From Candidatus Kaiserbacteria bacterium CG10_big_fil_rev_8_21_14_0_10_49_17 (GTDB taxonomy: Bacteria > Patescibacteriota > Minisyncoccia > Phycocordibacterales > JABMNX01): DNA of 55,426 bases. Under the pieces are notes generated by a model. It was not told the DNA's origin. It saw nothing but the letters and a program-made list of their open reading frames with translations, and did no database searches. Positions 1 through 55,426 of this stretch are shown in pieces. Positions within the stretch are counted from its first letter, which is position 1. Every line of letters begins with the position of its first letter. The translations under genes were made by a program, and so were the position numbers. The stretch covers positions 1 through 55,426 of the forward strand of contig PFBJ01000006.1 of NCBI GenBank assembly GCA_002778575.1, in the 5' to 3' direction.

Positions 1-69
1 GCACCGAGGGCTTGCGAAACTTAAAAAACTGTATGACCGCACCTAAAATATCCTAAGTGATGGTGATTA

Positions 70-78
70 TGGTATAGT
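70..78 (+). promoter_or_regulatory. extended -10 box TGGTATAGT, 6 nt before the ATG at 85 (leaderless-type promoter)
   Basis: TGGTATAGT is read directly. No purine-rich SD lies between the box and the ATG. Confidence 0.5.
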
Positions 79-84
79 GCAGAC

Positions 85-534
85 ATGAAAAATGCTGCTC
101 TCATAGGAGGAGGAATCGTCGTATTACTAGGACTACTCTACGTTCTCTCTTTAGCAGGGCGAGGGCCACAAGAGAATCTCGTCTCCCCGAATGGTCTTCA
201 CTGGCATCCCACCATGACAATTTACGTTGATGGAGAAAAACAGCCCATACCCGCAAATATTGGCCTTGTGGGCAGGCATTACCCAATGCATACCCATATA
301 GAAGATGTCGGTGACGGCGTTATACATTTTGAATTCGGTGGAAAGGTTTACCGAGACGACCTTCGCCTCAAGCATTTTTTCAGTGTCTGGAATGGAATGA
401 TGGTGGAGAATGCTTTTGGCAGGCTTAATCGTATGCTCGTAAACGGGGAGGAGATCACCGAGTACGGAGAGTACGTTGTCAATCAAAATGACGCTATCGA
501 GCTCTTTTATGAGAGCTCGGAAAATGCCCAATAA
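85..534 (+). CDS. membrane-anchored hypothetical protein with His-rich motifs (HWHP, HTHIED)
   Basis: 149-aa ORF with an N-terminal hydrophobic anchor (AALIGGGIVVLLGLLYVL). Its composition is protein-like, and the antisense ORFs are Cys/Arg-rich junk. Confidence 0.6.
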   Translation: MKNAALIGGGIVVLLGLLYVLSLAGRGPQENLVSPNGLHWHPTMTIYVDGEKQPIPANIGLVGRHYPMHTHIEDVGDGVIHFEFGGKVYRDDLRLKHFFSVWNGMMVENAFGRLNRMLVNGEEITEYGEYVVNQNDAIELFYESSENAQ

Positions 535-557
535 TTTTATACGAGAGCAATATCTAT

Positions 558-1022
558 ATGCATAAAACAACTGCAATTATCGTAGTGAATCGAATTCTCA
601 TGGGGTGGCTCATGTTCTTTGCGGGAATTGAGAAGGTGCTTAACCCGTCTTGGAGCGCTTCAGGCTTTCTTTTACACGCAAAGACATTTCCAGATTTCTA
701 CGCGTGGTTCGCGCTGCCTGCAAACAGCTGGTGGATTGACCCACTCAATGCGTGGGGGATTTTACTCATCGGGGTTGCTCTGCTCGTTGGCGTCGGTGTT
801 CGCCCTGCTGCATGGGCAGGCGCGCTGCTTATGATTCTCTACTATTTCCCGCACGTGGCGTTTCCGTATCTCGAACACGGATTTATCGTGGAAGAGCATA
901 TTATTTATGCCGCACTGTTTATGCTTATTGCAATAATGCCACAGGCTCTTGAGGTCGGTCTGGGGACATATCTGCGAAAAACACCTATCGGAAAAATCCC
1001 TGTAATAGGAAGACTTGTGTAG
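558..1022 (+). CDS. DoxX-family integral membrane protein
   Basis: 154 aa with about four hydrophobic helices. The N-terminal pattern RILMGWLMFFAGIEKV is typical of DoxX/DoxD-like proteins. Confidence 0.55.
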   Translation: MHKTTAIIVVNRILMGWLMFFAGIEKVLNPSWSASGFLLHAKTFPDFYAWFALPANSWWIDPLNAWGILLIGVALLVGVGVRPAAWAGALLMILYYFPHVAFPYLEHGFIVEEHIIYAALFMLIAIMPQALEVGLGTYLRKTPIGKIPVIGRLV

Positions 1023-1107
1023 ATTCTCCATTAGTTGATTCTCTGTCGCTTTTACCGTACACTTCTTTTGCGCATGGCAAAGCATTCTGTGCGCATTTTA
1101 TTTTGCT

Positions 1108-2898
1108 ATGGAAAAGAAAGAAATACGAAATATAGCCATTATCGCCCATGTGGACCACGGGAAGACCACGCTTACCGATGCCATTATGCGTCAGACTGGC
1201 GCCACAAAAGACGATACGTCTATGGATTCAAACTCGCTTGAACAGGAGCGGGGTATTACGATTTACGCAAAGAATGCCTCTGTTACCTACAAGGGAACAA
1301 AACTGAACATTGTAGACACTCCCGGACACGCGGATTTCGGCTCGGAAGTTGAGCGCGTCTTGCGTTCCATCGACTCAGTACTCCTTGTTGTTGACGCGCA
1401 AGAAGGCCCAATGCCGCAAACGCGTTTCGTCTTAAAGAAATCTCTTGAATTAGGGCTTAAGCCAATTGTGGTTATCAATAAAATAGATAAACCGGCGGCC
1501 GATGTTAACCGGACAGAAGAGCAGGTATTTGAACTCTTCCTTGAGCTTGGCGCAAATGACGAGCAGGCAGATTTCGAGGTAGTCTACGCTATTGGGCGCG
1601 ATGGTGTTGCAAAGCGCAAGATGGAAGACGAGGCAAACGACCTGACGCCACTCCTTGATACCATCCTTGAGAAAGTACCTGCCGCACACCCGTACACTGA
1701 AGGAGAAATACTTCGAGCGCAGGCATTTAATCTTGGGTATGACGATTTTACCGGGCGCCTTGCTGTCGCTCGAATTTATGAAGGAAAAATAGTTGACGGC
1801 TCAACGCTCCTTGTCATTCAAGAAGGGGTAGAGGCGCGAAAGGGAAAAGTAACGAAACTCTCTACATTTGAAGGGCTTGAAAAAGTTGCGGTCTCCGAGG
1901 CGCACGCTGGTGATATTGTCCTTATTGCGGGATTTGAAGACATTACTATTGGCGATACGCTAACCGACTCGGCAGAGGTAAAACCCTTGCCTGCTATCGC
2001 GGTAGACGAGCCGACCATTGGTTTGCAGTTCATGCCGAACTCTTCACCATTTGCGGGGCGCGACGGAAAGTTTGTAACGAGCAGGCAAATCGGCGACAGG
2101 CTTAAAAAGGAACTTGAGGTTAATGTTGGCCTCCAGGTCGACTTCTCAGAGGGAAATGTTTTTAATGTCTACGGCCGAGGGGAGATGCATATAGCGATTC
2201 TCCTTGAGAATATGCGCCGCGAGGGGTATGAACTTGCTGTCTCCCAGCCGCAAGTAATCATTCGTGAAGAAGAAGGAAAGAAGATGGAGCCGTTTGAAGA
2301 AGTCATTGTCGATATTCCGCAGGAGTACCAGGGTGCGGTAATTGAGCGGCTCTCCAACCGTGCCTGTGTGATGCAAAACCTTACCGTGAATGGCAATCAG
2401 GTACGACTCATTTTCGAAGGGCCAACTCGTGGGCTGCTCGGCTACCGCGGACAGTTTATTATTGATACAAAAGGTGAAGGCATTCTTTGCTCGCGTGTTA
2501 TCGGCTTTCGGCCGTTCGCGGGTGAAATAAAAAAACGCTCTGTCGGCTCAATGGTTTCAATGGCAACTGGAAAGGCGCTTGGCTTTTCGCTTTGGAACTT
2601 GCAGTCTCGCGGCGTGCTCTACATTAATCCCGCGACGGAGGTGTATGAAGGAATGGTAGTGGGCAATACTTCAAAAGGAGAGGAAATGGTGGTAAACCCA
2701 ACCAAAGGCAAGCAACTCTCTAATGTGCGAGCTTCTGGCTCCGATGACGCACTTGACCTCGTGCCGCCGCAGACGCTCTCCATTGAGAGCGGACTGGAGA
2801 TCATGTCTGAGGATGAACTGCTTGAAATCACGCCAAAAGCAGTACGCCTGCGAAAACGCTACCTTGCGGAAAACGAGCGTGTACGTAATAAGCGATAA
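1108..2898 (+). CDS. typA: translational GTPase TypA/BipA
   Basis: 596 aa with G motifs [14 protein letters not shown] and NKID. Full-length colinearity with BipA, including the C-terminal domain. Confidence 0.95.
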
Positions 2899-2929
2899 AA
2901 CAAAAGCTCCCATCGGGAGCTTTTGTTTT
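2897..2929. terminator. bidirectional hairpin terminator between typA and the helicase gene
   Basis: aaaacaaaagctccc-atc-gggagcttttgtttt, a perfect stem with A-run and T-run flanks. It overlaps the helicase stop codon. Confidence 0.8.
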
Positions 2930-4193
2930 AGGAGTGTTTCGCGACAAATGTAAGTGCTTTGCCGTGCTTGGTGCTTCGGCCGGTGCGGCCAATGCGGTGC
3001 ACGTAGTCTTCAAAAGTGTTCGGAAGGTCGTAGTTGATAACGTGGGTCACATCATCAACATGAATGCCGCGCGCCGCAACGTCGGTTGCAACGAGCACCT
3101 GCGAGCGCCCCTTCTTGAAAGCGTCAAGAGAGCGCTGGCGCTGCCCCTGGCTTTTATTGCCGTGGATAGATTCAGAGCGAATACCTGACACGCTTAACTG
3201 TTTGGCGAGCTTCTCAACCGAGTGCTTCATGGCACCGAAGATAATCACTCGCTTAAACTCTGATTGCTTTAAGAGAGACACCAAGGTTTCAAACTTATCA
3301 TGCACTCCGTAGCGCACAACATCTTGCTCAATGCTGTTTGTGACATCTTTTTTCTTTACAGAGACCATAACTGGATTACGGAGAAAGTCATGTACCAATC
3401 CCTTGGCAGCTTCTGACATAGTCGCGGAGAAAAAAAGCGTCTCCCGCGCATCGGGTGTCTTTGAGAGAATTGTGCGAATATCGCGAATGAATCCCATGTC
3501 GAGCATTCGGTCCGCCTCGTCAAGAATAACTGTTTTGATGCCAAAGAGCTTCATGTCGCCCCGCTCAATGAGGTCAAGGACGCGCCCCGGGGTGCCGATG
3601 ATGAAGTGATTCTGCTTCCGAAGCATTTTTATTTGCGGGTGGATGTTGACGCCTCCAACGCATGTTACCGAAAAGAGGCGCATGCCGTGGGATAGCTTGC
3701 GCAATTCATCAGAGATTTGCTGGGCAAGCTCTCGTGTTGGTGTGAGGATGATAGTCTCACGATGCATGTCTTTCTTTGTTTTTTCAATAAGCGGAATAAG
3801 AAATGCAGCCGTTTTGCCAGTACCGGTTTCAGCAAGACCAATAACATCACGTCCTGCAAGAATCTCAGGAATGATTTGATCCTGAATAGGTGAGGGGGTA
3901 GTAAGGCCCATTGAGTGAATTGTCCGCACGAGCTCTTTCGAGAGACCAAAGGTCTCAAAAGTATTTTTTGGCTCGTACGCCACTTCTTTTACATCAACAG
4001 GATTGGTATTTATAAACTGGGACGGGTCGAAGTTATTTGCCTTACGCGCTTTGCGCGGGCGCCCGCCACCTGAGCCAGCACGGCGGGAACGGGAGTAACC
4101 GCCGCTTGAGCGATTACTTGATGGTTTTGAAAATGTTCGGCGGTGCACAGACGGCCCGCCTCGGCTATGCCGATTTCGAGTATGTGTATTCAT
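2928..4193 (-). CDS. DEAD-box ATP-dependent RNA helicase with an Arg/Gly/Ser-rich N-terminal extension
   Basis: 421 aa with motifs AETGTGKT, DEAD, SAT and HRIGRTGR. The first ~55 aa are low-complexity and basic. Confidence 0.93.
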   Translation of the reverse strand: MNTHTRNRHSRGGPSVHRRTFSKPSSNRSSGGYSRSRRAGSGGGRPRKARKANNFDPSQFINTNPVDVKEVAYEPKNTFETFGLSKELVRTIHSMGLTTPSPIQDQIIPEILAGRDVIGLAETGTGKTAAFLIPLIEKTKKDMHRETIILTPTRELAQQISDELRKLSHGMRLFSVTCVGGVNIHPQIKMLRKQNHFIIGTPGRVLDLIERGDMKLFGIKTVILDEADRMLDMGFIRDIRTILSKTPDARETLFFSATMSEAAKGLVHDFLRNPVMVSVKKKDVTNSIEQDVVRYGVHDKFETLVSLLKQSEFKRVIIFGAMKHSVEKLAKQLSVSGIRSESIHGNKSQGQRQRSLDAFKKGRSQVLVATDVAARGIHVDDVTHVINYDLPNTFEDYVHRIGRTGRSTKHGKALTFVAKHS

Positions 4194-4405
4194 TTAATTT
4201 GAAACGCCACAGCGTTTCAGGGCTATGTGCAGGTAGTAATTTCAGATAGCAATGGAAAATTCTTTGCGTCTGCAGCTTAGAAGCCCTACACGAGAATCAA
4301 AAGCTTGAAAGCAGGATAGCATATAGTCTCAAGCGTGTCAATACGGTGGCATATGCTTTTTAAAATAACGCGGTATAGTGGCAATAGAAAACGTAGAGGG
4401 AGAAA

Positions 4406-4951
4406 ATGATGAGTCTTCAGAGCCGCCATCCCGATGTGGTTCAGTTCGAGTTTTTTCATGTGAAGTTTGATTCCCTTGAGGCAGTTGGGCAGGAATGTGT
4501 TGCTCAATTGTACGAAGGTTCGCCGATAAAGACACGAGTTCGTTTTTACGATCGCGACAGCAGGGCAGGCACACTCGTCAGCCGTTTCCACCGGACATGG
4601 AATGCGAAAAACGGTGTCGAAGATTGGCTCGTAGAGGGTATAAAAAAGAAGGGCTTGATGCGCGAATGGCATTTGCTGCGACATCGTTTTCTCCACAAAA
4701 AGTGTTCGAAGTATCGCAGTCGCGTTGCTCCCATAGGGTTTGCTCTGCTCGCGGAGGCGATAGAGCAGGGCGGTGAGGTCACCGTCATGGAAGATGACTT
4801 TGCGTTTCTTCCCTTGCGGGACGATGAAGTGCACGAATTGACTGAAAGCGCGTCTCGGTCTTCTCATGCGTGGATGTTTCTCGCCGAACACCAAGCGCTT
4901 GAAGGGGATGAGCTTAAAAATATTATTGGATCAATTACGATTCATATTTAA
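4406..4951 (+). CDS. hypothetical protein
   Basis: 181-aa ORF preceded by GAGGGAG and followed directly by a hairpin terminator. Preferred over the overlapping minus-strand ORF 4286..4894. Confidence 0.55.
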   Translation: MMSLQSRHPDVVQFEFFHVKFDSLEAVGQECVAQLYEGSPIKTRVRFYDRDSRAGTLVSRFHRTWNAKNGVEDWLVEGIKKKGLMREWHLLRHRFLHKKCSKYRSRVAPIGFALLAEAIEQGGEVTVMEDDFAFLPLRDDEVHELTESASRSSHAWMFLAEHQALEGDELKNIIGSITIHI

Positions 4952-4952
4952 A

Positions 4953-4979
4953 GTGGCCGCACTACGCGGCCGCTTTTTT
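4953..4979. terminator. hairpin terminator between convergent genes
   Basis: gtggccgc-actac-gcggccgc followed by TTTTTT. Confidence 0.75.
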
Positions 4980-5307
4980 ATTTCACGATTTTTGGGACCA
5001 TCTCGGAGAGATCGTTTGCTGTCATTCCGCTGTGGCATGCAAGGTTAACCGTAGTTACAAATAATTTTGCCGTAGCGAGTTTAATAGCCTGATGGTCCAT
5101 TTGTTCACCATGATCCGCCTTTTCTGCTTCCGCTGCGATGGCGCCAGCAGATTTGCTGATGTGAAGAGCACTATGCCTTACTGCAAATCTATATCGTTTC
5201 GCAAGCGATGCGGGTCGCAGTTCTGGGTACTTCTTGCCATCGAATAAAAATGTTTGACTGATAAGCTCCATAAGTTCGCCAAGGTCCGTAGGTGGGGTTG
5301 CTGGCAT
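4978..5307 (-). CDS. hypothetical protein with a weak resemblance to the all-alpha MazG-like fold
   Basis: Start chosen at MPATPP because GAGGAGGGA lies 9 nt upstream. The ORF track extends to 5349. No catalytic acidic motif is visible. Confidence 0.5.
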   Translation of the reverse strand: MPATPPTDLGELMELISQTFLFDGKKYPELRPASLAKRYRFAVRHSALHISKSAGAIAAEAEKADHGEQMDHQAIKLATAKLFVTTVNLACHSGMTANDLSEMVPKIVK

Positions 5308-5364
5308 TTTAGTAGTCCCTCCTCTGTTTGTCTTGGCGAAATGTACCAAATAGCTTTTGCTTTG

Positions 5365-5370
5365 TATACT
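5365..5370 (+). promoter_or_regulatory. -10 box TATACT, 7 nt before the ATG at 5378
   Basis: tttgTATACTaccgaaaATG, with no SD. Confidence 0.5.
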
Positions 5371-5377
5371 ACCGAAA

Positions 5378-5842
5378 ATGAACTACTGGTTATTTAAATC
5401 AGAACCGGACTGCTTTTCACTGCAGGACCTTAAGAAAAAGAAAACTGAACACTGGGATGGAGTGCGCAATTACCAAGCACGCAATTTCCTACGCGATGAA
5501 ATTGAAAAGGGAGATATGGTTATCTTCTACCACTCATCGTGCGCGGAGCCGTCTGCGGCTGGTGTGGCGAAAGTGGTAAGAAGCGGCTACCCAGATTTCA
5601 CTGCGTGGGATCCGCACTCAGAGCACCCGGACCCAAAAAGCACAAAAGAAAATCCCCGTTGGTATATGGTCGATGTGCAATTTGAGCGTGAATTTAAAAA
5701 CCCAGTGACTCTCCGTGAAATGCGAACAATGGCGGGACTGGAAGGGATGCAGCTTCTCGCACAAGGAAACCGTCTCTCGGTTATGCCAATTTCAAAACAG
5801 CATTTTGAGATCATTGTAAAAGCAGGAGGGAAAAAGAAATAA
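5378..5842 (+). CDS. EVE (PUA-like) domain protein
   Basis: MNYWLFKSEPDCFSLQDL...WDGVRNYQARNFLRDEIEKGDMVIFYHS matches the canonical EVE domain N-terminus. Confidence 0.85.
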   Translation: MNYWLFKSEPDCFSLQDLKKKKTEHWDGVRNYQARNFLRDEIEKGDMVIFYHSSCAEPSAAGVAKVVRSGYPDFTAWDPHSEHPDPKSTKENPRWYMVDVQFEREFKNPVTLREMRTMAGLEGMQLLAQGNRLSVMPISKQHFEIIVKAGGKKK

Positions 5843-5890
5843 TCGACCTGCCTGCCGGTGGATAAGCTCAATCACATGATTGAGTCGATT
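5841..5890. repeat. intergenic palindromic repeat, copy A (composite, inverted orientation)
   Basis: aatcgacctgcctgccggtggataagctcaatcacatgattgagtcgatt. Its reverse complement matches copy B at both ends. It overlaps the EVE gene stop codon. Confidence 0.8.
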
Positions 5891-5923
5891 ATATAGGCTC
5901 TAGAGAGCCATATTTTAAATGGG

Positions 5924-5932
5924 TGGTAGAAT
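5924..5932 (+). promoter_or_regulatory. extended -10 box TGGTAGAAT, 7 nt before the ATG at 5940
   Basis: gggTGGTAGAATtgcctctATG. The box lies inside the track ORF start at 5919, so that start is unlikely. Confidence 0.5.
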
Positions 5933-5939
5933 TGCCTCT

Positions 5940-7586
5940 ATGACCCAAGAACAAGCACTCGACATTCTCAAGGCGGGGCGCAATGTCTTCCTCACAGGAC
6001 CAGCCGGAAGCGGCAAGACGCATACACTGCGTGCCTATATCAGCTATCTGAAGGAGCGCGGGGTTGAGGTGGCGCTTACCGCATCAACCGGTATTGCCGC
6101 GACGCACATCGGAGGCACTACCATTCATTCATTTTCTGGTATTGGCATTCGCGATGAGCTTTCCGATTTTGATATTGAAGAGATGCAACAAAAAGAGCAT
6201 CTCTATAAACGGTTCGATAAAACGAAAGTGATAATTATCGACGAGGTTTCTATGCTCTCGCCGTATATGTTTGACTCGCTGGAGCGGCTCGCGCGGGCAA
6301 TGAAGCGAAACAATGAACCCTTCGGCGGCATGCAGCTGGTGCTCTCTGGAGATTTTTTCCAATTGCCACCAATCGTAAAGGGGAGTAGTGAAATCCGTTT
6401 TGCGACAGATTCAAATTCTTGGCAGAGCCTCGATATCAGGCCGTGCTATCTCTCAGAGCAATTTCGGCACGATGAAGACCCGCTTTTCTCAGTGCTTACA
6501 GAAATGCGCTCGGGGGAGGTTTCAGATGAGTCCCGCGCGCTTCTGGGAGAACAGCATCAGAAAGAGTTCGATGGTATAGAGCCGACCCGGCTTTATACGC
6601 ACAACATCGATGTTGACCGAATTAATGCAGAAGAGCTTGAGAAGCTTCCCGGGAAGCTCTTTCGCTATAGTATGGAGAGCAAAGGGAAAGCAACTATTGT
6701 CTCAGCGCTTAAAAAAGGAGTACTTGCACCAGAGACACTCGAGCTTAAAGAAGACGCGCTCGTGATGTTTGTAAAGAATAATTTTGAGGCGGGGTACGTA
6801 AATGGAACGCTCGGCGTTATAGAGGGTTTCGTGCACGACTTTCCAATCGTGCGCACCTTTGACGGAAAGCGCATTGAAGTAGAGGCGGCAGAGTGGGTGG
6901 TAGAGGAAGGGGAAAAAGTGCTCGCAAGCGTCATGCAATTACCGCTTCGCCTTGCGTGGGCCATTACCATTCACAAAAGCCAGGGTATGAGTCTAGACGC
7001 TGCAGACATTGACCTTTCAAAGTGTTTTGTGCCAGGACAGGGTTATGTTGCGCTCTCGCGTCTGCGCTCTTTAGCCGGTCTTTCTCTTCGGGGAATGAAT
7101 GAAATGGCTCTCTCAATGAATCCACATGTTCTTGTGCTCGATGAGCGCCTCCGTGCGGACTCAAAAAAGTGGGAGCAGGTTGCGGGTCGCTTCACCCGAG
7201 AGGAGATGGAGAAAATGCACCGTGAATTTATTGAGAAGTGCGGCGGGACGCTCGATGAAGATGAAATTGTGAAAAATAGGCAAAAAGAAAAAGAGGTGCA
7301 TGCGCCGAAAAAATCAACATTTGAAAAAACGCGCGAGTTGCTCGAGAAGGGAATGGGTGTGAAAGAGATTGCGAAAGAGCGGGGGATGACGGTCGGCACC
7401 ATTATCGGGCATTTAGAGAGGATTGATGGGGTAGATATCGAGCACCTGAAACCAAAAGAGAGCGATTTAAAGAAGATACGCGAGGCGTTTAACAAAGTGG
7501 AGGATAAAAAACTCTCACCTGTGCACCGGAAACTGAAAGGAAAGTACTCATATGAGGAGCTGCGCCTCGCGAGACTCTTTCTTTAG
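5940..7586 (+). CDS. PIF1/RecD-family SF1B DNA helicase with a C-terminal helix-turn-helix domain
   Basis: Motifs LTGPAGSGKT, IIIDEVSM, GDFFQLPPI and TIHKSQG. The C-terminus reads GVKEIAKERGMTVGTIIGHLERI. Confidence 0.88.
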   Translation: MTQEQALDILKAGRNVFLTGPAGSGKTHTLRAYISYLKERGVEVALTASTGIAATHIGGTTIHSFSGIGIRDELSDFDIEEMQQKEHLYKRFDKTKVIIIDEVSMLSPYMFDSLERLARAMKRNNEPFGGMQLVLSGDFFQLPPIVKGSSEIRFATDSNSWQSLDIRPCYLSEQFRHDEDPLFSVLTEMRSGEVSDESRALLGEQHQKEFDGIEPTRLYTHNIDVDRINAEELEKLPGKLFRYSMESKGKATIVSALKKGVLAPETLELKEDALVMFVKNNFEAGYVNGTLGVIEGFVHDFPIVRTFDGKRIEVEAAEWVVEEGEKVLASVMQLPLRLAWAITIHKSQGMSLDAADIDLSKCFVPGQGYVALSRLRSLAGLSLRGMNEMALSMNPHVLVLDERLRADSKKWEQVAGRFTREEMEKMHREFIEKCGGTLDEDEIVKNRQKEKEVHAPKKSTFEKTRELLEKGMGVKEIAKERGMTVGTIIGHLERIDGVDIEHLKPKESDLKKIREAFNKVEDKKLSPVHRKLKGKYSYEELRLARLFL

Positions 7587-7592
7587 CGCGAG

Positions 7593-7621
7593 TTGACATA
7601 TGTAATAAAGTAGGATACTAT
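7593..7621 (+). promoter_or_regulatory. sigma70-type promoter TTGACA-N17-TACTAT
   Basis: TTGACA at 7593..7598 and TACTAT at 7616..7621 with a 17-nt spacer. The -10 overlaps the track ATG at 7620, which argues for the downstream start at 7677. Confidence 0.55.
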
Positions 7622-7676
7622 GCGTCTACATGAGCAGTGTTTCCTCTATGGGAATACTGCCTTTTCAATTCCAAAT

Positions 7677-7847
7677 ATGAAGCCATTTTCAACACGCACA
7701 TTCCAAAAAGACGGTCACTGGATCGAGAAACCGCACGAGACGGCGATTTTGGTGTGTGAGTGCGGCGAGAAATACATTAAGACTCGTCTGCGACAAAAAA
7801 AGTGCCTGCGGTGCATGCACAACCCGATCGAAAAGGTGAATAAGTAA
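7677..7847 (+). CDS. small zinc-ribbon protein
   Basis: 56 aa with CECG...CLRC. Followed by a terminator. Confidence 0.5.
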   Translation: MKPFSTRTFQKDGHWIEKPHETAILVCECGEKYIKTRLRQKKCLRCMHNPIEKVNK

Positions 7848-7869
7848 AGAGCCCCCTCGGGGCTCTTTT
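7848..7869 (+). terminator. rho-independent terminator
   Basis: agagcccc-ctc-ggggctct followed by TTT. Confidence 0.75.
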
Positions 7870-7877
7870 GCTATAGT
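7869..7877 (+). promoter_or_regulatory. extended -10 box TGCTATAGT, 8 nt before the ATG at 7886
   Basis: Read directly. No SD is present. Confidence 0.45.
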
Positions 7878-7885
7878 GCGAGCAT

Positions 7886-8155
7886 ATGGATACAGAAAAG
7901 AAGCTATGGTTCCGTTCAAAACGCTATGGGTGGGGGTGGACACCGGCCTCTAAAGAGGGGTGGTTTGTCACGCTTGCATTTCTCGGTATTGCAATTTTTC
8001 TTGCAACACGGCTTGAGGACTCAGCAGTAAGCGGTGAAGACATTCTATTCACTTTTGCACTTCCGATTGGCGCGCTCACACTTCTTCTTATTGCAATAGC
8101 GTGGCGTACCGGCGAGAAACCGCGGTGGCGTTGGGGAGATTCAAAGAAAAAATAG
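7886..8155 (+). CDS. small two-TM membrane protein
   Basis: 89 aa with two hydrophobic segments and a Trp/Arg-rich N-terminus. Confidence 0.55.
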   Translation: MDTEKKLWFRSKRYGWGWTPASKEGWFVTLAFLGIAIFLATRLEDSAVSGEDILFTFALPIGALTLLLIAIAWRTGEKPRWRWGDSKKK

Positions 8156-8182
8156 CCGCTCTCTAGGCTACAATTTAACTCT

Positions 8183-9337
8183 ATGGAGTTTCTCCCACTT
8201 TTTTTAGTGCTACTTGCCGGAGTTTTGTTCTCCGCGCTTGGTCGGCGCTTCCACTTGCCGTGGGTTATAGCACTTGTTTCAGCGGGCATTTTTTTTGGTC
8301 CCCACGGCCTTGGAGTACTTGAGGCAAATCCAACAATTGAATTCATCGGGCAAATTGGCCTCATTTTCCTTATGTTCATGGCAGGACTGGAAACGAAACT
8401 TTCCAGTTTTGCGCATGTGCGATCCGGATTTGTGCCGATAGCGTTTCTCAATGGACTGGTGCCATTTGCTGCTGGGTTTGGTATGGGATTTTTCTTTGGG
8501 TACGATTTCTTCACCTCGCTTATATTGGGAACAGTATTTATATCCTCCTCAATTGCGGTTGTTATTCCAACGCTCGAAGGGAGAGGCATGCTTGGCACGA
8601 AACTTGGGAAATCCATAGTCTCTGCTGTCATTATTGAGGATATCCTCTCGCTTATTCTTCTGTCGATACTTCTGCAAACTGCCGTGCCGGTGACGAGCCT
8701 TCCATTGCCTCTTTTCTATGGGCTACTCTTTGCCGTTTTTGTTGCACTACGCTTCCTCCTTCCACTATTGCGAGCGTTTTTCTCGCCAAGGAGGAGTGGT
8801 GGAGAGGAGGATATTTTCCAACAGGAAGTCACGGTTATTTTTGCGATTCTTATCGGGACAGTCGTCTCATTTGAGCTTCTCGGCCTCCATCCAATAGTGG
8901 CTGGGTTCTTTGCGGGGCTGGTGCTCTCGGGCTCAATTAAGAGCGACATTTTAGTAGAGAAATTACATACCATAAGTTACGGGCTTTTTATTCCTGTATT
9001 CTTTATATTTATCGGTCTTAACACTGACCTCTCTGTCCTGCGGGAAGGCGGAGAGCTGACACTCCTTCTCTTTGTTGTTCTCGGTTCAATCTTGGCTAAG
9101 TACATCAGTGGCTACATCGGAGCGCGTCTTGGGAAGTTTACAAAAAGAGAGTCTTCGATTGTTGGCGTTGCAACAATACCGCAACTCTCGACAACGCTCG
9201 CTGTCGTCTTTGCGGCAGTTGAATTCGGCCTCCTTGAAAGAGAGCTCCTCACTGCATTTATCGTTCTTTCAATTGTGACAACATTTGCGGCGCCGGTGGC
9301 ATTGCGCCTGTTAACAAAACCTACCGCTGCTCACTAG
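8183..9337 (+). CDS. cation:proton antiporter (Na+/H+ exchanger family membrane domain)
   Basis: 384 aa, polytopic. The N-terminal pattern LPWVIALVSAGIFFGPHGLGVL...IGLIFLMFMAGLE is typical of CPA-type exchangers. Confidence 0.8.
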   Translation: MEFLPLFLVLLAGVLFSALGRRFHLPWVIALVSAGIFFGPHGLGVLEANPTIEFIGQIGLIFLMFMAGLETKLSSFAHVRSGFVPIAFLNGLVPFAAGFGMGFFFGYDFFTSLILGTVFISSSIAVVIPTLEGRGMLGTKLGKSIVSAVIIEDILSLILLSILLQTAVPVTSLPLPLFYGLLFAVFVALRFLLPLLRAFFSPRRSGGEEDIFQQEVTVIFAILIGTVVSFELLGLHPIVAGFFAGLVLSGSIKSDILVEKLHTISYGLFIPVFFIFIGLNTDLSVLREGGELTLLLFVVLGSILAKYISGYIGARLGKFTKRESSIVGVATIPQLSTTLAVVFAAVEFGLLERELLTAFIVLSIVTTFAAPVALRLLTKPTAAH

Positions 9338-9824
9338 CGCGCTTTTTTCTCTTATTTCGGTACAGAGCGTAAATACCGCCAGGGATGATAATGGCGGTGA
9401 GAAAACCTGCCGCAACCTGCAGTGGCGTGTGCACGAGCAAGAGAAGCCGCGAGAGCCCGATAGAAAGCCCAATGAGAAATACCAAAACCGTAAGAAGCGT
9501 ACGCAGACGAGGTTCTTTTACGGTACGGACAAAAAAGTATGAGAAAGAAACGGCGAGAAACATTCCTGCCGTCGCATGCCCTGACGGAAAAGCAAAACCG
9601 TTTGCTTCAACCAGCGCGGCATCGGGGCGCTCTGTTGCGAGCGTGTATTTCACAAGTACGACAAAACCGAGTGTCGTGATAAGGGAGAGGAGAAAAATGT
9701 ACGCGTCGTCCCTGCGCTTCTGGAGCAGTAGGAAGAAAAAGAGACCGGCGCACACGAGAAAAAAGAGCACTTCAGCGATGGTGCTGTGTAATAACTCTGA
9801 AATAGCTACCAGCAACTCGTACAT
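9321..9824 (-). CDS. PAP2-family lipid phosphatase
   Basis: Motifs KYTLATERP, PSGH and SRLLLLVH. Start set at MYELL, with TACACT 9 nt upstream; the track ORF extends to 9917. The convergent 17-nt overlap with the antiporter gene end is seen in the sequence. Confidence 0.7.
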   Translation of the reverse strand: MYELLVAISELLHSTIAEVLFFLVCAGLFFFLLLQKRRDDAYIFLLSLITTLGFVVLVKYTLATERPDAALVEANGFAFPSGHATAGMFLAVSFSYFFVRTVKEPRLRTLLTVLVFLIGLSIGLSRLLLLVHTPLQVAAGFLTAIIIPGGIYALYRNKRKKRASEQR

Positions 9825-9899
9825 TGCACTAGTAGTGTATCGCAGAAGCTTTGCAAAATGCGAGTCAGTTGGCGTATACTGCAGGCATAGTGCACGCCC

Positions 9900-10640
9900 A
9901 TGCATCAAATGAGACACGCTCCAAAGGGAGTAAAAATAGTAGGTTTTCTGGCAGCACTCCTCCTTCTTGCAGGGGGCGGGTATATGCTGTACACCACACA
10001 GAATTCTTCTGACGGTGGCGAGCTTTGCGCGCAGGTTATTACGAAAGCAACCAATCCGGAGACCGGCGAGGTTAAGGAATTTCCGACACCGTGCGATGTG
10101 CCGGACGGATGGACTCTAACGCTCGGTCCGAAAGAGGGAGGGATGTTCTCAGTTGGGGATGAGACGTGGGAGCGCGTGCGCGATGATGAAAACGGAATCA
10201 GTTTTGCGGCGCGTGTTGATCCGGACGGTTACATTTTGATTCAACCGCCAAAGAGCGAGCAGGATACGTCGGCGTTTATCAAGGCGTACATTCTTTTTAA
10301 TCGTGCTGAATATGAAGATGCGCAGGGGCGTGAAAACTCGGAAGGGCCGCCATTCATCAGTATTCTTATCTTTGACAATGAAAGCGGCCAGTCTCCCCGA
10401 GAGTGGGCAGAAAGCAACAGCGGACTTGCGAACACTGCACTCATTCAGGGAGAGATTGCAGATGTTGCGCTCGGTGAGGCAGAGGCTATTCACTACAGTG
10501 CAGACGGGCTCTATATGAGTGAAAATTACATTGCATCGCACAATGACAAGCTCTATTTCCTCATCGGCTCTTACGCTACGGCGGAACAAAAAATTCGGGA
10601 AGATTTTAAAACGTTGATTGATACGATTACTTTCTTCTAA
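9900..10640 (+). CDS. membrane-anchored hypothetical exported protein
   Basis: 246 aa with an N-terminal TM (IVGFLAALLLLAGGGYMLY). No recognisable domain. Confidence 0.6.
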   Translation: MHQMRHAPKGVKIVGFLAALLLLAGGGYMLYTTQNSSDGGELCAQVITKATNPETGEVKEFPTPCDVPDGWTLTLGPKEGGMFSVGDETWERVRDDENGISFAARVDPDGYILIQPPKSEQDTSAFIKAYILFNRAEYEDAQGRENSEGPPFISILIFDNESGQSPREWAESNSGLANTALIQGEIADVALGEAEAIHYSADGLYMSENYIASHNDKLYFLIGSYATAEQKIREDFKTLIDTITFF

Positions 10641-10652
10641 ACATTAAAAAAA

Positions 10653-11141
10653 TCAGCCCGACATAGAGTCGGGCTGCAGCTCTTTAATGCGCGCTGTCGC
10701 GTGTCGGTAACGCGTGGCAGTTGCCTCAAGTGTCGTCATTTCACCATCGCCCTCGTAGAGTTGGTATGTGCGATTGGTAACAGAATGAAAGCCGAATAGC
10801 CGGTGCGAGAGAACGGTCTCTGGCATGTGCGGGGGAATTTTCGTCCACACAGCGCTGAGATCTTTTGTGGTAAATGCATCCTCCAAAATGAGAGAAAGAC
10901 CTCGTTGTATTGTCGTGTTCTGAAGGTCTGGCGCGGCTTCCTCAAGGAGCAGTACGCGGCAAAGCGCAAGCCGCGCAACCATATCAATGCGGTACAGTCC
11001 GGCAACGGCGGCGAATGTTCTGGTCTCGGCTATGTAGAGCGGATGGATGCTCTTATTCGGACCGGGGGTCAGAAATTCTTCATACTGCGGGTAGTGCTTC
11101 AGGATTTTCTGCACACGCCTTTTCACGATGTCGGGGAACAT
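10653..11141 (-). CDS. hypothetical protein
   Basis: 162-aa ORF with GGGAGGAG just upstream of the ATG. A hairpin plus T-run on the minus strand (10646..10676) overlaps its last codons. Confidence 0.55.
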   Translation of the reverse strand: MFPDIVKRRVQKILKHYPQYEEFLTPGPNKSIHPLYIAETRTFAAVAGLYRIDMVARLALCRVLLLEEAAPDLQNTTIQRGLSLILEDAFTTKDLSAVWTKIPPHMPETVLSHRLFGFHSVTNRTYQLYEGDGEMTTLEATATRYRHATARIKELQPDSMSG

Positions 11142-11232
11142 AGCTCCTCCCGTATACTGTCTTTGACAATAGTGTTCATTTCCGGAATAGTTGTCAATAA
11201 ATGTAAAGTATACTTTACTATGCTACTTTCTC

Positions 11233-11241
11233 TGCTAGAAT
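11233..11241 (+). promoter_or_regulatory. extended -10 box TGCTAGAAT, 7 nt before the ATG at 11249
   Basis: Read directly. No SD is present. Confidence 0.5.
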
Positions 11242-11248
11242 AGCGCCA

Positions 11249-11455
11249 ATGACAGAGAGTGTTCTAAATACAGTCAGCGACCTTCGTCAAAAGGAGGGTC
11301 TTACACAGGAAGTGTTTGCGCAGAAGGTTGGAGTGACCCGGCAGACGGTTATTGCTATTGAGAAAGGGAATTACACGCCGTCAGTACTCCTTGCTCTTAA
11401 GATAGCCGCACATTTTAAAGTGCCGGTTGAACAGATATTTAGTATAAAAAAGTAG
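11249..11455 (+). CDS. XRE/Cro-type helix-turn-helix transcriptional regulator
   Basis: 68 aa with LTQEVFAQKVGVTRQTVIAIEKGNYTPSV, the small YozG-like HTH class. Confidence 0.85.
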   Translation: MTESVLNTVSDLRQKEGLTQEVFAQKVGVTRQTVIAIEKGNYTPSVLLALKIAAHFKVPVEQIFSIKK

Positions 11456-11456
11456 C

Positions 11457-11819
11457 ATGAAATTTATAAATGAAATTAGCATCTCTGTATTGTTCCTACT
11501 CCTTATTGTGCTTTTTCTCGATCCGTTTATGTACCTTATGAGCGACTCGCTTGTCTTTATGGTACTCGGTGCTCTCGTTGTTCTCTTTGCGCTCTTTGCA
11601 ACATTTCTCTGGCGCGAGAAGGCGCACGATGAACGGGAAGCAATGCATAAAATGCTCGCAGGACGCATTGGGTATTTAATCGGTTCAGGCAGTCTCCTTA
11701 TTGGATTCGTGGTTCAGGTGCTCTCCGGCGGACACGTTGACCCGTGGCTCGTTTTCGGCCTTGCCGGACTGGTCGTGGGGAAGCTTATCGCTCTTGCATA
11801 CGTCAAAGCAAAGCATTAG
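11457..11819 (+). CDS. small multi-TM membrane protein coupled to the HTH gene
   Basis: 120 aa with about four hydrophobic segments. The junction with the upstream gene is TAG-C-ATG. Confidence 0.65.
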   Translation: MKFINEISISVLFLLLIVLFLDPFMYLMSDSLVFMVLGALVVLFALFATFLWREKAHDEREAMHKMLAGRIGYLIGSGSLLIGFVVQVLSGGHVDPWLVFGLAGLVVGKLIALAYVKAKH

Positions 11820-11992
11820 TCATAATCGAGCATTTTCTTGTGTTGCACTCTCGCCAGGCGCCCCAACCAAGCCAACCAGCAGGTGGTTTCGGTACAGCAC
11901 ACAGAGAATATATGCAGTTCTCCACAGAGGAAATGTAAAGTCAACTTGACATAGCGTATTAGTGCACCACAATAGGGGTACTTTTAATTTAA

Positions 11993-12640
11993 ATGATAAC
12001 TATGAAAACAGGCGCACACACACAAAAAGGTGCAGGAGCAGTCACTGCACTTCTGGTAATCGGTCTTCTTATTTTGGGGGGTTTTGGGTATTACTACATT
12101 TCACAGCAGGGCACTGAGGAAGAGATGCACAGCGATGAGAGCATGCAGGAAGGTGATGCAGTGATGGATAGCGGTCAGGGTGCGACAGGGGAAGAAGCGA
12201 TGATGGATGGGGATGCCATGGAAGGAGAGGTAATGATGAATGGAGATGTGATGATGGAAGTGTCGTTTTCCGGCTCTGTGCTTGCCGGATCGGATGATCG
12301 GGCGTTACTGCTTGACTTTAACAAAGCAGACTATGAAAAAGCGGTAGCAAGCGGAAAGCTTGTGGTCCTCTTTTTCTATGCCAACTGGTGTCCGGTATGC
12401 AAAGAAGAGTTTCCAAGAATGCAGAGCGCATTTAACAGTCTTAAAAGCGACCAGGTTGTCGGGTTTCGCGTAAATTACAACGACAATCAAACAGATGAAG
12501 ACGAGAAAGCGCTCGCTAGGGAATTTGGTGTTGGCTATCAGCACACGAAAGTCTTCGTAAAAAATGGAGAGCGAATTCTTAAGGCGCCCGAGAGTTGGAG
12601 TGAGGCGCAGTTTATCAGCACAATTAACGAAAACCTTTAA
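11993..12640 (+). CDS. membrane-anchored TlpA-like thioredoxin with a Met/Asp/Glu-rich linker
   Basis: 215 aa with an N-terminal TM, a WCPVC active site in a thioredoxin-like C-terminal domain, and 10 Met within aa 45-88. Confidence 0.8.
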   Translation: MITMKTGAHTQKGAGAVTALLVIGLLILGGFGYYYISQQGTEEEMHSDESMQEGDAVMDSGQGATGEEAMMDGDAMEGEVMMNGDVMMEVSFSGSVLAGSDDRALLLDFNKADYEKAVASGKLVVLFFYANWCPVCKEEFPRMQSAFNSLKSDQVVGFRVNYNDNQTDEDEKALAREFGVGYQHTKVFVKNGERILKAPESWSEAQFISTINENL

Positions 12641-12641
12641 T

Positions 12642-13364
12642 ATGGTGGACATCGGACTATTTGTTGCATTTACTGCAGGACTTGTCTCTTTTCTCTCTCC
12701 GTGCGTGCTGCCGCTTATCCCCGGCTACCTCGCGTACTTAGCTGGCGCGACACTTCCAAAAGAAGGTGAAGAGCAGCAGAGCTCCCAGCGGATGGCAATT
12801 TTCCTAAACTCGCTTGTCTTTGTCCTTGGCTTCTCGACAGTCTTTGCAATTCTCGGGGTGCTCCTCAATACGCTCCTTGAATCGGTGGCGTATGACGCAC
12901 AAGAGTGGCTCGCACGAATCGGTGGAGCTATCATTATTTTCTTTGGTTTGTGGCTTGTAGGACTCTTGCGTGTGCCATTCCTTGAACGCGAGCACAAGTT
13001 GCAGGTAAAGAGAAAATTCAGCTCACGGTACCTCACCTCATTCGTATTCGGTGCGGCATTTGCCGCTGGTTGGACGCCGTGTGTCGGCGCCGCACTCGGC
13101 GCGATACTCGGCCTTGCCGCGACGAGCCCCGGCGCCGCACTCTATCTTCTTTTTGCGTATTCGCTCGGCCTCGGCCTCCCGTTCCTTCTCGTCGGAGCAT
13201 TTGCCGCGCGAGCCACAGGTGTCATTAACCGCTACGCTCACATTCTCACGTACGTTAATAAGGCTTTTGGGGCGCTGCTTATTATTCTTGGGGTGCTTGT
13301 TTTCACACAGAGTCTGAATCTTATTGCAAGTTTTGGTCTTTTAAACTCGCTGCTCTTAAACTAG
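12642..13364 (+). CDS. ccdA: CcdA/DsbD-family thiol:disulfide electron transporter
   Basis: Start at MVDIGLFVAFTAGLVSFLSPCVLPLIPGY, and a second conserved Cys in AAGWTPCVG. Polytopic. Confidence 0.88.
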   Translation: MVDIGLFVAFTAGLVSFLSPCVLPLIPGYLAYLAGATLPKEGEEQQSSQRMAIFLNSLVFVLGFSTVFAILGVLLNTLLESVAYDAQEWLARIGGAIIIFFGLWLVGLLRVPFLEREHKLQVKRKFSSRYLTSFVFGAAFAAGWTPCVGAALGAILGLAATSPGAALYLLFAYSLGLGLPFLLVGAFAARATGVINRYAHILTYVNKAFGALLIILGVLVFTQSLNLIASFGLLNSLLLN

Positions 13365-13365
13365 T

Positions 13366-14490
13366 ATGGCTCGCTTTGGAAAACACATAACGCTCATTGT
13401 TGTTCTCATTGCAATTGTTGCAATTATTGGCGTACTTGAATTGCGAAAGCCGGCGCAAAGCGGCGGTGAGGGAAGTGATATAACAATTACGGATACAAAT
13501 GAGCGGGTGGCAATGAAAGAAAAAGAATTTGAACGTGCGAAAGAGATTTCAACACCTGATGGGTTCATTAATGCCACAGAAGACTTCAATATCAAAGATC
13601 TTATTGGGAAGAAAGTCGTTCTCGTCGACTTCTGGACCTACTCATGCATAAATTGTCAGCGTACGCTCCCGTACCTCAATGCGTGGAATAAGAAGTACGC
13701 TGATGAAGGGCTGGTGATTATCGGACTCCACACGCCCGAGTTTGAATTCGAGAAAAATTACGAAAATGTAAAGCGTGCAGTGGAGAAATGGGGTATTGAG
13801 TACCCCGTGGTGCTTGATAACGATTACTCTACATGGCGCGCGTATAAGAATCAGTACTGGCCGCGAAAATATTTGATTGATATCGACGGTTTTATCGTCT
13901 ATGAGCACATAGGCGAAGGAGGGTATAAAGAAACGGAGGAGAAAATAGTAGCGCTTCTCAATGAGCGCGCTCGGGTACTTGGAGAAGGTGGGGTAGTGGT
14001 TAGTGATACGGCACCTGAAAATGTTGATACAGTTGATTTCGGGAAGGTGCGCTCACCTGAGATGTACTTCGGTTATGCGAGAGTTGAGAATCTTGTCAAT
14101 CCATTAAAGAGCACCTGCACTGATTCTGTATGCCGATATGAGAAGCCGGCAACCATTCCACTGAATGGCTTTGCGCTTAGTGGTGCGTGGAATATTGAAA
14201 GAGAGAAGGCAACACTTGCAGACTCTTCGGGATCGGTAACGCTGTATTTTAATGCCAATAAGGTGAATCTTGTTGCTGGAGCTGACGGGGCTGTGCGCGC
14301 AGAGATTTACCTTGATGGAAAGAAAGTAACAGAGAACCACGCTGGGTACTCAGTGGGGAGCGGAGTTGTCGAGTTTAACGAGCACGACCTCTATAACCTT
14401 ATAGACTTGCGTGGGCAGTACGGTGCGCATGAGCTTGAGATACGATTCCTTGACGGGAGTGTTTCTGCCTTTGCATTCACATTCGGATAA
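13366..14490 (+). CDS. DipZ-like extracytoplasmic thioredoxin-fold protein with a C-terminal beta-rich domain
   Basis: 374 aa with an N-terminal TM and VDFWTYSCINCQRTLPYL, a CxxC redoxin signature. Confidence 0.8.
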   Translation: MARFGKHITLIVVLIAIVAIIGVLELRKPAQSGGEGSDITITDTNERVAMKEKEFERAKEISTPDGFINATEDFNIKDLIGKKVVLVDFWTYSCINCQRTLPYLNAWNKKYADEGLVIIGLHTPEFEFEKNYENVKRAVEKWGIEYPVVLDNDYSTWRAYKNQYWPRKYLIDIDGFIVYEHIGEGGYKETEEKIVALLNERARVLGEGGVVVSDTAPENVDTVDFGKVRSPEMYFGYARVENLVNPLKSTCTDSVCRYEKPATIPLNGFALSGAWNIEREKATLADSSGSVTLYFNANKVNLVAGADGAVRAEIYLDGKKVTENHAGYSVGSGVVEFNEHDLYNLIDLRGQYGAHELEIRFLDGSVSAFAFTFG

Positions 14491-14500
14491 GGAAGCTCAG

Positions 14501-15979
14501 ATGGTGTATGATATGAGTACTTCAATCGTCTCAAATACTATGTACACCCACTCTAAAAAGCTTGGATTTATCGCTGTTGTGCTCGGATTGCTCTTCCCGA
14601 GCGTGGTATCTGCCGCAGGTTTTGAAATTGCAGGGTGGATCCCGTACTGGCGCTCGGAAAAAGGAGTTGCCAGCATTCTCCCTCAGCTTGATTTATTTAC
14701 TGAGGTAAATCCATTTTTCTACACGGTTTCAACTAATGGAGAGCTTTTCTCAAACGGCTCTCTTTCAGATGCCGAGTGGGTCTCGCTTCGCAATGCCGCA
14801 AAGGCAAACGGCATCCTTTTCATTCCAACGGTAATGTGGGCAAACGCCGATGCAATGGACGAAATTTTTCGCGATCCCGCACTGCGCCAAAAGCACATCA
14901 AGTCTATTGCGTGGGAAGTGTACTCAAAGAACCTTGACGGTATCGATATTGACTACGAGGCACGGTATGCGCGCACCCGAACGTACTTCTCACAATTCTT
15001 AAAAGAGCTCGAAGAGGCGATAGGTTTTGACAAACACATTATGTGTACGATGCAGTCCCGTACACCGCTTGACTCTCGCTACGAGACACTCGATGCAATT
15101 CCGGCGGATATTGAGTACGCAAATGACTTTGTGGAAATAAATAAATACTGTGACCGTGTTCGTATTATGGCGTACGACCAAGCTCGCATTGATGTAAAAC
15201 TCAATAAAGAAAAGGGTGACCCGTATGCGCCTACGGCAGATGTTGACTGGGTTGAAAAGGTGATGCGGGTTGCCGCGCAAGAGGTGGACGCGGATAAATT
15301 GATTATCGGCGTACCGACGTATGGATACGAATACGATATGTTTGAAGCGCTCGATGGCTCGGGGGAGATTCAGTACTCGCGACTCTGGTCACTGAATCCT
15401 GGCTACGGCATAGAAACAGCGCAGACCCTCGGACTTACCCCAACGCGCAACTCTGCGGGAGAGCTGCAGATCCTCTACCCGGCAAAGGACGCGCCTGATC
15501 CGGTTATTCCGCTTGATTTTGCAACACGGGTACTTACATGGAGTGACGCGCAAGCGATTCAGGATAAAATAGAGCTCGCAGAGGAACTCGGACTGCGCGG
15601 TATAGCGATATTTAAAATTGACGGCGGGCAGGACCCTGCACTGTGGAGTGTGCTTACAGGTAAGAAAGGAGAAAGTGTAGCGACAGTTAATTTAAAAGAC
15701 AGCACACTATTAACCGAGTCACCAAATAAAGCCCGGGCCGTCCCACAGCGCGATTTAGAGTATGGCGATAGAAATGAAGATGTGCGCGCCTTGCAACTGT
15801 TTCTCAATCAAGAGGGCTACATTGTGGCGCTCTCTGGCGGTGGCTCTCCAGGAAATGAGACGACATTCTTTGGCCCTGCAACGAAGGCAGCGCTTGTACG
15901 ATTTCAAAAAGCACACGGTGTCAGCCCTACCTCGGGCTACTACGGCCCAATAACGCGCACGGCAATAAGTAGTTTGTAG
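14501..15979 (+). CDS. glycoside hydrolase family 18-like protein with a C-terminal peptidoglycan-binding domain
   Basis: Catalytic-type motif LDGIDIDYE. The C-terminus (DVRALQLFLNQEGY...FGPATKAALVRFQKAHGV) is PG_binding_1-like. AGGAAG lies upstream of the chosen ATG. Confidence 0.8.
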   Translation: MVYDMSTSIVSNTMYTHSKKLGFIAVVLGLLFPSVVSAAGFEIAGWIPYWRSEKGVASILPQLDLFTEVNPFFYTVSTNGELFSNGSLSDAEWVSLRNAAKANGILFIPTVMWANADAMDEIFRDPALRQKHIKSIAWEVYSKNLDGIDIDYEARYARTRTYFSQFLKELEEAIGFDKHIMCTMQSRTPLDSRYETLDAIPADIEYANDFVEINKYCDRVRIMAYDQARIDVKLNKEKGDPYAPTADVDWVEKVMRVAAQEVDADKLIIGVPTYGYEYDMFEALDGSGEIQYSRLWSLNPGYGIETAQTLGLTPTRNSAGELQILYPAKDAPDPVIPLDFATRVLTWSDAQAIQDKIELAEELGLRGIAIFKIDGGQDPALWSVLTGKKGESVATVNLKDSTLLTESPNKARAVPQRDLEYGDRNEDVRALQLFLNQEGYIVALSGGGSPGNETTFFGPATKAALVRFQKAHGVSPTSGYYGPITRTAISSL

Positions 15980-16051
15980 GCACAATTGGGGATTTTGCGT
16001 ATCGGGGGATAAAAGTGGTAGGGTAGGTGGGTAATTAGTATCAAGAATTCT

Positions 16052-16747
16052 ATGTTTAAAACAAAAGTACTACTACCAGTAATTGCTCTCATTGCTATTG
16101 TGGCAATTGGAGGAGCTATTTACTATTTTGGAGGCAAAACAACAGAGGACGGGCAGGTTGCGGATAACAATAGCGACACATCGGCAGTTGTTGCGCGTGT
16201 TGATGGTGTTGCAATTACGCGTGCACACATAGATGCGCGTATTGCACAGGTAAAAGGCTCCGGACAGGCGCAGGTACCGGCAGAGGATGCGCCTGAGTAC
16301 GCAGAGTTTCAGGAGGCGGTACTCACACAGCTTATCAACGAAGAGCTTTTCCTGAAGGATGCGGCACGTCTTGGAATTGCACCGGAAGACGCTGATGTAG
16401 ATGCGCAGTTAGAGCAGGTGAAGGAGCAGTTTGAAAGCGATGCTGCATTTGAGAGTCAGCTTGCTGCAGTTGGTCTTACGAATGCAACACTTCGTGCGGA
16501 TATAGAGCGGCAGCTCACCCTCACCGCGTATTACCAGCAGGTACAGACGGACAGCGAAATTACTGTTTCAGAGGAAGACGCACAGGCAGTGTACGACCAA
16601 GTGGCGGCAAACCAAGAGCTCGATGTTACGTTTGAGGACGCAAAAGCGAACATTATCGCCCAACTTACTCAGCAGAAGCTAAATGAAGCGCTTACTCAAA
16701 AAGCGGCAGAACTCCGCGCGAATGCGTCTGTGGAGACCCTCCTCTAG
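16052..16747 (+). CDS. SurA N-terminal-domain-like periplasmic chaperone without a PPIase domain
   Basis: 231 aa with an N-terminal TM. Acidic, helical composition with VARVDGVAITRAHID, as in SurA/PrsA N-domains. Confidence 0.5.
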   Translation: MFKTKVLLPVIALIAIVAIGGAIYYFGGKTTEDGQVADNNSDTSAVVARVDGVAITRAHIDARIAQVKGSGQAQVPAEDAPEYAEFQEAVLTQLINEELFLKDAARLGIAPEDADVDAQLEQVKEQFESDAAFESQLAAVGLTNATLRADIERQLTLTAYYQQVQTDSEITVSEEDAQAVYDQVAANQELDVTFEDAKANIIAQLTQQKLNEALTQKAAELRANASVETLL

Positions 16748-16772
16748 GACCTTAACAACACGAACATACCGC

Positions 16773-16824
16773 AATCGACTCAATCAGGTGAATAAGCCTG
16801 CCTGCCGGCACAGGCAAGTCGATT
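16773..16824. repeat. intergenic palindromic repeat, copy B (composite)
   Basis: aatcgactcaatcaggtgaataagcctgcctgccggcacaggcaagtcgatt followed by TTTT. Confidence 0.8.
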
Positions 16825-16841
16825 TTTGGGTATACTAAGGT

Positions 16842-17666
16842 ATGCACACAGGATTGAAAGCATTCCTCATAGCGCTTGTGGTAATAGCCGCAGGTATCAC
16901 TATTTACAATGAAGTACAGTATTACTTCGGCGGCTCTGCCGAAAGCGGGTATGCAGAAAATCCCTTTGCCGATTCCGAATGTACTGTAGCGGGTATAAAC
17001 ATCCACGGCGACATTTATACGTACTATGACGTCGAATCCATGTCCGTAGATGACGTCATTTCCTCGGAATATGTACAGTATCTGTTGGAGGTTGCGGAAT
17101 ACACGCCGCACATTGAAGCGATACTCCTTGAGATAGATTCTTACGGCGGCATGCCTGTTGCCGCGCACGAAATAGTTTCCGCAATCAATCACACCGTTTC
17201 CGTGCCGGTTATTGCACAGATTAGGGGAGCGGGGCTTTCCGCCGCATACTGGGTGGCGTCCGCGGCTGATGTTGTTTTTGCTTCAGAGCTTTCCGATGTC
17301 GGGGCCATAGGCGTCACCCAGTCATACACCGATCAGAGCACCGCAAACCGGCAGAGCGGCATTACATTCAACTCTCTTTCGACTGGAAAATTTAAAGATA
17401 TTCTTAATCCGGAAAAGCCGTTAACGTATGAAGAGCGGCGGATACTCGAGCGCGATTTAGCAATTACCCACGATGTGTTCGTGCGCTCGGTAGCGGAGAA
17501 CAGAGGTATGAGCGTTGGCGAAGTGCAGGCGCTCTCCGACGGCTCTTCGATGCTCGGATCTCTGGCAAAAGAAAAAGGGCTTATAGATGAGATCGGCGAT
17601 TACTATGATGTGCTTTCCTACATTAAAGAAAACTACGGTTTTGACCCAATCGTCTGTTATCGGTAA
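16842..17666 (+). CDS. sppA: signal peptide peptidase SppA (S49 family)
   Basis: LLEIDSYGGMPVAAHEI and GAGLSAAYWVASAAD, with an N-terminal TM. TATACT lies 5 nt upstream of the ATG. Confidence 0.8.
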   Translation: MHTGLKAFLIALVVIAAGITIYNEVQYYFGGSAESGYAENPFADSECTVAGINIHGDIYTYYDVESMSVDDVISSEYVQYLLEVAEYTPHIEAILLEIDSYGGMPVAAHEIVSAINHTVSVPVIAQIRGAGLSAAYWVASAADVVFASELSDVGAIGVTQSYTDQSTANRQSGITFNSLSTGKFKDILNPEKPLTYEERRILERDLAITHDVFVRSVAENRGMSVGEVQALSDGSSMLGSLAKEKGLIDEIGDYYDVLSYIKENYGFDPIVCYR

Positions 17667-17677
17667 CGGCTTTTTAG

Positions 17678-18043
17678 GTGAGCAAACACTACAGAGCACA
17701 TAAAGAGAGAGCGCGTGGATACGTAAAAGAGCGGGTGGAAACACTCTCGGCGGTGTATGGATTTCAGTACGGCCGGATTGCTATCCGCAATACGAAACGA
17801 AGCTGGGGGAGCTGTTCGGAATTAGGGAATTTAAATTTCAATTACAAAATAGTCTTCCTTCCTGACTCGCTCGCCGAGTACATAATCGTCCACGAGCTGT
17901 GCCACTTGCGTGAATTTAACCACTCAACGCGTTTCTGGAAGCACGTTGAAAGCATTATCCCTGACTGGAAAGAGCGCAGACGTGCGCTTAAACGCCTCGA
18001 GCGACTCCCTGCGCGGGTGCTGTATTGTTCAAAAGAGAATTAG
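17678..18043 (+). CDS. YgjP-like (DUF45) zinc metallopeptidase, short form
   Basis: HELCHLREFNHSTRFW, an HExxH motif. GTG start as given by the ORF track. Confidence 0.65.
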   Translation: MSKHYRAHKERARGYVKERVETLSAVYGFQYGRIAIRNTKRSWGSCSELGNLNFNYKIVFLPDSLAEYIIVHELCHLREFNHSTRFWKHVESIIPDWKERRRALKRLERLPARVLYCSKEN

Positions 18044-18128
18044 CCTCTTGTGTGTATTCCCGTTGCTATTTAGTGCTATGATGAAGTAAGTGGCGCGAAA
18101 GCGTATTTATTAGAAATGCATTGATACT

Positions 18129-18284
18129 ATGAAAGCACTCATTTGGATTGTAGTCGTAGCGGTTGTGGCTGTCGGAGGGTACTACCTCTACAGTAACTAC
18201 ATGGCTACTGATTCTTCAGACGCGACAAGCGAAGAATCGAGCGACGGCACATCTGCCGACGCGTCAGCAGACGTTTCTCTGTAA
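18129..18284 (+). CDS. 51-aa membrane-anchored peptide with an acidic Ser/Asp tail
   Basis: MKALIWIVVVAVVAVGGYYLYSNYMATDSSDATSEESSDGTSADASADVSL. It is below the ORF-track cutoff and is followed by a strong terminator. Confidence 0.45.
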   Translation: MKALIWIVVVAVVAVGGYYLYSNYMATDSSDATSEESSDGTSADASADVSL

Positions 18285-18305
18285 GGATTAATTGGAGAGA
18301 AATGG

Positions 18306-18337
18306 AAAACGCCCCACGGATAGACCGTGGGGCGTTT
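18306..18337. terminator. bidirectional terminator
   Basis: aaaacgccccacgg-ataga-ccgtggggcgttt. Confidence 0.85.
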
Positions 18338-18362
18338 GAGTTGGGGGAAAGAGCAGTAGAGG

Positions 18363-19394
18363 CTACTTCTTGGCGGCCGCCTTGCGCGCCCGCTTTTCTG
18401 CCTTCTTCGGATTGCTCCGAAGGTCGGGCTTACCGCCGCCCGGGCCCTTTTGGTGTCCGAGCTGGCTCGTCTCGAGCTGGCGGGCGCGGCGTTCCGCCTC
18501 CTTCTTCGCGCGCTCATTCGCGCACGAGGAGACGGAGTCGGCAGAGCACTGCGCCTTCTTAAGGCGAGCCATGCTCATCTCGTCGCCGTGCTCGAAAAGC
18601 ACGCCCTTCACCTCATCGAAGACAATCCCCGGCAGGGGACCGTTCTCCTCGATGTTCTTGAGGAGCGCTTCGAAAGCCGAGCGGCGATTGCTCGGGTTGC
18701 GGTTGACCGCGATGGCCGAGACGAGCTCGAAGTGAGCACGGTCACGGACCTTGCGGTCCGTCGAGGAGGCGAAGAGATTCTCCGCCCACAAGACGCGGGC
18801 CTCGATCTGCTCCTCGACAGTGAGCGTAACCGTCTCGAGACGGTTGTTGGTGCAGATGATACGCACCACTTCGCCGGTGGGGTGGAAGACCGTCACCGAC
18901 TGGCCCTCCATGAGCTCAAAGAGCGCCTCGCCGTTGCCGGCCTTGATGAGGCACTTTTCGTCTTCCGAGGAGTGTGCGCCGAAGTAGAACTTGTGCTTCG
19001 GCTTGACCCCCGAGGGGAGACGCGAGTTGACGAAGAGCATGTGGCTCTGCGTACCCTCATCCGGCCGGACGAGGAAGAGCAGGTCGGCCTTCTCCTCGCG
19101 GGGGACGCGCTTAAGCGCCATCCGCCGGACGTAGGCGCTGGTGGCGCCATTCGGGCGGTAGAGGCAGCCGTGGCGGCTGTTATCCCGCAGAATGAAGAAG
19201 GAGCCGACAAACAGTGCCGGTCTCCCGCCGCACAGCGGGTGCCCCGTCTCAATGTCGATATCGGCCGAGAGACCGGAAGCGACACTGTAGGTCCAGCAGT
19301 TGTTCGGCAGCGCACCTTCGGCGCTAAGCGCACTGTGGAGCGTGGAAGCCGAATTGGGGCGGTGCTCCTGAGTGGTCACGTGAGAGCCGTGCAT
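18363..19394 (-). CDS. orphan protein encoded by a high-GC island, with a Lys/Arg-rich C-terminal tail
   Basis: The minus-frame codons are GC3-rich (for example CCG AAG AAG GCA GAA AAG CGG GCG CGC AAG GCG GCC GCC AAG AAG TAG). GGAGGG lies 4 nt before the chosen ATG (MHGSHV). No family was recognised. Confidence 0.7.
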   Translation of the reverse strand: MHGSHVTTQEHRPNSASTLHSALSAEGALPNNCWTYSVASGLSADIDIETGHPLCGGRPALFVGSFFILRDNSRHGCLYRPNGATSAYVRRMALKRVPREEKADLLFLVRPDEGTQSHMLFVNSRLPSGVKPKHKFYFGAHSSEDEKCLIKAGNGEALFELMEGQSVTVFHPTGEVVRIICTNNRLETVTLTVEEQIEARVLWAENLFASSTDRKVRDRAHFELVSAIAVNRNPSNRRSAFEALLKNIEENGPLPGIVFDEVKGVLFEHGDEMSMARLKKAQCSADSVSSCANERAKKEAERRARQLETSQLGHQKGPGGGKPDLRSNPKKAEKRARKAAAKK

Positions 19395-19507
19395 AGTTCC
19401 CTCCATTTTCAAAAGTGGCGAAATACTGCCACAAACACAAAACCGCGGAAATACTAGCATATATAAGACATTCTGTCAATAGCATTAAAAAAAATATCGA
19501 TCCGCTC

Positions 19508-19553
19508 ATACCGCCAATCGACTCATTCACCTGATTGAGTCGATTGGCGGTAT
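19508..19553. repeat. intergenic palindromic repeat, copy C (perfect 18-bp arms)
   Basis: ataccgccaatcgactca-ttcacctgat-tgagtcgattggcggtat. In reverse complement its core shares 21/21 nt with the start of copy B. Confidence 0.85.
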
Positions 19554-19563
19554 ACTGAAAGCA

Positions 19564-19632
19564 ATGAAGTGGAAGATACTATTTGTCGTGGCACTCTTTA
19601 TTCTTATTTTTGCGCTTGCATCAGTTCGCTAG
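19564..19632 (+). CDS. 22-codon signal-anchor-like mini-ORF upstream of msrA
   Basis: MKWKILFVVALFILIFALASVR-TAG. TATACT lies 7 nt upstream, and the stop is followed by one nt and then the msrA ATG. Confidence 0.35.
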   Translation: MKWKILFVVALFILIFALASVR

Positions 19633-19633
19633 T

Positions 19634-20086
19634 ATGGAAAAGGCACTGTTTGCAGCAGGGTGTTTTTGGGGAGTGGAAGCGGAATTCCAAGCTATTGAAG
19701 GAGTTGTTGATACGCGGGTGGGCTATAGCGGTGGACATACGCAAAACCCAACTTACGAAGACGTGTGTAGCGGTGAGACGGGGTATGCGGAGACGGTAGA
19801 GGTTACATACGATCCGGCAGTTATTTCATATAGGGAATTAGTGAAAGCATTTTTTAAAATGCATGATCCAACGCAGGAAAACGGACAGGGTCCTGATAGC
19901 GGGGAGCAGTATCGCTCTGCTATTTTTTTCTTTACGCCTGAGCAGGAAAAAAGAGCGCATGAAGTAACAGAAGAAATCAGTTCAGACTATAAAAAAGACA
20001 TACAAACGGAAATCACCCCCGCGGGACCTTTTTACGAGGCTGAGGAGTACCATCAGGATTACCTAAAAAAGAAGCGTCGCACATAG
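19634..20086 (+). CDS. msrA: peptide-methionine (S)-S-oxide reductase MsrA
   Basis: MEKALFAAGCFWGVEAEF...GYSGG...DPT motifs. Confidence 0.92.
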   Translation: MEKALFAAGCFWGVEAEFQAIEGVVDTRVGYSGGHTQNPTYEDVCSGETGYAETVEVTYDPAVISYRELVKAFFKMHDPTQENGQGPDSGEQYRSAIFFFTPEQEKRAHEVTEEISSDYKKDIQTEITPAGPFYEAEEYHQDYLKKKRRT

Positions 20087-20158
20087 AGGGCACCAAAGCC
20101 TTTAAGAGCTCTTCGGTACGGAAATGCGTAAGGCTTCGCTTCGGCATCTCGCTCGCTT

Positions 20159-20216
20159 CCTGCCTATGCTGGCAGGCCTACCTACCGGCAGGCAGGCTTA
20201 CCTACCGGCAGGGGGG
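20159..20216. repeat. CCTGCC hairpin plus a tandem 2 x 20-nt copy of the CCTACCTACCGGCAGGCAGG module (copy D)
   Basis: cctgcc-tatgct-ggcagg, then cctacctaccggcaggcagg and cttacctaccggcagggggg. Confidence 0.8.
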
Positions 20217-20228
20217 TACGTCGCTAAT

Positions 20229-20258
20229 AAAAAACGCCGCGTGCTTGCACGCGGCGTT
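20229..20258 (-). terminator. hairpin terminator for the minus-strand M14-like gene
   Basis: aacgccgcgtgc..gcacgcggcgtt, with a T-run on the minus strand. Confidence 0.75.
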
Positions 20259-20261
20259 AGT

Positions 20262-21389
20262 CTACAGGGAATTGATCCGAGCAAGAGCCGAGTAGAGAAC
20301 AGTGTTCATTCGCGGCACGATTGCGTCACGCCAGGCTCTTTGGCGCGGATAGAATACATTGAGCATGGTCTGTGCAGTCCACGTGTCGTTGCGGTCAGCG
20401 CGCCCCTCGCGAAGAGATTTCAGAACGCAATTGCGCCACCGTACCGCAAGGACAGCCCGCACTATCCACTTACTGCCGAGTTCCGCGCAGACGCCGGTAT
20501 AGGTCCGAGTGGCAGGGAGCTCGTCAAAGAAAGCATTTTCGATGACACCGGCACTTGAGCTGGTATACGGATTGTCCTCCTTTGTTGAGAACAGTGCCGG
20601 ACCGAAAAATTCTTTCGCTCGCTGGTGGTCTGGGCTTTTTGGATCGTAAATTGTAATAAGAACCGCTTCGGCCTTTACGATTGACGGACCAAGACCTGAG
20701 TGGATGTCTATGTGGACATCGTGTCCCGGCACGTCATAACTGTACTGGCGAATAATCTCTCGGGTGGTGAGCGTGCTCCACGTTGGACCTGAGCCGACGT
20801 AGAGCATCTTGTCTTTGTGCACCCACTGCCCGATATTCATCATTCGTTGCAGTACCGCGTCGCCCTTCCGCATTCTATGGGCAAGCAGGCGCCCGATTCG
20901 CATGCACTCAGCCATAAGCGTTAACGATTCGGGATTGAGATCCTCATCAACGGCCGCGTACGATTTGGTGTACTGCTTCCGTTTCGGCCAGCGTTTTCGA
21001 AATGAGCGATTGGTATCCGAATTTTCTTCATTGACGCGTGAATGCCAACTTGAGCCCCATGGAGTAATGTTATCCACCAGGACAAGGCAGCACTCTTTGC
21101 CGAGCAATCGCTTGATGAAGGGGGCGTTTTCGAGAAGCCAGCAAAGGTAGACGGTTCCGCAGTAGCGCTCGATGCCGTGTATACCCGTGGTTATCCAAAT
21201 GCGGTGTTTTGCCTCGGGGTCCCCGATGATAGCCACACGGGTAGTCAACTCCTCTTCATCCCGTCCACGCAGCCCTGTATCATTCGTGAGGCTGAATTCC
21301 TCATGTTTGATTCCAGCGTTGCCAAGAGCTTGCAGTATCGCCGTATCCGCGTGCGCGCCGCGCGTGAATGCGCTTGAGAGCAGTTCCAT
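20262..21389 (-). CDS. M14-like (DUF2817-type) putative zinc carboxypeptidase/deacylase
   Basis: 375 aa with TGIHGIE (an HxxE-type zinc motif) near the N-terminus. GGAGGGAAG lies 7 nt upstream of the chosen ATG (MELLSS). Confidence 0.5.
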   Translation of the reverse strand: MELLSSAFTRGAHADTAILQALGNAGIKHEEFSLTNDTGLRGRDEEELTTRVAIIGDPEAKHRIWITTGIHGIERYCGTVYLCWLLENAPFIKRLLGKECCLVLVDNITPWGSSWHSRVNEENSDTNRSFRKRWPKRKQYTKSYAAVDEDLNPESLTLMAECMRIGRLLAHRMRKGDAVLQRMMNIGQWVHKDKMLYVGSGPTWSTLTTREIIRQYSYDVPGHDVHIDIHSGLGPSIVKAEAVLITIYDPKSPDHQRAKEFFGPALFSTKEDNPYTSSSAGVIENAFFDELPATRTYTGVCAELGSKWIVRAVLAVRWRNCVLKSLREGRADRNDTWTAQTMLNVFYPRQRAWRDAIVPRMNTVLYSALARINSL

Positions 21390-21459
21390 TGTGCTTCCCT
21401 CCGGTATATATCCTCTTTGGAGTGTGCGGCAAGAATGGATGAAGGTCAAATAGTTTCTA

Positions 21460-21468
21460 TGGTAGTAT
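21460..21468 (+). promoter_or_regulatory. extended -10 box TGGTAGTAT, 6 nt before the ATG at 21475
   Basis: Read directly. No SD is present. Confidence 0.5.
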
Positions 21469-21474
21469 GTGTGT

Positions 21475-22008
21475 ATGAAGTGGATAGTCGGCATTACAAT
21501 CCTTCTTGCGGTTTTGGCAGGGCTCTTTTTCTTTACTCGAGATCAAGTACAAGAGCTGGTTACGGTGACAACGTTTCAGGAGTGTGTCGCCGCAGGGAAT
21601 CCTGTCATGGAGAGCTACCCGCGACAGTGCAGTCATGAGGGGCAGCACTTCGTCGAGGAGATTGGAAATGAATTAGAAAAAAGAGACCTTATTCGCGTGA
21701 ATACCCCGCGGCCAAATGCTGAAATTGAATCCCCGCTTACCATAACCGGAGAGGCGCGCGGATACTGGTACTTCGAGGCCACTTTCCCAGTCATCCTTAC
21801 TGATTGGGACGGGCGGATTATTGCGGAAGGGTATGCGAGCGCACAGGATGACTGGATGACTGAAGCGTTTGTGCCATTTACAGCAACACTTGAATTTACC
21901 GTAGACACGTCAGTTTCAAATCGTGGTTCGCTTATCCTTAAGAAGGATAATCCATCAGGACTACCGGAGCACGACGACGCACTGGAGTTCCCGGTGTACT
22001 TTAAATAG
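21475..22008 (+). CDS. membrane-anchored protein with a Gmad2-type Ig-like domain
   Basis: MKWIVGITILLAVLAGLFFF anchor. IESPLTITGEARGYWYFEATFPVILTDWDGRIIAEG fits the Gmad2 pattern. Confidence 0.55.
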   Translation: MKWIVGITILLAVLAGLFFFTRDQVQELVTVTTFQECVAAGNPVMESYPRQCSHEGQHFVEEIGNELEKRDLIRVNTPRPNAEIESPLTITGEARGYWYFEATFPVILTDWDGRIIAEGYASAQDDWMTEAFVPFTATLEFTVDTSVSNRGSLILKKDNPSGLPEHDDALEFPVYFK

Positions 22009-22009
22009 C

Positions 22010-22453
22010 ATGCACTCCCGAGTTCTTTCAGTTATTGCACTTGCTACATTCGGTATTATTGATGCGGGGTACCTTTCGTGGGCACGCTTCACGGGCTCGT
22101 CACTTTCTTGCAATATTCTCAATGGGTGCAATGTGGTTGCGGCAAGTCCCGAGTCAGTCCTCTTTGGTATTATGCCCCTTTCATACCTTGGGCTTCTTTT
22201 CTACATAGGCATATTCGCGCTTGGTGTTTTGTTGCTCGTACAGGATGCAAAGCTGTTTAGAGTACTGCTCGTACTTGCCACACTTGGCGGCTTCCTAGCC
22301 TCTGTGTACTTCACGTACCTGCAGGCGTTTGTTATTAATGCGTTTTGCATCTACTGCCTTACGTCGGCGGTACTCTCCACGCTTCTCTTTGGATTTTCTA
22401 TTTGGGTGTACTACACAAAAGAAGAAAGCCCTGCCAGTGTGGCAGAGCTCTAG
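22010..22453 (+). CDS. vitamin K epoxide reductase (VKOR) family protein
   Basis: Four TM segments, loop cysteines SCNILNGC, and a CIYC (CxxC) motif in a TM helix. Confidence 0.78.
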   Translation: MHSRVLSVIALATFGIIDAGYLSWARFTGSSLSCNILNGCNVVAASPESVLFGIMPLSYLGLLFYIGIFALGVLLLVQDAKLFRVLLVLATLGGFLASVYFTYLQAFVINAFCIYCLTSAVLSTLLFGFSIWVYYTKEESPASVAEL

Positions 22454-22614
22454 AGCAATTTTGGATGATCAATTTTTTTCTCCCGTGTACGGAGGCGGTC
22501 AGGCGTACGAATAGGGAGGTTTTTGTCGCGCCCCGGTCGCGGGCGAAGAATTATCTGGCCCTTAGTGTGGATAGCGGATTGCTATACTAAAGACAGAATC
22601 AAGAGGAGAGGATA

Positions 22615-23340
22615 ATGCCCAAAGGCGAAGATTTCGTCGATGGGCTTACGCCCACGACGAGTTCCTTGAAACAAGATCCGAGAGATGCGGATCCGGTAAA
22701 ACTAAATCCTGAAGTACGGGAAGGTGAGAGAGTGGTCTTTCTTACCCGTGGCTTCATAACGACGGTTGACGAGTCGGAATACGAGCGTGTTATGAGATAT
22801 TCATGGCACGCGAATATCCAGCCACACGGTGACGGACACTTTAAGATTTATGCTGTACGGGGGCGACGAGCCTCTGAGGGTTTTCCAAAAGGTGCAAAGC
22901 AGTATCTCCATCGCTTCTTAGTGTTGGCCGAAGAGCATCCTGATATTCATGTTGACCATCTGGATGGTAACTCCCTTCGAAATTCTCTGAAAAACTTAGC
23001 TCCTGGACTGCCTATACACAACAAGATGAATTTGCGGTGTGGAGGTAGTGGCAATGTCCCAGAGTATGTAGGCGTATACCGCTTTCCATCAACCGCAAAA
23101 AACGGAAACAGTTCTAAGCCGTTCGAAGCGAGCTTCAATTTTATGGGAGAGCGCTTCTTTTGTGGACGATTTGCTACCGCATACGAAGCGGCTCTTGCTC
23201 GAGACACCGCTCTTCTCGAGGAGCATAAAAAATGGGGTATTCCACCCATTGTGAGCAATAATGTTCTGAATTTCCCCCATGAAGACACTGAAGAGAAACG
23301 TCAGTGCATACAGAGGGTTGATGAAGAAATTCCCTTTTGA
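22615..23340 (+). CDS. HNH endonuclease fused to an AP2 DNA-binding domain (homing-endonuclease-like)
   Basis: HRFLV...VDHLDGNSLRNSLKNL (HNH) and YVGVYRF...FEASFNFMGERFFCGRFATAYEAALARD (AP2). It has a GGAGAGG SD, and TGCTATACT at 22580..22588. Confidence 0.8.
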   Translation: MPKGEDFVDGLTPTTSSLKQDPRDADPVKLNPEVREGERVVFLTRGFITTVDESEYERVMRYSWHANIQPHGDGHFKIYAVRGRRASEGFPKGAKQYLHRFLVLAEEHPDIHVDHLDGNSLRNSLKNLAPGLPIHNKMNLRCGGSGNVPEYVGVYRFPSTAKNGNSSKPFEASFNFMGERFFCGRFATAYEAALARDTALLEEHKKWGIPPIVSNNVLNFPHEDTEEKRQCIQRVDEEIPF

Positions 23341-23373
23341 CCGGCTCCCGTAGGAGCCGGTTCTTTCTTTTTT
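23341..23373 (+). terminator. rho-independent terminator
   Basis: ccggctcc-cgta-ggagccgg followed by ttctttctttttt. Confidence 0.85.
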
Positions 23374-23419
23374 CCGAGGAGCGTGCATACTATTTTCTAG
23401 GTCAGGTATGGAGGCGAAT

Positions 23420-23635
23420 ATGAGCGAGAACTGTCTCCTTCGGCAAGCGTGGGAAGGGGGAGGCGAGAGCCTCCACCTTTCTGAAGAAGATTTGCGGATT
23501 TTCCAGTGTCGAAAAAAGTTGAAGCAAAAAGGAGATCCGCGCTCGGTGCGCCGCCCGTCAGACTACAGGCTTCTCAAGCTCTTTCGGGAGAAAGGAAGCC
23601 CAATTGGCTTTGGTGTGTGGATCCACTTGATGTAG
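23420..23635 (+). CDS. small hypothetical protein
   Basis: 71 aa starting at MSENCLL, with GGAGG 5 nt upstream and its own terminator. Confidence 0.4.
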   Translation: MSENCLLRQAWEGGGESLHLSEEDLRIFQCRKKLKQKGDPRSVRRPSDYRLLKLFREKGSPIGFGVWIHLM

Positions 23636-23660
23636 GGGCAGAAATGCCCCTCATTTTTTT
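23635..23660 (+). terminator. rho-independent terminator
   Basis: ggggca-gaaa-tgcccc followed by tcattttttt. Confidence 0.8.
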
Positions 23661-23735
23661 GCATGCCCCGGAGATAACTTGTGTATAGTTTCTCATTGTT
23701 TTTTATGGCGTATCTCACGGGGTATACTATACGCA

Positions 23736-24512
23736 ATGTCATTTATATCCCGCATTCGCTCTATTGATGAGTCGGATAAGTCTATAGCAGTAGAGAAACT
23801 TATTGCTGCAAGTACGCCTGATTTTGATTTCTTCCTTCTGACGACCCTTTCGGTCTTGATGGCGACATTCGGGCTTCTCCTTGATAGCGCAACGGTGATC
23901 ATCGGCAGTATGCTTATTGCGCCACTGCTCTACCCAATACTCTCACTTTCAGTATCGGTTTCCATGGCTGACTACCGCCTATTGCGCCGGTCGCTCTCAA
24001 CGCTTGGCAAAGCGACAGTCCTTACCGTTGGCGCGTCTGCGATTATTACACTTTTCTTTTCATACGATTACTCTATTGGAAGTGAAATACTTTCCCGTGC
24101 CGAACCGTCACTTGTGTACTTTTTGGTTGCGGTTATCTCTGGTATCGCAGTGTCATACACAATGGTGCGTCCCGACCTCTCAGAGACTCTGCCGGGCATT
24201 GCAGTTGCGGTAGCGCTCCTGCCGCCGCTTGCGACAGTGGGAGTTGGCATTGCGGAGCTACAGTGGACTGTCGTCTCTGGTGCGATAGTACTCTTTTTAC
24301 TCAATGTTGTCGGTATCGTAGGGGCGAGTATTGTGATGTTTTCTCTCATGAACCTTTACTCGAAACGCTCAGTTGCAGAGCGCACTGTAGTGCGAGAAGA
24401 AGTTCGTGTTGTAAAAGAGAAAGAGAAAGCAAAAGAAATAGATGAGTGGGACAAGGCAGTTGACGGTGCCATCAAGGCTGATGCTGTGCGAGAAGAGGAG
24501 AATGGGAAGTAG
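23736..24512 (+). CDS. DUF389-like polytopic membrane protein
   Basis: DFDFFLLTTLSVLMATFGLLLDSATVIIGSMLIAPLLYPI pattern. TATACT lies 7 nt upstream of the ATG. Confidence 0.55.
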   Translation: MSFISRIRSIDESDKSIAVEKLIAASTPDFDFFLLTTLSVLMATFGLLLDSATVIIGSMLIAPLLYPILSLSVSVSMADYRLLRRSLSTLGKATVLTVGASAIITLFFSYDYSIGSEILSRAEPSLVYFLVAVISGIAVSYTMVRPDLSETLPGIAVAVALLPPLATVGVGIAELQWTVVSGAIVLFLLNVVGIVGASIVMFSLMNLYSKRSVAERTVVREEVRVVKEKEKAKEIDEWDKAVDGAIKADAVREEENGK

Positions 24513-24571
24513 GGAATATACAGCCGTATATGAAAGCTCATCAGGCTTTTCAGGGCTTTTTTTGATGGCGG

Positions 24572-24577
24572 TATACT
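24572..24577 (+). promoter_or_regulatory. -10 box TATACT, 6 nt before the dinB ATG
   Basis: ggcggTATACTggagcaATG. Confidence 0.5.
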
Positions 24578-24583
24578 GGAGCA

Positions 24584-25660
24584 ATGCGGATTGTAGGCCA
24601 CATTGATCTCGATGCATTTTTTGCGTCTGTTGAAGAGCGTGACAAGCCGTACCTGCGGGGGTTGCCGGTAGTGGTTGGCGCGGATCCCAAAGGAGGCGCA
24701 GGGCGCGGTGTTGTGTCAACGGCAAACTATGCGGCGCGTAAGTACGGTATACGTTCAGCTCTTCCTATCAAAACTGCATGGCGGCTCTCAGAGGAAGCAA
24801 AAGCCCGCGGCGAGAGAGCGTGTGCGTTCATTGCGCCGTCATTTAGCCGGTACCGTCCGGCGTCAAAAGCGATATTTGATATTGTTGCTCAGTATACGCC
24901 GTGCTTTGAGCAGAGCAGTATTGATGAAGCGTATCTTGACCTCTCACATCTGCGAACATATACAAAGGCACGAGAAGAGATGGAGAAAATGAAACGAGAG
25001 ATACGCAGAAAGACCAAACTCTCAAGCTCTATTGGTATCGGTCCGTCAAAGCTTGTCGCAAAAATAGCATCTGATGTAGATAAGCCGAATGGCCTTACGG
25101 TTGTCCGCCCGAAAGACGTTGAGAAATTTCTTGGCAGTATGCCAGTGCGCGCTATTCCCGGTATCGGACCGAAGGCAGCAGCGGTCCTGCAAAAAATAGG
25201 AGTGGAAAAAGTGGCAGATGCTCGAATGTACTCGTGGGAGGAACTGGAAAAGCACTTTGGAAAGTGGGGGTTCGTGCTTTATGAGCGGGTGCGCGGCATA
25301 GATGAGCGGGAGGTATTAGCAGAGCCGGAAGATGCGAAATCTATCGGGAAGCACAAAACATTTGCTGAAGACATGCTCAATTTCAATGCAATTGTCGCCG
25401 AACTTCGTAGGATGAGTGCATCGCTCATTCGCAGTCTTTCGAAAAAGGGATTTGTCGGATTTCGTACGGTCGTGCTGACGGTGCGCTTTGCTGATTTTAC
25501 AACCCGTACCCGCTCAGTAACGAGCGCGCTACCAATGGCAAGTGAGCGGGAATTGAATGCAAAAATGATGAAGCTCCTCCTCCCTTTTTTTGAGGGGAAA
25601 GAGAATCCGCAAAAAAAGAAGATTCGGCTTGTTGGGCTGCGAATAGAGAAGTTGCTGTAA
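24584..25660 (+). CDS. dinB: DNA polymerase IV (Y-family)
   Basis: MRIVGHIDLDAFFASVEERD, SIDEAYLD, and the little-finger region. Confidence 0.92.
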   Translation: MRIVGHIDLDAFFASVEERDKPYLRGLPVVVGADPKGGAGRGVVSTANYAARKYGIRSALPIKTAWRLSEEAKARGERACAFIAPSFSRYRPASKAIFDIVAQYTPCFEQSSIDEAYLDLSHLRTYTKAREEMEKMKREIRRKTKLSSSIGIGPSKLVAKIASDVDKPNGLTVVRPKDVEKFLGSMPVRAIPGIGPKAAAVLQKIGVEKVADARMYSWEELEKHFGKWGFVLYERVRGIDEREVLAEPEDAKSIGKHKTFAEDMLNFNAIVAELRRMSASLIRSLSKKGFVGFRTVVLTVRFADFTTRTRSVTSALPMASERELNAKMMKLLLPFFEGKENPQKKKIRLVGLRIEKLL

Positions 25661-25687
25661 GAAACCGCAGGGCGCACGCCCTGCGGT

Positions 25688-26122
25688 CTAAAGTATCATC
25701 CGCTCTCCGTGGGTCAGTTTGTCCGCGTGGACTTCAACCCATTCAATTCCGACCAAGACCATATACTCCTGACAGAGGTCTTCAATGCGTGGCCAGAAGC
25801 GGTCATCGGCGAGTCTGCATACTGCTGAGCCATTTCGAGGGGTGGAGAGAGAAATGCAGACATGCGGCTTGCCGTGACGGTCGCCGCGGAGCTGGAACTT
25901 AAAATGCTCCCCAATTGCAATCGAAAGCAACGTGCGTCGTGGTGGAACCATGAGCACCCTGTCTCCCAACCGTCGGTGGTAGAGAAGGGGGTACTCACAC
26001 AGTGGCTGAATTCTACGAGCCATACGCTGCAGTGTCTCCTCTTGGGCGCGGCGGTGGTGTGGATGCTCTGCTCGAGCGAGCAGTGCCGGGTGTTCAAATG
26101 CGGGGACAAGTTCGCTCATCAT
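25688..26122 (-). CDS. hypothetical protein (His/Arg-rich, mildly GC-enriched)
   Basis: 144 aa with GAGGG 7 nt upstream of ATGATG. A second overlapping minus-frame ORF (25714..26109) is judged spurious. Confidence 0.45.
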   Translation of the reverse strand: MMSELVPAFEHPALLARAEHPHHRRAQEETLQRMARRIQPLCEYPLLYHRRLGDRVLMVPPRRTLLSIAIGEHFKFQLRGDRHGKPHVCISLSTPRNGSAVCRLADDRFWPRIEDLCQEYMVLVGIEWVEVHADKLTHGERMIL

Positions 26123-26274
26123 GACAGGACCCTCACTCTTATTCTATTGCTATTACATACCCCCATATGGCACGGGTCAACCAAACGTGGTGCATAAATC
26201 TGTAATTTGACTAAAGGAAAAAAGAATGGTACCATAAAGCAACTGTTCTTTCTCTTAGAAATAATTATTACTCT

Positions 26275-26739
26275 ATGAATAAAGGAATCTCACTTACACT
26301 TTTCGGCGCTTTGGTGGCGCTCGTGATGCCACTTTCAGCACACGCGGCTCTCGGTTGTGCTCCAGCTCGCACAAGCACATCCGTAGGAGGTGATGTGGCT
26401 CTAGCAGCCACTGGCGGTTTTACCGCGTATAACTGGGTGACAGAAAACGAGACACACCTTAATATCGGGCCAACTTTTGTTGTAGACTTTGACAAACCGG
26501 GGACCCACGTTGTCTACGTAACTAGCCAGCACGAAACCGCGTTTTGTGTGGTTGATGTTTTCGGCTCAGTTGGAAGTTCTGGTAATACATCGGGGAATAC
26601 CGGTACTCCTGGACTTCCAAACACTGGCGGCGGCGGTTCGCTTTTCGTAACATTCGCAACAGCGTTCCTCGTACTCGGCTTCATCGCTCTTTCGGTAACG
26701 TGGGGGCGAAAGACGCTGCGCTCCATCACTCAATCCTAA
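26275..26739 (+). CDS. LPNTG-anchored small surface protein (sortase substrate)
   Basis: Signal peptide ...PLSAHA, then LPNTG at nt 26614..26628, followed by a hydrophobic segment and a WGRK basic tail. Confidence 0.8.
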   Translation: MNKGISLTLFGALVALVMPLSAHAALGCAPARTSTSVGGDVALAATGGFTAYNWVTENETHLNIGPTFVVDFDKPGTHVVYVTSQHETAFCVVDVFGSVGSSGNTSGNTGTPGLPNTGGGGSLFVTFATAFLVLGFIALSVTWGRKTLRSITQS

Positions 26740-26743
26740 CTCT

Positions 26744-27373
26744 ATGTACTGGCCACAGTGGCATACGTTATTTATTGCCTTTTGTATTGCTTCCGTCTTA
26801 ACCGGAGGGCTCGGGCTCGTGGTGCACGCAGGTTCACTTATTCCGTATACGGTTGACGCGCAACTAGCTTCTACATTTTCCGGACTCACTGCACCTCAGG
26901 ATACACACGCAGCTCATGGGGGTGCCACGCCGGTAGTGCCGGCAGTGCTGCGCATTCCAGCACTCGATGTTGAAGCGCGCGTACAGCATGTAGGCCTCCA
27001 CCCGTCCGGGCGCATGGCGGTGCCGAGCAATTACTCTGATGTCGCGTGGTATAAGAGCGGCGCACTTCCAGGCGAGTACGGCAGTGCGGTTATTGCAGGA
27101 CACCTCGATGACAGTCTTGGTTTTCAGGCGGTCTTTGCGCGCCTCGGCGATCTTTCCGTTGGTGATTTGGTGTATGTGGAAGATGTTTTCGGAAATGAGC
27201 GGGTCTTCCGTGTTAAAACGAAAGCGGTGTACAGCACGGACTTTGCTCCAGTTGATAAAATTTTCAATGATACGTCCGGACAGCACCTTACACTCATTAC
27301 TTGTGACGGGGCATGGGACAGTGGCAAGAAAAGCTATGAGCGGCGCTTGGTGGTTTACACGGAAGCGCTCTAA
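26744..27373 (+). CDS. sortase (cysteine transpeptidase)
   Basis: N-terminal TM, AVIAGHLD (His), HLTLITCDG (TLxTC Cys), and the C-terminal Arg region ERRLVVY. Confidence 0.85.
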   Translation: MYWPQWHTLFIAFCIASVLTGGLGLVVHAGSLIPYTVDAQLASTFSGLTAPQDTHAAHGGATPVVPAVLRIPALDVEARVQHVGLHPSGRMAVPSNYSDVAWYKSGALPGEYGSAVIAGHLDDSLGFQAVFARLGDLSVGDLVYVEDVFGNERVFRVKTKAVYSTDFAPVDKIFNDTSGQHLTLITCDGAWDSGKKSYERRLVVYTEAL

Positions 27374-27391
27374 ATACCTATTGCAAAAATA

Positions 27392-27426
27392 GACCTGCCT
27401 GCCGGTAGGCAAGCAGGTCGATTTTT
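27392..27426 (+). terminator. repeat-derived terminator (repeat copy E)
   Basis: gacctgcctgcc-ggta-ggcaagcaggtc followed by gaTTTTT, lying 18 nt after the sortase stop. Confidence 0.75.
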
Positions 27427-27452
27427 GCTTTGGTATAGGCCATTTTTGAGAA

Positions 27453-27461
27453 TGGTATACT
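27453..27461 (+). promoter_or_regulatory. extended -10 box TGGTATACT, 6 nt before the bcp ATG
   Basis: Read directly. No SD is present. Confidence 0.55.
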
Positions 27462-27467
27462 TTCGGT

Positions 27468-27947
27468 ATGAAAAAAACATTGATACCAGGAGTTTCTGCC
27501 CCGGAGTTTCGTCTTCCTGATCAAAACGGTAAAGAGCGCTCTCTTGCTGATTTTAGCGGTAAATGGGTTGTACTGTATTTCTATCCCAAAGACGATACTC
27601 CAGGGTGCACCACTGAGGCAAAAGCATTCAAAGATGCTAATAGGAAATTACAACAACGCGGGGCAGTTGTTGTAGGAATCTCGCCCGACTCTCCTGTGCG
27701 TCACAGTACATTTATTAAAAAGTATGCGCTACCGTTCCTACTTCTTTCTGATGAAAATAAAAAGGTGCTTCGTACCTACGGCGTCTGGAAGAAGAAAAAA
27801 TTTATGGGGCGGGAGTATATGGGAGTATTGCGCGAAACGCTTCTCATTGACCCGAACGGTACCATTGCCAAAGTGTACGAAAAAGTAACGCCTGCCACTC
27901 ACGCCGACGAAATTATTACGGATCTTACTGCACTCCAAAAAACATGA
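27468..27947 (+). CDS. bcp: thiol peroxidase Bcp (peroxiredoxin Q type)
   Basis: VVLYFYPKDDTPGCTTEA. Confidence 0.9.
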   Translation: MKKTLIPGVSAPEFRLPDQNGKERSLADFSGKWVVLYFYPKDDTPGCTTEAKAFKDANRKLQQRGAVVVGISPDSPVRHSTFIKKYALPFLLLSDENKKVLRTYGVWKKKKFMGREYMGVLRETLLIDPNGTIAKVYEKVTPATHADEIITDLTALQKT

Positions 27948-28612
27948 GTCCACAGAAGCGCAGAGTGCGACGGGAGCGAGCGAAGGAAATGATGCGGGTT
28001 TTAAAAAAACTCTACCCGAATCCGGAGACAGAGCTTATCTACTCCAGTAATTGGGAATTGCTCGTTGCGGTTATTCTCTCCGCGCAGTGTACGGATAAGC
28101 GCGTCAATGAAGTAACGAAGACGCTATTTAAAAAATATAAAACGCTCGATGACTACGTTCACGCAAATCGCGAGGAATTCGAGCACGATATTAAACCGAC
28201 CGGCTTCTATCGCAATAAAGCAAAAAATATTCTCAACGCGGCGAAGGTTCTCAAAGAAGAGTTTAACGGGAGACTGCCAAAGACAATCACAGAGATGCTC
28301 ACTATTCCCGGAGTGGCGCGAAAAACTGCCAATGTGGTGCTCGGCAATGCCTACGGCATACACGAGGGTATCGCTGTTGATACGCATGTCAGGCGACTCG
28401 CAATCCGGTTTGACTTAACGGATTACACCGACCCGATTCGTATTGAAAAAGATTTAATGGAAATTATTCCAAAAGAGGAGTGGCCGTATGTAAATCATGC
28501 CATGGTGCTCTACGGGCGCTACATATGTCCGGCCCGTGTGCATGAGTGCGAGAAGCACCCACTGACAAAAATATACCCACGCGCAGTAGACATATGGCCA
28601 AAAGCAAAATAG
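27944..28612 (+). CDS. nth: endonuclease III-like HhH-GPD DNA glycosylase
   Basis: LVAVILSAQCTDKRVN, the HhH segment LTIPGVARKTANVVL, and catalytic-region DTHV. ATGA overlap with bcp. Confidence 0.88.
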   Translation: MSPQKRRVRRERAKEMMRVLKKLYPNPETELIYSSNWELLVAVILSAQCTDKRVNEVTKTLFKKYKTLDDYVHANREEFEHDIKPTGFYRNKAKNILNAAKVLKEEFNGRLPKTITEMLTIPGVARKTANVVLGNAYGIHEGIAVDTHVRRLAIRFDLTDYTDPIRIEKDLMEIIPKEEWPYVNHAMVLYGRYICPARVHECEKHPLTKIYPRAVDIWPKAK

Positions 28613-28621
28613 AAACGCGCC

Positions 28622-28957
28622 TCAACAGTAGAGGCGCGCGTGAGGCGGAAAGAGATGTGCAATTGAGCGAGCGTACGTTGCCTGTTGTAGAACAGCTTCC
28701 ATGGTCTTGCCCTGACGGCACGCCTCGACGGCGAGCAGGTGCACGAATGCTTCGCTCAGTCTCCCTGACGGGAAGCGTGAAGCAAAGGCAGTCAACTCCA
28801 TGCGTTCTTCAAATGGCAGGTGTACGGCGATTTCCTCAAAGACGAGGTCTTGCCGCTCGGGCGGGAAATCCGCAATATGCGCCGCTACCTGTTCAGGGTT
28901 GAATGGACCATGAGAGCCGTGGATGAAAAAGAAAACAGACGCTATCTGCGTGCTCAT
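28622..28957 (-). CDS. hypothetical protein
   Basis: 111 aa from MSTQIASV. The track ORF extends to 29041, but that extension would run through the divergent HAD gene promoter and start. Confidence 0.4.
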   Translation of the reverse strand: MSTQIASVFFFIHGSHGPFNPEQVAAHIADFPPERQDLVFEEIAVHLPFEERMELTAFASRFPSGRLSEAFVHLLAVEACRQGKTMEAVLQQATYARSIAHLFPPHARLYC

Positions 28958-29010
28958 TGCTACCCCCACGTACAGTGAATCTGTCGGAATAGTAGCAAAT
29001 AAGAAAGGTG

Positions 29011-29019
29011 TGGCACAAT
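29011..29019 (+). promoter_or_regulatory. extended -10 box TGGCACAAT, 6 nt before the ATG at 29026
   Basis: Read directly. Confidence 0.45.
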
Positions 29020-29025
29020 GGGGGT

Positions 29026-29712
29026 ATGAGAAAGGTGGCAATTTTTGATATTGATGGGACTGTGTTTCGGTCGAGTCTTGCTATTGAGCTTACCGAAGCG
29101 CTCATTGCTGAGGGCATTTTCCCTGAGAGTGCCCGCAAAGAGTACGAAATGCAGTTTAAAAAATGGGCTGACAGGGAGGGGAAGTACCAAGATTACATTG
29201 ATGCCATCGTGAAGGTTTTTATGAAGAATATAAAAGGCGTGCACTACGCAGACTTCTCACGTGTTGCTGAGGCTCTCGTGAGCGAACGCGGCAAGCGCGT
29301 CTATCGCTATACGCGGGATTTGGTAAAGGAGTTGCGCAGAAAGCGGTACTTTGTATTGGCGATATCGCAGTCCCCGAAAACTATTCTTGAAGGATTTTGT
29401 AAAAACATGGGATTTCATAAAGTGTACGGACGCATGTACGAGCTCGGTCCCTCTGATCGTTTTACTGGGAAAATTATTGATGTGCATCTCATTGAAAATA
29501 AGGCAAACATTGTGCGTCGTGCTGTTAAAAAGGAAGGACTTACGCTTACGGGTTCAATCGGAGTGGGCGACACTGAAAGCGACATTGCATTTCTTGAGCT
29601 TGTTGATGAGCCAATTTGCTTCAATCCAAACAGCAAGCTCTACCGGCATGCGAAGCGAAACAATTGGAAAATTATTGTGGAGAGGAAAGACGTTATCTAC
29701 GAATTAGAGTAG
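29026..29712 (+). CDS. HAD-IB family hydrolase (phosphoserine phosphatase-like)
   Basis: VAIFDIDGTV, ISQSP and GVGDTESD motifs. Confidence 0.8.
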   Translation: MRKVAIFDIDGTVFRSSLAIELTEALIAEGIFPESARKEYEMQFKKWADREGKYQDYIDAIVKVFMKNIKGVHYADFSRVAEALVSERGKRVYRYTRDLVKELRRKRYFVLAISQSPKTILEGFCKNMGFHKVYGRMYELGPSDRFTGKIIDVHLIENKANIVRRAVKKEGLTLTGSIGVGDTESDIAFLELVDEPICFNPNSKLYRHAKRNNWKIIVERKDVIYELE

Positions 29713-29882
29713 GTTTTCCACATTTCAGGCTCTTTGAGAGATGCGGTACAATAGTGCCTGGCGCGCTTGTTCTTCAACTGCTTTTAGCCCCGAGTGTGGG
29801 GTAGCAAAATATTTTGGCAGCAAAAAAGCTCCCCCGTAGGGGAGTTTTGCTGTATGTGCCGTATTCAAGTAGACTAGAGCCA

Positions 29883-30125
29883 ATGGAAAAACAGCTATAT
29901 CGATCTCGCGAGAAGCGCATCGTCTCCGGAGTCTTGGGAGGATTAGGAGAGTATCTCGGAGTGGACCCGAATGTACTGCGGCTCGTTTGGGTTTTCATCA
30001 CGATTTTCAGCGGTCTTATTCCGGGTATTGTCGTTTACCTCTTGGCTATTGTGCTGATTCCGCTTGCTCCAGAACACCCTCGATCAATACAGGCACGTGT
30101 CATAGAAATGGGAGGGCGTCGATAA
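29883..30125 (+). CDS. PspC-domain membrane protein
   Basis: LYRSREKRIVSGVLGGLGEYLGVDPNVLRLVWV. TAGACT lies 7 nt upstream of the ATG. Confidence 0.8.
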   Translation: MEKQLYRSREKRIVSGVLGGLGEYLGVDPNVLRLVWVFITIFSGLIPGIVVYLLAIVLIPLAPEHPRSIQARVIEMGGRR

Positions 30126-30934
30126 TGAACAGCACTGAACGCGCATTTCGTAAAACAGTATACGCGTACTACAGGGAGCATAAACGGGTATTGCCGTGGC
30201 GTGTTTCAGTTACACCGTATAAAGTGCTCGTCTCTGAAGTTATGCTTCAGCAGACGCAGGCTGAAAGAGTAGTGCCGAAGTTTCGGGAATTTCTCCGTAC
30301 GTTTCCATCTCTTGCGTCTCTTGGCGCAGCTCCGCTCTCGCACGTGCTCTCCTGTTGGAGCGGACTTGGCTACAACAGGCGCGCTCGTTTTTTGCATGAG
30401 TCTGCAAAAATTATTGCTACACAGCACAACGGGTGGGTGCCGCGCAGTGTCGCTGAGTTAGAAAAGCTTCCTGGTATCGGCGCGTACAGCGCTCGGGCAA
30501 TTGCGGCCTTTGCGTATAATGAGGCCCACCCATTCATTGAGACAAATATCCGAGCGGTGTATATCCACCACTTTTTCCCGAAGAAGAAAGTAATTGCAGA
30601 CAGCGAATTATTACCAATCATTAAACGGACACTTGATACAAAAAACCCGCGGGAGTGGTACGCGGCACTTATGGATTACGGGGCATACCTAAAGAAGGAA
30701 CAGGGTAATCCATCTCGTCGCTCGCAAACGCATACGAGGCAGAGTGCTTTTAAAGGCTCTCGTAGGGAATTGCGAGGGCACCTCTTGAAGGAGTTGTTAA
30801 AAAAACCGGCAACAGTAAAGCGTCTCTCTAAAGAGATGCATCGAAGCGAAAAAGAAATCGCAGAAGCACTTGCTGTGCTAGCGCGCGATGGTCTTATTGT
30901 GCAAAAGGGTCTCTCGTTCTCTGTCTCGTCGTGA
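30125..30934 (+). CDS. MutY-like HhH-GPD adenine glycosylase, short cluster-less form with a winged-helix-like C-terminus
   Basis: LPWR...YKVLVSEVMLQQTQAERV, HhH LEKLPGIGAYSARAIAAFA. TAATG overlap with the PspC gene. Only one Cys in the whole protein. Confidence 0.75.
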   Translation: MNSTERAFRKTVYAYYREHKRVLPWRVSVTPYKVLVSEVMLQQTQAERVVPKFREFLRTFPSLASLGAAPLSHVLSCWSGLGYNRRARFLHESAKIIATQHNGWVPRSVAELEKLPGIGAYSARAIAAFAYNEAHPFIETNIRAVYIHHFFPKKKVIADSELLPIIKRTLDTKNPREWYAALMDYGAYLKKEQGNPSRRSQTHTRQSAFKGSRRELRGHLLKELLKKPATVKRLSKEMHRSEKEIAEALAVLARDGLIVQKGLSFSVSS

Positions 30935-32113
30935 ACAAGAATCTCGCAACAGTGGAGTGATAATAAGGCCAATAAGCATACAGAGCGCAAGGATAATGAA
31001 AAGGTAGCGGAACTCGACAATGGAGAGCGAGAGTGCTCCCAGGAGCGCTGCTGCAACGTATCCTGCAGGACGGGTGAGGCGGAAGATGGCGATGTTGTCT
31101 GAATCGTCTCCGTCAATATGTTTGAAGAAGTAGCTCTCAGTCATAATCTCAACAGCACTCGCGCCCACGCGAGTGATAAAAAGTACGATAGCCCACACGA
31201 TAAATGCAGAGCTTGTAATAAATGAAAGGAGTGCGGTTGAAAGCGCCAGTATTGCAAAACCGACAAAAAGAATTTCCTTCTCTCCGGTGTATGCGTCAGC
31301 AATTTTACCAAGCGGCAATTCAAAGAGCGCAAATGGGAGAAGCATAATTGCAAGGAGCATTCCAATATCTTCAAATGAAAATCCTACAACATTGTGAAGG
31401 TACAGCGGTGTATAGATAACCATAAATGCAAAAAAGATCCGTAGGAGGAAGTGAAGCATGTAGATATTGCGCACGTCTCTATTTGCTTTCGCTTCTGCTA
31501 ATACTGACTTGATATGAATCTCCTCATAGTGTGGGTCTCTGAAATGACGAAATGAAAAATACATAATGAGAGTAAACGGCAGCAGTAGTGCTGCGGCAAG
31601 GGCGTAGAGCGCCTCAAACGGGTAGTTGGTAAGGAGTGCTCCGGCAAAGAGAGGGGCAATCACAAGAGCGGTGTTTGTCGTGGTGAGAAATGCCCCTCGA
31701 ATTTCTCCCGTCCGTCCTTCTTTTTGGGTCAGATTTTCAAGGAATACATCAAGCAGGAAGACAATAAGAGGAAATGAAGTGATGTAGTATACAAAAAATA
31801 CAAAGGTAAACGGCGCAAACGCAGGGATAGAGAGGCATATGAGTGTCAGTGCCTGGAAGAAAGAAAGGATAAGGATTGAGCGATACGCACCGAGGAGACG
31901 CAGCACCCGCGGAAAGGCAATTAGTGCTCCGAGAGAAATAAGAGATCCGAAGAGGTACATGTCGCTTACATCACCCTCGGTAAGACCGCGTGCGCCGAGA
32001 AAACTTGAATTGAAGTATGTCGTAAAGAAAATGTGAAATGCAAAAACAAAGTTTGCAATATACAAAAATCCAAAACTTGCTTTGTGCCGTAGCGGCGCAA
32101 GGATAAAGCGCAT
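30878..32113 (-). CDS. MFS transporter
   Basis: About 12 TM segments. Start at MRFILAP is supported by TGCTACACT (32122..32130, minus strand) 8 nt upstream. The 3' end overlaps the MutY-like gene by 57 nt. Confidence 0.75.
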   Translation of the reverse strand: MRFILAPLRHKASFGFLYIANFVFAFHIFFTTYFNSSFLGARGLTEGDVSDMYLFGSLISLGALIAFPRVLRLLGAYRSILILSFFQALTLICLSIPAFAPFTFVFFVYYITSFPLIVFLLDVFLENLTQKEGRTGEIRGAFLTTTNTALVIAPLFAGALLTNYPFEALYALAAALLLPFTLIMYFSFRHFRDPHYEEIHIKSVLAEAKANRDVRNIYMLHFLLRIFFAFMVIYTPLYLHNVVGFSFEDIGMLLAIMLLPFALFELPLGKIADAYTGEKEILFVGFAILALSTALLSFITSSAFIVWAIVLFITRVGASAVEIMTESYFFKHIDGDDSDNIAIFRLTRPAGYVAAALLGALSLSIVEFRYLFIILALCMLIGLIITPLLRDSCSRRDRERETLLHNKTIAR

Positions 32114-32121
32114 ATGTTTAC

Positions 32122-32130
32122 AGTGTAGCA
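32122..32130 (-). promoter_or_regulatory. extended -10 box TGCTACACT, 8 nt before the ATG at 32113
   Basis: The reverse complement of agtgtagca was read directly. Confidence 0.5.
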
Positions 32131-32186
32131 ACCGCGCAATAAAAAACGAAAGACCAAAACGTGTTCGGCCTCCCGTTTTTTATTTG

Positions 32187-34094
32187 CTAAACACCAACGA
32201 TAACGGGAATCACGATTGGATGTTTGTTTGTCTTCTGAAAGAGAAATGCGGCAGTTGCGTCAGTGAGGTTGTCTTTCACATAGTCGATATTGATCGGGTA
32301 CATTCCCTTTGTCGTGTCTTCGACATTTTTCTTTATAAGGAGGCGGACTTGCTGGAGAAGGTCTTGCGATTCTCGCAGGTACACAAAACCGCGTGAGATA
32401 ATGTCGGGCGATTTACGCAACTTACCGGTTTTGAGGTTAAGTGTAATGATAACCACGAACATGCCGTCTTGCGCCAGCGACTTGCGATCGCGGATAACAA
32501 CATCCTGTACATCGCCGATAGAGAAGCCGTCAACCATCATCGGAGACGACGGCGCTTTTTCTTTAAGGACAGTCATTGTCTCTCCGTTTTTTATGTCGAC
32601 AATTGTGCCATTGTCGGGGACGACAATATTCTTTTCAGGGAACCCCGCTTCAATTTGTGCGGTCGCGTGACAGCGAAGCATTGAGTGGTAGCCGTAGCCA
32701 GGCATAAAGAATTTCGGTTTTACTTGCTCGCGAATCCACACCAACTCTCCCGTATTGCCGTGTCCGGTTGAATGGACATCACTCGCGCGGTAGTGGATAA
32801 CTTTTCCTGCGTGCCGGTAGAGGTTGTCTTTAAGCCTTTGCACTGAAACCTCATTTCCTGGAATGACAGACGAGGAGAGGACGATGGTATCTCGGCGATT
32901 CAGTTTTATGAAGCGGTGATTGTTGGTTGCGATACGCGAAAGTGCCGCAAACTCTTCTCCTTGGGCTCCAGTTGCAAGGATGACAATTTTGTCTGGCGGG
33001 CAGTCACTCATTTCTTGGGCGGAAATAAGTGTTCCTTTTTTAGGTTTGAGACGGTTTGCTTTCTCTGCAATCTCAAGGTTTGTTCGGATCGAGCGGCCTT
33101 CCGTGGCTACTTTTTTGCCAAGTTTCTCACACACCTCGATAATTTTAATCATTCGTTCAAACTGGGATGCAAAGGTTCCAATAATAAGACGTCCTTTCGT
33201 ATTGCGGATGATTTCTTCAAGCGTATCGTAAACGCGCTGCTCCGGAATAGAGAAGCCGTCTTTCTCGGCATTGGTTGAATCGGCAATAAGGATAAGATTT
33301 TTCTCTTTGCCCAATCTCCCGAAATTCTCTTCTTCCTTTTTTGATGGTTTCCCGTCTACGTGGTCAAGTTTCAGGTCTCCTGAAAGAAGGACATTGCCGT
33401 GTTTTGTTTCAAGAATAACGCCGGTTGAGTCTGGAATGGAGTGCGTAACCGGAAATGTACGCAGCTTAATTGAGCCGAGGGTAACCGGTACGTGCGAGTC
33501 AAGCACTTTAATATCGGCTCCCTTCATGTGCGGGAACTCCTCGTTGCGTTTTTTAATCATAATTGCTGTCAACTCGCTCGTGTAAATTGGCGGGTTGCCG
33601 ATTCTATCCATGATGTATGGAATGCCGCCGATGTGGTCGAGGTGGCCGTGCGTAATGATAACCGCACGCAGTTTTTCTTTCCGCTCTTCGATGTAGCGAG
33701 TGTTCGGAAGAATGTAATCAACTCCCGGGGCATCTTCGGCAACAAATTGAAAACCGACATCAATAACAACCATGTCTTCCGCGGTCTCAACGAGTGCCAT
33801 GTTGCGTCCCACTTCCTCAACACCTCCCAGTGGAATGATGCGGACAGTGTCAGCCTCGACAGGAGGGACGACATCATCCTTTTTCTTTGGAGTGGTATAC
33901 GGGGAAGCGGAAGGCCTCCGCTCGTGAGGTTTGCGAGCGCCTCGACGATTCGCGTTTCGCCCGGATGTTTTGCGGTTAGTGTTTGTGCGTCCGGTCTTGT
34001 TTGGCGCACTGCTTCGTGTGCCGCTTCGCTGTGTTTGCGGCCGCGAAGACGGACGTGTGCCAGCGTGTGCCGGCTGTTTGCGTGGTGGTGTCAT
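32187..34094 (-). CDS. rnj: ribonuclease J with a basic low-complexity N-terminal extension
   Basis: Metallo-beta-lactamase motif ITHGHLDHIGG and beta-CASP colinearity. The first ~75 aa are rich in Arg, Thr, Ser, Pro and Asn. Confidence 0.92.
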   Translation of the reverse strand: MTPPRKQPAHAGTRPSSRPQTQRSGTRSSAPNKTGRTNTNRKTSGRNANRRGARKPHERRPSASPYTTPKKKDDVVPPVEADTVRIIPLGGVEEVGRNMALVETAEDMVVIDVGFQFVAEDAPGVDYILPNTRYIEERKEKLRAVIITHGHLDHIGGIPYIMDRIGNPPIYTSELTAIMIKKRNEEFPHMKGADIKVLDSHVPVTLGSIKLRTFPVTHSIPDSTGVILETKHGNVLLSGDLKLDHVDGKPSKKEEENFGRLGKEKNLILIADSTNAEKDGFSIPEQRVYDTLEEIIRNTKGRLIIGTFASQFERMIKIIEVCEKLGKKVATEGRSIRTNLEIAEKANRLKPKKGTLISAQEMSDCPPDKIVILATGAQGEEFAALSRIATNNHRFIKLNRRDTIVLSSSVIPGNEVSVQRLKDNLYRHAGKVIHYRASDVHSTGHGNTGELVWIREQVKPKFFMPGYGYHSMLRCHATAQIEAGFPEKNIVVPDNGTIVDIKNGETMTVLKEKAPSSPMMVDGFSIGDVQDVVIRDRKSLAQDGMFVVIITLNLKTGKLRKSPDIISRGFVYLRESQDLLQQVRLLIKKNVEDTTKGMYPINIDYVKDNLTDATAAFLFQKTNKHPIVIPVIVGV

Positions 34095-34134
34095 AGTGTG
34101 TAACTGAAAAAACGATTAATTATTTTTTTAATTT

Positions 34135-35847
34135 TTACTTAAAGAAGTGCCAGACTTGGTCTGTCTCTATAAACCATTCGTGTACCGTCAAAAAGCGATC
34201 CGCAGGAACAGTGACTGTTCCCAGTGTCATTCCTGAAATACGCTCTGGCGTGACGTAAATAAATTCCGGTGCGTAGAGGAAAATTGCGGCATAGTCGTTT
34301 GCGACTTCGGTCTCAAAATCGCTGTAGAGCGCGTCCCGTTCTTTTCTGTCATGAGTAATACGGCCCTTTTCCAAAAGGTTGTCGGCGGTAATGTTAGCAT
34401 ACAGGGCGACATTGAGTCCCGGATCATTTCTTTGACTTGAATGCCAGAATGCGAAGAGGTCGAGTGTTCGACCGATAATTTCTCCGAAGAGGAGCGCGTC
34501 ATATTTGCGCGGGCGGATGCTGTTTATATTAAGGTCAGACGGCTCGAAAATTTGCAGATGCACATCGGCACCTAACTCGGTCCAGTTCTCCATCACAATC
34601 TGTGCGGCCGCCTTCAGTTCCGGAACATTTGAAGTGGAGATACTGACTGATAGCAAACCATCCTTTTTGCTGCTCCATACACCCGTTTCCTCATCGAGTA
34701 CCCACCCACTTCTCTCGAGCACCGCCCGCGCCTCTTCGAGATCTTGCTCCGGAACAATTGGTATTTTTTCTCGAACTATGAGTCCGGGCGGAATCGGATT
34801 ATTGATTGCGACACCGTAGCCATTGAGCACTTCGCGCACTATGCGCTCTCTATCGGTTGCAAGAGACAACGCTTTTCGGACTTCGATATTTGCAAGAGCA
34901 GGGGCCTGGTTTTGATTAAAGAACACACCAAACGTGCGCGGCAGCGGGACGGTTTCAATTCTGTAGTTGGTGAGGTTGGCGGCTTTAGCCGGAGCAATGC
35001 TGTTTATTGACTCTACCTCACCGCTTTTCAGTGCGCTGATAAGGTCGTCTTCATTCGAGTAAAAGAAGAGGACTATCTTTTCTATATACGGCTCACCGAG
35101 CGTGTAGTGTGCGAATGAGGAGAGTGTATAGCGCTCTGGAACGCCTGATTTGTTCCGTCTAATGTCTGAGATGCGGTACGGTCCTGAACCGACAGCCTCA
35201 GTATTCAGTTGGCTGAATGGGAACTGCTCAATTTCAACTTCCTTCCAGGGGTGTGAGGGGAGAATACCGAGAGTCGCATTTTCAAGAAATGGGGCGTATG
35301 GACGCGTGAGCGTAAAGAGCACTTCCCGTTCAGACACTTTTTCAACAGCGACCCCGTCCCAGCTTGCACGTCGAGGGCTCTTTAGTGCCGGATCTTGCGC
35401 CCGAGAGACAGTGAAAATCACATCGTCTGCTGTAACCGGTGTTCCGTCATGGAATACTGCATTCTCTCGGATAAAGAAGTGGTAGGTGAGGCCATCGTCT
35501 GATACCTCGAAACGTTCAGCGAGGTCAGGTAGTAGAGTGCCGTCGGGGCGGGCTTTAAGAAGTCCGGAATAAATAAGCATAGAAAGGTCGCGGTCGGCAT
35601 CAGTGGTTGCGAGGAGCGGGTTGATAAAGCGAGGAAATCCAACGACCCCTTCGGTGTGCGAGCCGCCGTGTGCAGGAATATCTGAAACAAGCATGCTGTT
35701 TAAGCCGCCGAGAATAGCAAGTGTACTACCACAGAGGAGAACTGCGAATACAAAAAGAAGCACCTTTTCAAACGGAGAAAACGACGCGTGAGCCTTTCTG
35801 ACTGAAGAAGGAAGCTCGAATGTTCGAGATAGCGATTTTCTTTGCAC
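34135..35847 (-). CDS. family-5 (peptide/nickel type) ABC substrate-binding protein, membrane-anchored
   Basis: 570 aa with a GTG start and an N-terminal TM. Family-5-like blocks RFEVSDDGLTYHFFIRENAVFHDG and the C-terminal region. Confidence 0.78.
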   Translation of the reverse strand: MQRKSLSRTFELPSSVRKAHASFSPFEKVLLFVFAVLLCGSTLAILGGLNSMLVSDIPAHGGSHTEGVVGFPRFINPLLATTDADRDLSMLIYSGLLKARPDGTLLPDLAERFEVSDDGLTYHFFIRENAVFHDGTPVTADDVIFTVSRAQDPALKSPRRASWDGVAVEKVSEREVLFTLTRPYAPFLENATLGILPSHPWKEVEIEQFPFSQLNTEAVGSGPYRISDIRRNKSGVPERYTLSSFAHYTLGEPYIEKIVLFFYSNEDDLISALKSGEVESINSIAPAKAANLTNYRIETVPLPRTFGVFFNQNQAPALANIEVRKALSLATDRERIVREVLNGYGVAINNPIPPGLIVREKIPIVPEQDLEEARAVLERSGWVLDEETGVWSSKKDGLLSVSISTSNVPELKAAAQIVMENWTELGADVHLQIFEPSDLNINSIRPRKYDALLFGEIIGRTLDLFAFWHSSQRNDPGLNVALYANITADNLLEKGRITHDRKERDALYSDFETEVANDYAAIFLYAPEFIYVTPERISGMTLGTVTVPADRFLTVHEWFIETDQVWHFFK

Positions 35848-35894
35848 AGTAGTAGGGAGAGGGCGTATGAGCCTCGTAGTGATTAGTAATTGAT

Positions 35895-36125
35895 TTAAAT
35901 AATGAGCGCAATGAACGCCGAGAGTGCAAAGAGAATACCAAGCACAATAGTCGCTCGGAAAAGAGTGCGCTCGAAACCGCGACGGGTGCTGAATCCCGCG
36001 CTGAAGTTGTCGCCCCCGAATGCTCCGCCAACTCCTGCACCAGTCTGCTGAAGCAGAACGGCAATAATGAGCAGGATGGAGAGCACTATCTGGGCATACG
36101 GAAGGACCGTACTGAGCATTTCCAT
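35895..36125 (-). CDS. secG: preprotein translocase subunit SecG
   Basis: 76 aa with LSILLIIAVLLQQTGAGVGGAFGG. Confidence 0.85.
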   Translation of the reverse strand: MEMLSTVLPYAQIVLSILLIIAVLLQQTGAGVGGAFGGDNFSAGFSTRRGFERTLFRATIVLGILFALSAFIALII

Positions 36126-36134
36126 AACGGGGTC

Positions 36135-36143
36135 AGTATACCA
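36135..36143 (-). promoter_or_regulatory. extended -10 box TGGTATACT, 9 nt before the secG ATG
   Basis: The reverse complement of agtatacca was read directly. Confidence 0.5.
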
Positions 36144-36171
36144 GCGCTTTGCTCTTTGGCAAGGGGATAAA

Positions 36172-36200
36172 TTGACACCACCGGGTGCTCCTTCTATACT
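36172..36200 (+). promoter_or_regulatory. sigma70-type promoter TTGACA-N17-TATACT for groES-groEL
   Basis: Both hexamers and the 17-nt spacer were read directly. Confidence 0.65.
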
Positions 36201-36232
36201 GAGTGCGATTTTACAAGCATAATAAGCGCACT

Positions 36233-38220
<1,988 letters not shown>

Positions 38221-38223
38221 GGC

Positions 38224-38382
38224 CTCGCTCGTATTCACGGCGGGAGAGGGAAATGCTCCAGCGACTGCGCGGCCGTTCGCATTGTCGGGGTCGTGCCCAT
38301 ACCAAACCCACCCACGACCTCCGACTGCTCACCGCCGCGCGACGTCGCTTCCACAACCTCTCCCGACGTTTATACTCGCTCG
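38224..38382. mobile_element. MITE-like GC-rich element: 8-bp direct repeats flanking a 143-bp imperfect long inverted repeat
   Basis: CTCGCTCG at 38224..38231 and 38375..38382. Termini are tattcacggcgggagagg and cctctcccgacgtttata (15/18 complementary). Nested stems are 38261-73/38334-48 and 38284-95/38313-25. Confidence 0.45.
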
Positions 38383-38483
38383 GTATTGGTAAAAACCCGA
38401 TGGCTTAATAAAGTCATTAGGTTCTCTCCGTTAGTGGGTCTTTCTTTATATATACAAAGAAATTGAGGGTGGTATAATTAACC

Positions 38484-38523
38484 CAATCAGGTGCCCTGCC
38501 TCCGTGGGCAGGCTGAATTGATC
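38484..38523. repeat. degenerate palindromic repeat, copy F, in the lemA leader
   Basis: caatcaggtg-ccctgcc-tccgt-gggcagg-ctgaattgatc. It lies downstream of TGGTATAAT at 38470..38478. Confidence 0.55.
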
Positions 38524-38540
38524 AGTTTTATCTAAATACT

Positions 38541-39134
38541 ATGTCCATTCTTTATATTCTATTAGGAGTTGTCGTGGCGGTATTGCTCTGGGGAGTGTAC
38601 GCATTTAACCGCTTTGTAACCCTTCGTAACCGTGCAGAGGAAGCGTGGGCAGATATTGATGTGCAGCTCAAGCGCCGTTACGACCTCATCCCGAATCTTG
38701 TGGAGACAGTGAAGGGCTATGCATCCCATGAAAGAGAGACACTCGACTCGGTCACAAATGCCCGCGCTGAGGCTACAAAAGTACACGTTGACCCAAGCAA
38801 CATTACGCCGGAGCAAATAAAGGCAATGGCAGGTGCGGAAACGGCCCTGACACAATCGCTCGGGAAACTCTTGGCGGTTGCAGAGAGCTACCCAGACCTC
38901 AAGGCAAATGAAAACTTTGTGGAGTTGCAGCGAGAACTGACTGACACGGAGAATAAGATTCAGGCGGCACGGCGCTTCTACAATACGACCGTGATGAGCT
39001 ATGACACCGTACGCGAGACATTCCCGTCAAATATTGTCGCGAATATGTTTACATTTACAGAGCGCGAATACTTCGAACTTGGCGAGGAAGATGCGGCAGC
39101 ACGAGAGCCTGTGAAGGTTGATTTCAAAAAGTAG
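38541..39134 (+). CDS. lemA: LemA family protein
   Basis: N-terminal TM, then RNRAEEAWADIDVQLKRRYDLIPNLVETVKGYASHE. Confidence 0.9.
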   Translation: MSILYILLGVVVAVLLWGVYAFNRFVTLRNRAEEAWADIDVQLKRRYDLIPNLVETVKGYASHERETLDSVTNARAEATKVHVDPSNITPEQIKAMAGAETALTQSLGKLLAVAESYPDLKANENFVELQRELTDTENKIQAARRFYNTTVMSYDTVRETFPSNIVANMFTFTEREYFELGEEDAAAREPVKVDFKK

Positions 39135-39135
39135 T

Positions 39136-39588
39136 ATGGATGAAGCACAGAGCGAAATCCAAAAGGAAGTAGACGCGCTTGCAAATCCAAATCCGGAGCC
39201 AGTCGAAACGCCAAAAAAATCTCGGTTCCTGCAGATTCTTAATTGGCTCATTTTCTTCTTTGCTCTTGTCCTTATTGGGCTTCCGCTTCTTGGTTTTGCA
39301 ATTCCCGCTATCGCCGGCTGCACGGGAGGTTTTTCAATTGAATCGTCATGTTCGGTTGCTTTTCTCGAGCCTGTCGCTGAGTATCTTGCCGGCATTCTTC
39401 TTATCCTTGCACTCTCCGGTGCAATACTTGTTGGTGGATTACTGCTGGTCATTCTCTCTCTCATAGCGTTTGTGCTTGAAATACGTGTCGCGGTAAGACG
39501 AGGAGGCATACGCGGGGCACTTAAGAGCGTCTCATTCATTGTGCTTCTTCTCAGTCTTAGTGGCATTGCTTTTATTCTTTTCTACTAG
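39136..39588 (+). CDS. multi-TM membrane protein, function unknown
   Basis: 150 aa with a TAG-T-ATG junction to lemA. Four hydrophobic segments. Confidence 0.6.
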   Translation: MDEAQSEIQKEVDALANPNPEPVETPKKSRFLQILNWLIFFFALVLIGLPLLGFAIPAIAGCTGGFSIESSCSVAFLEPVAEYLAGILLILALSGAILVGGLLLVILSLIAFVLEIRVAVRRGGIRGALKSVSFIVLLLSLSGIAFILFY

Positions 39589-39593
39589 AGCCT

Positions 39594-40097
39594 ATGGCGA
39601 GACAGATTAATCTTGCGCACGCTGAAGCGGATAAGCTTTTCTATTTCGTTACGACGATTGTTGTCTATAGAGAGTCTGACCAAAAATGCCTTATCCTGAA
39701 GCGTGCCGGTGATGATGCGGTACTTCCAGGGAAATGGGGCCTACCGGGCGGGCGGCTCGAGTGGTCGCACTTTGACCTCGAGCATCCCGATGAAGTTGAC
39801 GGGGAGATATTGAACTTCAATGGGCCTGTGGAAGCGCACGTAAAAGAGTTGTTGGAAGAAAAGGCAGGGCTCTCCATAGGGGAGCGTCCGCAGTATCTTG
39901 GCTCCGTATTTTTTGTTCGTGGCGACGGCACTCCTTCCATTCTCGTGCGTTTTGCAGCGCGAATAGGAGGTGGCGAAGCAGAGGCAGGGGGAGGATTCAC
40001 AGACTCGGCGTGGGTGGACGCAGAGGAAATCACTCAGTATGATCATGTCGAAGGGATAGATAAAGAAATTTTAAAAGCGATAAAATTATTTTCGTAG
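39594..40097 (+). CDS. Nudix hydrolase (paralog 1) with an insertion inside the Nudix box
   Basis: GKWGLPGGRLE...(27 aa)...KELLEEKAGL. Confidence 0.75.
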   Translation: MARQINLAHAEADKLFYFVTTIVVYRESDQKCLILKRAGDDAVLPGKWGLPGGRLEWSHFDLEHPDEVDGEILNFNGPVEAHVKELLEEKAGLSIGERPQYLGSVFFVRGDGTPSILVRFAARIGGGEAEAGGGFTDSAWVDAEEITQYDHVEGIDKEILKAIKLFS

Positions 40098-40098
40098 T

Positions 40099-40611
40099 AT
40101 GGCTGCAACAGAAATAAGTCTCGGCGAAGCCAAAAAAGACAAGCTGTTTTATTTTGTTGCAAATGTACTCGTCTATCGGGAAGAAGATGGCCGATGTCTG
40201 ATACTGAAACGTTCAAAGCGCGAGAAAGCACACTCAGGCAGGTGGGCAACACCGGGCGGCAAGATGGAGCACGGTGATTTTGATATTAATCACCCAACGC
40301 GGATGAATGGCGATGTGATTGATTTTGAAGACTCGATTGAAGATTTACTTCGGCGCGAGACTAAAGAAGAGGCCGGAGTAGAAATAGGAAATGAATTTCA
40401 CTACATCAACAGCAATACATTTATTCGGCCCGATGGAATTCCTGTAGTGCTTGTAAAGTTGGCGGCAAACTATGTTGGTGGGGAGGTGGTGCTTGAGGAA
40501 GGTGCATTTGATGACTTTGCATGGGTGAATGCAGAAGAGGTGAAAGAGTATGAGTGTATTGACGGCATTTGTGAAGAGGTAGAGAAAACTGTTCAATTAT
40601 TCTCAAAGTAA
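40099..40611 (+). CDS. Nudix hydrolase (paralog 2) with the same insertion
   Basis: GRWATPGGKME...(27 aa)...RRETKEEAGV. It shares the KLFYFV N-terminus with paralog 1. Confidence 0.75.
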   Translation: MAATEISLGEAKKDKLFYFVANVLVYREEDGRCLILKRSKREKAHSGRWATPGGKMEHGDFDINHPTRMNGDVIDFEDSIEDLLRRETKEEAGVEIGNEFHYINSNTFIRPDGIPVVLVKLAANYVGGEVVLEEGAFDDFAWVNAEEVKEYECIDGICEEVEKTVQLFSK

Positions 40612-41498
40612 TGGCAACTATTTACACGCACAGAGACAGCAACTTACGAAAGACGTGGTTTTTAATGCTCGGCTTCTTTCTTTTGGTTATAGCAGTCGGG
40701 TGGTCAATTAGTTACTACGTCGGCAACATTTCAATTCTTGTTATCGCAGTTATATTCGCGCTCTTTATGAACGTCGGCGCGTACTGGTTTTCTGATTCGG
40801 TGGTAATAAAAATGACGCGGGCAAAACCGGTGACGCGCGACTCGCACCGGGAACTTTGGAACATACTTGAGAACCTCTCTATTACCGCAGGACTTCCAAT
40901 GCCGAAGCTCTACATCATCAATGATCCTGCGCCAAATGCATTTGCAACCGGGAGAAACCCTGAGCACGCAGCAGTCGTGGTAACAACGGGGCTTCTTGCT
41001 ATGCTTGAGCGCAATGAACTTGAGGGAGTGATTGCGCACGAGCTCTCGCATATTGGTAATCGTGACATGCTTGTAATGACTGTGGCGGTCGTGCTCGTTG
41101 GTTTCGTGGCGATAATTTCGGATATATTTATTCGTATGTCTATGTTCGGCGGCTCTCGTGATAGGAATGGTGGAGCGGGGTGGCTTGCTGTGCTTGCAAT
41201 AGTTGCAATCATTCTCTCGCCGATAGCCGCGAAGCTCATTCAGTTTGCGATTTCCCGAAAGCGCGAGTACATGGCAGATGCCTCTGGCGCGCTCCTTACC
41301 CGTTACCCTGAAGGGCTCGCCGCAGCGCTTGAGAAAATAAGTAGCTACCAAGCACCCATGAAGCATGCAAGTCATGCCACGGCGCACCTCTTTATTGCAA
41401 ATCCATTTGGCGGGAAGGCGGTAAAAGGTCTCAATGCGCTCTTTTCCACACACCCGCCGGTTGAAAAGCGCATTGCAGCGCTCCGCGGACAAAGTTGA
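40611..41498 (+). CDS. htpX: HtpX-like M48 zinc metalloprotease
   Basis: HELSHIGNRD, a downstream E in REYMAD, and four TM segments. Confidence 0.9.
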   Translation: MATIYTHRDSNLRKTWFLMLGFFLLVIAVGWSISYYVGNISILVIAVIFALFMNVGAYWFSDSVVIKMTRAKPVTRDSHRELWNILENLSITAGLPMPKLYIINDPAPNAFATGRNPEHAAVVVTTGLLAMLERNELEGVIAHELSHIGNRDMLVMTVAVVLVGFVAIISDIFIRMSMFGGSRDRNGGAGWLAVLAIVAIILSPIAAKLIQFAISRKREYMADASGALLTRYPEGLAAALEKISSYQAPMKHASHATAHLFIANPFGGKAVKGLNALFSTHPPVEKRIAALRGQS

Positions 41499-41522
41499 CT
41501 TTAGTAAAAAGTGGGTTATAGT
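41495..41522 (+). promoter_or_regulatory. sigma70-type promoter TTGACT-N16-TATAGT
   Basis: Hexamers were read directly. It overlaps the htpX stop and precedes the SD-led gene at 41559. Confidence 0.55.
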
Positions 41523-41558
41523 GTCTTTAGTCACTAAAGCACTAGGGGGAAATTCTCA

Positions 41559-41825
41559 ATGAAAAAATTCATTGTGGAGGACAAGAAGACTGGCGAGATT
41601 TCAACTCGGCGAGGGAGGTCCGGTGTCAGTATTGGGCGGGCGCTTGATCCGGAAAAGGTTAAGAAAATCCGTGCCGGCCTGCACCTTCGCAAGACGGATG
41701 AAAATGGCGTGGTTCAGGTTCCTGAGCTGAGCAGTCTGCAGTCTGGCAACACCTGTGCCCCCAATACCTACCGAAAGGTGAAGCATCGGGGACGCAATAC
41801 TGTTAGCGGTGTTCCGATAAAATAG
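41559..41825 (+). CDS. small basic hypothetical protein
   Basis: 88 aa with AGGGGGA 8 nt upstream. A strong terminator follows. Confidence 0.5.
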   Translation: MKKFIVEDKKTGEISTRRGRSGVSIGRALDPEKVKKIRAGLHLRKTDENGVVQVPELSSLQSGNTCAPNTYRKVKHRGRNTVSGVPIK

Positions 41826-41834
41826 ATGCACGCG

Positions 41835-41866
41835 GGGCGACTCACACGAGTCGCCCTTTTGTTTTT
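41835..41866 (+). terminator. rho-independent terminator
   Basis: gggcgactc-acac-gagtcgccc followed by ttttgttttt. Confidence 0.85.
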
Positions 41867-41896
41867 ATATGGCACGCATACACAGTACTAATACAT

Positions 41897-41920
41897 AATA
41901 TACCGATACATCGGTATATT
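41897..41920. promoter_or_regulatory. 24-bp perfect palindrome AATATACCGAT-AC-ATCGGTATATT (distal copy)
   Basis: Read directly. It lies 48 nt beyond the stop of the TrpR/YerC-like gene. Confidence 0.6.
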
Positions 41921-41968
41921 ATGTTTCTCTCCTTCTTTTCTTTGGCGTTTTTCTCTGGACTCTTCGTG

Positions 41969-42361
41969 CTATTTGCTACGAATGCGGGACCAACGGTCGC
42001 GCCCCATCGATGGCATGCCGAGTCGAAGCAGTTTTTCAATATCTGCGTAGAGCTCTTCGCGCTCTTCCTTTCGCTTCAAAATTTTTTCCAACCTCGAGTA
42101 CTTACCCACGAGTAGTTCTTCATGAAGGCGTTTGCTGGTTGAAGTACTCACGTCAAGAGATTTTTGTATTTGGTAGTAGGAGTGTCCGTTCGAGAGCAGT
42201 ATGAGGGTTGCAAGGCGTTTTGCGAGCATGAGTAGCTCAGTCTCGGTAAGGAGTTCGAGTAAGAGTTTAGAACCATTGTGCACATCGAGCATACCTACGA
42301 ATTGCTTCTCGATTCGCTTTCGTATGGCTGATTCGAACTGTCCCTCTGAGACTTGTGTCAT
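41969..42361 (-). CDS. TrpR/YerC-like DNA-binding protein
   Basis: 130 aa from MTQVSEG. ELLTETELLMLAKRLATLILLSNGHSYYQIQKSLDVSTSTSKRL fits the YerC/TrpR helix pattern. The longer track ORF runs antisense through tRNA-Ser. Confidence 0.65.
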   Translation of the reverse strand: MTQVSEGQFESAIRKRIEKQFVGMLDVHNGSKLLLELLTETELLMLAKRLATLILLSNGHSYYQIQKSLDVSTSTSKRLHEELLVGKYSRLEKILKRKEEREELYADIEKLLRLGMPSMGRDRWSRIRSK

Positions 42362-42367
42362 ACTCTC

Positions 42368-42391
42368 AATATACCGATGCATCGGTATATT
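42368..42391. promoter_or_regulatory. 24-bp perfect palindrome AATATACCGAT-GC-ATCGGTATATT (proximal copy, likely promoter/operator)
   Basis: On the minus strand, TATATT is followed by 6 nt and then the ATG of the YerC-like gene. Confidence 0.6.
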
Positions 42392-42461
42392 TCCATGGGC
42401 ATAAATGTGTATATGTTCATAAGGGAATACGACTGTGGTATCGTATGCATGCATTCCATAT

Positions 42462-42549
<88 letters not shown>

Positions 42550-42625
42550 ATTTGACAGCTAGCACGAGGAAGTGTGTTTGTAACTTTCTAACGTACCCGA
42601 TGTTAGAATAGCTACGTACAAACAT

Positions 42626-42796
42626 ATGACAAACAAGATATTGAAAACCATGCTGGTAGTTGTAGGAGTGCTACTGGTATTTAATGGTCTTATTAATATT
42701 TCTGATGATGGAGTGGTTTTGGCTTACGATATTACAACAATAGTATCGGGAATAGGATTCATCCTAGTGGTTATTTTGGAAAGTATAAAGAAATAG
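42626..42796 (+). CDS. 56-aa two-TM membrane peptide
   Basis: [56 protein letters not shown]. It is below the ORF-track cutoff. Confidence 0.4.
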
Positions 42797-42809
42797 ACCT
42801 TTCTATTCT

Positions 42810-43214
42810 ATGAAAGACAAACCCGAATCATACTGGAAAGAGAAATTGACTCCGGAACAGTACAAAATAGTGCGAGAAAAAGGGACAGAGGAGCCCTTTA
42901 CTGGGGAGCTTTTGCATAATAAAGAGGACGGCGTCTATCGGTGCGCCGCGTGCGGGACACCGCTTTTTTCTTCAAATACTAAATTTGACTCAGGAAGCGG
43001 GTGGCCGTCATTTACTGATGTAATCGAAAAGGGAAATGTAGAACTGATCCCTGACGATAGTCATGGAATGCATCGTACTGAAGTAATATGCGCCACATGC
43101 GGCGGGCACCTCGGGCATGTCTTTGAAGACCTGCCTTCGCAGGCAGGTGGCCCGAAAGAAGGTGGCAAGCGCTACTGCATTAACTCGTGCTCACTTGATT
43201 TTAAAGAAGAGTAA
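42810..43214 (+). CDS. msrB: peptide-methionine (R)-S-oxide reductase MsrB
   Basis: Zinc CxxC pairs CAACGTPLF and [12 protein letters not shown], and a catalytic Cys in RYCINS. Confidence 0.92.
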
Positions 43215-43220
43215 ACATTC

Positions 43221-43281
43221 GCACCGCGCAATCGGCTGGCACCCCAGCCAACCCCACCCACAGGCGCCGATTGCGCGGTGC
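43221..43281. terminator. long hairpin (16-bp perfect stem, 29-nt C/A-rich loop) between convergent genes
   Basis: gcaccgcgcaatcggc ... gccgattgcgcggtgc. The loop contains ccagccaaccccacccac. Confidence 0.6.
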
Positions 43282-43287
43282 AGGTGT

Positions 43288-44142
43288 TTAATCGATTGGC
43301 CTGCGCATTTTCTTCCGGATAAAGAGGAATACAAGGAAGGTGAGCAGAAGGATAAAAAGAAATATCCAGTGGCGAAGAAGGAATGCAACAAGAGAGAGCA
43401 GTGTTGTTGTAATAGTAGTGCCAAAAGAAGAGCTCCCCGCTGCAGCAAGCTGATCGCGCTTACGCATCCTGTCGCGCGCCTCCTCTGCACGGTCTGCCAG
43501 AGAGTTGGCGATAGGGTTAATTGTATTCACTACTTTTTTTACAACAGAGCTCGCAGCTTCCGCAGATTGCCCAACTACTTCTTTTGCTTTTTCAACGGTA
43601 ATTGGAGTTGATGATGCGCTCTCGTGCTCTTCACTCTCCATACTCTCTTCCGGCGCGGGACTCTGTGAGTCAAGCGGGTCAGAGCCGTTTTCTATTTCGT
43701 TCGCGTCCGGAATCCCGTCGTTATCGTCATCGCTATCAGTTGCGTTACCGACACCGTCTTTGTCGGTGTCGGTGTCGACAATTATTTTTTCAGACCCTAC
43801 AGCAATGCTTTGAAGTGCTGGATGAGATGAAGAGGCAATGCGCGCACTCACTTGTACTTGGCCTGCAATAAAGACATGCTCGGTTTTAAATTGACGCAAC
43901 TGTGTCGGTGCAAGCGAAAATGAAATACTTTCAATGACGTCGTCATTTGCAAGAAATTGCAGTGTGCCGGAAATTGACTCCTCGGTGTTATTGCGCAGTG
44001 CTGTGTATACAGCTATCGGCGTACTGTCAACGAACTCTTCCTGTGAAAACCATATGCCTTCCACGAAACCAGCATTGAGCGCGTGCGCCGAGAGCGGGGA
44101 TACGAATAAGAGAAAAAGAATAATGCGAGCAAACGTATTCAT
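43288..44142 (-). CDS. secreted, C-terminally anchored protein with thrombospondin type-3-like Asp-rich calcium-binding repeats
   Basis: Signal peptide ...PLSAHA, DTDTDKDGVGNATDSDDDNDGIPDANE, and a C-terminal TM with a basic tail. Confidence 0.65.
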   Translation of the reverse strand: MNTFARIILFLLFVSPLSAHALNAGFVEGIWFSQEEFVDSTPIAVYTALRNNTEESISGTLQFLANDDVIESISFSLAPTQLRQFKTEHVFIAGQVQVSARIASSSHPALQSIAVGSEKIIVDTDTDKDGVGNATDSDDDNDGIPDANEIENGSDPLDSQSPAPEESMESEEHESASSTPITVEKAKEVVGQSAEAASSVVKKVVNTINPIANSLADRAEEARDRMRKRDQLAAAGSSSFGTTITTTLLSLVAFLLRHWIFLFILLLTFLVFLFIRKKMRRPID

Positions 44143-44193
44143 CTGATTTGGTTAATTATGTACACTATACACATTATCAAATAACTCACATGT

Positions 44194-44613
44194 ATGGAGT
44201 TTGACGTACAAATCTTAGCAGTGGTTGCGGCGGCAGTGGCCAACATGGCTATTGGTTTTTTGTGGTACCACGACATGCTCTTTGGCAAGCAGTGGCGTAA
44301 AGCGGCTGGTTTCCAAGAGGGCGATTCAGCAAAGGTGCAACAGAAAGCGACAATGGCGCGCTCTGTGGGTATCGGCCTCCTCTCAATGGGTGTCATGGCT
44401 TATGTTTTAAGCCATTTCGCCACCCTCTGGGGTGCTGTTGGAGTAGTCGATGCCCTCGTATTCGGTTTTTGGGTGTGGCTTGGATTTCAGGCAACAATTC
44501 AAATCGGTGATGTTCTATGGGGAATGAAGCCGTGGAAATTTTTCCTCATCAATGCGGGGTACCAGCTCATCGCGACAGAAGTCGTGGCACTCATCCTCGT
44601 CCTCTGGACTTAA
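44194..44613 (+). CDS. DUF1761-like membrane protein
   Basis: 139 aa with ILAVVAAAVANMAIGFLWYHDMLFGKQW. Confidence 0.6.
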   Translation: MEFDVQILAVVAAAVANMAIGFLWYHDMLFGKQWRKAAGFQEGDSAKVQQKATMARSVGIGLLSMGVMAYVLSHFATLWGAVGVVDALVFGFWVWLGFQATIQIGDVLWGMKPWKFFLINAGYQLIATEVVALILVLWT

Positions 44614-45311
44614 GCAAAAAGAGACGCCCGTTCTTTTTCTGTCAATTCGCGCACGTCTCCCTCTTTTAGGCGAGCCAATTTGATATCGCCGATTCGCACG
44701 CGCTTCAGGTCGCGCACTTGGTAGCCTAGTGCTGCGCACATACGTCTGATTTGATGCCGCTTTCCCTCGGTAAGTATTAGCGCAAATGTGGTGTCGCTCT
44801 TCTTTTTTATTTTTGCCGGTTTTGTCACATACCCCTCGATGTCGACACCACTCTCCATGTGTCGGAGAAACCAATTTGAATTTTTTTTGTCGACTGTAAC
44901 GCGGTACTCTTTCTCGTGTTCATATTTTGGATTAAGAAGCGAGTCAACTATCCTTCCGTCATTCGTGAGGAGCATGAGTCCACGCGATTCCTTATCGAGA
45001 CGTCCGACAGGGGAAACGTTTTTTCCAAGTCCGCTCACGTCCTCTACCGCTCGTTCACCTTTCTGTGGATTATGAGAAACAATGCCGCGCGGTTTGTTGT
45101 ACGCGAAGTATGTATATGTGTGCGGAAGCGCCGCAATATTTTTTGAAACACTCACAGTGTCTTTCCTCTGTACAATTGATCCAAGCTCTGCAACTTTTCC
45201 GTTTATTGAAACTTCTCCTTTTGCAATAAGCTCATCAGCCTTACGCCTCGAACAGTACCCCATAAGGAGCAAGTAGCGGTTTATGCGTACCGGATATGGA
45301 ATATCGTCCAT
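44610..45311 (-). CDS. pseudouridine synthase (RsuA/RluB family) with an S4 domain
   Basis: VRINRYLLLMGYCSRRKADELIAKGEVSING and GRLDKESRGLMLLTNDG. An alternative GTG start lies at 45329. Confidence 0.85.
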   Translation of the reverse strand: MDDIPYPVRINRYLLLMGYCSRRKADELIAKGEVSINGKVAELGSIVQRKDTVSVSKNIAALPHTYTYFAYNKPRGIVSHNPQKGERAVEDVSGLGKNVSPVGRLDKESRGLMLLTNDGRIVDSLLNPKYEHEKEYRVTVDKKNSNWFLRHMESGVDIEGYVTKPAKIKKKSDTTFALILTEGKRHQIRRMCAALGYQVRDLKRVRIGDIKLARLKEGDVRELTEKERASLFA

Positions 45312-45361
45312 GGTATGTGTAGCGTACACACCTTTTCTCCGCTTTCAAAGGGAAAATCGTA

Positions 45362-45367
45362 TATACT
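45362..45367 (+). promoter_or_regulatory. -10 box TATACT, 6 nt before the ATG at 45374
   Basis: Read directly. Confidence 0.5.
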
Positions 45368-45373
45368 TGGTGC

Positions 45374-45838
45374 ATGCAGAAAACATTCATTACCGCTTTC
45401 ATTGTCTTTATTATGGTTGTTTTCTTTGCGTGGTTGGGGCTTTCAGGACAAGAACCACTCCCTTTTACACCGAATGACGCATTCCTTACCCAGCTCACCA
45501 TTAATGGCACCATAATAAAAGTGACCGTTGCGCGCACACCAGAGGCACTTGAAAGAGGTCTTGGCGGCCGACTGCATCTTGAGGCTAACCAAGGACTTGT
45601 CCTTGCTTTTGGAGAGGACGACTACCACGGTATTTGGATGCAAGACATGCACTTCCCGATAGATATAGTCTGGTTTGATAAAGAGTGGATGGTCGTGGGG
45701 GTAGAGAGATACGTAAATCCAAATACGTGGCCGAAAGTGTTCTACCCACAGGCGCCGGCTCGTTACGTGCTCGAGCTCAATGCCGGAACAACGGAAATAC
45801 ACAAAATTGAAATTGGGGATTCTGCGGCAGTGCGTTAA
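45374..45838 (+). CDS. DUF192-domain protein
   Basis: N-terminal TM, then ARTPEALERGLGGR...GIWMQDMHFPIDIVWFD. Confidence 0.75.
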   Translation: MQKTFITAFIVFIMVVFFAWLGLSGQEPLPFTPNDAFLTQLTINGTIIKVTVARTPEALERGLGGRLHLEANQGLVLAFGEDDYHGIWMQDMHFPIDIVWFDKEWMVVGVERYVNPNTWPKVFYPQAPARYVLELNAGTTEIHKIEIGDSAAVR

Positions 45839-46009
45839 AAAAAGCTCGAGAGACCACTAAGTACAGGCAAAAAATTCCGAGAGATTTTACACTCGGTTTT
45901 TTTTATTTCCTTATACTGTTTTTGAGAGCTTTTCCACAGGCGTGTGCGGAAGCGAAGAGGTAAAATTGTTCCATAGCAGAATTATCAACTCCTAACCCAC
46001 CAGCTACCC

Positions 46010-48358
46010 ATGTCTAAAACAGATGCAAAGGCCAAAGCGAAGGCCGAGGTTGAAAGAATCATGAATGTAAATGTCGATGTGCCCAAAACAGAGCACCTTA
46101 CCTCTGCTGATTACAAAAAATTCGTCCCGAAAATTCAAAAACGAGACGGTTCAATCGTTCCGTTTGACTTTGGCAAGATAGTCACGGCAATTGAAAAGGC
46201 TATGACTGCAACAGGGGAGGGTTCAAAGGAAGAAGCGGTGATGGTGGCGCACCGTGTGGCATCTGACATGGTGCGTATTTCTCGAAAATACCGAAATTTC
46301 ATGCCGACTGTCGAAGGGTGTCAGGATGAGGTAGAGCGTCAGCTGATTCTTGCAGACTATGTTGGCACGTCGAAGGCGTATATTCTCTATCGGGCTGAGC
46401 AGGCAAAAAAGAGAGCGCTTGAGGTAGTTGTTCCAAAAGAGGTAAAAGAAAAAATTGCAGAGAGTAGCAACTACTTCACTTCTCCATATCAGGAATTTAT
46501 TTTCTATCAATTTTATTCAAAGTGGCGCGATGAGCTTGGACGCCGCGAAACATGGATTGAGACAATTGACCGGTACATGGAGTTCATGAAGGAAAATCTC
46601 GGCGAGAAGCTCACCAAGAAAGAGTATGAAGAAGTACGGCAGGGAATTCTTAATCGTGATGTGTGTCCTTCTATGCGACTTCTTTGGTCATCAGGCAAAG
46701 CGTGCCGGGCGACAAATGTTTGCGCGTACAACTGCGCGTACATTGCACCTATTTCGTGGCGCGATCTCTCGGAAATTATGTACGTCTCGATGTGCGGCGC
46801 GGGATGCGGTTTTGCTGTTGAGCCTGAGAACGTAGAAAAATTTCCTCAGATTCAAAAGCAGACGGGTAAAAAAGCAAAAACGATTGTTGTAGAAGATAGT
46901 AAGGTCGGCTGGTGTGAAGCGTTCGTTAAGGCGTGTGAAGCGTGGGCAAATGGAATGGACGTCGACGTCGACTACTCGAAGGTGCGTCCCGCCGGAGCTC
47001 GCCTTAAAACCATGGGCGGTCGCGCATCAGGCCCAGCGCCGTTACAAGAATTGATGAACTTCACAAAGCGCAAAATATTTGCGCGCCAAGGCCGCCGTCT
47101 TACGACGCTCGACCTCCATGACATTATCTGTCAAATCGGTCTCATTGTTGTTGCGGGCGGTGTGCGTCGTTCGGCACTCATTTCACTTTCTTCTTTGGAC
47201 GATGCAGACATGCGGGACGCAAAGAAAGGCTCATTTTGGCAGACTGACGGGCAGCGCTCTATGGCCAACAATTCCGCGGTATATGAGAGCAAACCGTCTG
47301 CAGAAGAGTTTCTGGAAGAATGGACAGCGCTTGTTATGGCACGCAGTGGCGAGAGAGGAATTTTCAATCGTGGTGATCTCGATAAGCAGGTTCCGCAACG
47401 GCGCTGGGAAAAACTAAAAGGGAAGAGTCAGGTTGGAGTAAATCCATGCGGTGAGATATATCTCCGTTCAAAGCAGTTTTGCAACCTCACTTCAATAGTC
47501 GTACGCCCGAAGGACACAATGGAGGATTTGAAGAGAAAGATGCGTCTTGCGACTATTCTCGGAACGTACCAAGCGACACTCACGAATTTCGAATACCTTT
47601 CGAAAGAGTGGAAGGAAAATTGTGAGGAAGAACAGCTTCTTGGATGTTCAATAACCGGTTACTACGATAACAAGCTCGTCCGTGAAGACAAAAACCTTGA
47701 CACCCTTCGCAAAGAGGCAATTAAGACAAATAAAAAGTATGCGAAGCGCTTCAAGGTAAACGAATCAACGGCTATTACATGTGTAAAGCCGCACGGTAAT
47801 TCAGGACAACTTCTCGGTGTCGGGTCTGGAATGCATCCATGGTTTTCCAAGTACTATATCCGCCGAGTTCGCATTAGTGTGAATGACACGCTTCTGAAAC
47901 TTGCTAAAGACCAGGGTGTTCCTGTACATCCAGAAGTTGGGTACTCAACTTCAAATGCGACAACTATGGTGCTTGAATTCCCCTGCAAAGCACCGGAGGG
48001 GGCAGTGGTATCAAAAGACATCTCTGCTTTGGACTTGCTTAAGGAGTGGAGGCGATTAAAGCAACACTTCACGGAACACAATCCGTCAGTAACAATTTAT
48101 GTCGATGACAACGAGTGGCTCTCGGTTGGAAACTTCGTGTATGAGAACTGGGATATTGTCGGCGGGCTTTCGTTCTTGCCACGGACCGACCACGTGTATC
48201 AACTTGCTCCGTATGAAGAAATAACAAAAGAAGAGTATGAACGACGAGTGAAGGCGCTTGGGGAAATAGATTTCTCGAAACTTGTTCTCTACGAACAGCA
48301 GGACAATACAATCGGAGCGAAAGAACTTGCCTGCGCAGGAGGTACGTGTGAAATTTAA
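46010..48358 (+). CDS. nrdJ: adenosylcobalamin-dependent (class II) ribonucleotide reductase with an N-terminal ATP-cone
   Basis: ATP-cone IQKRDGSIVPFDFGKIVTAIEKA, active-site NPCGEIYLRSKQFCNL, and a C-terminal CAGGTCEI tail. Confidence 0.88.
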   Translation: MSKTDAKAKAKAEVERIMNVNVDVPKTEHLTSADYKKFVPKIQKRDGSIVPFDFGKIVTAIEKAMTATGEGSKEEAVMVAHRVASDMVRISRKYRNFMPTVEGCQDEVERQLILADYVGTSKAYILYRAEQAKKRALEVVVPKEVKEKIAESSNYFTSPYQEFIFYQFYSKWRDELGRRETWIETIDRYMEFMKENLGEKLTKKEYEEVRQGILNRDVCPSMRLLWSSGKACRATNVCAYNCAYIAPISWRDLSEIMYVSMCGAGCGFAVEPENVEKFPQIQKQTGKKAKTIVVEDSKVGWCEAFVKACEAWANGMDVDVDYSKVRPAGARLKTMGGRASGPAPLQELMNFTKRKIFARQGRRLTTLDLHDIICQIGLIVVAGGVRRSALISLSSLDDADMRDAKKGSFWQTDGQRSMANNSAVYESKPSAEEFLEEWTALVMARSGERGIFNRGDLDKQVPQRRWEKLKGKSQVGVNPCGEIYLRSKQFCNLTSIVVRPKDTMEDLKRKMRLATILGTYQATLTNFEYLSKEWKENCEEEQLLGCSITGYYDNKLVREDKNLDTLRKEAIKTNKKYAKRFKVNESTAITCVKPHGNSGQLLGVGSGMHPWFSKYYIRRVRISVNDTLLKLAKDQGVPVHPEVGYSTSNATTMVLEFPCKAPEGAVVSKDISALDLLKEWRRLKQHFTEHNPSVTIYVDDNEWLSVGNFVYENWDIVGGLSFLPRTDHVYQLAPYEEITKEEYERRVKALGEIDFSKLVLYEQQDNTIGAKELACAGGTCEI

Positions 48359-48425
48359 CAGACTGAATTCTCACAAACACAATAGAAGCAAACAAGAGCC
48401 CTATTCGGGCTCCTGCTTGACTCAC

Positions 48426-48780
48426 TCGTTGCACTTATAAGCCGGATTCTGTATCTGCAGAGCAGACGATAGTCATTTATCTTGGGTGATTGTCGCCAAC
48501 CACTTCATGCGGCACTCCCAGCTTGCGCTGGGCACGACCTTGCACTCAGGTAGGGATTTAGCCGTTTCAATCTCAGTGTTACCACCAAGACTCATCCGGC
48601 TCCACTGCGCGGAGCCGGATGCCTCTGCCTCTCGGCTCGGGCGTCTCTGTTCGCACCCCGTGGATTACTCCAGGTAGGCGTTACCTACTACCGTACTCCA
48701 TTTAAAAAAATGGGAGTGTCCGGACTTTCCTCACTCAATCTCAGTGCATGGAACTGAGCGCGACTATCCGATGCAACTTT
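48426..48780 (-). ncRNA. rnpB: RNase P RNA (bacterial type A-like); ends approximate
   Basis: The minus strand carries GAGGAAAGTCCGGAC, GGTAACGCCTACC and AGATAAATGACTATCG...ACAGAATCCGGCTTATAAG. P1 pairs GTTGCA with TGCAAC. TGTTATGCT (48785..48793) lies about 7 nt upstream of the 5' end. Confidence 0.9.
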
Positions 48781-48889
48781 AAAGAGCATAACACAATTAA
48801 GAAAAAATTCAAGAGTGTGTGGCAATTTTACTGTGCAGTTGATTCCTTTATACAAAATGTAAAGAAGCGTATAATGGTTCACATAGAAG

Positions 48890-51226
48890 ATGAAAATAAT
48901 TACTATCAGTCATATGAAATCGCTTAGTTGGTGGCAATATGCCATGCTTGCAGGGGCTGTGTTCCTCCTGCCATTTGTCGTTATTCCTGCACTTTCTTTT
49001 CCATTTCAATTCGGGAAGGTATTACTGTTCGCGCTCCCTGTTCTTGCCGCTTTCATTCTTTGGTGTATACATGCCCTTGCAAGTGGGATAATTACGATTC
49101 CTAGAAGCAGTATATTGTACGGCCTTTTTGCTGTAGTGCTGGCATATTTCATTTCTGCGCTCGCCGCGCCGAGTACCACACAATCACTTATCGGCTCAGG
49201 ATCTGAGACAGACACAGCAGCTTTCATCTTCCTCCTCTTTCTTGGCGTATTCATTACGAGTACTGTCGCTCAATCGTCTGCGCGACGCATTTTTCTTCTT
49301 AAAGTGACCGGCATTGCTACACTCATTTCGGCTCTTTTTGTCGGTTTACGGTTGCTGTTCGGAGCAGAATTTCTTTCATTTGGTGTCTTCACTAACGTGA
49401 CATCGAACCTTCTTGGGAAGTGGAATGACCTCGGACTTTTCTTTGGCATTTCTACACTCCTTGCAATGGTCGCGCTCTATAAGAGAGAGGTAATTGGCAA
49501 AAAGAGATGGATTGCGTGGAGCGTTTTCGGTCTCTCACTGATCTTTCTTATCATTGTTAATTTCTCTACCGCGTGGCTCTTACTCGGCATTATTTCTCTC
49601 GGATCGTTTCTTTACGGACTTTTTGGAAGTCGTTTCAAAGCCGGAGAGGAAAACACAAAAGATATTCGAATTCCTGCCCTTATCGTACTTATTGTGAGTA
49701 CTGTGTTTTTCTTTGGAGGCACTGTATTCGGGCCGTTTATTGCAAACGCTCTTGGCATAGCAACAATTGAAGCGCGTCCGTCTTGGGGTAGCACCATTTC
49801 AGTCATGGGAGATGTCTACAGAGACAACGCATTTCTTGGTGCCGGCCCAAACCACTTTAGGAATGAGTGGCATACGAGCAAGCCTGCAGAAGTGAACCAG
49901 TCGTTTTTCTGGGGAACGGATTTCAATGCGGGCGTAAGCACAGTCGCGACATCCGCAATTACCGTTGGCGTGCTCGGCATTCTCGTTTGGATTTTCTTTT
50001 TTGGCGCGTTCGCACGAACGGGTATGCGACTGCTCGGCCGTACGATTGAGAACAAGAAAGAAGCGTATCTACTCACGGCGACATTTGTCGTAAGTTTGTA
50101 CTTGTGGGGTGTGACGCTACTGTATGTCCCCGGCATTGTCCTACTTGCGCTTACTGCAATTTTTACCGGTCTCTTTATTGCGAGCGGAATGAGTAGCAAC
50201 AGTATCAGGAAACAGACTTTCTCATTGCGCGGGAATCCTCGTGCTGGGTTTATTAGTATCGCACTACTTGTCATTCTCCTGATTCTCGCGGCAGTGGTGG
50301 TATACGGTTTGGGAAGTCGCTACGTAAGCGCGTACCAGCAGCAACGGGCAAATGTCGTTCTTAACCAAAAAGGAGATACGGTAGGAGCTGCCAGCCACTT
50401 GGAATTTGCAAATGCGATCGTAGAAACAGACACCGCGCACCGAGGACTTGTTAATCTGGGGCTTGTTGAATTAAATCGTATTGTTTCAACAGGAGAGCCG
50501 ACCGATGAGACGCGTGCCCAGTTCCAGCAAATTCTTGAAACAACGATCGGGCACGGTACTCGGGCGATAGCGCTTGATCCAAATGACTATCAAAACTGGC
50601 TTGTGCTCGGGCAGGTGTACGAAGCGCTCGTCTCTATTAACGTGGAAGGGGCGTATGAAAATGCGCGAGAGACCTACGACAGAGCGCAGGTACTTAATCC
50701 AACTAATCCGGCTATTCCGCTTCGTATTGCCCGACTTGAACTTGCAAACGGAAATACGGAACAGGCGCTCTCTCGCATCAGTGATGCGCTAACACTGAAA
50801 CGGAATTACACAGAGGCAATTTTTCTCTTGGCACAAATTCAAATTAATGCGGGAAATATCCCAGATGCAATCCGTTCAGTTGAAGCGACTACACTGCTTG
50901 AGCCAAACAACCCTGCGCTCTTTTTCCAGCTCGGCTTGCTTCACTATTCAGAAAACGACTTTGCAGACGCCGCGACGGCGTTTGAGCAGGCAGTGAATCT
51001 GAATGGCGATTACTCAAATGCGCGTTATTTCCTCGGGCTTGCGTACCACCAACTCAATAGAAATAGTGACGCGTTGGCGCAGTTTCAACGGATTGCAGAG
51101 TTGAATCCTGAAAATACTGAAGTGCCAGCGATTATTGAGAATATCAAAGCCGGGAACGAGCCGTTTGCGGGCATTACGCCACCAGTACCACCAGAAGAGA
51201 GAGAAGAGCTCCCGGTAGAAGAGTAA
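48890..51226 (+). CDS. polytopic membrane protein (O-antigen-ligase/Wzy-like) fused to C-terminal TPR repeats
   Basis: 778 aa with about 12 TM segments, then repeated TPR-like units (for example YSNARYFLGLAYHQLNRNSDALAQFQRIAELNPEN). Confidence 0.65.
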   Translation: MKIITISHMKSLSWWQYAMLAGAVFLLPFVVIPALSFPFQFGKVLLFALPVLAAFILWCIHALASGIITIPRSSILYGLFAVVLAYFISALAAPSTTQSLIGSGSETDTAAFIFLLFLGVFITSTVAQSSARRIFLLKVTGIATLISALFVGLRLLFGAEFLSFGVFTNVTSNLLGKWNDLGLFFGISTLLAMVALYKREVIGKKRWIAWSVFGLSLIFLIIVNFSTAWLLLGIISLGSFLYGLFGSRFKAGEENTKDIRIPALIVLIVSTVFFFGGTVFGPFIANALGIATIEARPSWGSTISVMGDVYRDNAFLGAGPNHFRNEWHTSKPAEVNQSFFWGTDFNAGVSTVATSAITVGVLGILVWIFFFGAFARTGMRLLGRTIENKKEAYLLTATFVVSLYLWGVTLLYVPGIVLLALTAIFTGLFIASGMSSNSIRKQTFSLRGNPRAGFISIALLVILLILAAVVVYGLGSRYVSAYQQQRANVVLNQKGDTVGAASHLEFANAIVETDTAHRGLVNLGLVELNRIVSTGEPTDETRAQFQQILETTIGHGTRAIALDPNDYQNWLVLGQVYEALVSINVEGAYENARETYDRAQVLNPTNPAIPLRIARLELANGNTEQALSRISDALTLKRNYTEAIFLLAQIQINAGNIPDAIRSVEATTLLEPNNPALFFQLGLLHYSENDFADAATAFEQAVNLNGDYSNARYFLGLAYHQLNRNSDALAQFQRIAELNPENTEVPAIIENIKAGNEPFAGITPPVPPEEREELPVEE

Positions 51227-51227
51227 A

Positions 51228-52898
51228 ATGGTCCGACGAATATTCGGACTCCTCCAAAGAGAAGTACGCGGCATGCACAATGCTGCGTACCTTCTTGCCG
51301 CTTTTTCACTTTCTGCCGCGGCGCTCGGACTTATTCGTGACAGGGTGCTCGCGCATCTCTTTGGAGCGGGGGGTTTGCTTGATGTATATTACGCGTCATT
51401 TAAGGTCCCTGATCTTATTTTTATTGCTGTTGCGTCTCTCTTTTCACTCTACGCCGTTATCCCGTTTTTGAATAATACGGATGATGTGAAAGCCCGCCAA
51501 TTTATTGGAGGTATTATCGCATTTTTTCTCCTTGCTTCCGGCGCCATTGCATCTATTGCATGTATCACTGCACCATTACTTCTTCCACTCCTTTTTCCTG
51601 AACTAGCCAAAGGTGAGTATGCGACTGAACTTGTTGTGTTGACACGCTTGCTCCTTCTTCAGCCTATTCTCCTCGGGCTTTCAGGAATAGTTGCGGCTGT
51701 AACACAAACATATGGACGATTCGCACTCTATGCCATCGGCCCATTGCTTTACAATGCCGGAATAATAGTTGGCGCCTACGCTCTTTACCCATCAATCGGT
51801 GTGCTCGGTCTGGGTTACGGTGTTCTTATCGGCGCTGTCATGCACCTTGCCATTCAAATACCATTTGCAGTGGAAAACGGTTTTCTCGCACTCCGCTCGC
51901 TTAAGCCGGCTCTCTTTGAAGCACTCTTAGTCATGCGTCTGTCACTGCCACGGACGCTTGCTATAACGTCTCACCATGTCGCGCTTTTTATACTCCTTAT
52001 TCTCGCCGCCCGTCTCTCTGAAGGCTCGGTTGCGGTATTTACCTTTGCCATGAATCTTCAGGCGGTACCGCTTGCGATGATTGGCGCGAGTTACTCCGTG
52101 GCGGCATTCCCGACACTCGCGCGCCTCTTTGCCAGCGGTGAGCAAAAGCAGTTCCTTGATAATTTTAGCGCCGCGATGCGGCATATTATTTTTTGGTCTG
52201 CGCCAATTACCGTCTTTGTTATAGTACTCCGTGCTCAGATTGTACGAGTGGTGCTCGGTTCAGGCGCATTTGATTGGACGGATACGCGCCTTACTGCAGC
52301 GGCGCTTGCGCTTTTTATCATCGGCCTCACGGCAGAGTCGTTAGTGCTCCTCTTCTCTCGTGGGTACTACGCGGCTGGGAAAACCCGAATCCCGTTTATT
52401 ATCGGGACCCTGTCTGCTGTTCTTACTGTTGTTTTGGCAATACTGTTCCTTGGGTACATGCAGGAAAGTACGCTTTTCGGAGAGTGGCTTGCCCGCGCGT
52501 TGCGAGTCACTGATATTGAAGGAGTCTCTGTTATTGTGCTGCCGTTGGCGCATTCCATAGGTATCATTGCGCAATTTTTGCTCTTATTCTTCCTGTTTCG
52601 TAAAACTGTGGGGAAGATTTCAATCCGCCTTGGAAGAATGCTTGCGGATATTGGCATGGCAAGTGTCGTCTCCGGCGGTGTTACATACGGACTTTTGCAG
52701 TACCTTAATACAATTTTTGACATTAACACGTTCTCAGGCATTTTCAGCCAAGGAGTGCTCGCAGGGCTTTCAGGGGTACTCGCGTATATTGCCGTACTCC
52801 TTTTGCTTAACAATAGGGAGATTACGGAAGCGTATCGTGCGCTTCGCTCAAAGTTTTGGAAAGTTGAAGCAGTTGCTTCTGATCAGTCTGAGCTGTAG
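51228..52898 (+). CDS. murJ: lipid II flippase MurJ
   Basis: 556 aa, polytopic. N-terminal GLIRDRVLAHLFGAGGLLDVYYASFKVPD is typical of MurJ/MviN. Confidence 0.85.
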   Translation: MVRRIFGLLQREVRGMHNAAYLLAAFSLSAAALGLIRDRVLAHLFGAGGLLDVYYASFKVPDLIFIAVASLFSLYAVIPFLNNTDDVKARQFIGGIIAFFLLASGAIASIACITAPLLLPLLFPELAKGEYATELVVLTRLLLLQPILLGLSGIVAAVTQTYGRFALYAIGPLLYNAGIIVGAYALYPSIGVLGLGYGVLIGAVMHLAIQIPFAVENGFLALRSLKPALFEALLVMRLSLPRTLAITSHHVALFILLILAARLSEGSVAVFTFAMNLQAVPLAMIGASYSVAAFPTLARLFASGEQKQFLDNFSAAMRHIIFWSAPITVFVIVLRAQIVRVVLGSGAFDWTDTRLTAAALALFIIGLTAESLVLLFSRGYYAAGKTRIPFIIGTLSAVLTVVLAILFLGYMQESTLFGEWLARALRVTDIEGVSVIVLPLAHSIGIIAQFLLLFFLFRKTVGKISIRLGRMLADIGMASVVSGGVTYGLLQYLNTIFDINTFSGIFSQGVLAGLSGVLAYIAVLLLLNNREITEAYRALRSKFWKVEAVASDQSEL

Positions 52899-52909
52899 AG
52901 TGATGACCT

Positions 52910-54706
52910 ATGGACCTCTCCCATATACGAAATTTCAGCATCATTGCCCATATTGACCATGGGAAGTCGACGCTTGCCGATAGAATGCTCGATGCAACCG
53001 GAACGGTAGAACGGCGCAAGATGCAAGAGCAAGTGCTTGATAGGATGGACCTTGAACGGGAACGGGGAATTACTATTAAAATGCAGCCGGTACGGATGCG
53101 GTACGAGCACGAGGGAGCTGAGTATGAACTTAACCTCATCGACACTCCCGGGCACATTGATTTCGCGTATGAAGTCTCTCGAGCACTAAAGGCGGTTGAA
53201 GGTGTTGTGCTTCTTGTTGATTCAACACAGGGTGTCCAAGCGCAGACGCTTTCAACCCTCGCGCTCGCGCAGGAGCACGGGCTGGTTATCATTCCAGTGC
53301 TCTCAAAAGTTGATGCACCGCTCGCCCGTGTTGATGAAGTAAAAGAAGAGTTGGCAAAACTACTCAGTGTAGAGAAGAGCTCTGTGCTCGAGAGCTCTGG
53401 CAAGACTGGTATCGGTGTTCCAGAGATCCTCAGCGCTGTTGTTGAACGGATACCACCACCACAGACAACACTTACGAACAATGACTGCAGGGCACTTATT
53501 TTCGACTTTCAGTACTCAGATCACCGGGGCGTAATAGTTTTTGTTCGCATTTTCGACGGCACTCTTAAGAAAGGCGCGACGCTTTCATTTGCGGCCGCCA
53601 ATTCGAATTTTCAGGCCCTTGAAGTGGGAATTTTTACACCTGATGAAAAAGCTGTACCGGAACTCTCAGCAGGTGAGATCGGGTACATTGTCACTGGAAT
53701 TAAAGAGCCTGGTGTGGCTTCGGTTGGTGACACAGTCATTAACCGTGGGAGCAATACACAAGGTCTTTCAGGATATATGGAGCCTTCACCGGTTATATGG
53801 GCATCAGTTTTTCCAGAGAGCCAAGATGATTTTGTACCGCTTCGCCAAGCGCTCGAGCGCCTCAAGCTCTCTGACTCATCGCTTTCATACGAGGAAGAGT
53901 CCTCAGGTGTTATGGGTCGGGGATTTCGGTGTGGCTTCCTCGGAATGCTCCATTTGGAAATTGTGACCGAGCGTCTTCGGAGGGAATTTGATCTCGAGTT
54001 GGTTGTTACGACACCTTCTATCACATATGAAATAGAGCGAAAAGGAAAGAGGGAGCAGATTTATTCACCCGCAAAGTTCCCAAGCGACAGCTCGATTGAT
54101 GCGGTTTATGAGCCGTGGGTATCGGTCAAGCTCATTACACCTGCCGAGTACGTGGGTTTTATTGTGACGCTCCTCTATGAACATGAAGGGGATGTAAAGG
54201 ACACTGAGACATTCCCGGATGGGCGCACGCTTCTTCGGGTTGAAATGCCGCTTCGCGAGCTTATGCGGCACTTTTTCGATCGTCTTAAAAGTGTCTCTTC
54301 TGGGTTTGCATCAATTTCGTACGAACTTATCGGCATGCGTAAAGCAGATGTCGCGAAGCTTGAGGTGCTTGTCGCGGAAGAGGTCGTGCCGGCATTTTCG
54401 CGCATTATTTCAAAACGACGTATTGAGGTTGAGGGCCGTGAGTTGGTTGAGCGACTCCATGAACTTTTGCCGAGACAAATGATCGTGGTTAAAATTCAGG
54501 CGCAAGCACTCGGGCGCATTATCGCATCAAAAAAGCTTCCAGCGCTTCGCAAAGATGTCACTGCGAAACTCTACGGAGGAGACGTGACTCGCAAACGAAA
54601 GCTTCTTGAGAAACAAAAGAAGGGGAAGAAGAAAATGCAGGGGATGGCAAAGGTGGACATCCCACACGATGTCTTTATGAAGGTAATGCGGGGAGGGGAG
54701 AAGTAA
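52910..54706 (+). CDS. lepA: elongation factor 4 (LepA)
   Basis: IRNFSIIAHIDHGKSTLADR, DTPGHIDF, and the LepA-specific C-terminal domain. Confidence 0.96.
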   Translation: MDLSHIRNFSIIAHIDHGKSTLADRMLDATGTVERRKMQEQVLDRMDLERERGITIKMQPVRMRYEHEGAEYELNLIDTPGHIDFAYEVSRALKAVEGVVLLVDSTQGVQAQTLSTLALAQEHGLVIIPVLSKVDAPLARVDEVKEELAKLLSVEKSSVLESSGKTGIGVPEILSAVVERIPPPQTTLTNNDCRALIFDFQYSDHRGVIVFVRIFDGTLKKGATLSFAAANSNFQALEVGIFTPDEKAVPELSAGEIGYIVTGIKEPGVASVGDTVINRGSNTQGLSGYMEPSPVIWASVFPESQDDFVPLRQALERLKLSDSSLSYEEESSGVMGRGFRCGFLGMLHLEIVTERLRREFDLELVVTTPSITYEIERKGKREQIYSPAKFPSDSSIDAVYEPWVSVKLITPAEYVGFIVTLLYEHEGDVKDTETFPDGRTLLRVEMPLRELMRHFFDRLKSVSSGFASISYELIGMRKADVAKLEVLVAEEVVPAFSRIISKRRIEVEGRELVERLHELLPRQMIVVKIQAQALGRIIASKKLPALRKDVTAKLYGGDVTRKRKLLEKQKKGKKKMQGMAKVDIPHDVFMKVMRGGEK

Positions 54707-54724
54707 CCAAGGTGAGTAAATAGC

Positions 54725-54752
54725 AATCGACTTAAACCCGTATGAGTCGATT
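54725..54752. repeat. short palindromic repeat, copy G
   Basis: aatcgacttaaacccgtatgagtcgatt, lying 19 nt after the lepA stop. Confidence 0.6.
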
Positions 54753-54834
54753 CTGTACGGCACTGTCACAACTCTCCAGTATACTGGGGTACTGGGCTGC
54801 GGCACCTGCCTCGTAGCTCTTGCTCGTAAAATTG

Positions 54835-54906
54835 TGCTCTCGCCAAGAGTCGAACTTGGATCTAGGGTTTAGGAAACCCTTGTTCTATCCGTTGAACTAC
54901 GAGAGC
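54835..54906 (-). tRNA. tRNA-Arg (CCT)
   Basis: The reverse complement GCTCTCGTAGTTCAACGGATAGAACAAGGGTTTCCTAAACCCTAGATCCAAGTTCGACTCTTGGCGAGAGCA folds as a 72-nt cloverleaf with anticodon loop TTCCTAA. No encoded CCA. Confidence 0.9.
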
Positions 54907-54961
54907 AAGATGGTACTAGGGTCCAATTGAACTACTGGGACGTCTTAGAGACTCTAGCATA

Positions 54962-54992
54962 GCAAAAAACGACCGAATAGGTCGCTTTTTGC
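54962..54992 (-). terminator. hairpin terminator for the glutaredoxin-like gene
   Basis: gcaaaaaacgacc-gaata-ggtcgctttttgc, with a T-run on the minus strand. Confidence 0.6.
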
Positions 54993-55009
54993 GTGATAGG
55001 GATTCCTGT

Positions 55010-55246
55010 CTATACCCCGAGAGTTGCGGCGAGTTTGTCTTGATCAAAACCCACCATCATTTCATCGTCTACAAAGATGACCGGCACTGCCATTTGTCCG
55101 CTTTTCTCCATCATTTCTTGCCGTTTCTCCATATCCTCAGCGACATTATAGTCAGTGAATTCAATATTCTTCTCCTTGAGAAATTCTTTTGCGAGCTGGC
55201 AAAAATGGCACGTTGGTGTGCTGTAAATTGTAACTTTTTTATCCAT
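55010..55246 (-). CDS. glutaredoxin-like protein (NrdH/YruB-like)
   Basis: 78 aa with VTIYSTPTCHFCQLAKEFLKEKNIEFTDYNV. Confidence 0.85.
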   Translation of the reverse strand: MDKKVTIYSTPTCHFCQLAKEFLKEKNIEFTDYNVAEDMEKRQEMMEKSGQMAVPVIFVDDEMMVGFDQDKLAATLGV

Positions 55247-55342
55247 AAAAACTGTTTACATTCGTAAGGACACTTATTCTATCATATGCCTTAGGTCGGA
55301 GTCGACGTCAGGTTGCTAAGTTCACACGTTTGCTAGGCATCT

Positions 55343-55362
55343 CCCTGCCTGCCGGCAGGCAG
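55343..55362. repeat. perfect 20-bp palindrome CCTGCCTGCCGGCAGGCAGG (repeat copy H)
   Basis: Read directly. It is embedded in GC-rich non-coding sequence at the window end. Confidence 0.75.
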
Positions 55363-55426
55363 GCTGTCCGCCCCGTCCCAATTCGTTGCGAAGCGACGCG
55401 CCCGTTTGCTCTCCGCCGTGCCTGCG

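Follow-up and report, generated by a model that had tools for sequence, protein, structure and literature searches.

The interval 18363-19394 of the window (the whole stretch of 55,426 nt that was analysed) is a genuine monocistronic chromosomal gene of a Paceibacterota-type bacterium of the Patescibacteria/CPR, encoded on the minus strand (Table 1), and its high G+C content looks like a maintained property of the coding sequence rather than the scar of a transfer. This view is based on the confinement of the enrichment to the CDS and to synonymous sites, on its presence in every genome examined, and on conserved synteny across deep divergence, slow synonymous evolution and an excess of folding. 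The maintenance of G+C probably serves a strongly folded mRNA, and the best reading, to which we attach a moderate degree of probability, is selection for a GC-rich, structured message that encodes an abundant polyanion-binding protein of a CPR family. Selection would then act on the mRNA itself, such that a near-consensus extended -10 promoter, a strong Shine-Dalgarno (SD) sequence and a strong terminator would drive a GC-rich, A-poor, base-paired message, the outcome being a long-lived, nuclease-resistant transcript of high output, and the basic tail of the abundant cytoplasmic product would bind a polyanion, most plausibly nucleic acid.

Table 1. Position of the gene, its control signals, the encoded domains and the opposite-strand ORF in the window.
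Feature	Coordinates	Strand	Evidence
True CDS, 343 aa plus TAG stop (18363-18365)	18363..19394	-	GC3 0.84, homologues, AF2 model, dN/dS
N-terminal beta-rich domain, about aa 28-190, about 15 strands	18825..19313	-	AF2 pLDDT 95-98
C-terminal six-helix domain, aa 193-313	18456..18818	-	Alignment and AF2
Gly-rich linker, then polybasic C-terminal tail (KGPGGGKPDLRSNPKKAEKRARKAAAKK)	18366..18455	-	Charge count
SD sequence GGAGGG, 4 nt 5' of the ATG	19399..19404	-	Read from sequence
Predicted sigma-70-type promoter: TTGACA, 17-nt spacer, TG-n-TAGTAT (extended -10)	19451..19479	-	10/12 matches, TG present
Bidirectional intrinsic terminator, common to the convergent small gene 18129-18284	18307..18337	.	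Folding; kept in L002
Near-perfect palindrome of 46 bp, intergenic between the gene and the divergent msrA	19508..19553	.	Inverted-repeat and folding analysis
Antisense codon-aligned shadow ORF, up to 335 aa; annotated publicly as a gene, not real	18453..19457	+	Deposited products, codon absence, L002

That the minus-strand gene is real follows from its G+C content by codon position (0.625, 0.453 and 0.840), from 84 clusters of homologues, from an AF2 model with a pLDDT of 90.7 obtained from the family alignment, from a dN/dS of 0.22 against the ortholog in the related locus L002, and from the promoter, SD sequence and terminator on the same strand. A GGAGG motif occurs near any candidate start in 5 of the 54 ORFs of the window only. 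The 5' UTR of the gene is predicted to be about 50 nt long, and a like promoter architecture is found 82-89 nt upstream of the start in six of seven family loci inspected, L001 being the exception with a position of -46. An alternative upstream ATG at 19460 would give an ORF of 365 aa and is unlikely to be the start, because it lies upstream of the predicted -10 box. The terminator has a 13-bp perfect stem (dG -25.7 kcal/mol, z -8.9), after which a U-run comes on the minus strand. The palindrome has 22-nt arms of 95% complementarity, of which 18 nt are perfect (dG about -35 kcal/mol), and a degenerate second copy at 16766-16835 is conserved in L002; it may act as operator or as insulating hairpin, and may or may not belong to the unit of the gene. 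No RNA family was found in or around the gene with Rfam, at the gathering threshold or at E <= 1. The coding frame, the single-gene unit, the rare GGAGGG ribosome-binding site, the bidirectional terminator and the palindromic repeat with 18-bp arms had all been described in an earlier note on this DNA and were recovered here, now with a promoter of the gene's own; the protein length given there, 344 aa, is corrected to 343 aa plus stop.

The G+C content of the interval is 63.95%, as compared with 48.7% for the remaining window, which corresponds to z = 7.95 against 1032-nt windows elsewhere (mean 48.7%, sd 1.9, max 54.7). GC3 reaches 0.84, against 0.497 +/- 0.049 (max 0.60) in the 53 other ORF-defined genes (z = 7), and the codon usage is like that of a genome of about 64% G+C. 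The enrichment is concentrated at synonymous sites, with A-ending codons making up 4% of the gene, and GC1, GC2 and the GARP amino-acid content are slightly raised. The step in G+C falls at both ends of the CDS: just upstream of the start codon, 100-nt windows have values of 0.34-0.39, and an AT-rich, host-like composition is found in promoter and 5' UTR. Stop codons occur at 35.9 per kb in the interval compared with 70.1 per kb elsewhere, and the number of ORFs of 100 aa or more that overlap it is five. These computed window and codon-position analyses bear out the GC-distinct island and the low-stop signature that had been noticed by hand-counting and from the ORF track; the four-deep pile-up of ORFs taken as the only one in the window is found at 18450-18517, but recurs in a 17-nt spot at 33569-33585.

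The shadow ORF on the plus strand is open because the true gene has no TTA, CTA or TCA codons, and the NCBI, ENA/Logan and JGI pipelines annotate the wrong strand here, with deposited plus-strand products of 334 aa (Logan/ENA), 289 aa (NCBI/UniRef) and 241 aa (JGI) that match exactly. The true gene survives in public records only as a 79-aa fragment, which is why the protein seemed to be an orphan, and such wrong-strand calls leave the true protein missing from sequence databases and the family under-counted. A genuine antisense or overlapping plus-strand gene was rejected, since the shadow ORF is broken in the L002 ortholog into pieces of at most 109 aa and its G+C by codon position (0.84, 0.45 and 0.63) is the reverse of the coding pattern. 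More generally, the interval could be an artefact, either an assembly chimera or a case in which the 335-aa plus-strand ORF is the real gene or a second one; the public calls and the termination of one JGI contig within the island would fit, yet the probability of this is close to nil. In addition to the interruption in L002, the inverted codon-position pattern and the dependence of the ORF on the absent codons, all 84 of the 84 homologue clusters match the minus-strand product, and independent 63-kb contigs of NCBI and ENA/Logan run through the gene. A chimera at the island borders, which the earlier note had raised as something to check, is excluded by the independent JGI contig L009, which matches the window at 99.99% over the right junction, and by the L002 relative, which covers the left one.

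The syntenic ortholog in L002 is 80% identical at the amino-acid level and has a GC3 of 0.82, compared with 0.43 for its neighbours; its neighbourhood is that of the window, with the terminator, the small TM gene and the YgjP, S49 peptidase and SurA-like genes. The two relatives, window and L002, co-occur in one sample. In a second syntenic pair, L004 and L011, GyrA is 83% and S1 82% identical and the family protein 42%, and the GC3 of the family gene is 0.80 (host mean 0.68) and 0.72 (host mean 0.51), respectively. An excess over the neighbours' mean is present in all eight loci with enough called genes, amounting to 0.12-0.42 with a mean of +0.28. The excess in L004 is small (z = 1.6-2.1). 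Genomic context differs between most family loci, and next to the family gene of L010 lies another small GC-rich gene that is unrelated to it.

These comparisons bear on the reading, put forward in the earlier note as the simplest, that a partner organism or phage of high G+C had recently donated the gene in a single event, so that it is still unameliorated. The strongly atypical G+C and GC3, the codon usage of a more GC-rich genome and the slightly raised GC1, GC2 and GARP content would be expected from such an event, but the proposal fails because syntenic orthologs with the same composition exist in relatives, and we regard it as highly improbable. The earlier note had itself named syntenic orthologs of equal composition as a finding that would speak against transfer, and L002 has one, equal in G+C even though the synonymous sites of the flanking genes are saturated, while the L004/L011 pair still shows high GC3 at 42% protein identity. 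The control regions are AT-rich and host-like. The window neighbours are housekeeping genes, among which no integrase, transposase or att-like border was seen; no tRNA flanks the gene, the nearest being at a distance of over 23 kb, and a search for flanking direct repeats was negative. Nor did phage searches by blastn and tblastn, a plasmid tblastn search and four scans of viral contigs return any relatives, and neither a non-CPR homologue nor a donor lineage with closer homologues outside the host clade was identified. Scans of GTDB genome contigs for close relatives with the island protein, and of genome contigs with an S49 peptidase alignment, also gave no match. Judging from synteny and composition, the gene is vertically inherited and not recently acquired.

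Between the window and L002, dS is 0.60 for the gene versus 1.1-1.9 or saturation in three flanking genes, whereas its dN is equal to or above theirs, and 25% of its four-fold sites carry an S-to-W or W-to-S change compared with 36-54% in the neighbours. The synonymous sites of the gene are shown to evolve 2-3 times more slowly than those of its neighbours. Alternatively, the low dS could reflect a more recent exchange between co-occurring relatives. Such an exchange is part of the proposal that a promoter-gene-terminator cassette is recurrently transferred among CPR, so that its G+C is replenished from a GC-rich reservoir, for example a CPR lineage of high G+C or some phage or plasmid of CPR that is not yet sampled, and the copies are relatively young. 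A dS below that of the flanks with a dN that is not lowered would be expected if the gene had been exchanged after the flanks diverged, and the shared sample, the differing contexts, the self-contained unit with its own promoter and terminator and the additional GC-rich gene in L010 are all in keeping with it. We nevertheless consider a transferred cassette unlikely, as two pairs, one separated by a very deep divergence, have independently kept synteny, the G+C steps coincide exactly with the ends of the CDS, the control regions outside it are AT-rich, and no integrase, transposase, repeats, att-like borders or viral, phage or plasmid matches were seen; moreover, an RNA-structure excess specific to the sense strand is not predicted by it. 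GC-biased gene conversion (gBGC), under which the gene would be a recombination hotspot between strains and a repair bias would raise GC3, likewise accommodates the reduced dS between co-occurring relatives, and breaks in the JGI assembly within the gene in both strains would agree with it. It is still less probable and indeed very doubtful, because gBGC effects reported for bacteria are far smaller than the GC3 excess of +0.12 to +0.42, and because it explains neither the halt of the G+C step at the start and stop codons nor the sense bias of the RNA structure.

This structure excess was quantified in silico from the minimum free energy (MFE) relative to 14-24 synonymous-codon shuffles per gene. 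All eight family genes fold more stably than their shuffles (z = -2.3 to -6.8, mean -3.9), compared with a mean of -0.87 in 21 control genes, GC-rich ones included, some of which extend to -3.5 (Mann-Whitney p = 9e-5), and in each of the eight the excess is larger in the sense than in the antisense RNA. No particular openness is predicted for the translation-initiation region, where the pair probability is 0.52-0.80 versus 0.65-0.69 in the CDS body, and the hairpin in the 5' UTR of the window gene does not reach significance (z = -0.5). Discrete long inverted repeats were rejected as the source of RNA stability, only many short complementary stretches being present. Codon bias through translational selection was also rejected, since GroEL and GroES use host-like balanced codons; ribosomal and RNAP neighbours of other family loci are not GC3-rich. 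Under selection on the message, which we favour, mRNA stability would be the selected trait, and the gene would be highly expressed.

The family to which the product belongs was revealed by an exhaustive HMMER search, which returned 84 clusters of relatives of about 350 aa (E down to 5e-30) with a common architecture that includes the basic tail; a word-indexed homology search gave no match with the single protein and, with family profiles, matches to P0080 and P0085 only. The protein had been considered an orphan, which these clusters contradict, whereas the remark in the same place that no family could be recognised agrees with the lack of any match of the window protein in the Pfam, NCBIfam, PHROGs and PADLOC HMMs. 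When 49 family members were compared with curated HMMs, only scattered single chance matches were obtained, and the phage and defence models matched none of the 49 (PHROGs) or gave one chance match (PADLOC); with neighbours of housekeeping type as well, the gene does not qualify as a phage or anti-phage defence gene. Two named members, P0005 and P0075, are MAG proteins of Candidatus Paceibacterota/Pacebacteria, and all named homologues are from CPR. Family loci lie among housekeeping and T4SS_pilin genes, and within the stretches examined only one copy of the family gene is apparent. Neither a signal peptide nor a TM segment can be seen in the family sequences, and a full-text literature search for a described lysine-rich or abundant unknown protein of CPR returned nothing relevant. 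The family appears to be uncharacterised, fast-evolving and so far restricted to CPR.

In the AF2 model from the family alignment (a single-sequence model, with a pLDDT of 53, was discarded), the N-terminal domain carries the motifs P-x-NCF, HP...PAL-x-VG, GC-x-Y, G-x-VRRA and VFY-x-DG-x-V in conserved columns of alignments A1 and A3, and the six-helix domain carries LS-x-EEQA-xx-R, in which R200 is invariant. At a threshold of E < 1e-3, Foldseek found no relative in the PDB (best E = 0.023, TM = 0.12) or in BFVD (best E = 0.0046, TM = 0.16), and a profile search against PDB sequences gave E values of at least 0.088; a cellular structural relative outside PDB and BFVD may exist. The six-helix domain has weak local Foldseek matches to designed ARM repeat proteins with a probability of up to 0.97, and it is in these matches that the likeness to Armadillo/HEAT proteins lies. 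They have E values of at least 0.05 and TM of at most 0.22, and only 1 of 49 members touches the Arm or HEAT models of Pfam (E 0.004 to 0.05); membership in the Armadillo/HEAT proteins was rejected, there being no repeat model above threshold and no significant superposition.

The model is of low to moderate confidence at aa 314-328, and a basic terminal helix is predicted. The C-terminal sequence was read here exactly as it had been quoted before; the last 55 aa of the window protein have a net charge of +11, and over 68 full-length members the charge of the tail is +10.8 +/- 2.3, at least +5 in 67 of the 68, with a neutral body. On our reading, the product would be cytoplasmic, perhaps one of the abundant proteins of these cells, and its tail would bind a polyanion, for which nucleic acid (RNA/ribosome or the nucleoid) is the most plausible candidate. 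Neither HMM nor fold searches found a known nucleic-acid-binding domain or fold. Core nucleoid or ribosome factors do not typically evolve as rapidly as the family protein, which is 42% identical where GyrA has 83%.

A different function would follow if the protein were an effector secreted into a host cell, for example via the type IV secretion-like apparatus of CPR, with the unstructured basic C-terminus as translocation signal and the helical repeat domain as host-binding module. Substrates of VirB/D4 systems reportedly have positively charged C-terminal signals, and the conserved positive, unstructured tail, the fast protein evolution with a dN/dS above that of the neighbours and the weak ARM/HEAT-like similarity of the helical domain would suit an effector. 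T4SS_pilin genes lie less than 10 kb from the family gene in L004 and L011, but this linkage is confined to one syntenic pair and the 55-kb window showed no T4SS genes. Together with the apparent single copy and the fixed position in both syntenic pairs, which are unlike typical effector repertoires, and with the mRNA features, which it leaves unexplained, this renders secretion into a host rather improbable as compared with nucleic-acid binding in the cytoplasm.

Should selection on the mRNA be the correct explanation, atypical G+C would mark function and not foreign origin, and the family would also represent a previously unseen protein fold. The gene would be a counter-example to the routine reading of atypical G+C as horizontal transfer, with an apparently selected trait, and would offer a tractable instance of selection at synonymous sites in the ultra-small CPR bacteria. 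That gene-specific, long-term selection acts on an mRNA as a physical object while its protein, with a new fold, diverges quickly is put forward only tentatively. The structured transcript might, for one, join with the basic-tailed protein that it encodes in an RNP of functional or autoregulatory nature; alternatively, the message may have to withstand conditions or nucleases, for instance dormancy or a host or toxin RNase, by which ordinary AU-rich CPR transcripts are destroyed. About half of the genes of CPR are unknown, and wrong-strand calls may conceal further genes of outlying composition in CPR MAGs. The strong, conserved expression signals suggest that the protein may be abundant in these cells, and a confident model unmatched among solved and viral structures, together with the conserved tail, makes it a good target for structural and functional work.

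The gene shares features with several known systems. As in other wrong-strand calls in GC-rich DNA, a codon-aligned antisense ORF is open through avoided A-ending codons, here picked by gene finders trained on a genome of 49% G+C, and the call is an annotation artefact rather than biology. With horizontally acquired islands and islets it has in common a sharp single-gene anomaly in G+C and GC3 with its own promoter and terminator, but it is syntenic and of equal composition in relatives, its borders are without mobility genes, tRNA or repeats, its control regions are host-like, and its synonymous sites are constrained instead of decaying. Polybasic tails are known from nucleoid proteins such as Chlamydia Hc1, mycobacterial Hlp/HupB, at its C-terminus, and Pseudomonas AlgP. 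Like the histone-H1-like proteins, the family has a Lys/Arg/Ala-rich, disordered or helical basic tail on a folded body and is probably cytoplasmic; by contrast, it lacks an HU, H1 or other known DNA-binding domain, its tail is short (about 30-55 aa) and without long KAAK or PAKK repeats, its two-domain folded part of 300 aa is unmatched in PDB or BFVD, and its nucleic-acid binding is putative. Long-lived, highly expressed bacterial mRNAs with protective features include the ompA, lpp and S-layer gene transcripts, and the transcripts of the family are likewise monocistronic, with a near-consensus promoter, a strong SD sequence, a strong terminator and a 5' UTR of about 50 nt that has a hairpin in most members. 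They differ in that their stability is putative and in that the CDS is GC-enriched and over-structured, relative to synonymous shuffles, throughout, a property which, to our knowledge, has not been described for the ompA, lpp or S-layer mRNAs.

The GC-rich gene at 18363-19394 is a compositional outlier within the window, as an earlier note based on the sequence had proposed: its G+C content is 63.95%, compared with 48.7% in the remaining window and a maximum of 54.7% among other 1032-nt windows (z = 7.95). The step falls at the start and stop codons of the gene, with only 34-39% G+C in the 100 nt upstream of the ATG. In the minus frame the G+C of codon positions 1, 2 and 3 is 0.625, 0.453 and 0.840, while the GC3 of the 53 other ORF-defined genes of the window is 0.497 ± 0.049 and reaches 0.60 at most. 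Stop codons are sparser than elsewhere in the window (35.9 versus 70.1 per kb), and ORFs of 100 aa or more overlap to a depth of four, which had been taken as unique and is so apart from one 17-nt spot. The coding strand is the minus strand, in agreement with the earlier reading, because all homologues match its product (343 aa, not the 344 aa counted before), the order GC3 > GC1 > GC2 occurs only in this frame, and promoter, Shine-Dalgarno (SD) sequence and terminator all lie on this strand. The plus-strand shadow ORF owes its open frame solely to the absence of TTA, CTA and TCA codons from the gene, in which A-ending codons make up only 4%; in the ortholog on L002, a contig of a relative (JGI Ga0066639_10033464), the antisense frame is split into pieces of at most 109 aa. 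Exact-sequence look-ups in public collections revealed that the antisense product has been deposited (334 aa in ENA/Logan, 289 aa in NCBI/UniRef, 241 aa in JGI), that the sole trace of the true gene is a 79-aa GTG-started fragment (P0001), and that neither the 343-aa nor the 365-aa product has a record, so that a word-indexed search gave no matches. Wrong-strand calls probably threaten compositional outliers in general in candidate-phyla-radiation (CPR) genomes (MAGs).

The SD, terminator and palindrome described earlier were all recovered, and GGAGG lies near a start in only 5/54 window ORFs, strong SDs being otherwise rare in the genome. In all seven family loci with upstream sequence, TTGAC[AT] is separated by 16-17 nt from an extended -10, and this promoter is placed 82-89 nt before the start codon in six and at -46 in the seventh (contig L001). 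Most family loci also have a short 5' UTR stem-loop followed by a purine-rich GGAG-type SD, and intrinsic terminators downstream. From these signals we infer a strong, independently expressed, monocistronic message. On another family contig, L010, an unrelated 113-aa gene with its own promoter and terminator lies directly upstream of the family gene (GC 0.61, GC3 0.76, against about 0.45 for the host), and GC-rich monocistronic genes may form a broader class in these genomes. Upstream of the S49 peptidase gene lies another, degenerate copy of the palindrome, which L002 also has. In the window, each copy has GGTATACT at its end, immediately ahead of a plus-strand gene (msrA, S49); a common operator, a promoter element and a small repeat element are possible readings. 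Convergent with the GC-rich gene, and sharing its bidirectional terminator, is a conserved small gene (51-53 aa) whose product has a single TM helix and an acidic tail rich in Ser/Asp/Glu (MKALIWIVVVAVVAVGGYYLY...); that it lies beside a basic-tail gene may be coincidence.

Coordinates of features in the window and on related contigs
Feature	Position	Strand	Remark
Shadow ORF, 335 aa	18453-19457	+	codon-aligned antisense to the GC-rich gene
Promoter TTGACA-17-TGnTAGTAT	19479-19451	-	predicted
SD GGAGGG	4 nt before ATG	-	sequence read
Terminator	18307-18337		13-bp stem, dG -25.7 kcal/mol
Palindrome, 46 bp	19508-19553		ATACCGCCAATCGACTCA...
Palindrome, degenerate copy	16766-16835		interrupted by inner GC hairpin
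Palindrome copy, L002	2702-2790		upstream of S49
Small TM gene	18129-18284	+	
Small TM gene, L002	859-1020	-	
Extra gene, L002	1152-1502		116 aa, Cys-rich; absent from the window (18044-18128)
113-aa gene, L010	86-427	+	
Thiol/redox genes	11993-14490; 19634-20086; about 22000-22450; 27468-27947		thioredoxin-like, DsbD_TM, Thioredoxin_10/AhpC-TSA, MsrA, VKOR, AhpC-TSA, DoxX
Inverted repeat	43209-43293		28-nt arms, 86% complementary, 29-nt spacer; 3' ends of two convergent ORFs
tRNA-Ser(GGA)	42462-42549	+	ordinary chromosomal marker
RNase P RNA class A	48422-48779	-	112.7 bits; ordinary chromosomal marker
tRNA-Arg(CCU)	54834-54906	-	ordinary chromosomal marker

The L002 ortholog is 80% identical in amino acids and 81% in nucleotides, and is followed by the same terminator, the small membrane-protein gene, YgjP, the S49 peptidase and a SurA-like gene. 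The ortholog, too, stands out in GC3 (0.82 compared with 0.43 in its neighbours). A second, much deeper syntenic pair (contigs L004 and L011) has the gene flanked by the Lactamase_B_3 and S1 genes, with identities of 83% for GyrA, 82% for S1 and only 42% for the family protein, and a GC3 of 0.80 (locus mean 0.68) and 0.72 (locus mean 0.51). Eight independent loci had enough neighbours for a comparison, and in each the family gene lies above the local mean GC3, the excess ranging from +0.12 to +0.42 (mean +0.28, Wilcoxon p = 0.004), and the short contigs L001 and L003 display the same contrast to their flanks. Neither integrase, transposase, tRNA nor border repeats occur in the family-gene neighbourhoods, and phage, plasmid and viral collections yielded no relative. 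The recent acquisition from a high-GC donor (a partner organism or a phage) advanced in the earlier note is thus highly improbable, since syntenic orthologs share the composition. The left junction is reproduced in L002, and L009, another contig of the sample that gave L002, matches window 18731-29457 at 99.99% identity, so that the right junction is reproduced independently; 63-kb NCBI and ENA/Logan contigs also span the gene. A chimera, or a real gene on the antisense strand, is scarcely credible. In the JGI assembly of this sample (3300004210), the contigs of both co-occurring relatives are cut within the GC-rich gene (L009 ends at window 18731, L002 starts at about 19136), possibly owing to low coverage of GC-rich DNA or to cross-strain similarity, nucleotide identity being 81% in this gene and 73-78% in the neighbours. 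L002 differs from the window by a one-gene indel, an extra gene between the small TM gene and YgjP that is GFA/CENP-V-like by eye. The window neighbourhood is rich in thiol/redox genes, which have no evident link to the GC-rich gene.

Relative to its L002 ortholog, the window gene has dN = 0.133 and dS = 0.60, compared with dN of ~0.11 and dS of 1.1-1.9 for the S49 and SurA-like genes and a saturated dS for YgjP, and S-to-W plus W-to-S changes affect 25% of its four-fold sites versus 36-54% in neighbours, indicating that its synonymous sites are constrained. A host codon set linked to expression was rejected as the cause, since GroEL and GroES codons are balanced (AAA/AAG 27/26 in GroEL versus 0/22 in the island); ribosomal and RNAP neighbours in other family loci are not GC3-rich either. 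When synonymous codons were permuted within each gene, with protein and codon usage fixed, the native sense RNA was more stable than the shuffles in 8/8 family genes (z -2.3 to -6.8, mean -3.9; an excess of 4-14% of the MFE), compared with a mean z of -0.87 for 21 control genes that included GC-rich L004 genes (Mann-Whitney p = 9e-5). The excess was larger in sense than in antisense RNA in 8/8, which speaks for the mRNA rather than the DNA as the target of selection; GC-biased gene conversion is a very unlikely source of the contrast. The island RNA contains many short complementary stretches and no discrete long hairpin, matches no Rfam family, and its start region is predicted to be not clearly open. 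The low dS would also fit a cassette transferred recurrently from a GC-rich mobile reservoir within the CPR, as would the neighbourhoods, which consist of housekeeping genes and vary between lineages, but deep synteny, host-like control regions and the sense bias of the RNA structure make such transfer unlikely.

The protein is not the orphan it had been taken for: exhaustive HMMER against 1.84 billion representatives returned 84 clusters at E <= 1e-3, 34 of them at E <= 1e-10, with a best full-length match of E = 5e-30 and 40% identity. Most members are 330-370 aa long and share one architecture, and the only two named ones are hypothetical proteins of 'Candidatus Paceibacterota/Pacebacteria bacterium' MAGs. 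That no known family is recognisable was borne out, as Pfam, NCBIfam, PHROGs and PADLOC gave isolated chance matches at most, and no related sequence was found in the PDB. AlphaFold2 with a 49-sequence alignment (pLDDT 90.7, pTM 0.79) predicts a helix at the N-terminus, a beta domain with ~15 strands (aa 33-190), a part made of six helices (aa 193-313), and a Gly-rich linker with a basic terminal helix. The modelled fold appears to lack a detectable relative among PDB and BFVD structures (no Foldseek match at E < 1e-3), the helical part giving weak local ARM/HEAT-like matches only. The C-terminal 55 residues have a net charge of +10.8 ± 2.3 (+5 or more in 67/68 full-length members), on an otherwise neutral body. 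Invariant polar residues are few (R200 and the arginines of VRRA), which argues for a binding rather than a catalytic role. The tail might also be the positively charged C-terminal signal of a secreted T4SS-type effector, a reading that concerns function only and seems distinctly unlikely. Tailed members have either a G-rich, poly-Lys tail or, as in the window protein, 'SNP-x-K plus basic helix', while a short subfamily (proteins P0007, P0008, P0016 and P0047; 260-284 aa) is without polybasic tail and ends in an Ala-rich, amphipathic-looking helix (...TALAAALERAFAKQK).

Function and selective agent are what we infer here, and we slightly favour a vertically inherited CPR gene whose coding RNA selection would keep rich in GC, poor in A and heavily folded, the simplest benefit being a long-lived or nuclease-resistant transcript, and whose product would be an abundant cytoplasmic protein with a basic tail that binds a polyanion, probably nucleic acid. 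We know of no described family in which a rapidly evolving protein goes with a large gene-specific GC3 excess and surplus mRNA structure, both retained across deep divergence. It resembles HGT islets in composition, yet three of their four defining tests came out negative. The tail is like that of H1-like bacterial nucleoid proteins, although their defining domain is absent, and the helical domain only vaguely resembles ARM proteins. The ompA and S-layer messages are long-lived mRNAs, and the signals of the island transcript are reminiscent of theirs.
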